A DNA stretch of 64,000 nt from an uncultured delta proteobacterium (lineage in GTDB: Bacteria > Desulfobacterota > RBG-13-43-22), in NCBI GenBank assembly GCA_963802945.1, contig CAWDKY010000017.1, forward strand, positions 224,001 to 288,000. The letters are read 5' to 3'. The notes under the pieces were generated by a model. It was given only the letters and a program-made list of their open reading frames with translations. It was not told the DNA's origin and ran no database searches. Positions 1 through 64,000 of the stretch are shown one piece after another. The position numbers were made by a program, and so were the translations under genes. How positions within the stretch are numbered: position 1 is the stretch's first letter; each line of letters begins with the position of its first letter.

Positions 1-35
1 CAAATAATATTAAAAAAATATGAAATATCAATGTA

Positions 36-461
36 TTGAACGAGTTATCTTTTAAACAGTTGCAAATGTTATTTATGGGGCCGGAAAGTACGAGAATAAG
101 AGAAAAGAAAGTGATGTATTCTACCTCATTACCTAAGAGCCTTAAGGACTCCCTTCAGAAGGCCGTAATGGTTCTTCATCGAACTAAGTCGGAGTGGATC
201 CGCACCTCTTTAAACCTTTTTTTTGTCTTGAGTGAACAAGATCAGAATCAAATAATATTAGATACGTATCAAAAAATGGATAGTTCCCACTTAAGGCCGT
301 TCACCACCACCATATTGGAAAATCAATTAATGCGGTTAAATATATTGTCGAGAACAATAAATCGCTCCAAGGCGGAAATTCTTCGAACGGCTATATTTAT
401 CTTTTTATCAAAGAGTCCTGAAGAGCAGGAAAAAACGATAAAAACATTTTTATCCCGGTGA
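36..461 (+). CDS. Tandem ribbon-helix-helix (CopG/Arc-like) DNA-binding protein
   Basis: Two similar units, YSTSLPKSLKDSL..RTKSEWIRTSL and FTTTILENQLMRL..RSKAEILRTAI, match the RHH pattern (strand, helix, S(K/R)SExIR helix). The true start may lie downstream of the TTG. Confidence 0.7.
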   Translation: MNELSFKQLQMLFMGPESTRIREKKVMYSTSLPKSLKDSLQKAVMVLHRTKSEWIRTSLNLFFVLSEQDQNQIILDTYQKMDSSHLRPFTTTILENQLMRLNILSRTINRSKAEILRTAIFIFLSKSPEEQEKTIKTFLSR

Positions 462-465
462 GGCG

Positions 466-1683
466 ATGACTATTAAAAGAACATCCGGATTTGTCCTGGT
501 CCTAATCCTTGTGGGGCTTATTTTTGCCTCTGTTTCTTTTTCGGCCATGCCGGAAAGATTGCAGTTGGCCTTGTCGCAATGTCCTAAATGGATTAAGCTT
601 TCCAGCGGAAACACCCCCTTTATTTGGGATCTGCCTAATCAAAAAAAATCCTTCCTGATCCAACTGGAGAGTGCCTGTTATCCGGCGCTCCTGGAAACTC
701 GGCAAATAGAAATTTTAAAAGAATGGGTGGCCAAGGGAAATATCCTTTGGATTCTATTTAATCCTCTGCGGGACAATGTCCCGGGAAATCAAGATTGGGC
801 CCATTATTTTGGCTTAAATATTGCCCTCTCTTCCCAATCAACCCTGATAACCAAAAGAGATGGGATGATTTTGCCGGTCCAGGGACTGACGGAAGGGGTA
901 GAGGTCCTGCAGCTGGGGACCCCGAATATCACCCCGGCTTTTTATACTTTTACAGGTAATATTCTTCCCGTATTACAAACCAAAGAGGGATCAGTGGTCT
1001 TTGGAGGGCAGAATTTTGGAGCCGGTCGTATCATCTTTGATGGCTTCGGCTGGCTGTTTTTTGAAACCGAGAAGGATTGGTTGGATCCCAACGTCTATGA
1101 TAGCGAAGTCTTTTGGGTGAACTTCTTCAAATGGGCCAGAACTTGTGTCCAGCCAAAGGCGAAAATAGAAGAAAAAGTGGAATTGTATGTTGCTCCGGCA
1201 CTGGTAAAAAAAGCAAAAATAGATTGTTCGGAATTATCCGGCGCCTTAAGAGGTAAATTTCCAAAGCTTGAAATTAAGGTTCTGGAACGTCCCAATGGGG
1301 ATTGTGTATTTAGTTTGGATAGGGTTCTCTTTGATACGGGAAAGGCGGATTTAAGGGAAGAAGGACGGATGGTTCTCAATGAGATCGCAGAGATTTTAAG
1401 GGAGAATCCGGACTATCAGGCTCGAATCGAGGGTCATACTGATTCCATGCCGATCCGGGGAAGATTGAAAAAACAATTTCCGACGAATTGGGAATTATCT
1501 CTGGCTCGAGCTCGGGCGGTCTATGGGTATTTTCATGAGACGGGTCAAATTTCCAAAGATCGTATGACCACGGAAGGATTTGCTGACACCCGATCCGTGG
1601 CCAGCAATAAAACTCCAAAAGGCAGGCAAATGAATCGCAGGACTGAAATCATTCTTTTTATAAACCGATCAGCCGAGAAATAG
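466..1683 (+). CDS. Exported protein with a GATase-like N-terminal domain and a C-terminal OmpA/MotB peptidoglycan-binding domain
   Basis: Signal peptide; LFDTGKA, IEGHTDS, NWELSLARA and NRRTEI motifs. Confidence 0.85.
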   Translation: MTIKRTSGFVLVLILVGLIFASVSFSAMPERLQLALSQCPKWIKLSSGNTPFIWDLPNQKKSFLIQLESACYPALLETRQIEILKEWVAKGNILWILFNPLRDNVPGNQDWAHYFGLNIALSSQSTLITKRDGMILPVQGLTEGVEVLQLGTPNITPAFYTFTGNILPVLQTKEGSVVFGGQNFGAGRIIFDGFGWLFFETEKDWLDPNVYDSEVFWVNFFKWARTCVQPKAKIEEKVELYVAPALVKKAKIDCSELSGALRGKFPKLEIKVLERPNGDCVFSLDRVLFDTGKADLREEGRMVLNEIAEILRENPDYQARIEGHTDSMPIRGRLKKQFPTNWELSLARARAVYGYFHETGQISKDRMTTEGFADTRSVASNKTPKGRQMNRRTEIILFINRSAEK

Positions 1684-1691
1684 GAGAAAAA

Positions 1692-2918
1692 ATGTATCAA
1701 AAGTACTTTGGATTGGTTGAAAAACCTTTTGCTGAGACCCCCAATCCTAAGTTCTTATATCTTTCGGCGAAACACCGGGAGGGATTGGCCCATTTAGAAT
1801 ATAATATTTTAGACGGAAAAGGCTTTACCGTCTTGGTGGGAGAGGTAGGAACCGGGAAGACAACCTTGTGCCGGGCGCTCATGGAACGTTTGGATAAAGA
1901 GAAAGTTACCGTAGTTCATATTATTCATACCAATTTGGATTTTTATGAGTTTTTAAGAGAGGTGGTCGATGAACTGGGGATTTCTTCCCAAGGACAGCAA
2001 AAATGGGATCTTCTGAAGGCGTTAAATCAATATTTGATTGAGGCCTTTGGGCAGAATCGCAAGGTAGTCCTGATTGTCGACGAAGCCCAAAACTTGACCC
2101 CATCGGTCCTGGAAGGGATTCGGATGCTTTCCAATCTTGAAACCCCCAAAGAGAAATTGATACAAATAGTTTTTGTAGGCCAGCCAGGACTTTTGGAACA
2201 TATTCAACGGCCCGATATGCTGCAGTTAAAACAAAGGATTGCCGGAAGTTTTTATTTGGGGCCTTTGTCCGAAAAAGAGACTCAGGAGTATATCCTTTTC
2301 CGCTTGGAGCGTGTTCAGTCCAGGCCCGTTTTGCGGTTTACCCCGGAGGCTGCAAGTCTGATTTACCGGTTAAGCGGCGGTATCCCTCGATTGATTAATT
2401 TTCTATGCGACTTTAGTTTGATGGAAGCCTATGTGGCCGAATCCTGGACAGTCGATCCTCTGCTGGTTCAGAAGGCCTATAAGGATTTAAAAGGGTCTCA
2501 GGAGTTTGAAAAACAAGCAGAAGGCGAAGAAAAAAAATTCTCCGGAAAGATTCAGGGAATACCGAGGAGTAATGAACTGGGGCTTGCAGTTTCCCCGGGG
2601 ACCTTTAAGACTCAAGAGGTACGGTTTCAAGGTATTGGTTTGGAAGAAGATTCTTCGGCAGGAGAGGAGAATTTTCTTTTTCCGGACAAAAAATCATTGG
2701 GGAAAAAAATGGTCGTTGTCTTGGGTCTGCTGTTGACCGTTGGAGGATTGTGGTCTTTCCTTTTCCGGGAAATGAATCTGGAACAGTGGAGTCCCAAGGA
2801 CGTCTCTCCGGCCTATCAAATAAAGATGCCCGTGGCCGATCTCGGGAGCAATCTTCATTCGTCGATGGTTTTATCTGAGAAAAAGCTGAGTAAAATGAAT
2901 CAAGGATCAAGCGAGTAA
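1692..2918 (+). CDS. ExeA/GspA-family AAA ATPase (EPS/PEP-CTERM-locus type)
   Basis: YFGLxEKPF N-terminus, Walker A GEVGTGKTT, Walker B VDEAQNL, SGGIPRLIN, C-terminal TM segment. Confidence 0.9.
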   Translation: MYQKYFGLVEKPFAETPNPKFLYLSAKHREGLAHLEYNILDGKGFTVLVGEVGTGKTTLCRALMERLDKEKVTVVHIIHTNLDFYEFLREVVDELGISSQGQQKWDLLKALNQYLIEAFGQNRKVVLIVDEAQNLTPSVLEGIRMLSNLETPKEKLIQIVFVGQPGLLEHIQRPDMLQLKQRIAGSFYLGPLSEKETQEYILFRLERVQSRPVLRFTPEAASLIYRLSGGIPRLINFLCDFSLMEAYVAESWTVDPLLVQKAYKDLKGSQEFEKQAEGEEKKFSGKIQGIPRSNELGLAVSPGTFKTQEVRFQGIGLEEDSSAGEENFLFPDKKSLGKKMVVVLGLLLTVGGLWSFLFREMNLEQWSPKDVSPAYQIKMPVADLGSNLHSSMVLSEKKLSKMNQGSSE

Positions 2919-2942
2919 AAATCTGACCCCAGGAGTGCCCAA

Positions 2943-3797
2943 TTGAGTACAAAAGAAGAGGCGTTAAAAAAAGCCATGGAACTAAAGGAAGAGATACGAT
3001 TTCGTGGTGATGACCTGCAACAATTGGTTGAGGGGGCGGTAAGAAAGGCTTTGGGGGAGACTCAGAAGGAAGAGGGATCTCCTAAACGGCCTGTTTTTTT
3101 TGAGACCGAACATCACCCGGAAGGAAGAGCCGCGGCTGGAGAGATTCTTCCCAGAGAATCGGGAGGTTCATTGCAGTGGCATCAGGGGATTGATTCCATC
3201 GCGGTCAACATCAAATTAAAAATCGGGGAAGGAAAGAAAGGGGCCGTCGTGTTCACTTCTTCCGTTTCCGGCGAGGGCACGACGACCGTTTGTTCCAATG
3301 TGTCCCGGGCCTTGGCCAAAGTCTGTCCGGGAAACATCTTGCTTTTGGATTGTAATGCCCACCATCCGGAAATCCATAGGCTGTTTGGAACAGAGGGGGT
3401 CCCCGGGTTAACCGACATCCTGATGGGAAGAATACATTGGGAAGATGCCGTCAGGAAAAGTAATGTTAGAAATTTTTATGTACTTCCTTTCGGTCAACCT
3501 CTTCAAGAATCTTTATCTCTATTGGGTTCGGAAGGGATGGGACAGTTGTTGAACGTTCTCAAGACGGATTTTGATTTCATTCTTATGGATTCTCCCCCTA
3601 TTTTACAGAGTGCCGGAGCGGAATTGATCGCTCCCTGGGTCGATGGCGTGATTTTAGTTATCAAGGCCAATACGACCCGCAGGGAAGTGGTGATGCGAGC
3701 GGTGGAACGAATGATTCAGCAGAAAGGATTTCTTGGTACGGTATTAAATCAGCAGGAATTCATTATCCCCCAGTATCTGTATAAGAGGCTCAAATAA
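2943..3797 (+). CDS. CpsD/CapB (Wzc C-terminal) BY-kinase-like protein with degenerate Walker motifs
   Basis: FTSSVSGEGTTT, LLLDCN, PGLTDIL, DFILMDSPP, GTVLN; adjacent to wza and wzz-like genes. Confidence 0.85.
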   Translation: MSTKEEALKKAMELKEEIRFRGDDLQQLVEGAVRKALGETQKEEGSPKRPVFFETEHHPEGRAAAGEILPRESGGSLQWHQGIDSIAVNIKLKIGEGKKGAVVFTSSVSGEGTTTVCSNVSRALAKVCPGNILLLDCNAHHPEIHRLFGTEGVPGLTDILMGRIHWEDAVRKSNVRNFYVLPFGQPLQESLSLLGSEGMGQLLNVLKTDFDFILMDSPPILQSAGAELIAPWVDGVILVIKANTTRREVVMRAVERMIQQKGFLGTVLNQQEFIIPQYLYKRLK

Positions 3798-3801
3798 TAC
3801 T

Positions 3802-5364
3802 ATGAAAAAAAATAATTTCGGTTTTCGGAATTTAGATTTCGGAAAAAGAGCGGTCAGTTTTCCGGAAATTTATTTTTTAATGCTATCCTTCGTAATTTTT
3901 GGCCTTATGGGATGTGCCGCCCAGTCCGTTCAAGGGGAAAAGGGATCCGCAGGCATACCCAAGGAGGAACCTCAAAAAATGGTCGCTATGCCTTCCGGAG
4001 GGCAGCAGTCCGAATCAGTCTTAATATCCAGAGGGGACAGCCAAGGGTCTGATGAGAAAGCCCGTATCGGCTCCGAACTGGAAAAAGCGGTAGCCGAGTT
4101 GAAAGAAAATGTGGTCACTCTTAAAAAGAAACTGGATGAAGAGGTGGTCGCCAATGAAGCCTTGTTTAAGAAAGATCCGCCGGAATATAAGATTCGATCA
4201 GGGGATGTGATTGAGATTATTTATCATATGATGTATGAGGAAAATCCGACTGAATATCTTTTGGAAATTCAGGATTCCGTTAAGATAGAATTTTTTAATC
4301 AGCCTGATATGAACAGAACCGTAAATGTAAGATCGGATGGAAAGATTACCCTTCCTTTAATTGGAGATATCCCGGCAGCCGGGTTATCCACTACACAACT
4401 CGAACAAGAATTAATTGTCCGATACAAGAAATATCTTATAGATCCAAATATAGCCATTTATTTGGAACGCTTTAACGTCAAAATAGACGAACTCAAAAAA
4501 GCCATTACTACGGCACCAAGAGGGCAAAGTAAAATTTCTCCGGTTCGGCCCGATGGCAGAACCTCTTTCCCTTTTATTGGAGATGTTAAGGTAGCTGGGC
4601 TTACGGTCGAAGAGGTTCGAAAGGTCATCAATGAAAAATATCGGTCTTTTGTTCGAAATCTGGAAGTTACCGTGGTGCTTGAACGGGTGGTGAATCCCAC
4701 CATTTTTGTCAGTGGTGAGGTTAATGGACCTGGGGATTTGACCATTACCGGGCCTTTGTATTTATCGCAAGTCATCAGTCGGGCGAAAGGGTTAACCCCC
4801 ACTGCAGAGGGAAAACATGTTTTGGTGATACGGCGATTTGGAGTAAGCAAGCCTGTGGTGTTTTATGTCGATCTGGATGCCGTGTTGATAAAAGGGGATA
4901 TCAGCAAAGATGTTCTATTGACCGAAGATGATATGGTTTATGTGCCCCGGGCTTCCAGACACCGGTTTTTTATTTGCGGAGAGGTCAATACCGCCGGGGT
5001 GTATCCTATATTCCCCGAAGAACCTTTGACGTTGTCTCAAGCCGTTTCCATGGCTATGGGATTTAGACCAACGGCCGCTTTGAGTAGCGTGATAGTTTTA
5101 AGAAGGCCTGAGGGCCAACCTCCTCAAGCCATCAAGGTCGATTTCAAGGAAGTGCTTGCAAACAGTAATATGAGTCAGGATATTCTCATTCAAAAAAATG
5201 ATGTCATTTTTGTGCCTAAAACTTTTATCACTAAAGCGGATGAGTTTATCGATCAATGGTTTACCCATGGGATCTATTCACTTTTCCCGGCCAATTCAAC
5301 TTTGGATTTTATCATTGACCTGGATACGGTAAGTCATCTCAATAAACGAAGCTATGCTTTTTAA
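3802..5364 (+). CDS. wza: Wza-like polysaccharide export lipoprotein (Poly_export plus SLBB domains)
   Basis: Lipobox LMGC; VRSDGKITLPLIG and VRPDGRTSFPFIG; two V/IxGEV..PG/AG SLBB repeats. Confidence 0.85.
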   Translation: MKKNNFGFRNLDFGKRAVSFPEIYFLMLSFVIFGLMGCAAQSVQGEKGSAGIPKEEPQKMVAMPSGGQQSESVLISRGDSQGSDEKARIGSELEKAVAELKENVVTLKKKLDEEVVANEALFKKDPPEYKIRSGDVIEIIYHMMYEENPTEYLLEIQDSVKIEFFNQPDMNRTVNVRSDGKITLPLIGDIPAAGLSTTQLEQELIVRYKKYLIDPNIAIYLERFNVKIDELKKAITTAPRGQSKISPVRPDGRTSFPFIGDVKVAGLTVEEVRKVINEKYRSFVRNLEVTVVLERVVNPTIFVSGEVNGPGDLTITGPLYLSQVISRAKGLTPTAEGKHVLVIRRFGVSKPVVFYVDLDAVLIKGDISKDVLLTEDDMVYVPRASRHRFFICGEVNTAGVYPIFPEEPLTLSQAVSMAMGFRPTAALSSVIVLRRPEGQPPQAIKVDFKEVLANSNMSQDILIQKNDVIFVPKTFITKADEFIDQWFTHGIYSLFPANSTLDFIIDLDTVSHLNKRSYAF

Positions 5365-5380
5365 AAAGGAGTGACAGCAC

Positions 5381-6748
5381 TTGGTTAAAACACAGACATC
5401 AGGGCCAACAATTCGGGATTTTTTGCGGGTAATTTTTTCACAGAAAAAGGTTATCATAGCCGCCATTCTGGGAGCGACCTTGCTGGCATTGATTATCAGT
5501 CTGCTCACACCGCCGAAATATGAATCGGCGACAAAAATATTAGCCAGAGAACGCAAAACAGAAAATCCCTTGGAACTTAAAAATTACTTCGACGTTCGGA
5601 CCGAGCGTGTGGCTTTCCTTCAGTCCCAGATGGAGATTATCCAAAGCGATGAGGTGGCCAGGAGGGTTCTTAGAAAAATAAATCCTGCTAAACAGGAAGT
5701 CGGTCCAAAAGAAACAAAGGCCTTCGTGTCGAAGATCAAGGTAATGTCCCCCAAAGGCTATGATATAACTAATTCGGATATTTTGTTTGTTCAAGTTTCT
5801 GATAATAATCCTGTAAAAGCCGCCGATGCGGCAAATATTTTAACTGATGAGTATATCAATTACACCTATGAGTTAAAAGGTAAAACATCCAAACAGACCA
5901 TAGATTTTCTGGAAAAACATTCCCAGGGTACCCTTGACAAATTGAAAGCCTTGGAGGAAGAGGTAAAAGTCTTTGAAGGGAAGGCCGGCCCTGATTTGGC
6001 CTTTCTGATTGCTACGGTTAAATCAAGCGGTCCCAATAATGAATTAATCAATTATAATACGAATTACGTTAATGCCAAAGCCGCTTTAATAGAAACGGAA
6101 AGCTATTTAAATCAACTGAGGGCCTTAGTCCGCAAGGGGACTCTCCCCAATAAGCTGATCAGGGAAAATCCCTTCCTGATTACTATGAAAGACAATATTG
6201 CTAAACTGCAAAATCAGTTAGCCAACCTTAGGTCCCAATATACGGATCAGTATCCTAAAAATATAATGCTTCTTAAAGAGATCGAATCGAATAAAAAAAT
6301 ATTAAAGCAGGAAATAGACGCGGATATTGATGGGCGATCTGTGGATGTAATAGCCCTGGAAGCTAAAATTAAATCTCTAAAAGAAACGGTGGACCATTAT
6401 ACGGCGTTGGCCCAAAAACAACTCGAATATTCCCGGATCTATAAGAATTATCAAATCGTTGAGGAGGAATATCAAAACCAAGTGCGGGACATTCAGAAGG
6501 CCAAGACGGCAGAAGCTATGGAGACTTATAAGTTGGCCAGTATTGAGATTATTGATCGGGCCAGGGTACCTAAAAGTCCAATCAGTCCCGACATCCTATT
6601 GAATATCTTAATTGGGGCGCTCCTCGGAGTTCTGCTTGGTTTAGGGTTGGCCGTCTTAAGAGATCGATTTGACCATACCCTGAAATCAATTGAGGATGTG
6701 GAACGATATATCAATTTGTCTAATCTGGGATCTATACCCCGTAGATAG
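5381..6748 (+). CDS. Wzz/GumC-type polysaccharide co-polymerase (Wzc N-terminal part)
   Basis: Two TM helices flank a coiled coil; PPKYESATKI, IIDRARVPKSPISP, DHTLKSIEDVE..LGSIP. Confidence 0.9.
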   Translation: MVKTQTSGPTIRDFLRVIFSQKKVIIAAILGATLLALIISLLTPPKYESATKILARERKTENPLELKNYFDVRTERVAFLQSQMEIIQSDEVARRVLRKINPAKQEVGPKETKAFVSKIKVMSPKGYDITNSDILFVQVSDNNPVKAADAANILTDEYINYTYELKGKTSKQTIDFLEKHSQGTLDKLKALEEEVKVFEGKAGPDLAFLIATVKSSGPNNELINYNTNYVNAKAALIETESYLNQLRALVRKGTLPNKLIRENPFLITMKDNIAKLQNQLANLRSQYTDQYPKNIMLLKEIESNKKILKQEIDADIDGRSVDVIALEAKIKSLKETVDHYTALAQKQLEYSRIYKNYQIVEEEYQNQVRDIQKAKTAEAMETYKLASIEIIDRARVPKSPISPDILLNILIGALLGVLLGLGLAVLRDRFDHTLKSIEDVERYINLSNLGSIPRR

Positions 6749-6843
6749 TCAAATCCATTCTCTTTCTGAGGAGAAATCCCTTTCTTCTTATTGCCTTTTA
6801 AGGAATGAAGAAAAATCTATATTGAAATCAAGGAAAGGACTTT

Positions 6844-8355
6844 TTGTGTTTAAGGAGCCATAATACATTGGAAAAGAGGAGATTCTTAAGAGATGCCGCA
6901 TTTTATTCCAGCAGTCTTTTTTTGACTCGATTTCTTCTCTCCATTCGTGGGATTCTGATTCCTAAATTTCTTGGGCCGAGCCAATACGGCCTTTATAATG
7001 GTCTACTGCTTATTCCCGAATATTTACTCCACATTCATTTCGGTTCTTTAAATGCCCTGATACGGGAAATTCCTTTCAGTTATGGCCGCCAAGATCAGGC
7101 TCAAGCTGACCGTATAAGAAATATTGTCTTTTTTCAATATATTTTCAATACTACCTTCTCATTGTTGATTATTTTGTTGATCGCCTTCTTCGTCCGGGGT
7201 CGCTTATTACCTTCGGTCTTTTCCTATCTGGGATTAATATCTATTTGGATCTTTTTTTTATCCTTTGAGACCTTTTTTGATCAAGTAGCCAGGACCGATA
7301 ACCGTTTTGACATTTTATCCCGGTCTGAAATCTTTAAGTCCGTGGCTGGTTTTATCATTATGCTACTCCTGATATTAATCTGGGGTTTATACGGCTTGAT
7401 CACCTCCTTGATCCTGGCTTCGATTCTTAAAGGAGGCTATATTTATCGAGTAGTACAATATAAAATTAAATGGCAATGGGATTTTAAAGAACTAAAACGC
7501 CTGCTGACCATCGGATTCCCTATTTTTGTAGGGCTAATCTTTTTTACAATATTAAACAGTGTTGATCGGTTTATTATCATTGGCTTTTTGGAAAGGAAGG
7601 AATTAGGCTATTATGCTTTGGCTTTGACGGTCCTAAGTTTTCTTTTAATTATTTTAAATGGGACCTTTAGTGTTTTAGAACCGAAGATCTACCGGAATTA
7701 CGGAGCGAATGAGGATATCCAGGCGATTCGACCCATGATTTTGGAGGCCCTTTCCGGTATGACTTTGTTTTTCCCTTTGATCTTGGGGATTACTTATATC
7801 CTATTTCCTTTGATTGTCATCTTCTTTCTTCCAAATTATCTTCCTTCAATAAGATGTATTCGTATCATGGTCTTGGGTTCTTTCTTTTATATCTTTCAGG
7901 GGGGAACCTATAATTTTTTTGTGGCCATCAGTCGCCAGGCCTTTATTGTCAAAACCATAGGGATTTGTATTCTGGCAAGCTATGGGACCAGCTATTTCTT
8001 GGTCAAACAGGGATGGGGGATTGAGGGAGTGGCCTTAAGCACTATGGGTTCCAATGCCCTGGTTAGTGTGATCTTTCTCTTCATGGCCTTGTCACTCTTA
8101 TTCGACCAACAAAGGGAAAGGATCGGCTACTGTATTCGATTTTTTTATCCATTTTTTTTTGTGGTCCCCCTGGTAATTTTAATGGATTATTTCTGGCCTC
8201 TCCAAGGTGAGCTAATAAAAGATCTCTTTAAGACCTTATTAAAAGGGGGAGGGCTGATTCTTTTTTTGTTACCTTTTTTGTGGCAGTTAAAGAAAAAAAT
8301 AAAATTTTTTCGAGAATATGGTTATAATTACATATTTTATGAGAGTAAAAGTTGA
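6844..8355 (+). CDS. wzx: Wzx-type oligosaccharide flippase
   Basis: Multi-TM protein; LGPSQYG and DRFII...LGYYALA motifs. Confidence 0.85.
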   Translation: MCLRSHNTLEKRRFLRDAAFYSSSLFLTRFLLSIRGILIPKFLGPSQYGLYNGLLLIPEYLLHIHFGSLNALIREIPFSYGRQDQAQADRIRNIVFFQYIFNTTFSLLIILLIAFFVRGRLLPSVFSYLGLISIWIFFLSFETFFDQVARTDNRFDILSRSEIFKSVAGFIIMLLLILIWGLYGLITSLILASILKGGYIYRVVQYKIKWQWDFKELKRLLTIGFPIFVGLIFFTILNSVDRFIIIGFLERKELGYYALALTVLSFLLIILNGTFSVLEPKIYRNYGANEDIQAIRPMILEALSGMTLFFPLILGITYILFPLIVIFFLPNYLPSIRCIRIMVLGSFFYIFQGGTYNFFVAISRQAFIVKTIGICILASYGTSYFLVKQGWGIEGVALSTMGSNALVSVIFLFMALSLLFDQQRERIGYCIRFFYPFFFVVPLVILMDYFWPLQGELIKDLFKTLLKGGGLILFLLPFLWQLKKKIKFFREYGYNYIFYESKS

Positions 8356-9114
8356 ATAAAACGGGATTGATCAACGGAGATGGTAAGCAATAAAAAAGGA
8401 GATAACCATGGATAGCGTGGGAGGTATTTATCTCTTAATCATCGGAATCTTGGTGGCCGTTCTTTTCTTTTTAATCTTTGCTCTATGGGGGCATATTACC
8501 ATTATATCTTTCAGGGGGGAACCTATAATTTTTTTGTGGCCATCATCGTCAGGCCTTTATTGTCAAAACCATAGGGATTTGTATTCTGGCAAGCTATGGG
8601 ACCGGCTATTTCTTGGTCAAACGGGGATGGGGGATTGAGGGAGTGGCCTTAAGCACTATGGGTTCCAATGCCCTGGTTAGGGTGATCTTTCTCTTCATGG
8701 CCTTGTCACTCTTATTCGACCAACTAAGGGAAAGGATCGGCTACAGTATTCGATTTTTTTATCCATTTTTTTTGTGGTCCCCCTGGTAATTTTAATGGAT
8801 TATTTCTGGCCTCTCCAAGGTGAGCTAATAAAAGATCTCTTTAAGACCTTATTAAAAAGGGGGAGGGCTGATTCTTTTTTTGTTACCTTTTTTGTGGCAG
8901 TTAAAGGAAAAAAAATTTTTTCGAGAATATGGTTATAATTACATATTTTATGAGAGTAAAAGTTGAATAAAACGGGATTGATTAACGGAGATGGTAAGCA
9001 ATAAAAAAGGAGATAACCATGGGTAGCGTGGGAGGTATTTATCTCTTAAGCCTCGGAATCTTGGTGGCCGTTCTTTTCTTTTTTATCTTTGCTCTATGGG
9101 GGGATATTACCATT
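7887..9114 (+). repeat. Diverged ~615 bp tandem duplication covering the wzx 3' end and wzy 5' end
   Basis: 7887-8503 and 8502-9114 both begin ttatatctttcagggggg and end atattaccatt. They differ by scattered substitutions and homopolymer indels. Confidence 0.97.
8408..8638 (+). pseudogene. Chimeric ORF created by the duplication (wzy start fused to out-of-frame wzx sequence)
   Basis: The first ~32 aa nearly match the ORF at 9019; the frame then crosses the duplication junction. Confidence 0.85.
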
Positions 9115-10411
9115 GTTTTCCTTTTCTGGTTTTTCTCATCCATTTTTTTGGGTAAGGAGTTCTTTTTAGTATCTGTCCCGGGCTTACCGGATATTTATAT
9201 AGAGCGGCTGGTTTTCATCGCCCTCGCGGCGGTTTTTTTATACCTGATTTGGATGAGGAGGGAGCGTCTTTTGCCGAACACGGCCATAGAGTATTGGATG
9301 ATTTTATTGCTGGTCGTTTCATTGGTTTCTATGAGTCTGACGGGTTTCTTGGCGATTTCGAAGAGATGAACTGCAACCCTTTTCTATGTTCCTGAGTGGT
9401 TTTCTCTATCCTTTTTTCTTTTATTATTTTGGGAAGACAATAATCCATACTGAGCAGAGAATCCGGATTCTCCTTTGGGCTTTTTTCCTGTTATTTATGT
9501 ATCTGGTCATAACCAGCTATCTGGAGCATTTTAAGATTAATAGCCTGATCTTTCCCAAGTACATCACCAATCCTCTGGTGGGAATTCAATTTGGTCGGGC
9601 TCGGGGGCCTTTTGGTGTTTCCTCGGTTAACGGTTGGTTCATAAGCTCTCTGTTTTTCCTCACCCTCTTTTTGAGATCGAGGATTTCGGGTGAAGCCATG
9701 CGGTTTTGGATGCTCTTATTCTTATTTTTAACCATTCCTGCTATTTTTTACACCTATACCCGATCGTCATATCTATCTTTTCTGTTACCCCCCCTGGTAG
9801 TTTTTGTTTTTTCCAAGGGGATGATCTTTAAGAGACGCTTTCTGGTTTTCCCCTTGGTGATCCTAATCTTTTACGTTTTTGTGAACTGGCAAAACGTGGT
9901 TAGTCAGGAACGGGAGTTGGGTGGGGTTTACCAGGTTGCGGAAGTCAAGGATCGACTTGCCCTTTATGCGGCTACCAAGGCCATTTTTAAGGAACGTCCC
10001 ATTTTCGGCATCGGCTTCGGGCGGTTTGGAAGAGAGGCTAACCTCTATGTGACAGGCCTCGGTCTCAGGACCAATGTCGGTGCGACTGCCCAGCACAACC
10101 TTTTTTTCTCACTGGTGTCCGAGGTGGGACTCATAGGGCTGATACCCTTTGTTCTGCTCCTTTTTTTTAGCCTGAGGTACAGTTGGCTTTTGTTTCGCAA
10201 TTTAGGAGAAGAAGGGGTGATCAGCCGTGACCTGGTGATCACCTTCTGGGCCATGATGATTATTTATTTGGTCAATTCCTCTTTTACACAGACCCAGTTC
10301 TTTACCTCTGCTAATTCCTTTATTTTCCTATGGATCGGCATCGTGGTGGGACTCTATCAGAGAAACGTAATACAAGTTCCTGATGAAGGGTTTGAACGGA
10401 ACATATCGTGA
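9019..10411 (+). pseudogene. wzy: Wzy/O-antigen ligase-family polymerase split by one frameshift near 9360-9369
   Basis: ORFs 9019-9369 and 9386-10411; RARGPF, TYTRS, PIFGIGFG and HNLFFSLVSEVGLIG motifs. The second frame is open upstream (GAT GAA CTG CAA CCC). Confidence 0.8.
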
Positions 10412-10468
10412 GACCTTCCTGATGCTAAGATTTAAGACCGGCAACCAAGAGGAGATCCCTTAATAAAG

Positions 10469-11509
10469 GTGAATAAATGTTACCATCCATTGTCTCTGAG
10501 GCTGAAAGGTTTCATCTGGAATCTGGCCTATATCTCTGGTCTCCTCTTTTTGTTGGAAAGGATAAAAAGTAAGCCGGCTGATAAGGGTATCATATTTTTC
10601 TATCATCGTATTCATCCCAATTTCAAGAGCGATTTTTGGAATTTAAGTATCCCCCCATCTCTTTTTCAAAGACAATTATTTCTGATTCAAAAAAAAGGAT
10701 CTTTTGTTGGCCTGAGGGAGTTTTTAGAGCCAAGCCAAAAGAGGCCTTCTTCTTCCAGAACTCCTCAAATAGTCCTGACCTTTGATGATGGGTATCGGGA
10801 TGTTATAGATTATGCTTGGCCGATCATGCGGTCATTGAGCATCGTTCCCCATCTGTTTGTGTGTACTGATCCCCTGCTCCGGGGGATCCCCCTTATCTGG
10901 GATCTCTTGGCCCGAGCTGTACAAGATTTTCCGAGAAAGGAAATTCATTTCAGGGATTCTTCCGGACAGGTTCGCTCCTTTTTATTGCAAAACGACACAG
11001 ATAAAAGGATTTGTGTCGATCAATTGAATCAAACCCTTTTAGGGGTCAGTCGGAAAAAATTGAAAAAGGCCCTGGATGATCTATTCCTATCCTTAGAGAA
11101 AATAAGTACGGCAGACCTGGCCGGAATGTATCTAAATCTGGACCAAGCCAGGATCTGTCTTCAGGAGGGAATTGAAATTGGAGCCCACACGGTTTCCCAT
11201 CCTTATTTAACTAAGATCCCTAACACGGAATGGGAGCAGGAGATTCGGGGTTCGAAAATAGAACTTGAGTCCCTTCTAGGCCGGGAAGTCCCCTATTTTT
11301 CTTATCCATCCGGAGAATTCAATGCTGAAGTCAGAGAGTATGTCCGGCAAAGCGGGTACCAGGCTGCCTTAGCTACCGGGAAAAGGCCAGTTTTTTTAGA
11401 TGATCAAGATCCTTATTCTGTTCCCCGGTTTTGTCCCGCCAGGGTGATCTCTATGGGAAAATTCTATGCCTTGGTCTCCGGGGTAAAGCCGGAATGGTTC
11501 ACCCAGTGA
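10469..11509 (+). CDS. Polysaccharide deacetylase (NodB/CE4)
   Basis: FYHRI, LTFDDGY, IGAHTVSHPYL and FSYPSG motifs. Confidence 0.92.
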   Translation: MNKCYHPLSLRLKGFIWNLAYISGLLFLLERIKSKPADKGIIFFYHRIHPNFKSDFWNLSIPPSLFQRQLFLIQKKGSFVGLREFLEPSQKRPSSSRTPQIVLTFDDGYRDVIDYAWPIMRSLSIVPHLFVCTDPLLRGIPLIWDLLARAVQDFPRKEIHFRDSSGQVRSFLLQNDTDKRICVDQLNQTLLGVSRKKLKKALDDLFLSLEKISTADLAGMYLNLDQARICLQEGIEIGAHTVSHPYLTKIPNTEWEQEIRGSKIELESLLGREVPYFSYPSGEFNAEVREYVRQSGYQAALATGKRPVFLDDQDPYSVPRFCPARVISMGKFYALVSGVKPEWFTQ

Positions 11510-11852
11510 TATGGTCTTTTCCTTTTTTTAACAGGACAAAAAAATTTTATGTCAAAACCCCCTGAATACCCCGTGCGGAAGCATGGGGTTATTTACTTAT
11601 AAAGAGGTGGATGAACTGCTTCGGGGGAAGGGGATAGGCAAGGCTCTTATTGCTAAAGTCCTTAAGATGTTTGCCGAGGCTGGATGGAGATACACCTTCT
11701 GCCACATCCCCCCTAAGAATACGACTTCCATAAGGGCAGTTGAAAGTTGCGGCTTTAGAAAGATGGAATTGGTCCGGTTTGTCGAGATGGTTGGTTTCAA
11801 ATGGAAAAGCAAGAAGATCGAGGATTTCCTGGTAAGGGGGATAGGGGATTGA
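11506..11852 (+). pseudogene. GNAT acetyltransferase remnant (C-terminal part)
   Basis: Acetyl-CoA motif LRGKGIGKAL and N..SIRAVESCGF are present; the N-terminus is missing or out of frame. Confidence 0.6.
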
Positions 11853-13051
11853 ACCGACACTCTCCCATTAAAGTATTTCATATCACCAATACCCTGAGGA
11901 TCGGAGGGGCCGAAAATGCTCTTTGTCTTTTGGTAAAAAATCTCGATCCCAAACGATTCTCCCCGACAGTAATCTGTATCCGAGCAGGTGGCCCACTGGA
12001 AGAGGATTTGACCCAGGCGGGCATCCCGGTTAAAATTTTGCACAGGAATCTGAGATCAGTACTTCTTTTTCCTCTTTTTCTTTGGGATGTGCTGGTCATT
12101 TTCTGGGATTTGTATCATCTTTTTAAAAGGGAACATCCGGGAATTATTCAAACCCATCTGCCGGCCAGCGATTATTTAACCATAATGGCCGGAATATGGG
12201 TTGGTATCCTGCCCATAATTTATACCTTTCATAGCAGCACCTTTCTTCCAATACGACGAAGGAAAAGTCTTCGGACTTGGTTGAGGATAAAACTTACTCA
12301 ATTCCTCTGTCGACGGGTGCAAATCATTGTGGCTGTCTCTAAAGCCATACAAGACAAATTATTAGAAGTGGTTCCCGGCCAAGCGGACTCTATCCGGGTT
12401 ATTGCCAACGGAATAGATGTGGCTGCTTTTAGATCAAGACAGCCTGAGATGAGAATAAAACAAAAAATAGGGATGAACCAGGAAGATATATTGATTACGA
12501 CGGTTGGCTCATTAAGCTCGGTTAAGAATCAAGCCATGCTTTTAAAGGCAGCATCAAAATTGATTATCGCTTATCCAAAAGTGCGCTTTATTATTGTAGG
12601 GGAAGGGCCACTTAAAGAGGAACTTCTTCTCTTGAAGGAAAACTTGGGTCTTAACAACTATTGTCTCTTTTTGGGTCTAAGGAAGGATATCCCGGAAATT
12701 CTCTCTGATACCGATATTTTTGTCAGCACTTCGCGTTGGGAAGGTCTCCCTCTGGCTATTTTGGAGGCCATGGCCGCCTCGGTACCGATAGTGGCCACGG
12801 CTGTCCCCGGTATTAAGGAGGTGTTGGTGGATGGATCAGGAATATTAGTTCCTTTGAATAATGTGGAAGAACTAAAAAAGGCCCTAGATAGATTGATCAA
12901 GGATCATCAGTTAAGGCAAACAATAGGGAAGAAAGGGCAAGAAAGGGTATCCCATTTCTATTCTTTAAGCACTTTTATTCATCGATGGCAGGACCTTTAT
13001 GAGGAACTGATTTTAAAGGCCGAAGCGAGAAGAGGAGGTTCCGAGCAATGA
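11849..13051 (+). CDS. GT4 glycosyltransferase
   Basis: GGAE, IANGID, EGLPLAILEAMA. The TTG start overlaps the upstream stop. Confidence 0.92.
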   Translation: MNRHSPIKVFHITNTLRIGGAENALCLLVKNLDPKRFSPTVICIRAGGPLEEDLTQAGIPVKILHRNLRSVLLFPLFLWDVLVIFWDLYHLFKREHPGIIQTHLPASDYLTIMAGIWVGILPIIYTFHSSTFLPIRRRKSLRTWLRIKLTQFLCRRVQIIVAVSKAIQDKLLEVVPGQADSIRVIANGIDVAAFRSRQPEMRIKQKIGMNQEDILITTVGSLSSVKNQAMLLKAASKLIIAYPKVRFIIVGEGPLKEELLLLKENLGLNNYCLFLGLRKDIPEILSDTDIFVSTSRWEGLPLAILEAMAASVPIVATAVPGIKEVLVDGSGILVPLNNVEELKKALDRLIKDHQLRQTIGKKGQERVSHFYSLSTFIHRWQDLYEELILKAEARRGGSEQ

Positions 13052-13483
13052 AGGGCAACGAAAACGTATCCTGTATCCGCTAAGGAAGGCAAATAAGATC
13101 TGGGACCAGGCCAGGATGAATATATCATCGGACAGATGGCCAACTGGCAACCGGTTGATAATCATCCCTTACGGCCTTAAACGGCTAAAGGATTTTTAAA
13201 CAGGTGGGGAAAGACTTTGAAAAAGGTTTATTTGGACCTTGCTGAGAGTAGCGCCGGATATTGGCGGGATTCCTGAATTGATCTTCTCCGGTATTCAGGG
13301 TCTGCTTTTTCCTCCCCCCGAAATCCCGAGGTGTTAACCGATCAACTTCTTTCCCAACCTCAACTGGCCAAGCGACTTGGAGAGGAGGTATTAAAGAGAG
13401 TGAAGGTTTCTTTGACTTTGGACCTGAGGCTGAAAAGGATGGAAGACTTAATGATTTCACTCCTTCGACAGCAAGGATTGTAG
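13048..13483 (+). pseudogene. Internally deleted GT4 glycosyltransferase remnant
   Basis: The plus strand reads DIGGIPELI..GLLFPP / NPEVLTDQLLSQPQLAKRLGEE..KRV, a GT4 C-terminus with a frameshift in a C run. An ATG overlaps the upstream stop. Confidence 0.7.
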
Positions 13484-13486
13484 CCG

Positions 13487-14569
13487 ATGGCTCGTGCCAT
13501 CCTGATGATTGGAGCCCATCCTTATCGGGTCAAAGGAGGTGTTTCCGGTTGTGTTCGTAATATCCTCTCTTCCGATATCGTCCAGGAATTTCCAATAGAC
13601 TATATTGCAACCATGGTAGATGGTCCTTGGTTGCTGAAATTAGGAACGGCAATCCGGGCTTTATTTATTTTTTTATTCAAGCTGTCTTTTTCCCGCCCAT
13701 TGCTGGTGCACGTCCACGGCTCGAAAGAAGCCAGTTTTTACCGGAAAATGTTTTTTATGGTCTTGGCCAAGGTATGGAGAAAAAAAATCATTTTTCATTG
13801 TCACAGTGGAAAATTTGATCAATTTTATTTTGGAGAAAAGGATTGGCAGAAAACCCTGATTCGAAGGGTGCTTTCGTTATCTGCCCGGGTAGTGATCCTC
13901 TCTCCCCATTGGGCTCTTTTTTTCTCTCAACTGGTTCCATCATCCAAGTTGAAGGTGCTGGAGAATGCCGTTCCTCTAAATTTATATCAATCGATGAGGG
14001 CCGAATTTCCTAAAGCCTTGGAACCCACTATTCTTTTTGCAGGACTGTTAACCAAAAACAAAGGCATATTCGACCTGATTGCCATTGTCCCTGAACTGGT
14101 TAAAAAGATACCTTCCCTCAAGGTGCTTTTGGCCGGGACCGGAGATGTTCCAAGGATTAAAGCCATACTCCAAAGCAGTCACATCGAAGGATCGGTACAA
14201 CTTTTGGGATGGGTGGATCCGCAGCAACTCATCGAGCTTTACAGTCAGTCGCACCTTTTCGTACTCCCGTCTTACTACGAAGGATTACCGATGGTCCTGT
14301 TGGAGGCTATGGCTTGCGGGCTTCCTATTGTCGGCACCCGGGTGGGAGGAATTCCAGAACTGATTGAGGAAGGGGAGAATGGGATCCTGATTCATCCAGG
14401 GGACCGGGACGCCCTTTTAAATTCATTGGTCTGGCTGTTGAACGACCCGATCCTTCGAGAGCACATGGCCTTGAAAAATGTTCAAAAAATAAAAGAAAAA
14501 TATGATATACCTATGTATATTCAAAAATTAAAAAACCTATACCGAGATATCCTGGGAGAGAAACCATGA
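13487..14569 (+). CDS. GT4 glycosyltransferase
   Basis: KGGV, KNKG, EGLPMVLLEAMACG, VGGIPE. Confidence 0.93.
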   Translation: MARAILMIGAHPYRVKGGVSGCVRNILSSDIVQEFPIDYIATMVDGPWLLKLGTAIRALFIFLFKLSFSRPLLVHVHGSKEASFYRKMFFMVLAKVWRKKIIFHCHSGKFDQFYFGEKDWQKTLIRRVLSLSARVVILSPHWALFFSQLVPSSKLKVLENAVPLNLYQSMRAEFPKALEPTILFAGLLTKNKGIFDLIAIVPELVKKIPSLKVLLAGTGDVPRIKAILQSSHIEGSVQLLGWVDPQQLIELYSQSHLFVLPSYYEGLPMVLLEAMACGLPIVGTRVGGIPELIEEGENGILIHPGDRDALLNSLVWLLNDPILREHMALKNVQKIKEKYDIPMYIQKLKNLYRDILGEKP

Positions 14570-15678
14570 TAAAAAATATCTTGGAAGATTTTAAGGACTT
14601 TGAAGTTTATCAAGGGGAGTGGGAGAAAATCCTGGACAATATGCCCGCGGATTCCCCTTTTTTGACTTATGAATGGCTTTCCACCTATTGGAAGCACTTT
14701 CAGAAAGACGGGAAACTGATGGGCATGGTGTTTAAGGATGAGGCCCAAGTCCAAGGGATTATTCCTTTGATGGTCTATCGTGAAACCATCAAATTTTATC
14801 CCTTGCGTAAAATTTCTTTTGTCGGCCGGAGGTATTCCGATCGGGCCGACTTGATTATCGGCAAGAACAAAGGGAAAGTCATTGATGCCTTAATCCATTT
14901 TTTCGCCGAGGATTTTCGAAATTGGGATGTGATTCATTTGGAACAGATTCCAGAACAATCCGATTCCATTGGGATGTTGCGTCACTGTGCCCGGAAAAAA
15001 GGGTTGTTGTTTGAATGTTGGGAACAGACCGTCTGTCCCTATATTATTCTCAATCAGGAATTGGGCCGGATGATGGAAAAACGGGACGCATCTTTTAGAA
15101 AAGAAATTCGAAAATCGGCCCGAAGACTTCAAGATATGGGAAAGGTCACCTTTTCCCGTTCGATTTCTCATGAGAACATAGATGAATTGATTAAAACGGC
15201 CGCTTTGGTGGATGAAAAAAGTCATAAGTTTCAGGAAGGGAAAACCCTCTTTACTAACTCAGTAACCCGGGAATTTTTAAGGGATGCAACCAAGGCTTTC
15301 TCTCAGAGGAAGTGGCTCGATTTCGCCACCCTGGAGTTGAATGAAGTACCCATCGCCTATGAATTTCATTTCCGCTATAAAGAAAAAAATTTTGCTTACA
15401 CCGGCTCTTATGACCAGGAATATGCTTCCTTTGCCCCGGGAACAGGTATTATGTACCGGCTTATCCAAGATTCCATTGATCAAGGCATAAAAGAATATGA
15501 TCTTCTCCAGGGAGGGCATGAATACAAGTGGCGCTGGACCGATAGGGGACGAAAGCACTATCAGTTGATGATCATTAATAACACCCATTATGCACGAATT
15601 TTCCATTATTTAAAATTCAAATCCCGGAAGGAATGGCGGGAAAAGACGAAGGTTATCGAAGAATCGGCGCAGGATTAA
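14566..15678 (+). CDS. GNAT-fold acyltransferase (CelD/BcsL, Acetyltransf_6 type)
   Basis: SPFLTYEW..W, YASFAPG, YDLLQGGHEYKWRW. Confidence 0.85.
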   Translation: MIKNILEDFKDFEVYQGEWEKILDNMPADSPFLTYEWLSTYWKHFQKDGKLMGMVFKDEAQVQGIIPLMVYRETIKFYPLRKISFVGRRYSDRADLIIGKNKGKVIDALIHFFAEDFRNWDVIHLEQIPEQSDSIGMLRHCARKKGLLFECWEQTVCPYIILNQELGRMMEKRDASFRKEIRKSARRLQDMGKVTFSRSISHENIDELIKTAALVDEKSHKFQEGKTLFTNSVTREFLRDATKAFSQRKWLDFATLELNEVPIAYEFHFRYKEKNFAYTGSYDQEYASFAPGTGIMYRLIQDSIDQGIKEYDLLQGGHEYKWRWTDRGRKHYQLMIINNTHYARIFHYLKFKSRKEWREKTKVIEESAQD

Positions 15679-15699
15679 TCAGATACAGGTCTATCAAAC

Positions 15700-16926
15700 G
15701 TGGAAACACCGAACACCGAATTTCAAACTCCGAACTCCGGATTGGAGGGGCGACGGGTCTTATTCATCGTCGAAAATCTCCCGGTCCCTTTCGATACCCG
15801 TCCTTGGCTGGAGGCCCAGGCCCTCAAAGAAAATGGGATGGAAGTGGCGATTATCTGTCCCAGGGGGAAAGGATACGAAGCCCCTTACGAACAGTTGAAA
15901 GGTATTCATATCTATCGCCATCCTTTTATAGAGGCAGGAAGGGCATGGGAATATCTTTTAGAATATGGGCTGGCCCTGTTTTGGGAACTCGTTTACAGCC
16001 TGAAGATTTTCCGCAAAATTCGATTTGAGGCCATCCATGTGGCCAATCCCCCGGATCTTCTTTGCCTGATCGGCTTGCTGTACAAGTGGAGAGGGATCCG
16101 GTTCATTTTCGACCAGCACGATATCTGTCCTGAGGTTATGGAAGCCAAATTTGGGGGAAAGGGTTTTCTTTTTAAGGCCCTTGTTTTCTGGGAAAAATTA
16201 AGCTATTGGACATCCGATCTGGTGATTGCCACGAACGAATCCTATCGGGATCTGGCCATTCAACGGGGGAAGGTGAACCCTCAAAAAATCGCCGTGGTCC
16301 GGACAGGGCCGGATTTATCAAGGATTCCCTCGGAGATCCCCAAAGACGAATCCCTCAGGCAAGGGAAACGTTTTATGGTCGGTTATGTGGGGGTCATCGA
16401 GAAGCAGGAAGGCCTGGATTATCTGGTTCGGGTGGTGAAGGAGATTGTCCAAGAGTTTGACCGGAAGGATATCCTGTTTATGATCGTCGGCGGAGGAACT
16501 CAAGTTCCTGTTATTCAAGATTTGGTCAAAGAAGAGGGCCTGGAGGAGTATTTCCATTTTACCGGGCGGGTTTCCGATGAAGTGCTTTTTAGCTGGCTGG
16601 GCAATTGTGATGTTTGCGTCAATCCCGACTTGTTTAATGATGCCTCCAATCGATCCACCATGCGCAAGATCATGGAGTATATGGCCTTGGGAAAACCGAT
16701 TGTTCAAACCGAGGTGATCGAAGGCCGTTACACCGCTCAAGAAGCTTCCCTTTATGCCCGGCCCGATGACCAAAGAGACTTTGCCGAAAAGATTCTGTAT
16801 TTGTTGGATCATCCCGAAGAGGCCCAAAAGATGGGATCGATCGGCAAGAAAAGGATATATGAATCGCTTCACTGGGGGATACAAAAACAAAACCTGGTAA
16901 CGGCTTATCAAACCCTATTTTCCTGA
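15700..16926 (+). CDS. GT4 glycosyltransferase (WbuB-like)
   Basis: VENLPVPFDTR, FDQHD.CPE, KIMEYMALGKP. Confidence 0.92.
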   Translation: METPNTEFQTPNSGLEGRRVLFIVENLPVPFDTRPWLEAQALKENGMEVAIICPRGKGYEAPYEQLKGIHIYRHPFIEAGRAWEYLLEYGLALFWELVYSLKIFRKIRFEAIHVANPPDLLCLIGLLYKWRGIRFIFDQHDICPEVMEAKFGGKGFLFKALVFWEKLSYWTSDLVIATNESYRDLAIQRGKVNPQKIAVVRTGPDLSRIPSEIPKDESLRQGKRFMVGYVGVIEKQEGLDYLVRVVKEIVQEFDRKDILFMIVGGGTQVPVIQDLVKEEGLEEYFHFTGRVSDEVLFSWLGNCDVCVNPDLFNDASNRSTMRKIMEYMALGKPIVQTEVIEGRYTAQEASLYARPDDQRDFAEKILYLLDHPEEAQKMGSIGKKRIYESLHWGIQKQNLVTAYQTLFS

Positions 16927-16927
16927 G

Positions 16928-16980
16928 ATTCCCACCCCCACCCCTTCCCCCCTCGGAGGTGGTGAGGGTGGGGGAAATTT
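16928..16980. repeat. GC-rich REP-like palindrome, possibly a terminator
   Basis: attcccacccccacccc...ggtgagggtgggggaaat directly follows a stop codon; a related motif lies at ~54725-54762. Confidence 0.55.
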
Positions 16981-17026
16981 GGTGTTTCCTATATTTAATC
17001 TCCAATTTACCATTTGAAAAGGACGA

Positions 17027-19056
17027 ATGTTTTTTTGGTACCTCAACAGGCTCCGTTTAATGCCTCTTCCCGAAATCGGGCTTCGACTTTATCGCAAGGT
17101 TAGGGCGAAGATATGGAAGATCCTCCTTCCCTGGGCTTGGCGAAGGCCCTTGGCCTTTTCAAAGGCTTTGCCAGAATCACCAGGAGACTGGCTTGTTGAA
17201 CTAAAAAGAAATTTTCCCATAAATTTGGAAGCGGATTTTCTGGAACGATATGCTCGGTATTTCTCCCATTGGCAGGTTAAAGAGGCTGCCGAGAACCTAG
17301 TGAAGGGCAGGATCCCAGTTTTCCATTGGATTTATGATACCGGCGGGGAGATTCCTGATTGGCACCGAGATTTTTTAGCCCCGTGTTCATGGCCGAGGGT
17401 TTTTTTTAATCAATTGAATCATAATGATCTCCGATACGGCCGGGTTATTAATGTCTGGGAGTTAAACCGTCATTTTTATTTTTACGATCTGGGCAAGGCC
17501 TATTATTTTACCCAAGACCCCTCTTTGGCCCAAACTCTTTTAGTCCATCTTGAATCCTGGATTGATCAAAATCTCCCGGGCATAGGCATTAACTGGTACA
17601 GTCCTATGGAAAATGCCATCCGACTGATCAGTTGGCTTTGGGGATTGTTCTTTATTTCAGAGAACAGGGTCGACCCGTTCGGACCTTTCGCCGGTCATGA
17701 CCGATGAAATACAAAAAAAACTCCTGGGTTCCATTTACTGGCAGACCTATTATATTGAAAAGAATCTTTCCAAATATTCTTCAGCCAACAATCATCGTAT
17801 TGGTGAAGCACTGGGCCTTTTCTGGATCGGGTCTTTGATTCCTACTTTTTCCCGGGCCAAGAAATGGAAAGAAAAAGGGTGGGAAATTCTTTGTCAGGAA
17901 ATTGAAAGGCAGATTTTTCCGGATGGGGTCTCCTAAGGAACAAAGCACACGGTATTTATTTTTTCTCTTTGACCTATATTGCCTGGCAGTTCTTTTGGCG
18001 AAAAAGCAAAATCTGGCTATTCCTCAAGTGCTTTTGTGATCGTTTGGAAAAAATTTGTGAATATATCATGGCTCAAATGAATGAAGGAGGAAATCTCCCT
18101 GATCTTGGGGATTCATCGGATGGATTAGCTTGTAAGCTCCACACGACTTCTTTCCATCCTTATCGATCTCTTTTAACCACCGGGGCCATATGGTTTAATC
18201 GGGGAGATTTTAAATATTGGGGGGGAAGCTGGATGAACGAAATTTCTGGTTGTTCAATAAGGACGACCTCGACCGGTATGAACACTTGCAAGAAGATCCG
18301 ACCGAAAGAAAATCCCAGTTTTTCCCGGAGGGAGGCCAAATTGTCCTAAGAAAAGGAAAAGGAAAGGATGAGTCGGTTTTGTCTTTCGATGCCGGTCCTT
18401 TTGGTTTTCTTTCCATCGCCGCTCATGCCCATGCCGATGCCTTGTCGTTCACCTTAAGCTTAGGGGGAATCCCGATTTTAGTTGATCCCGGGACTTACCT
18501 ATATCACGATGGGGGTAAATGGCGTTATTATTTTCGAGGAACCCGTGCCCACAATACCATTGAAGTGGATGGTCAGGATCAGGCCGTTTCCGGCGGACCC
18601 TTTATGTGGCTGACTAAACCTGAAACAGTGGTTAAGAAGGTATCCATGGTTCAGGACCATGTTTTTGTCCATGCCTCTCATAAAGGATACGCCCGTCTTT
18701 CCTTTCCCCTGAATCATGAACGATCCTTTCTCTGGAACCGGCAGAGAGAATCCTGGACTATCAATGATCGTCTAGAAACCCAGGGACCCCATCTTATTCG
18801 GCAGACTTTTCATTTTCATCCCCTTTGCCGGGTGCAGTCTCTAAAACCCGGTCTTTTCGAAGTTTCCATTGATAAACCGGTTCTTTATTTGGAACTGGAT
18901 TCCCGATTTCAACCTTCATTACATCGGGGCGAAGAAGATCCCATCTGGGGCTGGAATTCCGGATGTTTTGGGGAAAAGGTCCCGGCTTTTACCTTGGTGG
19001 GGGAGATGACTATTGAGGAGACAGAAATGCTTCAAACCCTAATGTGGCGGCCGTGA
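17027..19056 (+). pseudogene. Heparinase II/III-family protein with multiple frameshifts
   Basis: Four ORFs join into one protein (VWELNRH, GINW, SANNH, GDSSDG, HAHADALSF, VDPGTYLY, RGTRAHNT). Breaks lie near 17695, 17933, 18033 and 18220. Confidence 0.85.
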
Positions 19057-19130
19057 ACCCTATGAACATTGGTTTTTATTATCACAATATTGCCCGGAGC
19101 TGACTTGGGGCTCATAAGGAGGGTAGTTTT

Positions 19131-20504
19131 ATGAGGCAAGAGAAAGGAAACCTTTTGTGTTTCGATCAAATGGCCCTATGGGTAGTAATCATCCTCTATG
19201 CCCTTATCCATTTCCCCTTTATTGGAATCGGTTTTGGCGAGCCTGATGCCTGGAGAAATGGGTTAAGCGCCCTGGATATTAGGGATGGGCTGGGTTACTC
19301 ACCGAACCGAGTTCCCGGATTCCCGGTTGTAGAATTAAGTTTTGGTTTTCTGGCCAATTGGGTCTCTCCGGATACACTTTGGATTTATACCAATTTATTA
19401 ACCCTTATGGTTTCGCTATTGGGAATGTATTTCTTTTATAAGATAGTTGAATATCACAAGATTCCCCATCCGTTTATCCCTATTTTATTGCTTTATTTTA
19501 TTCCTATTATTTTTACCAATGCCGCTTTTTCCATGGATAATATGTGGGCTATGACCTTCCTCTTAATGGCTTATTGGTATCTCCTTAAGGTTAAACCTTT
19601 TTGGGGGAGCTTATTTTTTGCCTTGGCCATAGGAAGCAGGCTTACCTCGGCGCTTTTTCTTTTTCCCTTTTTTTTCTATATGGTTTGGAATCCTCGGATA
19701 TTTCCAAAGAAAAAATCACTTCGAGGAACTGTTTGGATAGTCATGGCAGTCTTGGCCTGGGCCGTGATCTATCTATGGTTGAACATCAAAGATTTAGGAT
19801 ATCTAAAAGAAAATGCAGTTATTCCCAGGGATTATTTTAGAAGTGGATATTATTTCATTCAGGAAGTTTTTGGGTTGTCTGGGACCTTGTTTTTGATAGG
19901 GATGATCATTGGACGATGGAAAAAATTTCCTTCTCGGACCTGGGAATTATCCTTCCTGATCATGACTCTGATTTTTTATGCCTTTCTTTTTCTCTATCGG
20001 CCAGATAAGATAGCCTATCTTATTCCAGTATTGCCCTTTTTGGTACTTTGGATTTGTCGATGGTTGGAAGGGAAATGGAGTTATTTATTAACAGTGTTGA
20101 TTATCCTTAATAATATACTGTCATTCGCTGTAGTCCAAAATACCCCCCAAGGGTTGGTTGTTAAATGGGTGAGCAAAGGAATTACCTGGGAAAAATACCG
20201 GCACTTTTATCAATATATTAAAGATGTGGATTATTTAATCCACTTTCCTTATCCTCCGGATACCAGAGTAGAAACGGGATGGCATCAGGCAGGAATTTTG
20301 TATCTTCTTAGATTGCCTGAGTATCAGAACCGAAAAAAGGAATTACTCCAAGGGGGAATCATCTTCTCGGACATTTTAGCCCAAGAGAGGAAAAAGAACA
20401 TTTACTGGGTTTTCGGGTCCCTTCCTTATAAAACAGAAAGGCAAGTTTTATCATCGAAAAAATATCAGATGATCTATTTGCCATCATCAAGGACCGGGCC
20501 ATGA
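19131..20504 (+). CDS. Polytopic membrane protein, probable GT-C glycosyltransferase
   Basis: First-loop acidic motif GEPDAW, then RVPGFP; many TM helices; soluble C-terminal tail. Confidence 0.6.
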   Translation: MRQEKGNLLCFDQMALWVVIILYALIHFPFIGIGFGEPDAWRNGLSALDIRDGLGYSPNRVPGFPVVELSFGFLANWVSPDTLWIYTNLLTLMVSLLGMYFFYKIVEYHKIPHPFIPILLLYFIPIIFTNAAFSMDNMWAMTFLLMAYWYLLKVKPFWGSLFFALAIGSRLTSALFLFPFFFYMVWNPRIFPKKKSLRGTVWIVMAVLAWAVIYLWLNIKDLGYLKENAVIPRDYFRSGYYFIQEVFGLSGTLFLIGMIIGRWKKFPSRTWELSFLIMTLIFYAFLFLYRPDKIAYLIPVLPFLVLWICRWLEGKWSYLLTVLIILNNILSFAVVQNTPQGLVVKWVSKGITWEKYRHFYQYIKDVDYLIHFPYPPDTRVETGWHQAGILYLLRLPEYQNRKKELLQGGIIFSDILAQERKKNIYWVFGSLPYKTERQVLSSKKYQMIYLPSSRTGP

Positions 20505-20660
20505 TGAATTAAAGATAACTCCAGGTGAGAAGAGATTAATCCCAATAGAGACCGGTTGGCATGCGGGATATACCTTCTGAAGAAAGCCTTAAATCGGTCT
20601 TTTCGTCGAATCCCATTCGTTAATAGGGGAAATAAATTCTCTTTTCAGGGGGGAAAAGGC

Positions 20661-21797
20661 ATGTCCGACCTAAAGGAAAAAGGATATACAAAACCGTTCG
20701 AACGTAGAAATATTCCCACCAACGATTCCGAAGAAGCCCTCCACTTTTGCCGACTGCTTCAAAGAATGTTAAATGGCAACGATGAGTTGTCGGATAATGA
20801 CCAGATTACCAGTCAGTTGGGTCAAGGCCCCCTTCCTGGAGAATCAAGGCATTCAGTTTCCCCAGAAATTTCTATTGTGATTCCCGTTTTTAACGAAGAG
20901 GGCAATCTCTCACTCCTTTACGAACGGCTTATCTCTGTTTTAGTGAAGATTCAACTCCTTTATGAAATTATCTTCGTTGTTGATGGCAGTCGCGATTCAA
21001 GTCTTCAAGTGCTTTGTCGCCTGGCAGATGAGAATCCTCGGTTAGTTGTTATAGAGTTGGCTCGCAACTTCGGACACCAGATTGCCATAAGTGCCGGACT
21101 GGATTATGCCCGTGGCCAAGGAGTTGTGGTGATGGATGCCGATTTGCAGGATCCTCCGGAATTTTTGCCGGATCTGGTAACAAAATGGAAGGAGGGTTAC
21201 GAAGTGGTCTATGCCGTTCGGGTCAAACGCAAAGAGAATATCATTAAACGAACGGCCTATAATCTTTTTTACCGTCTTTTGAATCGGGCCTCCAACATAC
21301 AGATCCCCCGGGATGCCGGAGATTTCTGTATTATGGATCGACGGGTAGTGGACATCCTAACCGCTATGCCGGAGCGGAACCGTTTTATCCGGGGCATCAG
21401 GAGTTGGGTGGGGTTCAAACAGGTAGGATTGAATTGCGAACGGCACACCCGTCACAGTGGAAAGCCGGGTTATTCTTTGTCGCGACTAATTTACCTGGCC
21501 CTGGATGGTTTGGTCTCTTTTAGTTATCTGCCGCTAAGGATTATTTCCATTTTAGGTTGGTGTGTGTCAATTTTGTCCATCCTTCTTTCTATTTTATATA
21601 TCATTAAGAAAATTTTTTTCGGCCTTAATCCTCCAGGTTTTGCTACCTTGGTCGTAGCCGTTTTTTTTCTGTCCGGCATCCAATTGATCACCATCGGGGT
21701 GATTGGTGAATATGTGGGGCGCATATCCGAGGAGGTTAAACAACGTCCCCTTTATGTGGTGAGACAGGTCATCGATAAGACCAAAAAGGATTTTTGA
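20661..21797 (+). CDS. GT2 polyprenyl-phosphate glycosyltransferase (GtrB/ArnC-like)
   Basis: IVIPVFNEE, DGSRD, RNFGHQ, MDADLQDPP; two C-terminal TM helices. Confidence 0.92.
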   Translation: MSDLKEKGYTKPFERRNIPTNDSEEALHFCRLLQRMLNGNDELSDNDQITSQLGQGPLPGESRHSVSPEISIVIPVFNEEGNLSLLYERLISVLVKIQLLYEIIFVVDGSRDSSLQVLCRLADENPRLVVIELARNFGHQIAISAGLDYARGQGVVVMDADLQDPPEFLPDLVTKWKEGYEVVYAVRVKRKENIIKRTAYNLFYRLLNRASNIQIPRDAGDFCIMDRRVVDILTAMPERNRFIRGIRSWVGFKQVGLNCERHTRHSGKPGYSLSRLIYLALDGLVSFSYLPLRIISILGWCVSILSILLSILYIIKKIFFGLNPPGFATLVVAVFFLSGIQLITIGVIGEYVGRISEEVKQRPLYVVRQVIDKTKKDF

Positions 21798-21798
21798 T

Positions 21799-22947
21799 TT
21801 GCGCATCTTAATGCTGAATAATGAATTTCCACCTTTAGGCGGGGGCACGGGGACAGTCAATCAAGCTATTCTACAACGATTGATCGGAAAGTCAGAGATT
21901 GAGGTTGACCTGATCACCTCAGCGTTGGGAAAAAGGCAGGAAGAGGAATTTCTTAGCGATAACATTCGAATAAATAAGGTGCCGGTCAACAACCGCAATA
22001 TTCATCATTCTTCAAATAAAGAATTATTCACTTACTTCATTCGTACACTGCCATTTGCCTTAAGGCGCCACCGGAATTACCCTTATGACCTGTGCTTCGC
22101 CTGGAGCGCTGTTCCGGCAGGTGCTATTGCCCTGGTTTTACGTTTCCTGACCGGTTTAAAATATTTAGTGCGTGTCTGTGGTCCGGACATTCCCGGGTTT
22201 GAGAGACGATATAAAATGGCGTACTTTCCTCTTAAACCGATCATTAGGGCAGTCTGGGATAACGCTGAGTTGGTTGTAGCCAAATGCGATGGTGAAGCTG
22301 AATTGATTCATTCTGTGGATAAACGGGTTACCACTATTCTTATACCAAACGGTGTAGACTCAGAGGCCTTTAAACCGGAGAATCCCATTTCCAATGAGGG
22401 GACGTTACGTTTACTTTGTGTGGGCCGTCTCATTGAACGCAAGGGACAACATCATCTGATCGAAGCGATAAAGCGGTTGGTCGATGAAGGGTTGGATGTG
22501 AACCTTGAGCTGGTAGGTACCGGTGACGCAGAGGCAGCCGACAAGGCTTTGGCACAGCGATTAGGGGTGGCTTTTCGCATTCATTTCACAGGGTATGTAC
22601 CGAGGGAGCAAATTCTTCAACACTACACTGCAGCCCACGTTTTTGTACTGGCCTCCTATAACGAAGGAATGAGTGTAGCGACGTTGGAGGCCATGGCGAC
22701 CGGGCTTCCTGTCGTTATCACCTCTACCGGCGGAACGGCTGAACTGGTTGAAGAAGGAATTAACGGCTTGACTTTTAACTGGGCAGACCTGGATACCCTC
22801 ACAGCCCATCTACGACGTCTTGCGAGCGACCGTTCTTTGGTGCGGCAAATGGGTGCCGCCGCTCGCCGGAAGGCAGAACAGTTTTCATGGGAGACGGTGG
22901 CCGAACGGTATCAGGAGATGTTTATGAAAATAGGAAATCAGACATGA
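21799..22947 (+). CDS. GT4 glycosyltransferase
   Basis: EFPPLGGG, IPNGVD, RKG, EGMSVATLEAMA. Confidence 0.93.
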   Translation: MRILMLNNEFPPLGGGTGTVNQAILQRLIGKSEIEVDLITSALGKRQEEEFLSDNIRINKVPVNNRNIHHSSNKELFTYFIRTLPFALRRHRNYPYDLCFAWSAVPAGAIALVLRFLTGLKYLVRVCGPDIPGFERRYKMAYFPLKPIIRAVWDNAELVVAKCDGEAELIHSVDKRVTTILIPNGVDSEAFKPENPISNEGTLRLLCVGRLIERKGQHHLIEAIKRLVDEGLDVNLELVGTGDAEAADKALAQRLGVAFRIHFTGYVPREQILQHYTAAHVFVLASYNEGMSVATLEAMATGLPVVITSTGGTAELVEEGINGLTFNWADLDTLTAHLRRLASDRSLVRQMGAAARRKAEQFSWETVAERYQEMFMKIGNQT

Positions 22948-23663
22948 AAGAAATGGAGGCAGTCGAATACGATAGAGCTTGGGAAACCAGAGATGATATG
23001 AAAATCTATGGCCCCTTTTCTCGAACCCTTAGACATATCATTGTCAATCTCATCCGCCCATTGGCCTTTGACTCAGTCCTTGATGTCGGTTGTGGGCAGG
23101 GATCTTTTTTGAAATTGCTTAGTTCTGATTTTCCGGAAATCCAAGTTTCCGGAACGGATTTTTCCATGAAGGCCATTGAAATGGCTCGCCTGCGGGTACC
23201 GAATGGCCGATTTCAATTGCTCAATCTGTCGAAGGAACACTTGGATGAAACCTTTGACCTGGTGGTTTGTAGTGAAGTTTTAGAACATATTATTGATGAT
23301 AAGGTGGCTATTCAGAACTTGGTCTCTATGACGGATAAGTATCTTGTCGTTTCTGCGCCGCAGGGTCGTATGCGACCATTTGAGATCGCCGTCGGGCATG
23401 TGCGGAATTATGCGTCTGGCGAATTGGTACGAAAGCTTAAACAAGAGGGTTTATCTATCATCCGGGTAATCGAATGGGGCTTTCCCTTTTATTCGCCGCT
23501 TTACCGCGATCTTTTGAATGGCCTGGGGGGTAAAGGCACCACCGGGGAGATAGGACCGCTTCGTAAATTGATTTCTCTGGGAATTTATGGCTTGTTTAAG
23601 CTTTGTTCTTCCAAACATGGAGATGAAATTGTCATACTGGCTGAGCCGACCCGGGTCAGGTGA
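22944..23663 (+). CDS. Class I SAM-dependent methyltransferase
   Basis: VLDVGCGQG, FDLVVCSEVLEH. Confidence 0.9.
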   Translation: MKEMEAVEYDRAWETRDDMKIYGPFSRTLRHIIVNLIRPLAFDSVLDVGCGQGSFLKLLSSDFPEIQVSGTDFSMKAIEMARLRVPNGRFQLLNLSKEHLDETFDLVVCSEVLEHIIDDKVAIQNLVSMTDKYLVVSAPQGRMRPFEIAVGHVRNYASGELVRKLKQEGLSIIRVIEWGFPFYSPLYRDLLNGLGGKGTTGEIGPLRKLISLGIYGLFKLCSSKHGDEIVILAEPTRVR

Positions 23664-23744
23664 ATCGGCTTTGGGTAAAGGTCCAGTGACTGAAATCGAG
23701 AAGCAAGGGAAGATGGTTTTAAAAATTAAACGATCCTGGTGTTG

Positions 23745-24525
23745 ATGAATCTAAGAAGGTTTTTATCCGCAGATTCTACCTTAGGGAAGATCCTGGTCAC
23801 TATGAAGTCATTCGTCGACCTTCTTGTTTTATGTTTCCAAAATCTTTCAAAGGATCTGTTAAATTTGCCGGCCTGATTATGAAAGTCAAACCTAAATTTA
23901 CCATAATAAAAAACAGAAACCTCATTAATCTTTATAGACTGATCCAAGAAGTTAATCGGAGCGATTTACCGGGAGATATAGTGGAGTGTGGCGTCTGGAA
24001 TAGGGGTCGGCCGCGATAATGGGTGTTGCTAATTTTCAGGGGAAATATACAAAAGCAAGGACGTTATGGCTGTTTGATTCCTTTCAAGGGCTTCCATGTC
24101 CTTCTGAGGAAGATGGAGACCTAGAAAAAGGGGATTATTTTAAGGAATGGAATAAAGGTGACGTAGAAAAAGTGAAACAAGTTTTCATAAGATTTGGTCT
24201 TGCTATGCATAATGTTAGAATTATTCCCGGGTGGTTCGAATCGACTTTGAAGACCGCTTCCATAGAGTCCATTGCCGTCTTGCACATTGGCGCTGACTGG
24301 TATCGCTCTGTCAGGACGGTCTTGGAAGCATTTTATGAGAAGGTAGTGCCGGGAGGATTTATTATTCTTGATGACTACGGGTATTGGAAAGAATGGGCGC
24401 AAGCCTTAGAGGATTTTCTTTCCAAGAAGACCATTAAGGATGTTTTGATCAAATCGGTTGGTAAGGTGGGGGCTTTTTTTCAAAAATCTGTCCGGAACAG
24501 ACTCTCCGAAATTAGCCTGAGATGA
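23745..24525 (+). pseudogene. TylF/MycF-family sugar O-methyltransferase, frameshifted
   Basis: GDIVECGVWN, LFDSFQGLP, GWF..TL, LHIGADWY (conserved D changed to G), DDYG. Frameshifts near 23830 and 24005. Confidence 0.8.
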
Positions 24526-25487
24526 TTAATAAGCAGGGACATGCTTGGCTTCGATTGACTCAAGCCGTCGTTACCCTCGTTCTTTTGATATTTCTGGGGC
24601 GATCTATCAAGTGGCCAGACTTTTTTCAATTGATGACTCATGCCCATTGGAAACTCGTGCTGTTAAGCGTTGCCCTCTTGCTTATCTGCCATCTGATTAA
24701 TGTGTCACGATGGCAATATCTGATGCAGCAGAAATCCCTTCTCTACATGAAACTACTGGCATTTTATGGAATCGGTCTTTTTAGTAATAATTTTCTCCCC
24801 ACGGGGATCGGCGGCGATGGGGTACGCACCATTTTAACCAGCCGTTATGTTTCTTTACCGGAGGCCATCATCTTTGTTGGGTTGGATCGAATAATAGGCC
24901 TTACAACCCTAGGTGTGGTCTTGATCCTTGGCCTTTGTCTGGGGTTGCCGCCGGGGATGAAAATCGTAAAAGTCGGACTGCTTTATGAAACATGGCGGAC
25001 CTCTTTGAACATCTTTTTTATCATAGCTTTAGGGGGCCTTTTGAGTTTGATCGGGCTGGTTAGGATTCTAAAGTTCCGCAAATGGGTTTCAAGTTTCTTT
25101 ACCGGCCTCATCGATTCGGCAGTTTTTTCTCCGTGGAAGGAAAGAGGTTGGGTAAGGCGGTTGGGCGGTGCCGGAAGTTTTTCATTGGCCGCACATGCCA
25201 TTCATATTACTGCCTACTGGGTAATTTTGGAGGCCTTGAATATCCAGGTTCCCTTAAGTGCTTCGATATGGCTTGTTTTAGTTGGGTCTGCCATCATTCT
25301 GTTGCCAATTTCGATCAACGGCTTGGGATTGCAGGAGAGCGCTTATGTGGTAGTTTTGACCGCTTACGGAGTGGAAACGACTATGGCGATTGGTTTTGCC
25401 TTGACCGTCCGAATAGTATTGGTGATATTCAGTCTGGCCGGCGGTCTTTTTTTACTCGGAGGTAATCTGACCAGCAATAAAACTTAA
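24522..25487 (+). CDS. LPG-synthase TM region / UPF0104 (AglD2-like) putative flippase
   Basis: RW, NNFLPTGIGGDGVR, DR, LPISINGLGLQE. Confidence 0.88.
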   Translation: MINKQGHAWLRLTQAVVTLVLLIFLGRSIKWPDFFQLMTHAHWKLVLLSVALLLICHLINVSRWQYLMQQKSLLYMKLLAFYGIGLFSNNFLPTGIGGDGVRTILTSRYVSLPEAIIFVGLDRIIGLTTLGVVLILGLCLGLPPGMKIVKVGLLYETWRTSLNIFFIIALGGLLSLIGLVRILKFRKWVSSFFTGLIDSAVFSPWKERGWVRRLGGAGSFSLAAHAIHITAYWVILEALNIQVPLSASIWLVLVGSAIILLPISINGLGLQESAYVVVLTAYGVETTMAIGFALTVRIVLVIFSLAGGLFLLGGNLTSNKT

Positions 25488-25627
25488 AAAGGGAAGCTCA
25501 TTTAAAACAAAAATAGGGTTTCAGGATTCGAGGATTCAAGCCTCGTAAAAGGCGGGATTGAAAAATTGAATCCTTGAATCATTCGATCATCGCCGACTCA
25601 TTTGGAGATGATCGATGAGGCTTTATT

Positions 25628-27172
25628 TTGAAAACACAATTCATTTTCCGTTTTTTGCTCGTCGGTTTCATTTTCTTAGGATTATGTGCCGTTGAAACCT
25701 TCAAGCTCGAGAGCAGCCCCCATCTTGAGTGGGATGAGGGCTGGACGGCCCTGGTGGCCCGTAACTGGGTTGAAAAAGGGCATTATGGCTTATGGTTGAT
25801 GGGAAAGCCGGCTCCACCGGCCCTTAATGCCTCCTTTCCTACCAGCAGTCTGGTGGCCCTTAGTTTTAAATGGCTGGGCGTCGGGATTTGGCAGGGGCGC
25901 TTGGTCGGTGTAGTATCTATCATCGGAAGTTTCATCCTGCTCTTTTTGTTAGTCCGCCGGCTTTTTAACCAAAAAACGGCTTGGTTGACCTTGGCGATCC
26001 TGTGCCTATCCCCCTTGCCTTATAAATTTCATCCCCTGGGAATTGGACGACAGATCTTGGCAGAACCGCAGATGCTTTTTTTTATACTGGCCGGGTATCT
26101 TTGCTTTCTATCCGCCCAGGCCAAACCCAGCTTTTATATGCCTTTAACCGTCCTGTTTTGGGGAACGGCCCTGATAACCAAAGCACAGGTCCTGCCTTTT
26201 TGGATAATCGCCTTGTTTATTCCCATGGTAATGAATCTTTATAAACGTCAATGGAAATCGGCCTGGCTTCTTGGAATAGCCCTCTTCGGGTCTTTAACCT
26301 TTTCTTACCTCCTGCTATGGTTTCAAAAACTCCTTTTGCAAGGTCAAACTCTTCCACGTGTTCCGGTCGAGAATCTTTATTGGATTGTCGCTTTTGTGTT
26401 TCAATGGCATATTCGCCTTGAGGCATTAAGCGACTGCTTGTGGTATGGCTGGCCGACCCTGTTGGGGTTAGGATATGGGGGCTGGAAATGGTATAAAAAA
26501 TTTAACCATAGCAATACTGATCCTGAAAAACACATGGTCCAACTTTCTCTACTTTTATTTGTCATAGGGTGGATCTCCTGGTTTGTATTGCTCTCCATCG
26601 GTTATCTTCGATATTTACTTCCGCCGGTCTTTATCGGAAGTATATTTGAAGCTGGATTATTGGGGGATTTGATGGGACGCGTCCGACTTGGATTATCGGC
26701 TGATCGGATAAGGGCGGTGATACGTTCTGTCCCTCTTAAAAGAAAGGTGATCTTTATCTTAGTAATGGTTGTTGGAGCTGCCGGTACCGCCTTCAATATT
26801 TCTATTCCCGATAGACTCCATCGATTCCTTTTCGACTCGGGAGATATTCCGCTTTTCCAAGCTGCCAACTTCCTTAACAACCATACCTCCTCTAAGGCCC
26901 TGATCGAAAGTTTTGATTCTCAAATACTTTTTCTTTTGGATCGTCCCATCCATTATCCACCCCCACACATTAATGGGGAGGTCACCAAACGCGTTTTCTT
27001 AAGACTTCCCTTAACCGTTGACTATGATCCACTCCTGACGACCGACCTGGATTATTTAGTCGTGGGCCCATATGGTCGATTATGGAAGCTTTACGACCCT
27101 ATTCTGAGGGAGAATCAATTTCATTTACTGCATACCTTTGGACTCTATGATATCTATGAACGCCGGCGCTGA
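25628..27172 (+). CDS. GT-C glycosyltransferase (ArnT/PMT-like)
   Basis: WDEGW first loop, GR, LAEP, LITK, RYLLP; soluble C-terminal domain. Confidence 0.82.
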   Translation: MKTQFIFRFLLVGFIFLGLCAVETFKLESSPHLEWDEGWTALVARNWVEKGHYGLWLMGKPAPPALNASFPTSSLVALSFKWLGVGIWQGRLVGVVSIIGSFILLFLLVRRLFNQKTAWLTLAILCLSPLPYKFHPLGIGRQILAEPQMLFFILAGYLCFLSAQAKPSFYMPLTVLFWGTALITKAQVLPFWIIALFIPMVMNLYKRQWKSAWLLGIALFGSLTFSYLLLWFQKLLLQGQTLPRVPVENLYWIVAFVFQWHIRLEALSDCLWYGWPTLLGLGYGGWKWYKKFNHSNTDPEKHMVQLSLLLFVIGWISWFVLLSIGYLRYLLPPVFIGSIFEAGLLGDLMGRVRLGLSADRIRAVIRSVPLKRKVIFILVMVVGAAGTAFNISIPDRLHRFLFDSGDIPLFQAANFLNNHTSSKALIESFDSQILFLLDRPIHYPPPHINGEVTKRVFLRLPLTVDYDPLLTTDLDYLVVGPYGRLWKLYDPILRENQFHLLHTFGLYDIYERRR

Positions 27173-27208
27173 GGGACCCTTATCTGGATACTTTGGGGGG
27201 AAAAAGCC

Positions 27209-28012
27209 GTGGATGAGTTGCTTATGATAGATGACCCTTATCATGACCCGATGGGTGAACCTGCTCGGCGAGCAAATTACGAATATCGCCTTGCCCTGGA
27301 TTGCATTTTGCCGTTTCTAAGTCGTTGGAGAGTTGATGTAAGAGGTTTGAAAGTGCTGGATATCGGTTGTGGAAGTGGGGGACTGTCTGTGGCGCTAACC
27401 GAATTGGGCGCTTGCTGTTTGGGGATTGATTATAATACCCAGCGTATCGTAGAAGCTAGGAAAATTGCTACTCAGCATCAGGTTGACGTCCGTTTCTTGG
27501 AAACGGATATTCTGAAGCTGGATGGTTGTGACGAACAATTCGACCTGATCATCTTATCTGAAATTGTAGAACATCTGGTTACCCTGTTAAACGTAGAAGC
27601 ACTGTTAAGTTGGTGCCGGGAACGGCTGGTATCAAGTGGGCGTATCTATGTTTCCTTCCCGCCTTGGTTTAGCCCTTTTGGGGGTCATCAGGCGGGGTGG
27701 CCTGGTATGTGCTATATACCCTGGTATCATCTTCTACCGGACAGAGTCAAGCGGTGGCTTGTGCCCCAACAGGCCTCTAAATACCTCGAGTATGCACAAG
27801 AACTGGATCACCTGACCATCAACGCCTTTGAGAAAGCTGTTGATCGTTCCAGGTTAAAAATTATTCGTCGTCAATTGTTCCATCTCCGACCAGAGTACTA
27901 TTGGCGCTACCGTGTGCCTGCGATACGAGCGGTGCCTTTGATTTCCGACATCCCGGTTGTGAGAGAATTCCTGATAACAGGGGCCTTCTATCTTTTGGCC
28001 TGGCGCATATAA
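27209..28012 (+). CDS. Class I SAM-dependent methyltransferase (UbiG-like)
   Basis: VLDIGCGSGG, FDLIILSEIVEH, FPPW.SPFGGH. Confidence 0.9.
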   Translation: MDELLMIDDPYHDPMGEPARRANYEYRLALDCILPFLSRWRVDVRGLKVLDIGCGSGGLSVALTELGACCLGIDYNTQRIVEARKIATQHQVDVRFLETDILKLDGCDEQFDLIILSEIVEHLVTLLNVEALLSWCRERLVSSGRIYVSFPPWFSPFGGHQAGWPGMCYIPWYHLLPDRVKRWLVPQQASKYLEYAQELDHLTINAFEKAVDRSRLKIIRRQLFHLRPEYYWRYRVPAIRAVPLISDIPVVREFLITGAFYLLAWRI

Positions 28013-28077
28013 GGAAAACTTGCAAAATTTGACTGGGTGATTTAAAAGCGTAAGGCATTCCTGCCTACAGGAAAAAC

Positions 28078-28887
28078 ATGCAATCCAAGGCGGCTCGAAT
28101 AGTAATGATCGTTTTGGCTTTGCTCTATCTTGTCCTTTCGAGGCACTAAGCGACTACCTGTGGTACGGCTGGCCGACCCTGTTGGGGTTAGGATATGGGG
28201 GCTGGAAATGGTATAAAAAATTTAACCATAGCAATACTGATCCTGAAAAACACATGGTCCAACTTCCCTACTTTTATTTGTCATAGGATGAATCTCCTGG
28301 TTTGTATTGCTCGCCATCAGCGATCGGCGATATTTACTTCCTCCGGTTTTTATGGGAAGTCTTTTTGTAGCCGACTTGCCGATGGATTTGATTGAAAATT
28401 TGTATCTCCGATTTTCTGGTAATCAGACATGAGTAATCGTAGATTATTTTTCTATTAAAGAAATTGTTGCTTGGTTTATTAATATTTATTGGAACTACCT
28501 TGATCTTCTTCAATGTTTCTTTTCCCAATAGACTCCATCATTTCCTTTTTGTCTCTGGAGATATCCCTCTTTTCCAGGCCGCCAGATTCCTTAATAAACA
28601 CACCTCTCCTGAAACCTTGATCGAAAGTTACGAATCCCAGCTCCTTTTCCTTTTGGATCGTCCCTACCCATTGCCCGCCTTCACAGGTTCCTGTGGAAGC
28701 CTCTAAGAGGGTTTTCCTAAGGATTTCCATTGCCGTCGACTATGATCCACTCTTGGCCGACCCGGATTATTTAGTCGTAAGCTCATATGGTCGATTATGG
28801 AGTCTTTATGAACCGCTACTGGCAACAAATCAATTTCGCTTATTGCATACCTTCGGGACCTATGATATCTATAAACCTCGGCGCTGA
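28078..28887 (+). pseudogene. Internally deleted, frameshifted paralogue of the GT-C gene at 25628
   Basis: 28140-28360 is near-identical to 26420-26640, and ~28525-28887 is similar to ~26810-27172. Confidence 0.9.
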
Positions 28888-29086
28888 AGAGTATTTTCTG
28901 GAGACTTTAAAGTAATTAAGTTATGAGAAAAGAAGTCATGAGCTCCAATATAAGTCTTCCTACTGTCATATCCATGTTTAAGCATCTCTTACAACCAAGT
29001 GTGCCTAGGCGAATTTCTAAAAATATTTTGTGGATGGAATGGGAAGAACAGGCAAGTAAATAAGCCGCTGGCAGGCTTTTACGCCG

Positions 29087-29371
29087 GTGCCCCTGGCCTA
29101 CTTCTTAACCGAAGTAAATAGCAGACTTTCTGACTGGGGATATCAGAAGCACTTAAGGTCCCACGAAAATTGCCTCACCAACCCTAATTTGACGATGTCC
29201 ACCTACAAGTCCTCAAATTTTAATCTGAAGGTGGCTGAAGATTACCAGCCGAAAGGATGCGTGATAAGGTAATAGGCTATGCCTGGTAGCCTCTGAGAAC
29301 CGCCTGGTGCGGATACCCGCATGGCAGGTGGTGTGTGAGGAGGGGGAGAGAAATATTCCTCCTTACCCGAT
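29087..29371 (+). mobile_element. 3' remnant of a group IIC intron (maturase trace plus domains V and VI)
   Basis: gaaccgcctggtgcggatacccgcatggcaggtggtgt has a domain V form with a CGC triad. A domain VI hairpin ggggagag-aaat-attcctcc follows and ends acccgat. Upstream LTEVNSRLSDWG resembles the maturase LN..LRGW motif. Confidence 0.8.
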
Positions 29372-29383
29372 TAGATGGCGTGC

Positions 29384-30583
29384 CTATCGTGATTTACTTG
29401 CATGTGCCGTCTGTGCAATCCATCCATAAAGAGATTGAGCCAGAATTATGTTCCCGGTATCGTTGAAATGGGAATCATGAGCCCATCGTGTCGAGACTCC
29501 ATTCCTGTTTGCCTTTAAAAGCTCCTCATATAACGGAATGTACCCAAAGCCATGTTCAGCACAAAGCTCATTCAAAGTCCTAGATACAATCTCACCATCT
29601 CCAAAATATTGTGATGCGTCCACAACAACCAATCTGCCGCCCGCATCATGAACTTTTCGCCCTAATTCTTCTATAATCTTCAGGTTAACCGCAAATAATA
29701 TGCCATCTTCATCTGCGTTGTTACTAGGCGGAATCGCATTCTGGTTTGAGGTTTGGTTAAAATGCTGTACCAACCTTTCAAAAAGGGCTTTCCCGTAATA
29801 CAAGGTGAGTAGTCGCATTTTTTTTCTGCGAATTCTCTTACCAGCAAATTCACCCTTTATCAAACCTTCTTGGGTCTTGACAAATCTCTGGTAATCTTTA
29901 GCAGATTTTCGTATCAATAGGCCATTTTCAAGGCCGAAAGTTGGTCTTATCCATAATTTCTCCTTTGCGGTAGAAGTGAATGCTCCGTATCCATACTTGT
30001 CGATCGTTCTTTCCATGTGAAATTTAGCGACAAATATTGCGACATAATCTGGATGATATCTCCTCGTATATTGCTCCCATGTCAGTAAATACTGTCCAAC
30101 TCCATAGTTGGAGATTCCAAAGTTGAGCACTTCCCATCTTTGGAAGCGTTCCGGACTCCTGTCGAGTGCGGTATTTAATCTCCGTTCCAAAAGCTGCGCG
30201 GCAGTCTTTGCAAAAGGGACTTGAATGGCCTCGATAAATGAATCTCCCAGAAGGGCCAAACGTGTTACTCCGGGGGGCTTTGAAAATTCTCTTGCAATGT
30301 CTCTGAATCCAAGAGGATTGGTTTTGACCTCAACACTGAAGTCAGCGGCAAACCAAGAATGACCCGCCCAAGTCCAACGGAGATTGGGAACCTGTTTCCA
30401 TCCTACAGCCTCGTCGGGCTGTAAGAAGAGTACGTCATAGGAGGGACGCATCAAAGCCATCACTTGTCCTGCCGCCTCGATCAAGAGCAAGAGGCCCAGA
30501 AAGACCATAATGTTCACTCCTACGATTGTTAGGGTTTTTGCTTTCAATGAAGAAAAAACTCCTCTTTTATCTCGTTTATCCAT
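29384..30583 (-). CDS. Membrane-anchored SGNH/GDSL-fold protein (AlgX/AlgJ/SxtL-like)
   Basis: N-terminal TM; N..GFRD, LLGDSF, NFGISNYG, DSHFN..G. Confidence 0.85.
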   Translation of the reverse strand: MDKRDKRGVFSSLKAKTLTIVGVNIMVFLGLLLLIEAAGQVMALMRPSYDVLFLQPDEAVGWKQVPNLRWTWAGHSWFAADFSVEVKTNPLGFRDIAREFSKPPGVTRLALLGDSFIEAIQVPFAKTAAQLLERRLNTALDRSPERFQRWEVLNFGISNYGVGQYLLTWEQYTRRYHPDYVAIFVAKFHMERTIDKYGYGAFTSTAKEKLWIRPTFGLENGLLIRKSAKDYQRFVKTQEGLIKGEFAGKRIRRKKMRLLTLYYGKALFERLVQHFNQTSNQNAIPPSNNADEDGILFAVNLKIIEELGRKVHDAGGRLVVVDASQYFGDGEIVSRTLNELCAEHGFGYIPLYEELLKANRNGVSTRWAHDSHFNDTGNIILAQSLYGWIAQTAHASKSR

Positions 30584-30650
30584 CTGACGGAACCAGCATC
30601 AACGGGAGTGACTGCCTTTTGCCACAATCCGGAGCCCGGTCAGGTTATGT
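30580..30650 (-). other. Degenerate integron attC-like site upstream of the minus-strand SGNH gene
   Basis: The minus strand reads ACATAAC..imperfect hairpin..GTCAGATGG over ~70 bp. GTCAGATGG is complementary to CCATCTAA found just after the gene's stop. Confidence 0.5.
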
Positions 30651-31082
30651 AAAAACTTATTTATCATAAAGTCCGTACTTAGATTCTAAGCAACCAAATC
30701 TGAGAATTTATCTCTAACTTTCAAATCCAGAGGTTTCGGGGGATTTTATTTTTGGGGTTGTCCACCAATAAGCTTGGAGCTCCGATTGTCGGGCCAAATT
30801 TTGAGTTTAGTCCATTATAGAAACCCTTGCCCGATGGTCAAGGTCAGAGTTTAGTGGCTATGCCTTTTGAACGACTCATTTGTTGTAACCAAAGACAACG
30901 AAACCTAAATTTCAAATATCTTTGTCTAGTATTATACACTATTTTCAAGTTTATCCGGAATAAATAATGATACCTTTGAGTACCTACTTTTCTCCTTGAT
31001 CTTGCTCTTTTCTTGCTTTATACTATTTCCTTTGAAAATCAATTTCTTGTCAATATCAGTAGTTTTAATTGTTGTCAAGAAT

Positions 31083-32240
31083 ATGCAAGAGGGTTCCACC
31101 TTGTTAAAAAAATGTTGCCGAAAATGTCGTCGAGTTATAATGGTAGGCGGCATTATTTTGTTTGATCTACTATTGGTGTTTATCATTGGAGAAGTTGCGC
31201 TCAGGATTATTCCAATTGCCGGGATAAAATATAATGAGTACCGGTTTGATCCTGATGTCGGAAGCGGCTTGTATCCACATTCCAAAGTGATTTATCGCAA
31301 TGATCAAGGCGTTCATGTTGTACGCGAAGTGAATCGTTGGGGGTTTTTGGATAAGGATCATGAGCCCCAAAAACCGGACGGTGTATTTCGAATTGGATTT
31401 TTTGGCGATTCTTATACCGAAGCGGAACATGTTGAATTGAAAGACACCTTTTTTCGACGGATTGAGTCCATGCTTACGCCAAAACGTGTTGAAACACTGG
31501 CTTTCGGGGTCACTGGGTATAGCATGTTGCAGGCCCATTTGCTATTTTTAAAATGGGCCGATTTTTTCGATATTGATCTGGCCGTGTATGTATTTGTTGA
31601 AAACGATTTGGGTGATCAGTTGGCAACCATTGATAGATCCTGGGATAAACCTTATCTTGTTTTGAAAGACGGCGAAATGGTCGTTGACTATGGATTTCGC
31701 GAAAAACATAAACATAAACAAAAATTCTTATATCGAATCGCTAAATATTTAACGGCTAAATCGCTTTTAATGGCCACGGTAAGTGAACGGTTGAAATTAT
31801 TGAAGCGATATGGCATTCAAATGCGGATCACGGAACAGGAACGTAAAATGGCCACAAAAGCAAAGGATGTGGTAAATGTTGTGGCAACTGATTTGCCTTC
31901 AACTTGGCCAATAGCACTTAGAAATGAAGCACAAAAATTGGGCAGACTGGAGCTATTAAAATTTCGTGAGGATGTTGCACGACACCAGAAAGATTTTGCG
32001 GTATTATATGTGCCCCGCGAAACAGAATATCAAAAACCGGTTTTGCAACAGGATTCATGGAAATTGTGGCTTGAAACGCTTTGTCGATATGAAGGAATTC
32101 GGTTTATCGATCCAACACTGATGCTTATGCGCACTGCGGCAGCCGGCCAACCAGTATATTATGATCATTTTACACCTGCCGGTCATGAAGCTTTTGCGAT
32201 TGCGTTTAAAAATTGGTTTGTACAAAACTATAAGTTTTAG
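31083..32240 (+). CDS. Membrane-anchored SGNH/GDSL-fold protein
   Basis: TM ending GEVALRI; NRWGFLD, FFGDSY, FGVTGYS, END, DHFTPAGH. The start codon is uncertain. Confidence 0.85.
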   Translation: MQEGSTLLKKCCRKCRRVIMVGGIILFDLLLVFIIGEVALRIIPIAGIKYNEYRFDPDVGSGLYPHSKVIYRNDQGVHVVREVNRWGFLDKDHEPQKPDGVFRIGFFGDSYTEAEHVELKDTFFRRIESMLTPKRVETLAFGVTGYSMLQAHLLFLKWADFFDIDLAVYVFVENDLGDQLATIDRSWDKPYLVLKDGEMVVDYGFREKHKHKQKFLYRIAKYLTAKSLLMATVSERLKLLKRYGIQMRITEQERKMATKAKDVVNVVATDLPSTWPIALRNEAQKLGRLELLKFREDVARHQKDFAVLYVPRETEYQKPVLQQDSWKLWLETLCRYEGIRFIDPTLMLMRTAAAGQPVYYDHFTPAGHEAFAIAFKNWFVQNYKF

Positions 32241-32272
32241 ATCTAGGTAAATGGCGAGAGAAGGAATAAGGA

Positions 32273-32491
32273 ATGCTTATTCTTGGCCTTTCCTTTTTTT
32301 ATCACAATTCGGCGGTATACTTGTTGAAAAATGGGGGAATTCTATTTGCTGCTCAGGAAGAGCGGTTCTCGCGTAAAAAGCATGCCCCCCGATTTCCGAT
32401 AAATGCGCTTAAAGCATTTTTAAAACGAGTATCTTTATGGGTATTGATTGACTGGACAAAAGGTGTTATTTTAATAGAAATTACAGGGTAG
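32273..32491 (+). pseudogene. 5' fragment of a second carbamoyltransferase
   Basis: ILGLSFFYHNSA..AAQEERFSRKKH parallels the N-terminus of the next gene, then the similarity breaks off. Confidence 0.85.
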
Positions 32492-32635
32492 ACCCCTGCA
32501 AGTCGTCGATTTTCTTAGAAGGTCCTTTGGCAACCTTAGACAAAACGATGAGCAGTCGAAAACCCGAAACAACCGGCAAGAAGAGGATGCTGGTGTGATC
32601 CGTTAGCTGGGTACAGAAGGTTGAGAGGTAACGCT

Positions 32636-34453
32636 TTGTATATTCTGGGGATATCGGCTTTTTATCATGACAGCGCAGCCTGTCTCGTCCGTGATGGGGA
32701 AATCTTGGCAGCCGCCCAAGAAGAACGCTTTACAAGAAAGAAGCATGACTTTAACTTCCCGACTAATGCGATTCAATACTGTTTGGATGCTGTTGGTATC
32801 AAAGGGAAAGATCTTGATTATGTTGCCTTCTATGATAAGCCCTTCATTAAGTTTGAGAGACTTTTAGAAACCTACCTGGCCTATGCGCCTGTAGGAATTA
32901 TGTCTTTCTGGAAAGCCATTCCTGTCTGGATCAAGCAGAAACTTTGGATATCGGACCTCATTAAAAAGGAACTTGATTACCCGGGGAAAATAATTTATCC
33001 CGAGCATCATGAATCGCATGCCGCAAGCGCATTCTTTCCGTCAGCATTCCAAAAGGCGGCCTTTCTGACAATGGACGGCGTCGGGGAATGGACGACGACC
33101 AGCTTTGGCGTGGGCCATGACAACAAGGTTGAGATCAACTCCGAGATTCACTTCCCGCATTCCCTCGGGCTACTGTATTCCGCCTTTACCTATTATACCG
33201 GCTTCAAGGTGAATTCCGGTGAATATAAGTTAATGGGGCTGGCCCCCTACGGCGAGCCGAAGTACGTTGATCTGATACTCAGCCGACTCATGGATCTCAA
33301 GGAAGACGGCTCCTACCGGCTGAACATGGATTATTTCAATTACGCGGTTGGGCTGACCATGACCAATGATAAGTTTGACCGACTGTTTGAGGGGCCCCCT
33401 CGAAAACCAGAATCCAAGCTTACGCAGAAGGAGATGGATCTCGCCCGATCTATCCAGGTGGTTACAGAAGAAGTGGTGCTCAGGACTGCACGGCACATTT
33501 ATCGGGTCACTGGCGAGCGATATTTGTGCCTCGCGGGCGGGGTAGCCCTAAACTGCGTGGCCAATGGGCGGATCTTGCGCGAAAGCCCTTTTGATGATAT
33601 TTGGATTCAGCCTGCCGCCGGTGACGCCGGAGGTGCTCTCGGTGCTGCCCTCTTTACTTGGTATCAGTATCTGAGTAACCAAAGGTGCGCAAATGGGTCG
33701 AGTGATTCTCAGAGAGGTTCGTTCCTTGGACCAAAGTATAGCAACCAAGAGATAAAGGCATTTCTTGATTCTCATGGTATCAATTATTCAGAGATTTCTT
33801 ATGAGCAAGTGTCCCAGACTGTCGCAGAGTTTATCACCCAGGAAAAGGTAGTGGGATGGTTTCAGGGCAGAATGGAGTTCGGTCCGCGCGCGCTCGGAGC
33901 GCGTTCTATTATCGGTGATGCCAGATCCCCGGATATGCAGTCAACCATGAATCTAAAAATTAAATTCCGAGAGAGCTTCAGACCTTTTGCTCCCTCGGTC
34001 TTGGAGGAACACGTTTTTGAACACTTTGAAATAGACAGGACGAGCCCATACATGTTGCTTGTGGCTTACGTCAAAAATGACAAAAGGCTTGCCATGACCG
34101 ACTCGGAGAAAAGATTATGGGGCATTGATCAACTTAACGTTGTTCGGTCGGATATCCCCGCCGTCACCCACGTCGATTATTCTGCCCGTCTTCAAACGGT
34201 CGATAAAACAACGAATCCATTGTACCATGAAATGATAAAAAAATTTTATGAAATGACTGGCTGCCCTGTTATCGTTAACACCTCTTTTAACGTTCGCGGA
34301 GAGCCCATCGTGTGTACACCGCTGGATGCATTTACCTGTTTCATGCGAACCGAAATGGATTATCTTGTGATGGAGAATTTCATATTGGATAAGAAAAAAC
34401 AGAAGGAGCTGGGCGAGGATATAGATTGGAAAAAGGAATTCGAACCGGATTGA
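32636..34453 (+). CDS. O-carbamoyltransferase, NodU/CmcH/TobZ/SxtI family
   Basis: ILGISAFYHDSAA, EHHESHAASAF, GEYKLMGLAPYG, GGVALNC, EFGPRALG, NTSFNVRGEPIV. TTG start with a gagagg RBS. Confidence 0.95.
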   Translation: MYILGISAFYHDSAACLVRDGEILAAAQEERFTRKKHDFNFPTNAIQYCLDAVGIKGKDLDYVAFYDKPFIKFERLLETYLAYAPVGIMSFWKAIPVWIKQKLWISDLIKKELDYPGKIIYPEHHESHAASAFFPSAFQKAAFLTMDGVGEWTTTSFGVGHDNKVEINSEIHFPHSLGLLYSAFTYYTGFKVNSGEYKLMGLAPYGEPKYVDLILSRLMDLKEDGSYRLNMDYFNYAVGLTMTNDKFDRLFEGPPRKPESKLTQKEMDLARSIQVVTEEVVLRTARHIYRVTGERYLCLAGGVALNCVANGRILRESPFDDIWIQPAAGDAGGALGAALFTWYQYLSNQRCANGSSDSQRGSFLGPKYSNQEIKAFLDSHGINYSEISYEQVSQTVAEFITQEKVVGWFQGRMEFGPRALGARSIIGDARSPDMQSTMNLKIKFRESFRPFAPSVLEEHVFEHFEIDRTSPYMLLVAYVKNDKRLAMTDSEKRLWGIDQLNVVRSDIPAVTHVDYSARLQTVDKTTNPLYHEMIKKFYEMTGCPVIVNTSFNVRGEPIVCTPLDAFTCFMRTEMDYLVMENFILDKKKQKELGEDIDWKKEFEPD

Positions 34454-34462
34454 GGTAGGTTT

Positions 34463-34873
34463 ATGGCAAAGGGAAAGACGAAAAAACCAGATAAAGAGGA
34501 ACTTCGAAAATTTGTGATTACTATCTCCATTGCCTTAGGTGTCCTTGGATGTCTTATTCTATGGCGCAAAGGAGGGGCAGGGTTAATTTTTATATCGATT
34601 GGTGCAGTAATTTTTCTTGTGGGTCTGGCGAGGCCTATGGCGCTCGCCCACCTTTACAAAGCATGGATGGCTCTTGCCCTGGTTCTTGGATTGGTCATGA
34701 GCCATATAATCCTTGGAGTGGTTTATTACCTCGTAGTGACGCCAATTGGGTTTTTCATGAGAATAGTGGCCAAAGACCAGCTTAGACTGGGGTTTGATCC
34801 CAAAGCTCACTCCTACTGGGTAAGGAGAGAAAAGAAAGAGTGGAATAGGAAAAGTTACGAAAAAATGTTTTGA
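34463..34873 (+). CDS. SxtJ-family membrane protein
   Basis: ELRKF, Y..WM.LA..LG, TPIG..MR...D.L, SYW, C-terminal YEKMF; directly follows the carbamoyltransferase. Confidence 0.85.
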   Translation: MAKGKTKKPDKEELRKFVITISIALGVLGCLILWRKGGAGLIFISIGAVIFLVGLARPMALAHLYKAWMALALVLGLVMSHIILGVVYYLVVTPIGFFMRIVAKDQLRLGFDPKAHSYWVRREKKEWNRKSYEKMF

Positions 34874-34888
34874 TTGAGGAGTGGAGAC

Positions 34889-35047
34889 ATGAGTAAATTG
34901 TCTATAATGATGGAGTTTTGGCAGTTCCTAAGAACTAAGAAGAAATATTGGTTGCTTCCTGTTATCATCATGCTCCTTGGTTTGGGCGCCCTGCTGATTC
35001 TTACCGAGGGGAGTGCTCTGGCTCCTTTCATTTATGCGGTTTTCTAA
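34889..35047 (+). CDS. Small membrane protein, SxtK/DUF5989 family (52 aa; absent from the ORF track)
   Basis: MSKLSIMMEFWQFLRTKKKYWLLPVIIMLLGLGALLILTEGSALAPFIYAVF with an upstream gaggag/ggag RBS. Confidence 0.9.
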   Translation: MSKLSIMMEFWQFLRTKKKYWLLPVIIMLLGLGALLILTEGSALAPFIYAVF

Positions 35048-35400
35048 ACCGAAGCCAATAAAGGCACTAAGGGCGATAGCCACAAAATATAATTTGCCAA
35101 GTTTCAAATAAGGAGGCCAGTATTACGAGAGTGTCCAGACTCGAAGGAGGGTACGTTAAATATTTAGCGTGAAATTTTTGAAGAAGGTAAGGTTTTTGCG
35201 CACACTTTCAACCGGATTTGATCTCTAGTGTAATTCCATGATTAGGGAGATGATTACCAAGGCCCAGATTTTACCTTTTTTCATAATCGCTTTGCTCGTT
35301 CCCATCTGACTCCCCATAGGATAGGGCTTCTTTTTCTCAGGAACGATTGGCCTGCCCTCCCCCAGAAAAAACAATAGCTTTATAACGATTCGAGGGGACC

Positions 35401-37188
35401 ATGGAAAGAGGAAAAAAAATAGGATCCAAAGCAGCTCGAAAATGGATGATCTTTTTGACCGTGGTCTGGATTGTTCTTTTCATTGGTGCCGGGATCGTTT
35501 CCATCCTATCTTATTCAACAGCTAAGATCCTGGCCGACAGGGTCAGTATGGCCGGCAGTGCCCACCGCTTCACCTTAGATTTTTTCAATCAGATCCAAGG
35601 GCAGGCCTATTGGATAGTAATCTTCTTGGCCCTTATTGGAATCGTTTTCTTCCTCTTTCGAAAGAAGATCGAGCAATTTTTATTGGAAAAAATGCCTTCC
35701 GCCCTCAGTCCCGGTTCCTTTATCAATATCCCAGTTCTCTCCCGATGGGAAGTTTTGGGACTTTTAATCTTGACCGGAGCCGGTTTTTCCTTACGTCTAA
35801 TTCAAATGAATGGGATTGTCACCTACGATGAGGCATTCTCCTATTTCCAATACGCCCAAAACCCATGGATGGCCGTTACTGTGTATACCCATGCCAACAA
35901 TCATATCTTTCATAATCTCTTGCTTTCTATAATCACCTCTATCTTCGGAAATTCCTATGAGGTTCTTCGCTCAATAGCCTTGGTATGTGGTACCCTTTTA
36001 ATCCCCATGGTATTTTTAGCGGTTAGATCCACCCAAACAGAATACTCGGCTTTCAAGGGGTGGCTGGCAGCCTTAATAATTACTATTAACCCCTTGGTTG
36101 TAAAATATTCAGCTTTGGCCCGAGGGTATACCCTTCAAGCCCTGATCGGGGTTTTGAGCTGGGCCATATTTGTCCAAATCTTACAAGGTAGACGTAACCT
36201 TTTCTTCATACTTGGCCTTTTATCGGCTTTAGCCCTCTGGACGGTCCCAACCTCTGCCTATTTTGTAGTAGGTCTTGGATTTGCCATTCTGGGAAATGTT
36301 TTCCGAAGGCGGATCAACTTAAGTGACTTCTTTTTCTTCCTCATCATTACAGGGATAGTTACCTTCATACTTTGGATGCCGGCCGTGATCGTCTCCGGTC
36401 TAAAGGCCGTTTTGATAAATCCAGATAGTAACCCGGTCGCCGCAGGGGTAGTTGTGGACCATTTTTTTGGGCGATTCAAGTATGTTTGGGAGCCTTTATC
36501 TCTCTACCTGGGCACTTCGGTAGGGTTCTTAATAGTCATCCTCCTAACTCTTTGGGGCTTGTATGTGGCTCCTGCGGGCTGGCGGTGGATTGGGTTGGGT
36601 GTCTTGACTTCAATCTTTCTTTTAACCGCCTTCTTACAGGTGACCCCCCCCAAACGAGTCTGGACTTTCCTGGTGCCACTTCTGGCCATCCTGGTTGATT
36701 TTGGTGTCTGTAAAATATTCAATTTTTGGCAATCAATACATAAAAGGTTGGCCTTTTTAGTGATTGTCCTGCCGTTTGCTTATATAGCATTAGTCCTTCC
36801 CAATACGCTCAAATACGACGGTCCTGGACACAGAGAGGTCACTACCTTTGCTCGGGAAGTGGCAAATCAATGGACCCAGGGCCAAGCCATTAAAATAGAA
36901 GCCGACAAGACCACCATGCTTCAATCCAATCCAGATGATTTTTATATTTTTTACGATTGGAACAATGTCAATACAGTTAGATATTATCTTAACCAACAGG
37001 GGATTCCGAACTCTGCCTTTCTCTGGAGAAGCAAGGATTCATCTCCTACGGTCTGGTTGATATCCGTACAAGTAAACGGCAAGCCAATAGATCTCCAAGG
37101 TCCTGAAGGGAAAAAATTCCATTGGGACCTGATTATGGGTCCCTATTCTTTGGCCAAAGGCGTTGATAAAAGACAATTTTTGAATTGA
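35401..37188 (+). CDS. GT-C glycosyltransferase (PMT_2/ArnT-like)
   Basis: LR..TYDEAFSY, NNHIFH, ARGY; many TM helices. Confidence 0.82.
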   Translation: MERGKKIGSKAARKWMIFLTVVWIVLFIGAGIVSILSYSTAKILADRVSMAGSAHRFTLDFFNQIQGQAYWIVIFLALIGIVFFLFRKKIEQFLLEKMPSALSPGSFINIPVLSRWEVLGLLILTGAGFSLRLIQMNGIVTYDEAFSYFQYAQNPWMAVTVYTHANNHIFHNLLLSIITSIFGNSYEVLRSIALVCGTLLIPMVFLAVRSTQTEYSAFKGWLAALIITINPLVVKYSALARGYTLQALIGVLSWAIFVQILQGRRNLFFILGLLSALALWTVPTSAYFVVGLGFAILGNVFRRRINLSDFFFFLIITGIVTFILWMPAVIVSGLKAVLINPDSNPVAAGVVVDHFFGRFKYVWEPLSLYLGTSVGFLIVILLTLWGLYVAPAGWRWIGLGVLTSIFLLTAFLQVTPPKRVWTFLVPLLAILVDFGVCKIFNFWQSIHKRLAFLVIVLPFAYIALVLPNTLKYDGPGHREVTTFAREVANQWTQGQAIKIEADKTTMLQSNPDDFYIFYDWNNVNTVRYYLNQQGIPNSAFLWRSKDSSPTVWLISVQVNGKPIDLQGPEGKKFHWDLIMGPYSLAKGVDKRQFLN

Positions 37189-37291
37189 TTCAAATAAATT
37201 GATGCCGGGCTATGGGGAAAATTAGGGCCATTTTTTTAAGAAGATAATAGATAACTCAACCAATATTAAACAGAAAAGGAGTAGGGGGACA

Positions 37292-39353
37292 ATGCTTTTC
37301 AAAAACCAGCCGGGCCTAAAACGGAGGGGGACTATATTTCTCCTGGTTATTTGTTTTTCTTTTTTGGGAACAGGCCTTTCGACGGGAGTAGGTAACTTAA
37401 TCTATAATGGTAATTTTGAGATCCCCGGTTCTCAAAACCTACCGCCCGGTTGGGCCATGTGGGGAGCAGCCGTTTATCAGAATCCGGCCAATTATTCTTT
37501 GGATAGCAGTAATCCCTATAGTGGGAAGTTCTGTTTGCGTATTCATCATCCGGCCGAGACCAACGGGTACATAGTCACTTCTCCCAACTATGCCCTGCGG
37601 CCAAGAAAAGGAAAAATCTATACCATTACTTTTTATGCTCGAACCAACAACCCCGGCAGTTCCTTGTTCGGTTTTTACGCTTATGAAAACCTCAAAACTT
37701 TTATTGATGCTCCTTCGCCCGGTTTTTTCCCGATAACAATAGATCGCCAATGGGAAAGGTATACTTTTAAAATCAAGGAGGGGCTGGATTTTTTTGCCGA
37801 TCGTTCCCCATTTCTCCTGTTGACCATTAAGGCCACAACTGATTTTCATGAAGAGAAGACCCTATGGATAGATGAAGTTAGTGTTATGGAGGAGGACTAT
37901 CCTCAGGGGATGCGTCTGGTAGATGAAAGGATGTTGCCTCATGAGTCCTTACAACACCGTTTACAACCGGGGCAATCGCTGTCTTTTACGGTGGATATAG
38001 AGAACCGGCTAAGAGCGGTTAACCATATGATAAGCGGGATCTCCCTGCATCGAGTGGCGGGTTATACCGGCCATCCCTTCAATGCACAGGGCCAATATAC
38101 CTTGTCTTCTGCCTTAGAGCAGGCTATTCGGGATCTTCGTCTGCCTATGACCCGTTTTTATGGGTTAGGGGATGAGCCTTTCAGTCTGGAAAATGCGATC
38201 GATAAAGCAGCGGAAGTATGTCGACGGGTTGGAATATCCCCGGCCCAAACGATCCTTGAGTTTGAACCCCAAAATGCCCGGTATAAATTGGCCCCTGAGA
38301 CCTGGGGTCAAGGGGTAAGCCATTCCGTACAAAAGAGATATGGATTTCGCTACTGGGAGGTTGCCAATGAACCGGAAAACGGTATGCTCCTAGCCGAATA
38401 AAAAAGGGGCTTTTCTTTCTTCCGACGAATATGTAGACCACATTAAAAAAGTCAGCCGTGCTATTCGAACCATACAGCCCAATGCCCTGATCGGCATAGC
38501 CATTTCCGATACCCCTTCTTGGGGGAATTATGTCCTTAGTAAAGCCGCTGGCTATTATGATTTTGTTTCCGGCCATTATTATGCCGTCTCCCAGGCCCAC
38601 CGACGTAAATTTGAAGTTGTTGCCCTGACTGAAAATTTTAAAATTCTAGAAAATATCATCCGAACCAACGAGCTCATCCGAGCCTATAATCCAGGGAAGG
38701 ATGTTTACCAGATCGATACTGAATGGGGTATGCAAAGCAGGGGGCCTAATAATGAAACCGCCGATTTTGTAGCCCGAAATGCCAACATCTTCGGCCTTCT
38801 CCACCGGGCGGTCCGAATGATTTATTATGCCCGGGAGGGGATCCTTCTGGGAGCCAGTTCTTGGAACTTATTATCCAATCTGGATGCCCCGGGGTTTGCC
38901 GTCCTCTCTCCCCAGGCCCCGGAGGCACGATCTCTGATCTATTGGCTTTACTATTATTTTAATCGTCATCTCGGCGAATCGGTTCTCGATATCAAAGGTT
39001 CGGCCCCCTATTATATCCCCGCTGCCGGGGAAGATCCTTTTACTAAATCCGGGGAATACCCCGGGCCCTTGACTCCGGTTTTGGCCACCCTAAGTAAGGA
39101 CAGGAAGGATTTATTTCTAATCATTGCCAACGGATCATGGGGAAAGGGGATCCCCTGCCGAGTGAACATCCTGAACCATTCATTTGGTCAGGCCCAGGCC
39201 GTTTTGCTTACTCATCACAATCCCGATGGAAATCCCTATCTGGAAAAAAAGGAGGATGCCGTTTCAAGGTTTCCGGTTTCTCTGGATAAACAGGAACTCC
39301 GTTGCACCATCCCCGCCCATTCCGTAGTTTTCATTACTGTCAAGGGCAAATAG
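37292..39353 (+). pseudogene. Secreted CBM4/9-like plus clan GH-A glycoside hydrolase (GH39/GH51-like) with one frameshift near 38395
   Basis: Signal peptide, NLIYNGNFE, YWEVANEP (acid/base). The next frame gives DFVSGHYY, DTEWG (nucleophile) and IPAHSV. Confidence 0.75.
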
Positions 39354-39400
39354 AGGTTTATTGAAGATTTACCTAAAACAATAAAAGCGCATCAAAACAG

Positions 39401-40795
39401 GTGATAAATTCTAAAATGATTCGTTCAAAAGCCGTCATGGCACTCTTAACCCTCTGTTTGTTAAGCCGACTGATTTTCTTTTTGGCCGTGAAGCCATGGA
39501 ATCCAGAGGTTAGAGATAACGTTATTCTGAAACAAGACGCCTTGCAATATCACCAGTTGGCCATTTCAATGACCCATTACCATCAATTTACTCAAGAAAA
39601 GGATGGGCCTTCTGATACCTTAAGAACCCCCCTATATCCTTTATTCATTAGTTTAATTTATTCGATTCAAAACCAGCCAAGACCTTGGACTGTCCTTTTC
39701 ATCCAGATTGTGATGGATACGGCATCCTGTGTTCTGCTCTTTTTTCTATTAACCCATGTACTAAACCGACTGGTTGCTCTTTATGCCGCATTGTTTTATG
39801 CCCTTGATCCATTTCTGATTTTATATTCGGTTACTTTGCTGAGCGAAATCCTCTTTGTTTTTTTATGTATCCTCGGGGCCTTTCTAATAACCAAAGGGGG
39901 TTCCCGGGAATTCGAGAGGGGAAGTGGTAAGTGGATAGCGGGATCTGCCATCACTTTCGGCTTTGCCACCCTAGTCCGACCGATAGCTCAATTTATTCCT
40001 TTTGTGGTCTTTTTATTTCTGCTTTATCCCTTAAGATATAGATTGAAAAGGGCCTTTGGATTGATTTTTTTGTTCTTCCTTTTTTTTATTCTGACTCTTT
40101 CACCTTGGATGGTAAGAAACTTGCTCCGTTTTAACACCCCTTCCCTTTCGACGGCGGGCAATTATAATTTGCTTATCTTATATGTCCAACCGATGGAAAT
40201 GGAGAGGAGAGGGCAACCTTCCGATGTCGTAGAAAGAAGTCTTCTTAATGAAGCGGATCATCTTATGATTCGGGATGGATGGGATCTCCAAACGATGAAC
40301 GATTTTCAGAAGGGGACTTATTGGAAAAAGTTGGCTTTCCATTATATCACCAACTATCCGTTCTCTTTTTTAAAACACTATTTTTTTGGAATTTTTCATA
40401 CGATGGGAAATTTAGCTACTGGTCCTTATGCTGATATGCTGAGAATTTCAAAAAGTACAGGCAAATTTCAAATCAAAGGTTATCACAATATAGTTGAGTT
40501 AATAAAAGCTTGGGTAACTCAAAAAACCTGGGAGGAAATAGGGATCGGTATGGTTATTGCGCTTTATCTTATGGTGTCTTATTTCCTTTTGGCGGTAGGC
40601 TTAATTGTTTTTTGGAGAAAATTTCGTCACCAAAAATTTTTATGGTTAATTTTTTTACTGTTCATTTATTTTATTTTCATTACCGGTTCAGCGGGGTTGG
40701 CCAGGTTTAAGCTTCCCGCCGTCCCTTTTTATCTGGCCTTTGTGGGTTTGGGGCTCCATCAATTCTTAAACAGGCATAGGGACCGCATTTCTTAA
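39401..40795 (+). CDS. GT-C glycosyltransferase (ArnT-like)
   Basis: QDALQY, LRTPLYPLF, LLSE, LVRP, PWMVRN, ARF.LP. Confidence 0.82.
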   Translation: MINSKMIRSKAVMALLTLCLLSRLIFFLAVKPWNPEVRDNVILKQDALQYHQLAISMTHYHQFTQEKDGPSDTLRTPLYPLFISLIYSIQNQPRPWTVLFIQIVMDTASCVLLFFLLTHVLNRLVALYAALFYALDPFLILYSVTLLSEILFVFLCILGAFLITKGGSREFERGSGKWIAGSAITFGFATLVRPIAQFIPFVVFLFLLYPLRYRLKRAFGLIFLFFLFFILTLSPWMVRNLLRFNTPSLSTAGNYNLLILYVQPMEMERRGQPSDVVERSLLNEADHLMIRDGWDLQTMNDFQKGTYWKKLAFHYITNYPFSFLKHYFFGIFHTMGNLATGPYADMLRISKSTGKFQIKGYHNIVELIKAWVTQKTWEEIGIGMVIALYLMVSYFLLAVGLIVFWRKFRHQKFLWLIFLLFIYFIFITGSAGLARFKLPAVPFYLAFVGLGLHQFLNRHRDRIS

Positions 40796-41186
40796 AGTGT
40801 CAAGTCGAAAGCACAAAATGGAACTTATCAACTTTTTTATCCAAAGGGTCAATAGCGGGGAAGGGCATATTATTCAATAATGATTTCCAAAAGGGACTTT
40901 AGGCAATGCGCACTGCAAGTAAGAACGGAGAAGACAACAAAGAAAGTTCTCCTGTTTTTCCCCTTGATAATAATTTTTTAATTTATTAGTATTTCAGTAA
41001 ATATTTAAATCTCCACTTTATAGCTGGGGTAATATAGTATCGTCTAAGTTGGGTTTGGATCTTTTGGGTTTATAGCTTCTTTAATCCTTTTTCCTCATTT
41101 CAAAAGGAGGAAATCCGCTGGCCTCGGTATGTGGTAGAGTGTGGGATGATCTAAATTGCCGGTTAAGAAAATAACGAGGGAGAGAA

Positions 41187-41666
41187 ATGCCCATTGCCTC
41201 GGATGTTAAGTTAGGGAAAGGGGTACAGTTTCCCCACCCCGAGTTGATCAATCTCTACGGGTGCAGTATTGGAGATGAAACCAAGATCGGTGCCTTTGTG
41301 GAGATTCAAAAAAATGCAATAGTGGGAGCCCGTTGTAAGATTTCCTCTCACAGCTTTATCTGCGAAGGAGTAACGATTGAGGATGAGGTCTTTATCGGCC
41401 ATGGGGTGATCTTTATTAATGACCGGTATCCTCGAGCAACGAAGGATGGTCGTTTGAAAGATGATAACGATTGGGAAGTCTTACCAATAAGGGTTAAACG
41501 TGGGGCTTCGATCGGTAGTGGAGCGGTGATACTCTGTAGTGTAACTATTGGAGAGAAAGCCATGGTGGGTGCCGGTGCCGTTGTCGCTCAGGATGTGCCT
41601 GACCTGGCCATTGTTGTGGGTTCCCCGGCCTGCTTCATACGGAATATCGACCAGAAGGAGCAATAG
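41187..41666 (+). CDS. Left-handed beta-helix sugar N-acetyltransferase (WbpD/WxcM-like)
   Basis: Hexapeptide repeats; F.ND.YPR, GASIGSGA, VGAGAVV..DVP. Confidence 0.9.
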   Translation: MPIASDVKLGKGVQFPHPELINLYGCSIGDETKIGAFVEIQKNAIVGARCKISSHSFICEGVTIEDEVFIGHGVIFINDRYPRATKDGRLKDDNDWEVLPIRVKRGASIGSGAVILCSVTIGEKAMVGAGAVVAQDVPDLAIVVGSPACFIRNIDQKEQ

Positions 41667-41669
41667 GAA

Positions 41670-42045
41670 TTGACCTTTTCAGGCTTGATATTGGTGGTTC
41701 TCAGCGCTTTGCTTACTGTAGTGGCTAATCTCCTAATGAGAGCGGGGATTTTGCGTGCCGGAGGATTTCAGCTTGAGTTAAATACGATCCGTGAACCTAT
41801 CCTGTCCCTTCTTCGGCAACCCATGTTTTTGGTGGGGGTTGTATTGTATGGAGCAGTCTGCGGTTATCTGGTTTCGCGTGATTTCTTTTGAAAATCTCAG
41901 CAATAGTTATCCGTTATTGGTCAGTTTGACTTTTGCCTTAGTCACAATGGGTGCAGCTTTTTTTTTCCACGAACAGATTTCTTTGCTAAAGATAGTTGGG
42001 TTGTTGGTGATTTTAGGCGGCATTATAATTGTAGCTTCTCATTGA
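41670..42045 (+). pseudogene. SMR/EamA-like (ArnE/ArnF-type) small flippase, frameshifted near 41853
   Basis: Two overlapping ORFs join into a 4-TM protein with LS.SYP and FFHEQISLLKIVG. Confidence 0.75.
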
Positions 42046-42056
42046 GGAAAGTTTAA

Positions 42057-43064
42057 ATGATCCGGATGGGCGTGATTGGTTATGGGTATTGGGGACCCAA
42101 TTTGGTCCGTAATTTTCTGGAAGTCCCTGGGGTAGAAGTTAGGGCTGTTAGTGAGTTAAAAACCGAAAGGTTGGCCCTGGTAAAACGTCGTTATCCTATC
42201 ATTACGGCAACACCCCATTCCCTTGATTTAATTAAGGACCCAAATATTGATGCCATCGTGATTGCTACGCCAACCTCAATTCATTTTGATCTGGCCTGGC
42301 AAGCTCTTCAGGCAGGGAAACATGTCTTGGTGGAAAAACCTTTGGTCCTGACCTCTGATCAGGCCGAACGTTTGATTGAGGAAGCGGCTTGCCGGAATCG
42401 GGTTTTAATGGTTGACCATACCTTCGTTTATACTTCTGCGGTGAAAAAAATTAAAGAATTGATAGACCAAAAAGAACTGGGAGAAATCTATTATTATGAT
42501 TCGATGCGGGTTAATTTAGGGCTCTTCAGGCATGACATGAATGTGTTATGGGATTTGGCCGTCCATGACTTTTCGATCATGGATTATGTTCTTCCATCAA
42601 AACCCATAGCTGTTTCGGCTTCCGGGATACAACACATTCCAGGAGAACTTGAAAATGTTGCCTACCTAACCTTGTTTTTTAAAGATTCTTTAATTGCTCA
42701 TGTTAATGTTAATTGGTTATCCCCGGTAAAGGTGCGTCACACTTTAATCGGCGGCAGTCTAAAAATGATTGTTTATAACGACTTGGAACCCACAGAAAAA
42801 GTGAAAGTGTATGATAAAGGGATAGCGGTTGCTGACAGCCACGAGAAGCGCTATCAAATGCTAATCGGATACCGGGAGGGAGATATGTGGGCTCCCCACC
42901 TGGACGTCAACGAGGCCTTGTTGTCTGAAGCCCTTCATTTTATTCAGTGTATTGAGCAGGGCTCCCCCCCTCTTACCGGTGGGGAGTCCGGCTTGCGGGT
43001 AATTCGTATTTTGGAAGCCGCCTCACGCTCTATGGCAGATCGATGTCGGATTATATCCATTTAA
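42057..43064 (+). CDS. Gfo/Idh/MocA oxidoreductase (NDP-sugar 3-dehydrogenase, WbpB-like)
   Basis: GYGYWGPN, HVLVEKP, WDLAVHD. Confidence 0.92.
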   Translation: MIRMGVIGYGYWGPNLVRNFLEVPGVEVRAVSELKTERLALVKRRYPIITATPHSLDLIKDPNIDAIVIATPTSIHFDLAWQALQAGKHVLVEKPLVLTSDQAERLIEEAACRNRVLMVDHTFVYTSAVKKIKELIDQKELGEIYYYDSMRVNLGLFRHDMNVLWDLAVHDFSIMDYVLPSKPIAVSASGIQHIPGELENVAYLTLFFKDSLIAHVNVNWLSPVKVRHTLIGGSLKMIVYNDLEPTEKVKVYDKGIAVADSHEKRYQMLIGYREGDMWAPHLDVNEALLSEALHFIQCIEQGSPPLTGGESGLRVIRILEAASRSMADRCRIISI

Positions 43065-43086
43065 TTCTTCAATTCTTGAGGAGACA

Positions 43087-43340
43087 TAAGCTGCTCATCC
43101 TATTGCTGTTATCAGCTTGGTGCCTGCGGATCATCCTGGACTTGAATGGGGGTCACTTCTATTGACCGGATGAGATGCGCTACTGCCGGGCGTGGAAATT
43201 ACTTTACTATTTTTCCAAGGGAAATTTTGGGAAAGCAATAGACGTCACTTTGACCGGTTCACATGGGTCTGGAGGATTTTTCCTCCTGGCCGCCATTCCT
43301 GCTCTTTTTCAATATGGCTTAATTTATTTAAAAAATCTTT
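43087..43340 (+). pseudogene. N-terminal remnant of another GT-C-like membrane protein
   Basis: LLILLLLSAWCLRII..GGHFY*PDEMRY reads as TM1 followed by a (W)PDE loop with an in-frame TGA; a gaggag RBS lies upstream. Confidence 0.5.
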
Positions 43341-43373
43341 CTCTAACTTTAGTTTCGGTTAAGGAAACCCATA

Positions 43374-43660
43374 ATGCAGTTCATCCCTTTTATAGACTTG
43401 AAAGCTCAATATCGGAGCATTAAAGAAGAAATAAACCAGGCGATCTCCCAGCGTGCTGGAAAGCAGCTAATTTATTTTAGGGGAGGAAGTGGCTGCCTTT
43501 GAAGAGGCGCTTGCTGCCTATTTTGAAACAAGATATGGAATCGCCATTAATTCAGGTACCAGTGCCTTGCATCTGGCCTTATTGGCTGCTAACCTAGGCC
43601 CCGGCGATGAAGTAATTACTATCCCATTCACCTTTGTGGCTACCGTAGCGGCTATTGGAC
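43374..43660 (+). pseudogene. 5' fragment of a DegT aminotransferase, paralogous to 46321
   Basis: IPFIDLKAQY.SIKEE, frameshift and stop, then EEVAAFE..NSGTSALHLALLA..FTFVATVAAI, where it truncates. Confidence 0.9.
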
Positions 43661-43760
43661 AGACAAATTGTCCAAAGACTAATTTATGGGGTGGTACCAC
43701 TTTTGGGGGCAGGTCAACTGAGGAACGAGTTGATACGATTGAACCAAAGCATAAGAAGAA

Positions 43761-45194
43761 ATGTTATTTAACTCATTTACATTTTTAATTTTTCTATCAA
43801 CAGTATTCTTATTGTATTGGTTCGTCTTTCAGGAAAAAATAAAATTACAGAATTTTTTTATTCTTACGATCAGCTACTTGTTTTATGGCTGGTGGGATTG
43901 GAGATTTTTATTTTTGATTCTTCTGTGTTCAGGAATAAACTATCTCGGAGGAGTAGTATTAGCCTCTAATGAAAACCAGAAGAATAGAAAGTTAATACTT
44001 GTACTATCTTGTATTTTCAGTTTAGGTTTACTCGGCGTTTTTAAATATTTCAATTTTTTCATTGACAATTTCATAAATGCATTTGCTTTAGTCGGCATCC
44101 ATCTACAAGCAAGAATATTCAACGTTCTTCTTCCTGTGGGAATAAGTTTTTATACCTTAAAAGCGTTAAGCTATACCATTGACGTTTATAAAAGGAAGTT
44201 GGAACCAACAAAAGACATCATCGCATTTTTCTCCTTTGTCGGGTTTTTTCCGCAACTGTTGGCGGGACCTATTGACCGAGCCACAAATCTCCTACCTCAA
44301 TTTTATATAAAACGAACATTTGAATATGATAAAGCCGTTGATGGTATGCGCCAAATTCTATGGGGTTTTTTCAAAAAAATTGTGATTGCTGACAACTGTG
44401 CTATATATGTAAATAGAATTTTTACTGGCTACGAAACATTGCCTGCCAGTACATTGATATTAGGCGGGGTTTACTTCGCATTTCAGATATACGGCGACTT
44501 TTCAGGATATTCAGATATTGCAATTGGAACTTCTCGGCTGTTTGGTTTTAGTTCAATGCAAAACTTTAGCGTACCTTACTTTTCGCGAGACATTGCTGAA
44601 TTTTGGCGACGATGGCACATATCGCTTACTAGGTGGTTCAGAGATTATTTATACATTCCTTTGGGTGGTAATAGAGGAACTAAATATCAAGTTGTCAGGA
44701 ACACATTTATCATTTTTTTAGTATGCGGTTTTTGGCATGGAGCAAACTGGACATTTATTGCTTGGGGATTAATCAACGCTCTTTATTTTCTGCCTTTGCT
44801 CTTATTGGGGAAAAACAGAAAGAATACAGACACAGTGGCTCAGGGCAAAATATTACCAAATATAAAAGAGTTGCTTCAAATGGGAATAACATTTGTATTC
44901 GCTGTTCTGGCCTGGATATTTTTTAGAGCTGACAGCATTAGTCAAGCATTCTCATACGTTGGGAAAATCTTTGCAAAATCATTGATTACTGCCCCTAGAG
45001 GTTCAAACGTTAAGCTGATTTTACCTCTGCTATTAATCCTGGTACTGATAGAATGGTTGCAGAGAGACAAGCAACATGGATTGGAAGACTTAAAAATACA
45101 CCCTATTCTGAGATGGGCTGTATATATACTCATTTGTGTTTTATGTATTGCGTATTACGAACAGGACCAACAATTCATTTACTTTCAATTCTAG
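43761..45194 (+). CDS. MBOAT O-acyltransferase (AlgI/PatA/DltB family)
   Basis: MLFNS..F, LPVGISFY, FFPQLLAGPI, DFSGYSDIAIG, FWRRWHISL, GFWHGA; C-terminus FIYFQF. Confidence 0.95.
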   Translation: MLFNSFTFLIFLSTVFLLYWFVFQEKIKLQNFFILTISYLFYGWWDWRFLFLILLCSGINYLGGVVLASNENQKNRKLILVLSCIFSLGLLGVFKYFNFFIDNFINAFALVGIHLQARIFNVLLPVGISFYTLKALSYTIDVYKRKLEPTKDIIAFFSFVGFFPQLLAGPIDRATNLLPQFYIKRTFEYDKAVDGMRQILWGFFKKIVIADNCAIYVNRIFTGYETLPASTLILGGVYFAFQIYGDFSGYSDIAIGTSRLFGFSSMQNFSVPYFSRDIAEFWRRWHISLTRWFRDYLYIPLGGNRGTKYQVVRNTFIIFLVCGFWHGANWTFIAWGLINALYFLPLLLLGKNRKNTDTVAQGKILPNIKELLQMGITFVFAVLAWIFFRADSISQAFSYVGKIFAKSLITAPRGSNVKLILPLLLILVLIEWLQRDKQHGLEDLKIHPILRWAVYILICVLCIAYYEQDQQFIYFQF

Positions 45195-45200
45195 TGCCTT

Positions 45201-46148
45201 ATGAAAACATTCTTAATAAAAATAGTATTTTTCACTTTTATTATAATAGCTATATTATGTGTGGCTTTATTTTGGATTAAAAACCCAGATGTTAACGAAA
45301 GCTTAATGGGGGCATTACCCGACAAACATAAGCTTTTGAAAAATGCACAATCCCCCAAAATAGTTTTTGTTGGTGGTTCTAATTTGAGCTTTGGTTTGGA
45401 TAGCAGTAGAATTTCAGATGAGTTTCAAATGCCGGTTGTTAATATGGGCATCATGAGTAGTATTGGATTACGCTATATGATGAATGACGTGCTGCCGTAT
45501 ATAAAGAAAAATGATGTTGTTGTTTTAGTTTCTGAGTACTCAGAATTTTACTCACCGGAGTATTACGGAGAAATAGGGTTAGTTGCGATATTATTTGATA
45601 TATTCCCACAGGGCAAACAATTCATTTCTATTCAACAGTGGCAAAAATTAGCGCCCTATGTGTTTAAGTATAGTGCGATTAAAATAAAAAATATTCCATT
45701 GAGTTTAGTAAATAAATTTATGCCTAAATCCACAACAATTGGTATTTATGACAGGCAGTCTTTTAACAATTTTGGAGATGCATATATCCACTGGGATAAA
45801 CCGAGCAAAATCGTAAGTTGTGATAAAAAAGGTTCAGGGGAAGAGACAGTAAATGCATTTGTATTCTCGGAAATTAAAGAATTCAAAAACCATTTACAAA
45901 AAAAAGATGCAGAGTTGATTATGCTTCCTCCTGTATATCAGGAATGTTCCTTTAATAACCAGCAATATATAATCAATCAAATTGAAACACAATTAAAGGA
46001 AAACAATTTAGCATATTTAACTGCCCCTTTGCGTTATAGGTTTGCTGATTTTTTATTTTACAATACGCCTTATCACTTAAATAAACAAGGTGTGGATTTA
46101 CGAACAGACAGAGTAATAGAAGACTTGAGAATGCGAATTCGAAAATGA
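45201..46148 (+). CDS. Membrane-anchored SGNH-like partner acyltransferase (DltD/AlgJ/PatB-like)
   Basis: N-terminal TM; IVFVGGSN, VVNMG, TPYHLN..G; 6 bp downstream of the MBOAT gene. Confidence 0.75.
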   Translation: MKTFLIKIVFFTFIIIAILCVALFWIKNPDVNESLMGALPDKHKLLKNAQSPKIVFVGGSNLSFGLDSSRISDEFQMPVVNMGIMSSIGLRYMMNDVLPYIKKNDVVVLVSEYSEFYSPEYYGEIGLVAILFDIFPQGKQFISIQQWQKLAPYVFKYSAIKIKNIPLSLVNKFMPKSTTIGIYDRQSFNNFGDAYIHWDKPSKIVSCDKKGSGEETVNAFVFSEIKEFKNHLQKKDAELIMLPPVYQECSFNNQQYIINQIETQLKENNLAYLTAPLRYRFADFLFYNTPYHLNKQGVDLRTDRVIEDLRMRIRK

Positions 46149-46288
46149 CTGAGGCCCTTCATTTTATTCAGTGTATTGAAAAGAAATAACCTTCTTTTAA
46201 CGATGGGGAAGCAGGGCTGCTGGCAGTTCGTATTTTGGAAGCAGCCTCCCGATCCATGGCCGAACAATGTCGGGCAATACCGATTTAA
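46149..46288 (+). repeat. Diverged copy of the 3' 140 bp of the Gfo/Idh/MocA gene (42925-43064)
   Basis: Shared gcccttcattttattcagtgtattga and ttcgtattttggaagc blocks, equal length, both ending atttaa. This copy carries an internal stop. Confidence 0.9.
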
Positions 46289-46320
46289 ATATTAAACTTT
46301 TTTAGTTCAGGAGGTTAATA

Positions 46321-47436
46321 ATGGCCGTAATCCCTTTCGGAGACCTGAAAACTCAGTATCATAGCATTAAAGAAGAAATTGACCAGGCGATTGCCAGGGT
46401 GTTGGAAAGCAGCCAGTTTATATTGGGCGATGAAGTGGCTGCCTTTGAAGAAGAATTTGCCGCTTACTCCGGAGCGCGATTTGGAATTGGTGTAAATTCC
46501 GGTACCAGCGCTTTACATCTGGCCTTGTTGGCAGCCGGAATAGGCAAGGGAGAAGAAGTGATTACCGTGCCCTTTACCTTCGTGGCCACCGTAGCGGCGA
46601 TTGAATATACAGGGGCCCGTCCGGTTTTTGTAGATATCGATTCTCGGTCATACACTATGAACGTGAACCAGATAGAGGGAAAAATCACCGAAAGAACCAA
46701 AGCAATTCTTCCGGTACATCTTTACGGACAGGCGGCGGACATGGATCCCATCTTGGAAATTGCTCGACGCCATAACCTGTTGGTAATTGAAGATGCCGCC
46801 CAGGCCCATGGAGCCGAATACAAGGGCCGAAGAGTAGGGGGGATCGGTCATCTGGGATGCTTCAGTTTTTATCCAGGGAAAAATCTGGGCGCCTATGGTG
46901 AGGGAGGCATGATAGTCACCAATAACTCGGAGTATAATAAGGTCATCCGCATGTTGCGTGATTGGGGTCAGGACCGGAAATATTCTCATTTGATAAAAGG
47001 GTTTAATTCCCGTATGGAGGGATTACAAGGTGCCGTCCTGCGGGTTAAATTGCGCCATCTTGAAACCTGGACGGAGGCCCGGCGGACCCATGCGGATGCG
47101 TATTGTAAAGGGCTAATGAAGTGTGATTTGTGGTTACCGGAAGAGATGCCTTATGCCCGTCATGTCTATCATGTTTTTTCCATTCGTTCCCCCAAAAGGA
47201 ATGTGCTACAACAAAAATTGCAGACAAGGGGTATTCAAACAGGTATCCATTATCCGCTGCCGGTTCACTTGCAGGAGGCCTATTCCGACTTGGGGTACAC
47301 CAGGGGCGATTTCCCCCTTTCAGAGTCGGCTGCCGGAGAAGTTTTTTCTCTACCTTTATACCCTGAGATGAGTAAGACCCAAATAGCCTTAGTATGTGAT
47401 ACCTTAGAAGAAGGTTTAAAAACAGATTGTGCCTAA
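46321..47436 (+). CDS. DegT/DnrJ/EryC1 PLP aminotransferase (WbpE/FdtB-like)
   Basis: SGTSAL, VHLYGQ, EDAAQAHGA, SFYPGKNLGAYGEGG. Confidence 0.95.
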   Translation: MAVIPFGDLKTQYHSIKEEIDQAIARVLESSQFILGDEVAAFEEEFAAYSGARFGIGVNSGTSALHLALLAAGIGKGEEVITVPFTFVATVAAIEYTGARPVFVDIDSRSYTMNVNQIEGKITERTKAILPVHLYGQAADMDPILEIARRHNLLVIEDAAQAHGAEYKGRRVGGIGHLGCFSFYPGKNLGAYGEGGMIVTNNSEYNKVIRMLRDWGQDRKYSHLIKGFNSRMEGLQGAVLRVKLRHLETWTEARRTHADAYCKGLMKCDLWLPEEMPYARHVYHVFSIRSPKRNVLQQKLQTRGIQTGIHYPLPVHLQEAYSDLGYTRGDFPLSESAAGEVFSLPLYPEMSKTQIALVCDTLEEGLKTDCA

Positions 47437-47458
47437 AAAATTTAAAAAGGGATGACTT

Positions 47459-48229
47459 GTGTCCAGTCCAATTGAGATCATAAAAAATTTTTGGGAAGGG
47501 AAGGCCTTGGATTCAACCTTATCCGAGGATTTGGTTACCCACCGTGATAAAAATCAGCGGTTATTAGAGATTGAAATTTTATCCGCTTATTTGCCCTACG
47601 GACAGCGTATCCTCGATGTCGGCTGCGGGAACGGCTTTTCAACAGCCCTGTTTTCCAAACAGGCCGGGCATATTATCGGTATAGATTATTCCCCGGCAAT
47701 GATTGAAAGGGCTAAAAAGGAATTCGGCCGGCTCCCGAATGTGGAGTTCAAGGTTCAAGATGTACAAAATCTGAAATTCCTTGACCATTATTTTGATGTG
47801 GTGATTTCACAACGCTGCCTGATTAACCTGGGAACCTGGGAGAATCAGCAAAAGGCCTTCGGCCAGATCAAAAGGGTTTTAAAATCCAAGGGATTTTTCT
47901 TCCTCCAGGAAGGAACGCGACAGGGCAGGGAAAGGTTGAATCAGGTCAGAGAGCTGTTCGGACTGGAACGTATGCCCGATGTGCCATTTAATCTTGATTT
48001 TGATGAAGAGAAGCTCTGGCCCTTTCTCCGGCAGTATTTTGATATTATCGAGATTCGACGGTTTGGACTTTACGATTTGATTTCCAGGGTGATTCATCCC
48101 CTGCTGGTCAGCCCTGAAGAACCTAACTATAATGCCCGGATTAATGAGATTGCCAGGCATATTTCGAAATTACGGGGCATGGAGGAGTTGAGCCGGGAAT
48201 TCAGTGCCTTTTTGCGAAGCGGGGATTAA
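47459..48229 (+). CDS. Class I SAM-dependent methyltransferase
   Basis: ILDVGCGNG, GIDYS..MI, FDVVISQRCLIN. Confidence 0.9.
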   Translation: MSSPIEIIKNFWEGKALDSTLSEDLVTHRDKNQRLLEIEILSAYLPYGQRILDVGCGNGFSTALFSKQAGHIIGIDYSPAMIERAKKEFGRLPNVEFKVQDVQNLKFLDHYFDVVISQRCLINLGTWENQQKAFGQIKRVLKSKGFFFLQEGTRQGRERLNQVRELFGLERMPDVPFNLDFDEEKLWPFLRQYFDIIEIRRFGLYDLISRVIHPLLVSPEEPNYNARINEIARHISKLRGMEELSREFSAFLRSGD

Positions 48230-48364
48230 GGGAGAAAAGGGCTAAATCTGTTTGTCCCTAAGGGGTGCCACCAGATACGAAAATATCGAATATCGAATAT
48301 TAAATGATGAATCTCGTAGAAGGTAAAGATTCGTTACTTCTTAATTCGAAATTCGGTATTCGAG

Positions 48365-48480
48365 ATTCAACTTGTAACTTGCTACGGGGCACCAAAAAGG
48401 ATGAGTTCGAGAAGCCCTTGGTTCCTCGATTAAAGAAATTTACCATTCGATACCCCGCAGCTTGCTGCGGGGAGCTTCAT
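48365..48480 (+). mobile_element. IS200/IS605-type non-autonomous palindromic element, copy A
   Basis: Near-identical to 56181-56287; ends ataccccgcagcttgctgcggggagcttcat. Confidence 0.7.
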
Positions 48481-48504
48481 TGGATCGATGAAAAGGAGAT
48501 TGGT

Positions 48505-49470
48505 GTGAATATTGAAAAAAGTCGCATCCTCATTACCGGGGGAGCGGGTTTGGTCGGGTCCCACATTGCAGACCTATTAACAAGCTTGGGGCCCAAGGAG
48601 ATTATTATCTTAGATAATTTTGTCCGGGGGAGGAGGGAAAACCTTTCCTGGGCAGTGGATCATGGCCCTTTAGCTATCATTGAAGGCGATATACGTGATA
48701 GAAACCAGTTGGCCAAAGTGATGAAAGGTATAGATGTGGTTTTCCATCAGGCAGCTATCCGTATCACCCAATGTGCCGAGGAACCGCGCTTGGCTTTGGA
48801 GGTGATGGCCGAAGGCCCCTTTAATGTATTAGAAGCGGCTGTTCAGGCCGGTGTGAAAAAAGTGGTGGCTGCATCATCTGCCTCGGTTTATGGCCTAGCT
48901 GAAACCTTCCCCACTCCGGAATCGCATCATTCCTATAATAATCGTACCCTTTATGGGGCGACAAAGGTTTTCAATGAAGGTCTTTTACGGAGCTTCCATG
49001 ATATGTATGGTCTCAACTATATTGGTTTGCGCTACTTTAATATTTATGGCCCTCGTATGGATGTCTATGGCGCCTATACGGAAGTTTTAATTCGATGGAT
49101 GGAGCGGATTGCCATGGGAGAACCGCCTTTAATATTTGGAGACGGTACTCAGACCATGGATTTTATATATATAGAGGATGTGGCCAGGGCCAACGTCTTA
49201 GCTGCCGAGGCTGAAGTGACCGATGAAGTTCTGAATATTGCCAGCGGAAAAGAAACCAGTCTTAATGAATTAGCCCAGGCCTTATTAAAAACTATGAGAT
49301 CCGATTTGCATGTCCAGTATGGCCCGGAACGCAAAGTTAATCCTGTTTCAAGACGCCTGGCTGATGTCGGTAGGGCCCAGCAGTTGATTGGTTTCGAGGC
49401 TCAAACCTCTTTGGAGCAGGGATTGGGCTTTTTGGTTGATTGGTGGCGGACTCAAAAGAAAGCTCTGTGA
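48505..49470 (+). CDS. NAD-dependent nucleotide-sugar epimerase/dehydratase
   Basis: TGGAGLVG, SSASVYG, YGATK, RYFNIYGPR. GTG start with an aaggag RBS. Confidence 0.92.
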   Translation: MNIEKSRILITGGAGLVGSHIADLLTSLGPKEIIILDNFVRGRRENLSWAVDHGPLAIIEGDIRDRNQLAKVMKGIDVVFHQAAIRITQCAEEPRLALEVMAEGPFNVLEAAVQAGVKKVVAASSASVYGLAETFPTPESHHSYNNRTLYGATKVFNEGLLRSFHDMYGLNYIGLRYFNIYGPRMDVYGAYTEVLIRWMERIAMGEPPLIFGDGTQTMDFIYIEDVARANVLAAEAEVTDEVLNIASGKETSLNELAQALLKTMRSDLHVQYGPERKVNPVSRRLADVGRAQQLIGFEAQTSLEQGLGFLVDWWRTQKKAL

Positions 49471-50657
49471 AAATGATCCCAATTATCAAACCCGTAATGG
49501 ATGAAGGAGAGATGGAGGCCGTAGGCCGTGTTATTCGGAGTGGGTGGGTTACCCAGGGACCGGAGGTGGCTGCTTTTGAACAAGCCTTTGCTTCCCAGGT
49601 AAAGGCGAAACATGCCTGTGCTGTCTCAAGTTGTACTGCTGCCTTGCATCTTGCCTTATTGGCTGTGGGGATTAGCCCAGGGGACGAAATTATTACTGTA
49701 AGCCATTCTTTTATTGCCACGGCCAACAGCATCCGTTATTGTGGGGCCAGGCCGGTTTTTGTTGATATCCAGCCAAAGACCTTTAATATCAATCCCTCAC
49801 TTATAGAAGAAGCCATCACTAATAGAACACGAGCCATTCTTTGTGTACATCAGATGGGCCTGCCCTGTGATCTTAAAAAAATTATCGATATTGCTCGGCG
49901 TCATGACCTTTTGGTTATCGAAGATGCCGCCTGTGCCATCGGGAGTGAGATCCTTTGGGACGGGAAATGGGAAAGAATCGGTAAACCTCATGGCGATATA
50001 GCCTGCTTTTCCTTCCATCCACGCAAAATAATCACCACCGGGGATGGGGGTATGATTACCACGGCCAATCCGGAATGGGATAAGAAGGTGCGTCTTCTTC
50101 GCCAACATGGAATGAGCATTCCCGATACGGTGCGACACGGTGCTCAGGAGGTAATTTTCGAGTCTTATCCTATAGTGGGATACAATTATCGTTTGACCGA
50201 TATTCAAGCGGCCATCGGAAAAGAACAACTCGGAAGGCTCCTGAAAATTATTGAGCGACGGCGGCATTTGGCCTCTGAATATTTGAGGTTGATAGCCGAT
50301 TTGTCCGGATTCGGTTTGCCGGTGGAACCCTCCTGGGCCAGAAGTAATTGGCAGAGTTTTTGTGTCCGTCTCCCTGATGGAACCGATCAGCGAGAAGTAA
50401 TGCAGATCATGTTGGATGCCGACATTTCCACCCGCCGTGGAATCATGTGTGCCCATAGGGAAAAGGCTTATGATCGAAAGGACTGGTCCTGCGGCATTTC
50501 CCCTGGAAAATGCCATTGTCCACCGAAGACCTGTGCTCGTCTCAGCCAAAGTGAGCAGGCACAAGACCGGGCAATTATTTTGCCTCTTTTTCATCAGATG
50601 ACTCATGATGAGCAGGAAAAGGTCGTCAGGACACTTAAAGAGGCTTGCAAGGTTTAG
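49467..50657 (+). CDS. DegT/DnrJ PLP aminotransferase (ArnB/PerA-like)
   Basis: SGWVTQGP, SCTAALH, EDAACA, SFHPRKIITTGDGG, GYNYRLTD. Confidence 0.93.
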   Translation: MKMIPIIKPVMDEGEMEAVGRVIRSGWVTQGPEVAAFEQAFASQVKAKHACAVSSCTAALHLALLAVGISPGDEIITVSHSFIATANSIRYCGARPVFVDIQPKTFNINPSLIEEAITNRTRAILCVHQMGLPCDLKKIIDIARRHDLLVIEDAACAIGSEILWDGKWERIGKPHGDIACFSFHPRKIITTGDGGMITTANPEWDKKVRLLRQHGMSIPDTVRHGAQEVIFESYPIVGYNYRLTDIQAAIGKEQLGRLLKIIERRRHLASEYLRLIADLSGFGLPVEPSWARSNWQSFCVRLPDGTDQREVMQIMLDADISTRRGIMCAHREKAYDRKDWSCGISPGKCHCPPKTCARLSQSEQAQDRAIILPLFHQMTHDEQEKVVRTLKEACKV

Positions 50658-50824
50658 TGTGAAAATAGGGTTCAAGAATTCGAGGATTTAAAGAACTTGA
50701 TGCGGTATAGGGCTTACGGTTTTTCATTAAACCTTAAACCTTGAACTTTGCCAGGGCCCCTTGAATCCTTTGGTCAATTATTATGTTTCGTGGCCCCTCC
50801 CTCAAATGGGCCGGAAGGTTTAGT

Positions 50825-51790
50825 ATGAAGCATCCTTTACTTTCTATAGTGACTCCGGCTTTTAACGAGGCGGAGAATTTACCCATTTTATATGAACGTT
50901 TATCCCAGGTCCTGGAGACCTTGGGCTTGGAATGGGAATGGATTATAATCGATGACCATTCGCCGGATAATACCTTTGAGGTTATAACAAATTTGGCAAA
51001 AACGGATTCACGAATTCATGGTATTCGCTTTGCCAGGAATTTCGGCGCTCATAAGGCCATCGCCTGCGGACTGCATCAGGTGAAAGGCCAGGGTGTGGTT
51101 ATTATGGCGGCTGATTTGCAAGATCCTCCTGAAACGCTGCCGGCACTTTTGGAAAAATGGCGGAAAGGTGCTCAAGTGGTTTGGGCCGTTCGTCATTTAC
51201 GAGAAGGAGAAAAAAATTCCAAAGTTGGCTTTTCACGTCTATATTATTTCATGATGCGACGAATTATAGGGATAAAAGAAATACCGGCAACCGGTGCTGA
51301 TTTTTTCCTGGTCGATCGTGTTGTCGTTGAAGCCTTAAGGGAATTCAACGAAAGTAATGTGAGTATAATGGCCCTGATTACCTGGATGGGTTTTCGGCAA
51401 GACTTCATCTCTTATGATAAACAAGCACGAAAATTTGGCCATTCCGGGTGGGACCTGAAGAAAAAATTGAAACTAGTTGTAGATTCCATAACCTCATTTT
51501 CCTATCTGCCTATACGCCTTATGTCTTATCTGGGTTTCCTCGTTGCCTTAATAGGGCTGATTTATGCCGTGGTGATTATCGTTAATGCTTTAAAAGGCAA
51601 CCCGGTACAGGGTTGGTCATCTTTGATGTTAGTCGTATTGGTGATCGGCGGTTTTCAAATGATTATGATGGGTATCTTAGGGGAATACCTCTGGCGGTCT
51701 TTGGATGAGTCCAGGAGGCGGCCTATGTATATCATCGAAGCAATTACCGATTCTTTTCTTGCCCATGATAATTCGACTCAATTTTATTAA
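50825..51790 (+). CDS. GT2 polyprenyl-phosphate glycosyltransferase (ArnC/GtrB-like)
   Basis: PAFNEAEN, DDHSPD, RNFG, ADLQDPP; two C-terminal TM helices. Confidence 0.92.
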   Translation: MKHPLLSIVTPAFNEAENLPILYERLSQVLETLGLEWEWIIIDDHSPDNTFEVITNLAKTDSRIHGIRFARNFGAHKAIACGLHQVKGQGVVIMAADLQDPPETLPALLEKWRKGAQVVWAVRHLREGEKNSKVGFSRLYYFMMRRIIGIKEIPATGADFFLVDRVVVEALREFNESNVSIMALITWMGFRQDFISYDKQARKFGHSGWDLKKKLKLVVDSITSFSYLPIRLMSYLGFLVALIGLIYAVVIIVNALKGNPVQGWSSLMLVVLVIGGFQMIMMGILGEYLWRSLDESRRRPMYIIEAITDSFLAHDNSTQFY

Positions 51791-51900
51791 CAAACTATTT
51801 TTAAGGAAATGTCTCATTGTCCAAAATCCTGCCTGTTGATCAAACTTTGCAAAATTACCGCGGAATTAATAAATTTTAAAAAGAAACAAAGTGTCGATTT

Positions 51901-53061
51901 ATGGAAGACAGAAAAAAAATAAATGTTCTTTTTATAATAGCTGACCTTAAAATCGGCGGTGCGGAAAAAGTACTGTTGAACCTTGTTAATAATTTAGATG
52001 CTCAAAAATTTAAGGCCGTCATTTTTTCACTCGGTGCACCCGATGATCCCCTTGTTAACTTGATTCGGCCTGAAGTGCAAAAAGAAGTGTATCCAAGGAA
52101 ATGGCGCTATGATATGTCGCCAGCTAATGAACTTATTCGTATTGTTGAAGAAAAAGAAATTGAAACGATCATTTCTTTTGGACTATTTCCTGCAATTTAT
52201 TGTCGTAAGGTACTCATTCGCCGGCCTTCTTTACAATTGGTGATATCGATCCATTCGACGAAACCAAGGAATCTAAAAGATCTTTTTCAGAAATATATCA
52301 TTCCTCGCCAACTTCCTTCAAATACAAGATATATTGCAATATCTAATAATCAGAGAGAATATTACGTAAGGAAGTTTTTCATAAATACAAATCGTTTCCA
52401 TACTATTTTTAATGGAGTGGATTCAACATTTTGGTGTCCTGCTCATAAAGCATTTGATAGAAAACTTAATCGTGAAAAATGGGGTATCCCTGAAAATGCT
52501 ATTGTAATTACCAATGTATCACTTTTTCGTCAAGAGAAACGGCATGACCTAATGCTTCAAGCTTTTGCCCGGATTCAAAAACAAAAGAATCTAGTTCCAA
52601 TATATCTACTTCTTGTTGGGGGCGGAAACGAAAAATATGAATCTAATATTAAGAAATTAGCACAAAATTTAGGAATTGCGAAAAAGGTCATATTTTCAGG
52701 GATACAATCTGATGTCCGTAGTTTTTATTGGTTGTCTGATATGTTTACACTTGCGTCAACGGAGATTGAGACATTTTCTTTAGCTGCGCTTGAAGCAATG
52801 TCAACAGGCTTACCTTGTGTTCTAACGGAGATTGGAGGAGCGAATGAAATGATAAGACCTGGAATAAATGGATTTCTTGTAAAACCCGGTTCTATTGATG
52901 GGCTTGTCAATGGGTGGGAGCGATGCATTCAAAGGCTTCCATTGTTTGATGCTAATAAAATACGTGATATCATCGTGAACCAATTTGATTTAAGGAGTTG
53001 CGTGCATAATTATGAAAAATTTTTACAGGAAATCGTTTCGCTCGAAGTTAAAGGAAGATAA
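51901..53061 (+). CDS. GT4 glycosyltransferase (AT-rich)
   Basis: GGAE, IFNGVD, EKRH, ETFSLAALEAMSTG. Confidence 0.92.
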   Translation: MEDRKKINVLFIIADLKIGGAEKVLLNLVNNLDAQKFKAVIFSLGAPDDPLVNLIRPEVQKEVYPRKWRYDMSPANELIRIVEEKEIETIISFGLFPAIYCRKVLIRRPSLQLVISIHSTKPRNLKDLFQKYIIPRQLPSNTRYIAISNNQREYYVRKFFINTNRFHTIFNGVDSTFWCPAHKAFDRKLNREKWGIPENAIVITNVSLFRQEKRHDLMLQAFARIQKQKNLVPIYLLLVGGGNEKYESNIKKLAQNLGIAKKVIFSGIQSDVRSFYWLSDMFTLASTEIETFSLAALEAMSTGLPCVLTEIGGANEMIRPGINGFLVKPGSIDGLVNGWERCIQRLPLFDANKIRDIIVNQFDLRSCVHNYEKFLQEIVSLEVKGR

Positions 53062-53158
53062 TAGAAAAATATATTATAACGAAAAACGCCAAGACCACGT
53101 CAATCTTCCCGGCCGTTCGGTAAGAGGCGAAATGATCAACGATAGCAGAGAGCCTCAA

Positions 53159-54637
53159 CTAGACATTCAACTTTTGTTTAATTCTTTCAATAAAAAGTCT
53201 GGGATGGCCGGAATAATATCTAAATTTTCTGAGATAGGAATTATAAGAGGCTTTCATTTTTTTGTTATGTTTATCTACAATTTCTGCTAAACTTTGGACT
53301 AATTGAAAATATTTTTCCCTGTCAATGTTCTTACAAAAATAATTCTCAAGCGATTGGTGAGAGTATTTGGACCAATCCAACTTCGTATCAATCATGCCCA
53401 TTTCTTTTGCCCTTTCATAACTTTCGCATCCTGGATAAGGAGTAAAAACAGAGAAACAAAGCGTGGTAGCAGTTGAATTTTTTGCATACTCAATTGTTTT
53501 TAATATATCTTCTTCCGTCTCCTCAGGAAATCCCACCATAAGAAAAACACCATAATTCATATTATGTTTAACTAAAAGGGAAAAAGCCTGGTAACATGTC
53601 TCCATGGTAATGTTCTTCTTAATTATATTCAACATTCTATTACTCGCCGTTTCTAAACCAATATCAATTGAAAAACAACCAGCAGCTTTCATTTTTGAAA
53701 GCAATTTGTCATCAAGAAGATCTGCTCGTGTTGTGCATTCCCATGGTAAATTGATTTTATTTGTAATAATTTTATCAAGTAATTCTTCTGTTCGACTCCT
53801 ATTCACTGTAAAACTGTCATCCCAAAAAAAATAAGAAGGGATTGCATATTTATTTTTCAACATAATTATCTCTTCTATTACATTATCCACATCACGATAT
53901 CTTACTTTTCTAGTCCAAGTAGTTTTCGCACTACAAAATGTGCAGTCATAAGGGCAACCTCGACTGGTTATAATAGACGAGATATTATCTTTTGAATACC
54001 GATTTATCCCAAGGAAATCTTCTCTGTCAGGAAAGGGGAAATTGTTGATGTCCTTCTCTAACGGTCTGTCAGCATTATGAATTATTTTCCCTTCAACCTT
54101 AAATGACAATCCTTCAATTTCAGTAAAAACATTTTTGTTGGACCTGATGGTTTTACATAATTCATGAAGCGTGTGCTCCCCCTCTCCCCTAACAACAAAG
54201 TCAACTATATTAAAGGATAGTAGTTCATCGGGTGCTATAGTTGCATGAGGTCCTCCTAAAACCACCTTACACCCAGAATCGTATTCCTTTGCTATTTGCG
54301 CAACCTTAATTGCGCTAGGAAGTTTGGCGCTCATAACAGTTATGCCGATAACTTCAGGTTTTGATTTTGAAATTATTTCTGCAATCTCGGACCAGATTTC
54401 ATGGTGATCGTTGTCTAAGGCCTCAATATACATGGGGTGCCGGTTCAATAACTCATTATAAGATGGTGAGGAAATATTCTCCTTTTCTCCTTCTTTGGGT
54501 AAATCGGCATTGTAAACTGACGCAGATATATCATTTGTTTTCAAATATCGGGTAAGGTATCCTAACCCAAGAGGAATATAGGCCATATTAATGCCCATGA
54601 ATCTCATATAAGGGGGATTTATTAATAGAATTTTCAT
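53159..54637 (-). CDS. Cobalamin-dependent radical SAM protein (AT-rich)
   Basis: LINPP..PLGLGYL, LGGPHAT, VRGEGE, TSRGCPYDCTFC, GLET, PYPG. Confidence 0.92.
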   Translation of the reverse strand: MKILLINPPYMRFMGINMAYIPLGLGYLTRYLKTNDISASVYNADLPKEGEKENISSPSYNELLNRHPMYIEALDNDHHEIWSEIAEIISKSKPEVIGITVMSAKLPSAIKVAQIAKEYDSGCKVVLGGPHATIAPDELLSFNIVDFVVRGEGEHTLHELCKTIRSNKNVFTEIEGLSFKVEGKIIHNADRPLEKDINNFPFPDREDFLGINRYSKDNISSIITSRGCPYDCTFCSAKTTWTRKVRYRDVDNVIEEIIMLKNKYAIPSYFFWDDSFTVNRSRTEELLDKIITNKINLPWECTTRADLLDDKLLSKMKAAGCFSIDIGLETASNRMLNIIKKNITMETCYQAFSLLVKHNMNYGVFLMVGFPEETEEDILKTIEYAKNSTATTLCFSVFTPYPGCESYERAKEMGMIDTKLDWSKYSHQSLENYFCKNIDREKYFQLVQSLAEIVDKHNKKMKASYNSYLRKFRYYSGHPRLFIERIKQKLNV

Positions 54638-54678
54638 TATTGGACCTCCTTAGCATTTATTTCCATTTAGATTAAAAA

Positions 54679-54819
54679 TTGAACTTGCAATTCCCCGAAT
54701 CTTGATGCGGGGATACCAATTAAGTCCTCTCCCATCAAGGGAGAGGATTTAGGTGAGGGTGAAATTGAAATAAGATTTTTATCCTCTGATACCCCGCAGC
54801 TTACTGCGGGGAGGTTCAT
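54679..54819 (+). mobile_element. IS200/IS605-type palindromic element, copy C (same ends, different core)
   Basis: gaacttgcaattccccgaatcttgatgcgggg ... gataccccgcagcttactgcggggaggttcat. Confidence 0.65.
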
Positions 54820-54986
54820 TTTTAGAACTGATAACTATTAAATTTTATGTTAGTTTCCATATTTTTACCACTTTACTGGAAAAGGTGTCATTTAGTTAGA
54901 AAAATTTCTATTGAAGCGGAACATAATCGAAAATTATTTTTGCAATAATACAGGGGAAGAGCTTTACATTATTAATTTATTATGCT

Positions 54987-56040
54987 GAGGTACTTTCAAA
55001 ACTCCAGAGAAGTGAATAAAAAAAGACACAATATTCACAGGAGTAGTCATTCTCTTAGTAGTTTTGCAATTTCTCTGTTTAAAAGATAGTTTTTCTGGCA
55101 ATTTCTTAAAATTTAGAGAGAGATATCCTTTGTACCTGTATGATCTCTGTTCTTTGACAATTAAGTCAGGTTTCCAGTTTGGGCAATTGATCTGCAAAGA
55201 TGGTGATGACTCCGAACAGAAGATGCAGCTTTACCTTTTCTGCTCCTCGAACCATGACATTACGGCCTCCAAAATATTCTTTCAATCGGCCGTTGAACCA
55301 TTCCGCCGTTGCCCGTTCATTATATCTTCTGACCTCATGGGGAGTCATGGGGATAACGTCCTTACCGCGAGAATTCTTATCGATTATGGGTACATGTCCC
55401 AGAGTTCTTCTGACTTCATAGATAGATCCAGCGTCATAAGCCGAATCCCCAAATCATAAAGATAAACCACTTTGGAACTGGACAACTTCATTAACGGTAT
55501 AGCTATTTGGCTGTCGTGGAGCGATGCTGCGGTCAAGACAACACTCACCGCTAATCATTGACATCGGCCTGGAGTTTATACTCGACCTAGGTCTCTTTGT
55601 ACCCCTTAGAGTTCTTATTGGTCCCTACATCACAGTAAACCGGTAATTCTTTTAGGGCTTTTTCGGCGGAACCTAATCAAGCGTTTGTCTTACTTCTTGG
55701 CTACAAAAGCCCGGGCTATCGCTTGTCGCTCAAGAATCTTTCTCCCCATCCATTGATTTAAAGAACTCCGGGGTACATATCTTTCAATCTTAACCAGTTT
55801 CCATATCGTCAGAAGGCGTTGCTCCTTTTTAGTTAAAGGCTGTTCCCAACATTCTTCTAATTCCGAAAATAAACCTTGTTGCAATCTACCCCTCAACCAT
55901 AATATTTTTTCCCAGAGCATCATCGGTGTCTCCTGTGTTTTTTTGTGTTCTTTCTAGACATCATTTTATCACAGAACCGCCGGTGTGGCTCACCCTTTAT
56001 GCTTATCTATTCCCTGCAAATAGACTTTTGCAACAGGCTC
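54987..56040 (-). mobile_element. Decayed IS (IS1182/IS5-like DDE transposase pseudogene)
   Basis: Fragments GR..ERQAIARAFVAK and YNER..AE.FNGRLKE.FG...VRG..KV..HL. The end GAGCCTGTTGCAAAAGTC lies at 56040, with an imperfect partner at 54987. Confidence 0.75.
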
Positions 56041-56162
56041 ATTCTTTTTGGGGATTAAATTGCTAATGCTGGCTTGTAAGCACCATAACAAAATCAGGAC
56101 GTCTTTTCAAACACTAATTACATTAAAACAATTTATTATAGTCTGGTTATTGGGTTCGAAAT

Positions 56163-56287
56163 TTTAACTCGTAATTCCCCGTAACTTGCTACGGGGCACC
56201 AAAAAGGATGAGTTCGAGAAACCCTTGGTTTCTCGATTAAAGAAATTTAGCATTCGATACCACGCAGCTTGCTGCGGGGAGGTTCAA
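56163..56287 (+). mobile_element. IS200/IS605-type palindromic element, copy B
   Basis: Left hairpin ccccgtaacttgctacgggg; right hairpin ccacgcagcttgctgcgggg followed by aggttcaa. Confidence 0.7.
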
Positions 56288-56349
56288 TTTAAAGCAAAAA
56301 ATTTCGATGGGAGATAACATCAATATTTGTTAAAATAAGTCCACGGCAA

Positions 56350-56832
56350 TTGAAATTCCCAAAGATCCTCGTAGATATATGGCCGTGCATGGAGGTTGGT
56401 CGGTTTGGCCATCCTCCGCCGACTCAAGAGGAAGGATTCAACCGGATTCTGAGCGTTACCCGGGATCAATTGGATCTGCGTGAACAGGGAGCGGTGAATT
56501 AGTAGTTCAGGGCCAATCGACCGGAATTTGTCTTATTGGTGGCTGGCACCGTCGGGGGGATTTTGGCTAAATACCACCAGGCCGGCGGAATTTATTTATG
56601 ACAATATGATGATCCATGCCACCGTAGTCCTTACGGCTTATTTTTTTAAAGTCAACAAACTCCTTTATCTCGGGAGCTCCTGCATTTACCCTCGGGAATG
56701 TCCGCAGCCCATTAAAGATGAATATCTTCTAACCAACCTTTTTGAGCCGACCAACGAGTCCTGTGCCATTGCCAAGATCGCTGGCATAAGCTCTTCCAGG
56801 CCTATCACCGTCAATATGGTTGTAACTTCATG
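56350..56832 (+). pseudogene. fcl: GDP-L-fucose synthase remnant
   Basis: LDLREQ, PAEFIYDN, LLYLGSSCIYPRECPQPI, EPTNE..AIAKIAG; frameshifts, a stop and 3' truncation. Confidence 0.85.
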
Positions 56833-57161
56833 CCTGGAATTTTCTTGGCCCGACGTTTTTGGTAAGAAACAAATTATTTTATTGATTTTAAAGGATTGAA
56901 AACTTATACTGAATTTTAGCGCAATATTTTTCTCGATTACGAAATCGCTAGTAAAAACTTTATGTCCGCAAGCATGACTCACGAAACATGAACATTAATT
57001 AAAGGAATCAAGGATTCAAGTGAAAAGCTTGGAAATTAAAACCCTTGAATCCTTGACTCCTTGCCCCCTTTTTTGCACTATTCAACTGTGATTCCATGTC
57101 GATAAAAAGCCTCTGCAGAATAACACATCGGAGCTTTGTTACTTTGGATTAAGGAGATACC

Positions 57162-58454
57162 ATGGAGATCCTAATCATTCTTCTACTCATGATATTTAAC
57201 GGTTTATTTGCCATGTCTGAGATGGCCGTGGTTGCTTCTCGGAAGGCCAGGCTTCAGCAGTGGGCCAATGAAGGCAACTCACGAGCTCAAATAGCCTTGA
57301 ATCTGGCCCAATCCCCTAACCGTTTTTTATCCACCATCCAGGTGGGTATAACGCTGATCGGCATCCTGGCCGGGGCCTTTGGCGGTACGACCGTGGCCAA
57401 GTCTTTGGAGTTTTATGTAAAAGGGATTCCCTGTCTTGGACAATACAGCCAAGCCATTTCACTGGGGGGTGTGGTCCTTGGAATTACCTATCTCTCCATT
57501 GTTATCGGGGAACTGGTTCCCAAAAGGATGGCCCTAAACAATCCCGAACGGATTGCCTCGTTTATGGCTCTTCCTCTACGATGGGTATCCGATGCCACCC
57601 GCCCTTTGGTTCAGGTATTGACCATTTCTTCTGACTGGATTTTAAAACTATTTGGTTATCAGCCTTCCCTGGAGCCGTCCATCACGGAAGAGGAAATAAA
57701 AATCCTGATCGAGCAGGGCACCCGAGACGGGGTTTTTGCTGAAACGGAAAAAGATATTGTCAAAAGTGTTTTTCGTCTGGCCGATCGTCAAGTCGGTGTT
57801 CTGATGACCCCCCGTCTGGAGATCGTTTGGCTGGATCAGAATGCCCCTATAGAAGAGAATCGGCTGAAAATCATGGGAAATCCTTATTCCCGTTTTCCTG
57901 TAGTCCAAGGCAGTCTGGATAATGTCTTGGGGGTGGTACGGGCCAAGGACCTGCTGGCCCAGGGACTCTCCGGACGACCAATGGATTTGAAGGAAAAAAT
58001 GAGTCCACCGCTTTTTATTCCGGAAAATGCACCGGCCATGCACCTTTTGGAATTGTTCAAAAAATCCCGTCCCCACCTGGCATTGGTGGTGGACGAATAT
58101 GGTGGAATTCAGGGTCTGGTGACTTTGAATGATATTTTAGAATCCATAGTCGGAGAAATCTCCTCTCAGGATCAGTCAACGGAGCCACAGGCAGTTCAAA
58201 GAGAAAATGGCACCTGGCTGATAGACGGGATGATACCTATTGATGAATTTAAAGAGCTTTTTGGCCTGGAACAGTTGCCTGATGAGGGTAGCGGGCACTT
58301 TCAGACCTTGGGCGGTTTTATAATGATGCAAATGGGAAGAGTTCCAAAGCCCGCCGAACATTTCCAATGGGGAGACTTGCGTTTTGAAGTGGCCGACATG
58401 GATGGGAAACGGGTGGATAAGGTCATCATAACCAGGGAGCAAGACAAAGGATGA
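57162..58454 (+). CDS. CNNM/CorC (TlyC, HlyC-like) membrane protein: DUF21 + CBS + CorC
   Basis: NGLFAMSEMA, STIQVGIT, GELVPK, MTPR, VVDEYGG, TLGG. Confidence 0.93.
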   Translation: MEILIILLLMIFNGLFAMSEMAVVASRKARLQQWANEGNSRAQIALNLAQSPNRFLSTIQVGITLIGILAGAFGGTTVAKSLEFYVKGIPCLGQYSQAISLGGVVLGITYLSIVIGELVPKRMALNNPERIASFMALPLRWVSDATRPLVQVLTISSDWILKLFGYQPSLEPSITEEEIKILIEQGTRDGVFAETEKDIVKSVFRLADRQVGVLMTPRLEIVWLDQNAPIEENRLKIMGNPYSRFPVVQGSLDNVLGVVRAKDLLAQGLSGRPMDLKEKMSPPLFIPENAPAMHLLELFKKSRPHLALVVDEYGGIQGLVTLNDILESIVGEISSQDQSTEPQAVQRENGTWLIDGMIPIDEFKELFGLEQLPDEGSGHFQTLGGFIMMQMGRVPKPAEHFQWGDLRFEVADMDGKRVDKVIITREQDKG

Positions 58455-58464
58455 AGTTCAAAGT

Positions 58465-58656
58465 TCAAATTTTTTTCTCTTCATATTCCCGTTCTTTTTG
58501 AGATTCATTGATCAGACATTGGGACCGAAATTTGCAGTACAGGTTGGGGTCGTTACAGAACACCCCTTCCTCAAAACACTGTCGGCAGTAAGCAATCTGA
58601 TATTTTTGACAAGGGAAGGTCCCTTCCCTATCTGGATGGGTTCGGCAAGCAGGCAT
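58465..58656 (-). CDS. Small Cys-rich putative zinc-binding protein (B-box-like)
   Basis: MPACRTHPDREGTFPCQKYQIAYCRQC...C.DP..YCKFRSQC. Confidence 0.65.
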   Translation of the reverse strand: MPACRTHPDREGTFPCQKYQIAYCRQCFEEGVFCNDPNLYCKFRSQCLINESQKEREYEEKKI

Positions 58657-58844
58657 AATAGAAATATATTTTATCATAACTTCCAGGACAAAGAAAATGG
58701 ATTCGTGGCCGGACTTTCTCATTTCTTTCTTTTTTCGTTTTGACAACTTATGAAAATCCCTATATAATCCTTCAAAAAATAATTAATTTAAACAAAGTAG
58801 ATAGACGAAATAGAACAAATGACCAGACAGACGTAATCAAAGAG

Positions 58845-59546
58845 ATGCTTTTATCCATTATCATTCCGGTATATAATGAAACATTAACCTTAGGGGGCTT
58901 GGTTGAAAAGGTTCGATCTGTAGATCTATCCCTCTTGAATATAGCTACAGAAATTGTCGTCATCGACGACTGCTCCCAGGACGGTACCCTGGAGGTGGCT
59001 CGAAAGCTGGCCGAAGAAGGGAAGATCCGGTTAATAAAGCATGATAAAAATCAGGGTAAAGGAGCAGCCCTGCAATCGGGGTTTCAGGGGGCGAAGGGAG
59101 ACATTATTTTGATCCAGGATGCCGACTTGGAGTATGACCCCGAAGAATATCCTAAATTGTTAAGACCCATCATGGAAGGTAAGGCCGACGTTGTTTATGG
59201 TTCCCGCTTCACGGGTGGAGAGCTCCACCGGGTTCTCTTTTTTTGGCATTATGTCGGAAATAGGTTTCTGACCCTTCTATCCAATATGACGACCAACCTT
59301 AATTTAACTGATATGGAAACCTGCTATAAGGTTTTTCGGTCCGAGGTGCTTAGGTCTATCTCCCTGAAGGAAAAACGGTTTGGTTTCGAACCTGAGGTGA
59401 CAGCCAAAGTCGCCCGGTTGGGATGCCGGATTTATGAGGTTGGAATTTCATATACCGGACGGACTTATAATGAAGGGAAAAAAATCAATTGGAAAGACGG
59501 TGCCCGGGCCCTGTGGTGTATTATAAAGTATGCTGTTATTAAATAA
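58845..59546 (+). CDS. GT2 DPM1-like glycosyltransferase
   Basis: IIPVYNE, DDCSQDG, NQGKGAA, QDADLEYDP, TDMETCYK, GFEPE. Confidence 0.93.
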   Translation: MLLSIIIPVYNETLTLGGLVEKVRSVDLSLLNIATEIVVIDDCSQDGTLEVARKLAEEGKIRLIKHDKNQGKGAALQSGFQGAKGDIILIQDADLEYDPEEYPKLLRPIMEGKADVVYGSRFTGGELHRVLFFWHYVGNRFLTLLSNMTTNLNLTDMETCYKVFRSEVLRSISLKEKRFGFEPEVTAKVARLGCRIYEVGISYTGRTYNEGKKINWKDGARALWCIIKYAVIK

Positions 59547-59650
59547 TGACAGAAGGATTCGATGGGGCCAGTCACAACTCTGGCGGGATTGAATCCCCGA
59601 ATCCTTGAACTCTTTCTCCCAACAATTTGGGAGAAGAACCAAAGGTTTTT

Positions 59651-60661
59651 ATGAAATACGTATTAGTCACCGGCGGGGCCGGATATATCGGGAGCGTGGT
59701 CTGTCAAACCCTCCTGGAAAGAGGGCACTCCCTAATTATTCTCGATAGTCTGGAAGAAGGGCACAGAGAAGCCTTACCGCCAAAGGGGATTTTTTTCCAG
59801 GGCGATCTGGGGGATGAAGCCCTTTTACAAAAGATTTTTGATTCCTATTCCATTGGTGCGGTGCTTCATTTGGCCGCCTATTGCCTAGTGGGGGAATCGG
59901 TCCAGGATCCGGGAAAATACTATTGGAACAATACATCCAAGGGGCTGGTTCTCTTAAAGGTCATGAGGGCCTTCGGGGTCAAGAAAATAGTCTTTTCCTC
60001 CACGGCGGCCGTCTATGGGGAACCCCTCTCTATCCCGATTGTGGAAACGCACCCGACCCAACCGCTAAATCCCTATGGGCACTCTAAACTCCTCTTTGAA
60101 CAGATCCTGGATTGGTATCAAAAGGCCTATGGATTAAAGTACGTCACCTTCCGTTATTTCAACGCTGCCGGGGCCATAGACCGGCTGGGAGAAGATCACC
60201 ATCCGGAAACCCACCTCATTCCCCTGATTTTTCGCCGGGCACTCAGAGAAGTCCATGGATCATTGGATGAAAGCATTGAAGAACCTCTGACGGTTTTTGG
60301 TTTGGACTACCCGACCCCGGATGGAAGCTGTCTGCGCGATTATATCCATATCCGGGACCTGGCTTTGGCCCATGTCTTGGCCCTGGAAAGATTGGACGCT
60401 CTCCAAGAGCGGATTTTTAATTTAGGAAACGGCCAGGGCTTTTCGGTTTTAGAGGTGATTAAGACCGCCGGCCGGGTTATCGGACAGGGAATTCCCTATC
60501 ATCCAGGAGAGCGCCGCCCGGGAGATCCGGCTGTGTTGGTGGCTTCTTCAGATCAGGCTCGTAAAATTTTGGGTTGGGAGCCCCAGTATCCGGAGTTGAA
60601 GGAAATTATAGCTTCCGCCTGGGACTGGCATCAAAAATTTCCAAAAGGCTATAAAAATTAA
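59651..60661 (+). CDS. galE: UDP-glucose 4-epimerase
   Basis: GGAGYIGS, FSSTAAVYG, PYGHSK, RYFNAAGA, GEDHHPETHLIP, DYPTPDG..RDYIH. Confidence 0.95.
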   Translation: MKYVLVTGGAGYIGSVVCQTLLERGHSLIILDSLEEGHREALPPKGIFFQGDLGDEALLQKIFDSYSIGAVLHLAAYCLVGESVQDPGKYYWNNTSKGLVLLKVMRAFGVKKIVFSSTAAVYGEPLSIPIVETHPTQPLNPYGHSKLLFEQILDWYQKAYGLKYVTFRYFNAAGAIDRLGEDHHPETHLIPLIFRRALREVHGSLDESIEEPLTVFGLDYPTPDGSCLRDYIHIRDLALAHVLALERLDALQERIFNLGNGQGFSVLEVIKTAGRVIGQGIPYHPGERRPGDPAVLVASSDQARKILGWEPQYPELKEIIASAWDWHQKFPKGYKN

Positions 60662-60665
60662 AAAA

Positions 60666-60840
60666 GGATTTCAGGGGTCAAGAAGATTTTTAGTATAAGG
60701 TTCAAGGTGCGGGCTCAAGTTTAAAGGTAATGTAAGAAATCCTTCCCCCAATTCTCTTAAATATTGAAGCTTAAACCTTGTGCTCTACGCCTTGAGTCCT
60801 TTGCTTTAAACCCTGAGCCTTGAACCTTGAACCTTGAACA
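60666..60840. repeat. Inverted arrays of degenerate 7-8 bp tandem repeats (largest example of a dispersed family)
   Basis: ggttcaa/ggctcaa units face ttgaacc/ttgagtc units. Similar arrays occur near 25521, 48278, 50668, 57003, 59555, 63449 and 63568. Confidence 0.8.
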
Positions 60841-60854
60841 TGTAAAGGATTTTT

Positions 60855-61949
60855 ATGAATCCATCCAAAGTAGCCGTTCTAAAAACCAAACCAGAGACCG
60901 TTTTCAACGATATTCAACGGCTGTGCGAATTGGCCGATCTGAAAAAACATCTTGACCCGGCTCGTCCGGTCATCCTCAAAGATAACATCTCCTGGCATTT
61001 CCCATTTCTGAGTGCCAATACCACTCCCTGGCAGTTGGAAGGGATAATTTTAGCTCTAAAGGAAAGCGGTTATAAAGATTTAGTGGCGGTCCATAATAAA
61101 ACCGTGGTCACCAATCCGGATAAAGGGGGCAGACTCAACAAACTGACACCCATCTATCAAAAATACCATATTCCGGAACTCTATAATTTCAGAAAAGATC
61201 AGATTCGCTGGGTGGTCTATCAGCCGAAAGCCCGCATGAAAGCCCTGAAAGGGATTTTTACCCAAGGGATCTGTATTCCCGAATTCTTTATCGGGAAAAA
61301 CATCGTGCACCTTCCTACAGTTAAAACCCACATCTATACTTCCACTACCGGGGCCATGAAGAATGCCTTTGGCGGTCTGCTGAATACTAAACGCCATTAC
61401 ACCCACAGTGTGATCCATGAAACCCTGGTGGATCTCCTAGCCATCCAGAAGGAAATCCATTCCGGGATCTTCGCCTTGATGGATGGAACCGTTTGCGGCT
61501 CCGGCCCTGGACCAAGGACCATGACCCCGGTTGAAAAAGACTTTATGCTGGCTTCTGGAGACAGTGTAGCCATTGATGCGCTAGCTGCCAGGATGATGGG
61601 TTTTTCTCCCTTAACCCTGCCCTTTATTCGTTTGGCCCAGGAAGAAGGTCTGGGGCAAGGAAGATTTGAAGACATCGAAGTCCTTGGGGACGATGTATCC
61701 AAAGAAAATTTCGGTTTTCAAGTCGGAGATAACTTCGCCAGTAATATTGGGGACTTGCTGTGGTTCAGTCCTTTTCGTAAATATCAAAAGCTTTTTTTCC
61801 GTACCCCATTAGTTTACCTCTTTATCTTTGGCTCCTTTTTTTATCATGATTTCATCTGGTGGCCTTTCAAGGGCAAAAGCCTTATGAGAAAATTGGAAAA
61901 GGAATCCAAATGGGGCAGGTATTTTTCGACCTATCCTGACCTTCCTTAA
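60855..61949 (+). CDS. DUF362-domain protein
   Basis: LK.N, LPTVKTH, TGAMKNAFG, DG..G.GP, D.VAIDA...MGF. Confidence 0.8.
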   Translation: MNPSKVAVLKTKPETVFNDIQRLCELADLKKHLDPARPVILKDNISWHFPFLSANTTPWQLEGIILALKESGYKDLVAVHNKTVVTNPDKGGRLNKLTPIYQKYHIPELYNFRKDQIRWVVYQPKARMKALKGIFTQGICIPEFFIGKNIVHLPTVKTHIYTSTTGAMKNAFGGLLNTKRHYTHSVIHETLVDLLAIQKEIHSGIFALMDGTVCGSGPGPRTMTPVEKDFMLASGDSVAIDALAARMMGFSPLTLPFIRLAQEEGLGQGRFEDIEVLGDDVSKENFGFQVGDNFASNIGDLLWFSPFRKYQKLFFRTPLVYLFIFGSFFYHDFIWWPFKGKSLMRKLEKESKWGRYFSTYPDLP

Positions 61950-62123
61950 TTTAATTTCAGCCAAAGTTATCCTCTACCCCATTTTTGTTACTTTGATAGC
62001 TTTGAAAAAGGTTTAATTTTGTTTTAGGTTAAGGATGGTGAAAATTTTGCCGAAAAATACATACTGTATTTCGAGGATTAAAATTTGAGTTTGACACAGA
62101 GATTGGGTAAAAGGGGACGTTTT

Positions 62124-63425
62124 TCAATGGGACTTTTTAAAAACCCGCCTAAAAATCCAATCCACATTTTTTAAAGTATGTCCGAGATCGAATAAGTTGC
62201 TCAGCTCCTCGGGAGTCAGCCACTTTTTGATCCTCGGATCTTGCTTTAATAACTCCTGAAAATCTTCCTCTCCGGCCCAGACCTTCATGGCATTTTCCTG
62301 TACTACCTGGTAAGCCTCTTGTCGTGTGATTCCTTTTCTGGTTAAGGCCAGAAGGATTCCTTCAGAAAAGGGTAGGCCCCTGGTCAGCCCCAGGTTTTTT
62401 TTCATTCTCTCCGGATAGACAATCAGGTTTTTGAGAAGGCCGGTCAAACGGACCAGCATATAATCCAAAAGAGTGGTGGCATCGGGACCAATGACCCGTT
62501 CCACGGAAGAATGGCTGATGTCCCGTTCATGCCAAAGGGCTTGATTTTCCAGGGAGGCCAGGGCATAACCGCGCACCAGTCTGGCCAGACCGGCGATGTT
62601 TTCGGAGGCGATGGGATTTCTCTTGTGCGGCATGGCTGAAGAGCCTTTCTGACCCTTGGAAAAATATTCTTCGGCCTCCAGGACTTCGGTGCGTTGAAGG
62701 TGTCTGATTTCCACGGCCATCTTTTCGATGGATCCGGCGATAACGGCCAGGGTGCAAAAGAATTCGGCATAACGGTCCCGTTGAACGATCTGGCTGGAAG
62801 CGGGCGCGGGTTTGAGCCCTAAATGGCGGCAGACATGGGCCTCAACTGTGGGGGAGATGTGGGCAAAGGTCCCTACGGCCCCGGAGATCTTACCCACGGC
62901 AATGGTTTCTTTGGCCTGGATCAGGCGCCGAAGATTTCGGCTGGCCTCATCGTACCAGATGGCCAATTTTAAGCCGAAGGTGATGGGCTCAGCATGGATG
63001 CCGTGTGAACGGCCGATCATAACGGTTTTTTTATGGGTCAAGGCCTGTCCCTTCAATACGGATTGTAGGGCTTTTAGGTCTTCAATCAGGACCTCTGCGG
63101 CCTCCTTGAGCAGAACGGCCATAGAGGTGTCCAAGACATCGGAAGAGGTCAGGCCCAGATGGATATGACGGCTGGCCGGGCCGACTTGCTCGGCCACATT
63201 GTCCAGAAAGGCGATGACATCGTGTTTGGTGATCTGCTCCAGTTCTTCAATTCGTTCTACTGAGAAGCGGGCTCTTTTTTTGATCAGGGCCAGGTCCTTG
63301 GGAGGTATAAGCCCCAATCGGGAAAGGGCCTCACAGGCCAGGATTTCCACTTCGAGCCATTTCTGATATTTGTTTTCCGGACTCCAGATTTTGGCCATAA
63401 TCGGGCGGGTATAACGAGGGATCAT
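62124..63425 (-). CDS. purB: Adenylosuccinate lyase
   Basis: MIPRY start with a ggagg RBS; HDVIAF, GRSHGIHAEP, GSSAMPHKRNP, LWHERDISHSSVER. Confidence 0.97.
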   Translation of the reverse strand: MIPRYTRPIMAKIWSPENKYQKWLEVEILACEALSRLGLIPPKDLALIKKRARFSVERIEELEQITKHDVIAFLDNVAEQVGPASRHIHLGLTSSDVLDTSMAVLLKEAAEVLIEDLKALQSVLKGQALTHKKTVMIGRSHGIHAEPITFGLKLAIWYDEASRNLRRLIQAKETIAVGKISGAVGTFAHISPTVEAHVCRHLGLKPAPASSQIVQRDRYAEFFCTLAVIAGSIEKMAVEIRHLQRTEVLEAEEYFSKGQKGSSAMPHKRNPIASENIAGLARLVRGYALASLENQALWHERDISHSSVERVIGPDATTLLDYMLVRLTGLLKNLIVYPERMKKNLGLTRGLPFSEGILLALTRKGITRQEAYQVVQENAMKVWAGEEDFQELLKQDPRIKKWLTPEELSNLFDLGHTLKNVDWIFRRVFKKSH

Positions 63426-63643
63426 AAAAACCTCCAATAAGAGTGTAAGGTTCAGAGTTCCAGGCTCAAGGCACAACGTATGAGGCTCAAAGCTCAATAG
63501 TATTATTAAACTGAATTGAGACTTGCCTGTCAATGAAAAATTGATTATCTTTAATACAAAAATAAAATTCGAGGATTCCAGTCCCGCCGCAGGCGGGATT
63601 GAATCCTTGACCTCTTGAATCCTAGAATCCTTTAAGATTTTTT

Positions 63644-64000
63644 ATGGACGATAAATTTTGGAATGAAGAAGTTGAACGGTTGAGCCGGTCTGGGGTGAGT
63701 TTTCAGACCGTTATTCAAGAAATACAAGCCAACCGCCTGCCTTTCAGGGTCACCGGGCTCCAGGGATCGGCGTCGGCCTATTTTCTTCAGCAAAGCTGGG
63801 CCAGGGTCCGCAGAACCCTGCTGGTCGTTTGTGCCGGCCCGGAAGAAGCTCAAAACCTTTATAAGGATCTGCTTTTTTTTGCGCAGCGAGATCCGGAAGA
63901 AAACCAATTCCTTTTTCCTTCCCCGATCCTTTATTTCCCGTTTTATGAAACATTAGATTTTCGGGAATATGTGCCCCAGTCGGATACTGTGGCCCTTCGT
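63644..64000 (+). CDS. mfd: Probable transcription-repair coupling factor N-terminus (runs off the window)
   Basis: Open frame to the window end: VTGLQGSASAY..LLVV....EAQNLYKDL..YFPFYETL.F....P.....R. Confidence 0.7.
   Translation, partial: MDDKFWNEEVERLSRSGVSFQTVIQEIQANRLPFRVTGLQGSASAYFLQQSWARVRRTLLVVCAGPEEAQNLYKDLLFFAQRDPEENQFLFPSPILYFPFYETLDFREYVPQSDTVALR

Follow-up and report, generated by a model that had tools for sequence, protein, structure and literature searches.

Five neighbouring genes of an uncultured delta proteobacterium may form a single envelope-modification module in which a DUF5989 microprotein would act as a DltX-like tyrosine shuttle for carbamoyl groups, a reading to which we assign a probability of about 40%. 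The genes encode two membrane-anchored SGNH/GDSL-fold proteins, a carbamoyltransferase (CT), a small SxtJ-family membrane protein and the microprotein itself, and they lie in a 64,000-nucleotide stretch of DNA that was analysed as a whole (the window).

Gene content and the tail of the microprotein

The first gene, SGNH_A (29384..30583, minus strand, 399 aa), lies divergent from the other module genes, which are all on the plus strand. The longest ORF of SGNH_B (30996..32240) has 414 aa, and translation probably begins at 31083 (385 aa) or at 31140 (366 aa, the same as P0276 in our protein collection). Next come the CT, of the NodU/CmcH/TobZ type (32621..34453, 610 aa), the SxtJ-family protein (34463..34873, 136 aa) and the SxtK-like DUF5989 microprotein (34889..35047 from ATG to stop, 52 aa), with a GAGGAG Shine-Dalgarno sequence 7 nt upstream of its ATG, 16 nt after the SxtJ stop. 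A DltB/AlgI-like MBOAT gene on the same strand (43761..45194) is part of an acylation system of its own; it served as the comparator for the tail motif. [quoted passage not shown] By Pfam annotation of the neighbours in the window, GT-C (PMT_2) and other glycan genes surround the module.

The peptide matches PF19451 at 79.4 bits (cut-off 27; E 2e-22) over model positions 2-49 of 49, and P0007 in the protein collection is an identical predicted protein with PF19451. DUF5989 is a tiny, very widespread membrane protein, the companion of one kind of CT. The peptide has an amphipathic basic N-terminus, one transmembrane (TM) helix and the tail TEGSALAPFIYAVF, with Tyr at position -4 and Phe at -1 and -6, the register in which DltX and PatA carry their FXYXXF shuttle motif. 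This tail is the best conserved segment of the DUF5989 family and is near-invariant from SAR11 via rhizobia to this phylum. The motif [FW][IVL]Y-x-x-F forms the exact C-terminus of 82/82 peptides from 80 genome loci in many phyla, a sample skewed to intact tails because 'APF' was part of one of the two DNA patterns that retrieved the loci. F-I-Y-x-x-F is exactly C-terminal and invariant in the best 120 of 751 close homologues as well, so the motif is not a chance match. When the family was clustered at 50% identity, the Tyr was present in 149/150 representatives and was replaced by Cys in the other one; the C-terminus was exactly the tail motif in 129/150, and the 20 further representatives with Tyr comprised 19 with a read-through- or frameshift-like extension past it and one ending YIYAIF. 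Conservation of the Tyr and the terminal Phe, on which the preliminary description had staked its proposal, therefore held. That the invariant residue is Tyr and not any aromatic suggests a role for its hydroxyl.

Lys and Arg have a median of 5 on the N-side of the helix and 0 on its C-side (82 peptides), and the SGNH proteins have an N-in membrane anchor, so the tail and the catalytic SGNH domain are predicted to share the outer side of the membrane. The peptide thus belongs among single-TM microproteins with an outside F-x-Y-x-x-F C-terminus, its topology being assigned from charge bias only. This layout is that of DltX, which is described (PMC12148441) as a microprotein of ~50 residues whose single TM helix separates a basic N-side from an outside tail of this form, and the DltX/DltB/DltD system of teichoic-acid D-alanylation in Firmicutes likewise has an SGNH-type partner with an N-terminal TM anchor. 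According to the relevant passages of the same source, the Tyr of FXYXXF is the acyl carrier in DltX and PatA, in line with the preliminary description, and the PatA of N. gonorrhoeae ends in FIYANF. PatA/PatB and other MBOAT-SGNH acetylation pairs of the AlgI and WssH type combine this tail motif with a periplasmic SGNH acceptor. Unlike Dlt, the module has no MBOAT or carrier protein and instead pairs the peptide with a soluble CT and the small SxtJ, and the group moved would be carbamoyl instead of D-alanyl; unlike in DltX, the whole DUF5989 peptide is strongly conserved beyond the tail. PatA, AlgI and WssH carry the tail fused to an MBOAT that serves as channel as well as catalyst, with acetyl-CoA as its substrate, whereas here a separate microprotein bears it and the enzyme that supplies the group is of an unrelated, ATP-dependent family. 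Membership in the DltX family itself was rejected, as no PF12459 match was listed at E <=10 in a search whose HMMER filters discard most matches above about 0.1.

Membrane partners of the carbamoyltransferase and distribution of the module

The CT was matched by Carbam_trans_N (1.7e-105) and Carbam_trans_C (3.2e-73). Like TobZ, NodU and CmcH, it has both Pfam domains at full length (PF02543 and PF16861, 353.7 and 245.3 bits, positions 2-346 of 346 and 1-170 of 170) and the EHHESH and GPRALGARS motifs; it is not NodU proper, considering its partial match of 136.3 bits to the NCBIfam equivalog NF041651 (cut-off 1000). It has no signal peptide or TM helix and is therefore placed in the cytoplasm. 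The characterised members of this group are soluble, stand-alone enzymes that act directly on small molecules, whereas this CT has membrane partners. SxtJ adjoins the peptide in 66/80 loci, where the CT stands with two of them.

The SxtJ protein matches PF19588 at 49.9 bits (cut-off 24.4; E 5.9e-13) and has basic ends at both termini. In its membrane segments we saw no conserved His, Ser or Asp capable of catalysing or conducting a transfer. In locus L084 the CT and SxtJ are naturally fused into one protein (754 aa), and P0404 is a natural fusion of SxtJ with DUF5989; both suggest that SxtJ keeps the CT at the membrane. The statement in the preliminary description that SxtJ and SxtK have no assigned function agrees with the gene descriptions in PMC2679770, PMC2684587 and bioRxiv 10.64898/2026.06.11.731795. 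No MBOAT partner that would load the Tyr via a membrane tunnel is present in the module: the nearest MBOAT, that of the window (Pfam MBOAT 1.5e-23; TIGR04091 (DltB) 6.5e-43, under cut-off), is 8.7 kb away, an MBOAT occurs within 10 kb in only 5/80 loci, and the four MBOATs of this genome all end F[IL]YF-x-F, in the same register as the peptide, so that each has its own fused tail.

In a set of 201 genomes from the phylum (47 peptide-positive and 154 others), profile matches were cross-tabulated by hand; related genomes in it are not independent samples. The CT was found in 43/47 peptide-positive genomes, the four misses being weak or partial peptide matches, and SxtJ in 33/47 compared with 3/154 of the others. 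SGNH proteins of the A2 family, to which SGNH_A belongs, were found in 44/47 versus 42/154 genomes, an enrichment that is inflated because SGNHs adjoining the peptide were the ones from which the A2 profile was made. An SGNH gene lies <=5 kb from the peptide in at least 22 places in at least 19 genomes, among the 150 of 260 SGNH matches listed. Across phyla, an SGNH gene lies <=5 kb away in 31/80 loci (<=2 kb in 24/80), and none does in 49/80. The anticipated enrichment of SGNH genes, both near the module and in genomes that have it, is thus strong, and two membrane-anchored SGNH partners are in the window. Five genomes in which SGNH genes are absent within 10 kb of the module were searched as a whole: one (G207) had no A2 match at all and another (G206) only weak matches. 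Seven CT loci of peptide-negative genomes encode divergent CTs, and SxtJ, the peptide and A2 SGNHs are all absent from their surroundings.

The peptide also goes with SGNH genes where no CT adjoins it, which argues for a shuttle. At L054, the second peptide copy of its genome is flanked by SGNH genes on both sides without an adjacent CT; at L063, the genome's only copy lies between two SGNH-TPR genes, with the CT and SxtJ on another contig. Median identity across phyla is 61% for the CT (range 50-72%, to CTs of 62 other loci), 59% for the peptide, 33% for SxtJ and about 22% for the SGNHs, which are often present in 2-3 copies. Conserved CT and peptide alongside divergent SGNHs are consistent with a CT substrate that stays the same and final transferases that vary.

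The published sxtI-sxtJ-sxtK-sxtL genes (PMC2679770, PMC2684587) offer an analogy that would favour a shuttle: they comprise a CT, an SxtJ-family gene, a 165-nt ORF and a GDSL-type lipase of ~426 aa in the same order, a likeness taken from the gene descriptions, with a small alkaloid and not a glycan as acceptor. SxtL has been proposed as a decarbamoylase, and in L. wollei sxtI is truncated, sxtL is missing and carbamoylated products are absent, as described in PMC3037375.

The strongest competing explanation, which we consider unlikely, is that SxtJ and DUF5989 simply tether the CT on the inside, where a lipid-linked sugar or some other acceptor near the membrane would receive carbamoyl directly from it; the tail would be structural, and the SGNHs would act on the same glycan independently, editing it as esterases or decarbamoylases, the role proposed for SxtL (PMC3037375). 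The two fusions point to such a physical complex, no transfer across the membrane is needed, and the plain membrane segments of SxtJ, the setting among GT-C and other glycan genes, the 49/80 loci with no SGNH close by and the one in five tested genomes with no match at all fit it well. It leaves unexplained why an acyl-shuttle motif is copied at the exact C-terminus on the membrane side opposite the CT, why extra or sole peptide copies stand between SGNH genes far from any CT, and why the CT is so well conserved across phyla despite very different acceptors.

The SGNH proteins and their relation to the peptide

Both window SGNHs fall short of the Pfam cut-off (28.3 and 21.1 against 32.9), and the SGNH/GDSL hydrolase fold is assigned from the block I, III and V residues together with the modelled fold of SGNH_B, which has Z of 14-21 to many SGNH structures. 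SGNH_A has an N-terminal TM helix, LLGDSF in block I and DSH in block V; its Lipase_GDSL_2 match (2.9e-06) is under the gathering score, it scored 2.9e-81 in the whole-genome A2 profile search, and it has the conserved A2 residues G113, S115 and H372. Some A2-family genes directly adjoin tail-bearing MBOAT genes (L048, L082 and L006). SGNH_B has the motifs FFGDSY and DHF; in its alignment (A3, 91 sequences) G108, D109, S110 and H362 never vary, with N174, D175 and D361 conserved at >=90%. Its AlphaFold2 model (pLDDT 94.9) is closest to CgnD among solved structures (Z 20.8, rmsd 4.0, 247 residues aligned), which is also the top Foldseek match (E 6.2e-07); the best Z for any other SGNH structure is 15.6, and PatB, a likeness to the acyltransfer systems, reaches 13.6. 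By sequence, CgnD matches the A3 profile marginally (E 0.0002). Descriptions of CgnD make it a leader peptidase, and a slow one, rather than an acyltransferase.

Contact between SGNH_B and the peptide, as suggested in the preliminary description, drew weak support from complex prediction: the median score was 0.55 (runs of 0.55, 0.47 and 0.61) against 0.00 for the best of three controls, a value in the band where, by the tool's own grading, most predictions are wrong if the pairing was not already likely. Contact agreement among the runs was >=81% and partner pLDDT >=72. In the benchmark, the mark was reached by 58/80 solved complexes and 2/110 mismatched pairs, and at <=0.60 by only 7 of the 80 solved complexes plus both passing mismatches. 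The score applies to the pair as a whole and not to docking of the Tyr at the GDS/DxH site.

The likeness to CgnD raises the improbable alternative that the microprotein is a substrate, whose Tyr tail is cut off by a CgnD-like SGNH while the CT carbamoylates the peptide or the released product, yielding a small modified peptide. The crocagin pathway, as reported in PMC10070186, does combine a CT (CgnI) and a CgnD-type SGNH with a short peptide that has an essential Tyr at its C-terminal end: CgnA, a soluble 21-residue basic precursor that ends Ile-Tyr-Trp and is consumed. The complex score would be compatible with any contact between peptide and SGNH. Only the CgnD-like fold and the CT are common to both systems, however, and we did not assign the locus to the crocagin-type RiPP class: CgnB/CgnE binders and a CgnC dioxygenase were not found among the window's neighbouring ORFs (Pfam), the module is found in glycan clusters, Tyr is at -4 as in the shuttles instead of -2 as in CgnA, and the near-invariance of the tail from SAR11 to this phylum is unlike natural-product cores. 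A cytoplasmic CT would also face the same topology problem as in the shuttle reading.

Least probable of all is that the FIYxxF tail is a non-covalent handle that recruits or regulates periplasmic SGNHs at CT-SxtJ, for example coupling cytoplasmic carbamoylation to periplasmic processing, with the Tyr never loaded: co-occurrence and the complex score would fit it equally well and no transfer across the membrane is called for, but the invariant residue is Tyr and not any aromatic, and Tyr is the covalent carrier in every characterised system with the motif that PMC12148441 describes.

A possible carbamoyl relay

Under the shuttle reading, the cytoplasmic CT would activate carbamoyl from carbamoyl phosphate and ATP, an activation established for the TobZ/NodU family. 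SxtJ would hold the CT at the membrane, as the fusions suggest, and the carbamoyl group would be placed on the invariant peptide Tyr. With the tail on the outer face, as predicted from charge bias, the catalytic Ser of a membrane-anchored SGNH would take the group and pass it to acceptors of its own, probably glycans that the GT-C and GT2 enzymes encoded nearby assemble. A single conserved loading apparatus would in this way serve several divergent, acceptor-specific SGNH transferases.

Several points count against a shuttle. No transmembrane route is visible: ATP and carbamoyl phosphate, the CT substrates, are inside and the Tyr tail is predicted outside, the membrane segments of SxtJ have no conserved His, Ser or Asp, and the module has no MBOAT-like channel protein. 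SGNHs are not universal among the loci and genomes, the nearest structure to the SGNH_B model is a leader peptidase, and carbamoyl-serine enzymes usually turn over slowly. The relay set out in the preliminary description, from CT via SxtJ to the Tyr and on to an SGNH, is thus, at our tentative estimate, partly supported. Of the four refuting conditions set there, three were put to the test, and none overturned the relay: the conserved tail, the SGNH enrichment and the weak complex score are in its favour; the passage through SxtJ fared less well, as that protein has no catalytic-looking residues, and CgnD as closest structure and the absent (G207) or weak (G206) A2 matches speak against the SGNH step.

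A literature search found no published description of such a DUF5989 carbamoyl shuttle. With somewhat more reserve than for the locus itself, we regard it as possible that CT, SxtJ, DUF5989 and SGNHs together make up a general, very widespread system for trans-envelope O-carbamoylation without an MBOAT, in which the CT would load a protein Tyr and the microprotein would deliver carbamoyl to an acceptor-specific periplasmic set of SGNHs. If true, such a system would give a role to DUF5989, to SxtJ and to a large family of SGNHs and would lead to a reinterpretation of SxtJ, SxtK and SxtL. It would also mean either a new mode of moving an activated group across a membrane or a tail that is shown to both sides.

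Genes of the module and their surroundings

Translation together with a Pfam scan confirmed the five genes named in the preliminary description, which are laid out as a divergent SGNH pair followed by an operon-like run. The pair consists of SGNH_A (29384-30583, minus strand) and SGNH_B (ORF 30996-32240, plus strand), two membrane-anchored proteins that fall below the Pfam cut-off. Both nevertheless have a GDS serine, an N-D block and a block V of the form D-x-H or D-H, residues that were invariant or nearly so across 91 aligned homologues, and structure comparison of the predicted SGNH_B model (pLDDT 94.9) returned the SGNH fold. The run, on the plus strand, comprises a NodU/CmcH-type carbamoyltransferase (CT; 32621-34453; Pfam 1.7e-105 and 3.2e-73), an SxtJ-family membrane protein (34463-34873; Pfam SxtJ, 5.9e-13) and a 52-residue SxtK-like peptide ending in FIYAVF (ATG at 34889 to stop at 35047; Pfam DUF5989, 2e-22), whose ATG lies 16 nt from the SxtJ stop and has GAGGAG upstream.

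Envelope-glycan genes surround the module: three PMT_2 (GT-C, ArnT-like) membrane glycosyltransferases (25628-27172, 35401-37188 and 39401-40795, all plus strand), a methyltransferase, a hexapeptide acyltransferase, a sugar aminotransferase and an MBOAT whose reported FIYFQF end was found as described. Three PMT_2 genes in one cluster point to the outer membrane face as the place where a glycan is built or modified; the membrane meant is the one in which these enzymes sit.

Some smaller features were also recorded. A 72-codon ORF between SGNH_B and the CT (32273-32491, plus strand) matches CT residues 6-60 at 54% identity over its first ~55 residues and is thus a relic of a duplicated CT N-terminus. 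Starting 7 nt past the tail-bearing MBOAT, a 315-aa ORF (45201-46148, plus strand) had no family match in the Pfam scan (DUF7061 at 0.04 only) and may be a periplasmic partner of the MBOAT; on another contig of the same genome (C15), an MBOAT is followed by a weakly matching SGNH gene (E 2.8e-07) of the family that adjoins peptide genes. Two 2-kb bins (44001-46000 and 52001-54000) have a G+C content of 0.348, as against 0.41-0.49 elsewhere in the window, and could represent recent acquisitions within the glycan cluster. The ~1.4 kb upstream of SGNH_A (28013-29383) holds only short ORFs (83 aa or less) on both strands, and a promoter and terminator scan of 29-36 kb found no more sites than in shuffled sequence.

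The C-terminal hexapeptide of DUF5989

The preliminary description proposed a carbamoyl relay, in which the CT would pass a carbamoyl group via SxtJ to the Tyr of the peptide's C-terminal hexapeptide (the tail) and the peptide would deliver it to the periplasmic SGNH proteins. This Tyr and the terminal Phe proved to be conserved in DUF5989 in each set sampled. FIY[AT][LIV]F formed the C-terminus of 120/120 sequences (the best 120 of 751 close homologues), and all 82 peptides from 80 genome loci of many phyla ended exactly in [FW][IVL]Y[TAS][LIVF]F, in a sample that leans toward intact tails because 'APF' was part of one of the two patterns used to retrieve it. These loci, kept from 584 and none of them cyanobacterial, include KSB1, Desulfobulbaceae, Pelagibacteraceae, Bradyrhizobium, Magnetospirillum, Nitrospirae, Omnitrophota, Gemmatimonadota and others. 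A profile search of 1.84 billion representatives (E up to 0.001) gave 5150 DUF5989 clusters at 50% identity; among the best 150 of these, 129 had the exact terminal motif, 14 carried an unrelated extension after the motif, 5 kept F-I-Y and diverged after it, 1 ended in YIYAIF and 1 had Cys instead of Tyr.

According to the portion of PMC12148441 consulted, FXYXXF is the acyl-shuttle hexapeptide that DltX and MBOATs such as PatA carry, and the acyl group rides on its Tyr. The DUF5989 tail has the same motif in the same register, with Tyr at position -4 and Phe at positions -6 and -1, and the four MBOATs of the window's own genome end in FIYFRF, FLYFRF, FIYFQF and FIYFQF. A Pfam scan of the peptide with E up to 10 returned DUF5989 and a chance-level DUF5976 (0.15) and no DltX, and a PDB sequence search with the peptide profile gave only chance transmembrane matches to viral envelope proteins (E about 1). 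The viral-contig collection searched contained a single weak partial match (peptide residues 2-21), and the membrane form of the peptide is essentially absent from its phages.

DUF5989 is not rare: it is present in 47/201 genomes of the window's phylum, and loci were also found in Pelagibacteraceae, rhizobia, Nitrospirae, Planctomycetes, Omnitrophota and others. The non-pathogenic model rhizobium Sinorhizobium meliloti has the same four-gene block on pSymB (locus L100, 6800-11002), made up of a divergent SGNH/GDSL gene of 443 aa, a hypothetical protein of 144 aa that takes the place of SxtJ, a 49-residue peptide with the C-terminus FIYTLF and a CT; in most of the 30 matched Sinorhizobium plasmid records, the peptide gene has no listed feature. 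One further locus (L082) has a second, divergent DUF5989-like peptide (9121-9252, minus strand; 43 aa, ending in FLYALF), which is the first gene of an operon that continues with three SGNH genes and an MBOAT bearing a tail of its own (FIYFDF), and which stands back to back with an ordinary module of SxtJ, peptide and CT.

Genes that accompany the peptide

CT and SxtJ genes flanked the peptide in 66/80 loci, and some of the 14 exceptions are interrupted by contig ends. In five exceptions with full flanks, CT and SxtJ lie elsewhere in the genome each time (5/5), and four of these five genomes have a single peptide gene. One such single copy (L063) lies between two SGNH-TPR genes, and a second peptide copy in another genome (L054) lies between two SGNH genes; the remaining orphan peptides adjoin unrelated genes (ClpB, BatA, radical SAM and a nucleoside symporter). 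Two natural fusions speak for a physical complex of CT, SxtJ and peptide in which the CT is on the cytoplasmic side. The first, at L084 (3465-5729, minus strand), is a 754-aa protein that joins a CT (residues 4-598) to SxtJ (623-745), with an SGNH gene before it and a peptide gene after it; the second, P0404, is a 183-aa SxtJ-DUF5989 fusion. The latter came from a search for longer DUF5989 proteins that yielded 10, most of them N-terminal over-calls; none of the 10 was fused to SGNH or MBOAT, an absence that is weak evidence. At one locus (L098, genome G033), a module-type CT was seen without partners, but a run of N begins directly after it, so that their absence carries no weight.

SGNH genes were also enriched near these modules. 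The SGNH family that adjoins peptide genes (profile A2) had a member within 5 kb of the peptide in 31/80 loci and within 2 kb in 24/80, although the profile was itself built from peptide neighbours. The 201 genomes sampled from the phylum, cross-tabulated by hand, held SxtJ in 36, the CT C-terminal domain in 63 and A2 SGNH in 86. A2 SGNH was found in 44/47 peptide-positive and 42/154 peptide-negative genomes, CT in 43/47 and 20/154, and SxtJ in 33/47 and 3/154, counts in which related genomes cannot be treated as independent. Weak or partial peptide matches were all that the four peptide-positive genomes lacking CT had. Taking the best 150 of 260 SGNH matches, SGNH and peptide genes were at most 5 kb apart in at least 22 places in at least 19 genomes, often spaced 26-140 bp on one strand, with the caveat that both gene types favour glycan clusters. 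Two results count against a strict SGNH requirement: of five genomes searched whose module had no SGNH gene within 10 kb, one was without any A2 member and another had weak ones only.

The SGNH profile had seven matches in the window's own genome, and the top four all lie at its two peptide loci. The second of these loci, on contig C16 (165952-170346; L003 7953-12335), is a decayed copy of the module. In order along the minus strand, it comprises a gene for a B12-radical SAM protein, one for an SGNH_B-like protein of 410 aa, a CT fragment limited to residues 3-149, a pseudogene of DUF5989 (in-frame TGA, tail PLIYTLF) and a gene for a 714-aa SGNH-domain protein. Both SGNH genes are intact.

The module's proteins differ in how far they have diverged across phyla. 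Median identity to the window's protein was highest for CT (61%, 62 loci) and the peptide (59%, 80 loci), lower for SxtJ (33%, 45 loci) and about 22% for the few SGNH proteins that BLAST aligns. CTs of peptide-negative genomes were far more distant (E 1e-72 to 1e-134, as against 1e-200 or better); in 7/7 such loci no SxtJ, peptide or A2 SGNH gene lay nearby, and a crude regular-expression scan of the same loci found no convincing small Tyr-tailed ORF beside the CT. A constant CT and peptide alongside variable, multi-copy SGNHs would be expected if there were one common loading step, with acceptor-specific SGNHs acting as the last enzymes.

Topology, predicted contacts and the proposed relay

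Lys and Arg are biased to one side of the membrane helix in both partners, with medians of 5 before and 0 after the helix of the peptide (82 sequences) and of 3 before and 1 after the N-terminal helix of the SGNH family (helix found in 77/91 sequences). By the positive-inside rule, this bias would place the tail and the SGNH domains together outside the membrane. At the outer end of the SGNH_B membrane anchor (residues 37-47), the 91-sequence alignment has a conserved E-x-x-L-R...P-G, in which E37 is invariant and L40 and R41 reach at least 90%, and the outer end of the peptide helix has a conserved T-[EQ]-G-S (residues 39-42); these may form a contact pair. The conserved positions of SxtJ (66 sequences and the window's, aligned) are aromatic, Pro or Gly, together with G-K-D and Y-W on the cytoplasmic side and Q-F at the C-terminus. 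Because the membrane segments of this alignment contained no conserved His, Ser or Asp, SxtJ looks like a scaffold and not an MBOAT-like catalyst.

Complex prediction lent weak support to an SGNH_B-peptide complex. The median ipSAE was 0.55 (0.55, 0.47 and 0.61; best of three controls 0.00), on a scale whose mark was reached by 58/80 solved complexes and 2/110 mismatches, with 7 of the 80 solved complexes and both passing mismatches at 0.60 or below. Contact agreement between runs was at least 81%, and the partner pLDDT at least 72.

The closest solved structure to SGNH_B was CgnD of crocagin biosynthesis (Z 20.8, rmsd 4.0, 247 residues), other SGNH structures among the entries listed having Z of 15.6 or less (PatB, 13.6); DltD, AlgX, AlgJ and OatA appeared neither in roughly the first 49 ranks of Foldseek nor in the 50 entries listed by VIA-align. 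The sequence link between CgnD and the SGNH family is marginal (E 0.0002). As far as the part of PMC10070186 consulted goes, CgnD is a slow leader peptidase acting on a 21-residue basic precursor that ends in Ile-Tyr-Trp, and the crocagin cluster also holds a carbamoyltransferase. Crocagin biosynthesis and the module thus share a carbamoyltransferase, a CgnD-type SGNH fold and a peptide with a Tyr near its C-terminus. This likeness cuts both ways: by analogy it suggests that the lineage of SGNH_B handles Tyr-containing peptide tails, and, as CgnD is reported to be a peptidase, it makes crocagin-like peptide processing, in which the SGNH reaction would be cleavage and not group transfer, a credible alternative.

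The carbamoyl relay was supported in part. Motif, topology, co-occurrence, rates of change and the weak complex score all suggest that the tail and the SGNH enzymes are functionally linked. We consider delivery of a carbamoyl group by the tail Tyr to be the best single explanation, unproven and with a probability of roughly 0.4, with a real gap at how the group would cross the membrane and meet the Tyr.

In the portions consulted of three sources (PMC2679770; PMC2684587; bioRxiv 10.64898/2026.06.11.731795), the wording for SxtI, SxtJ and SxtK is that they 'work in conjunction', and SxtJ and SxtK have no known function, in line with the preliminary description. From what was seen of PMC3037375, sxtL is a GDSL-type gene with a proposed role in decarbamoylation, and L. 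wollei has a truncated sxtI, no sxtL and no carbamoylated products. The consulted portion of PMC12148441 describes a DltX-like microprotein as absent from pathways other than Dlt. Our literature search found no paper naming DUF5989 and, among the papers listed and judged from titles and the starts of abstracts, none describing a carbamoyl relay. In the sources as seen, no function has been given to the small partners of the CT since their naming in the saxitoxin cluster. Should the shuttle reading fail, the exact reuse of a shuttle motif beside SGNH enzymes would still want an explanation. If it is true, it would bring a new chemical group and a new donor enzyme into the acyl-tyrosine relay, and would explain a four-gene block that is conserved across phyla.
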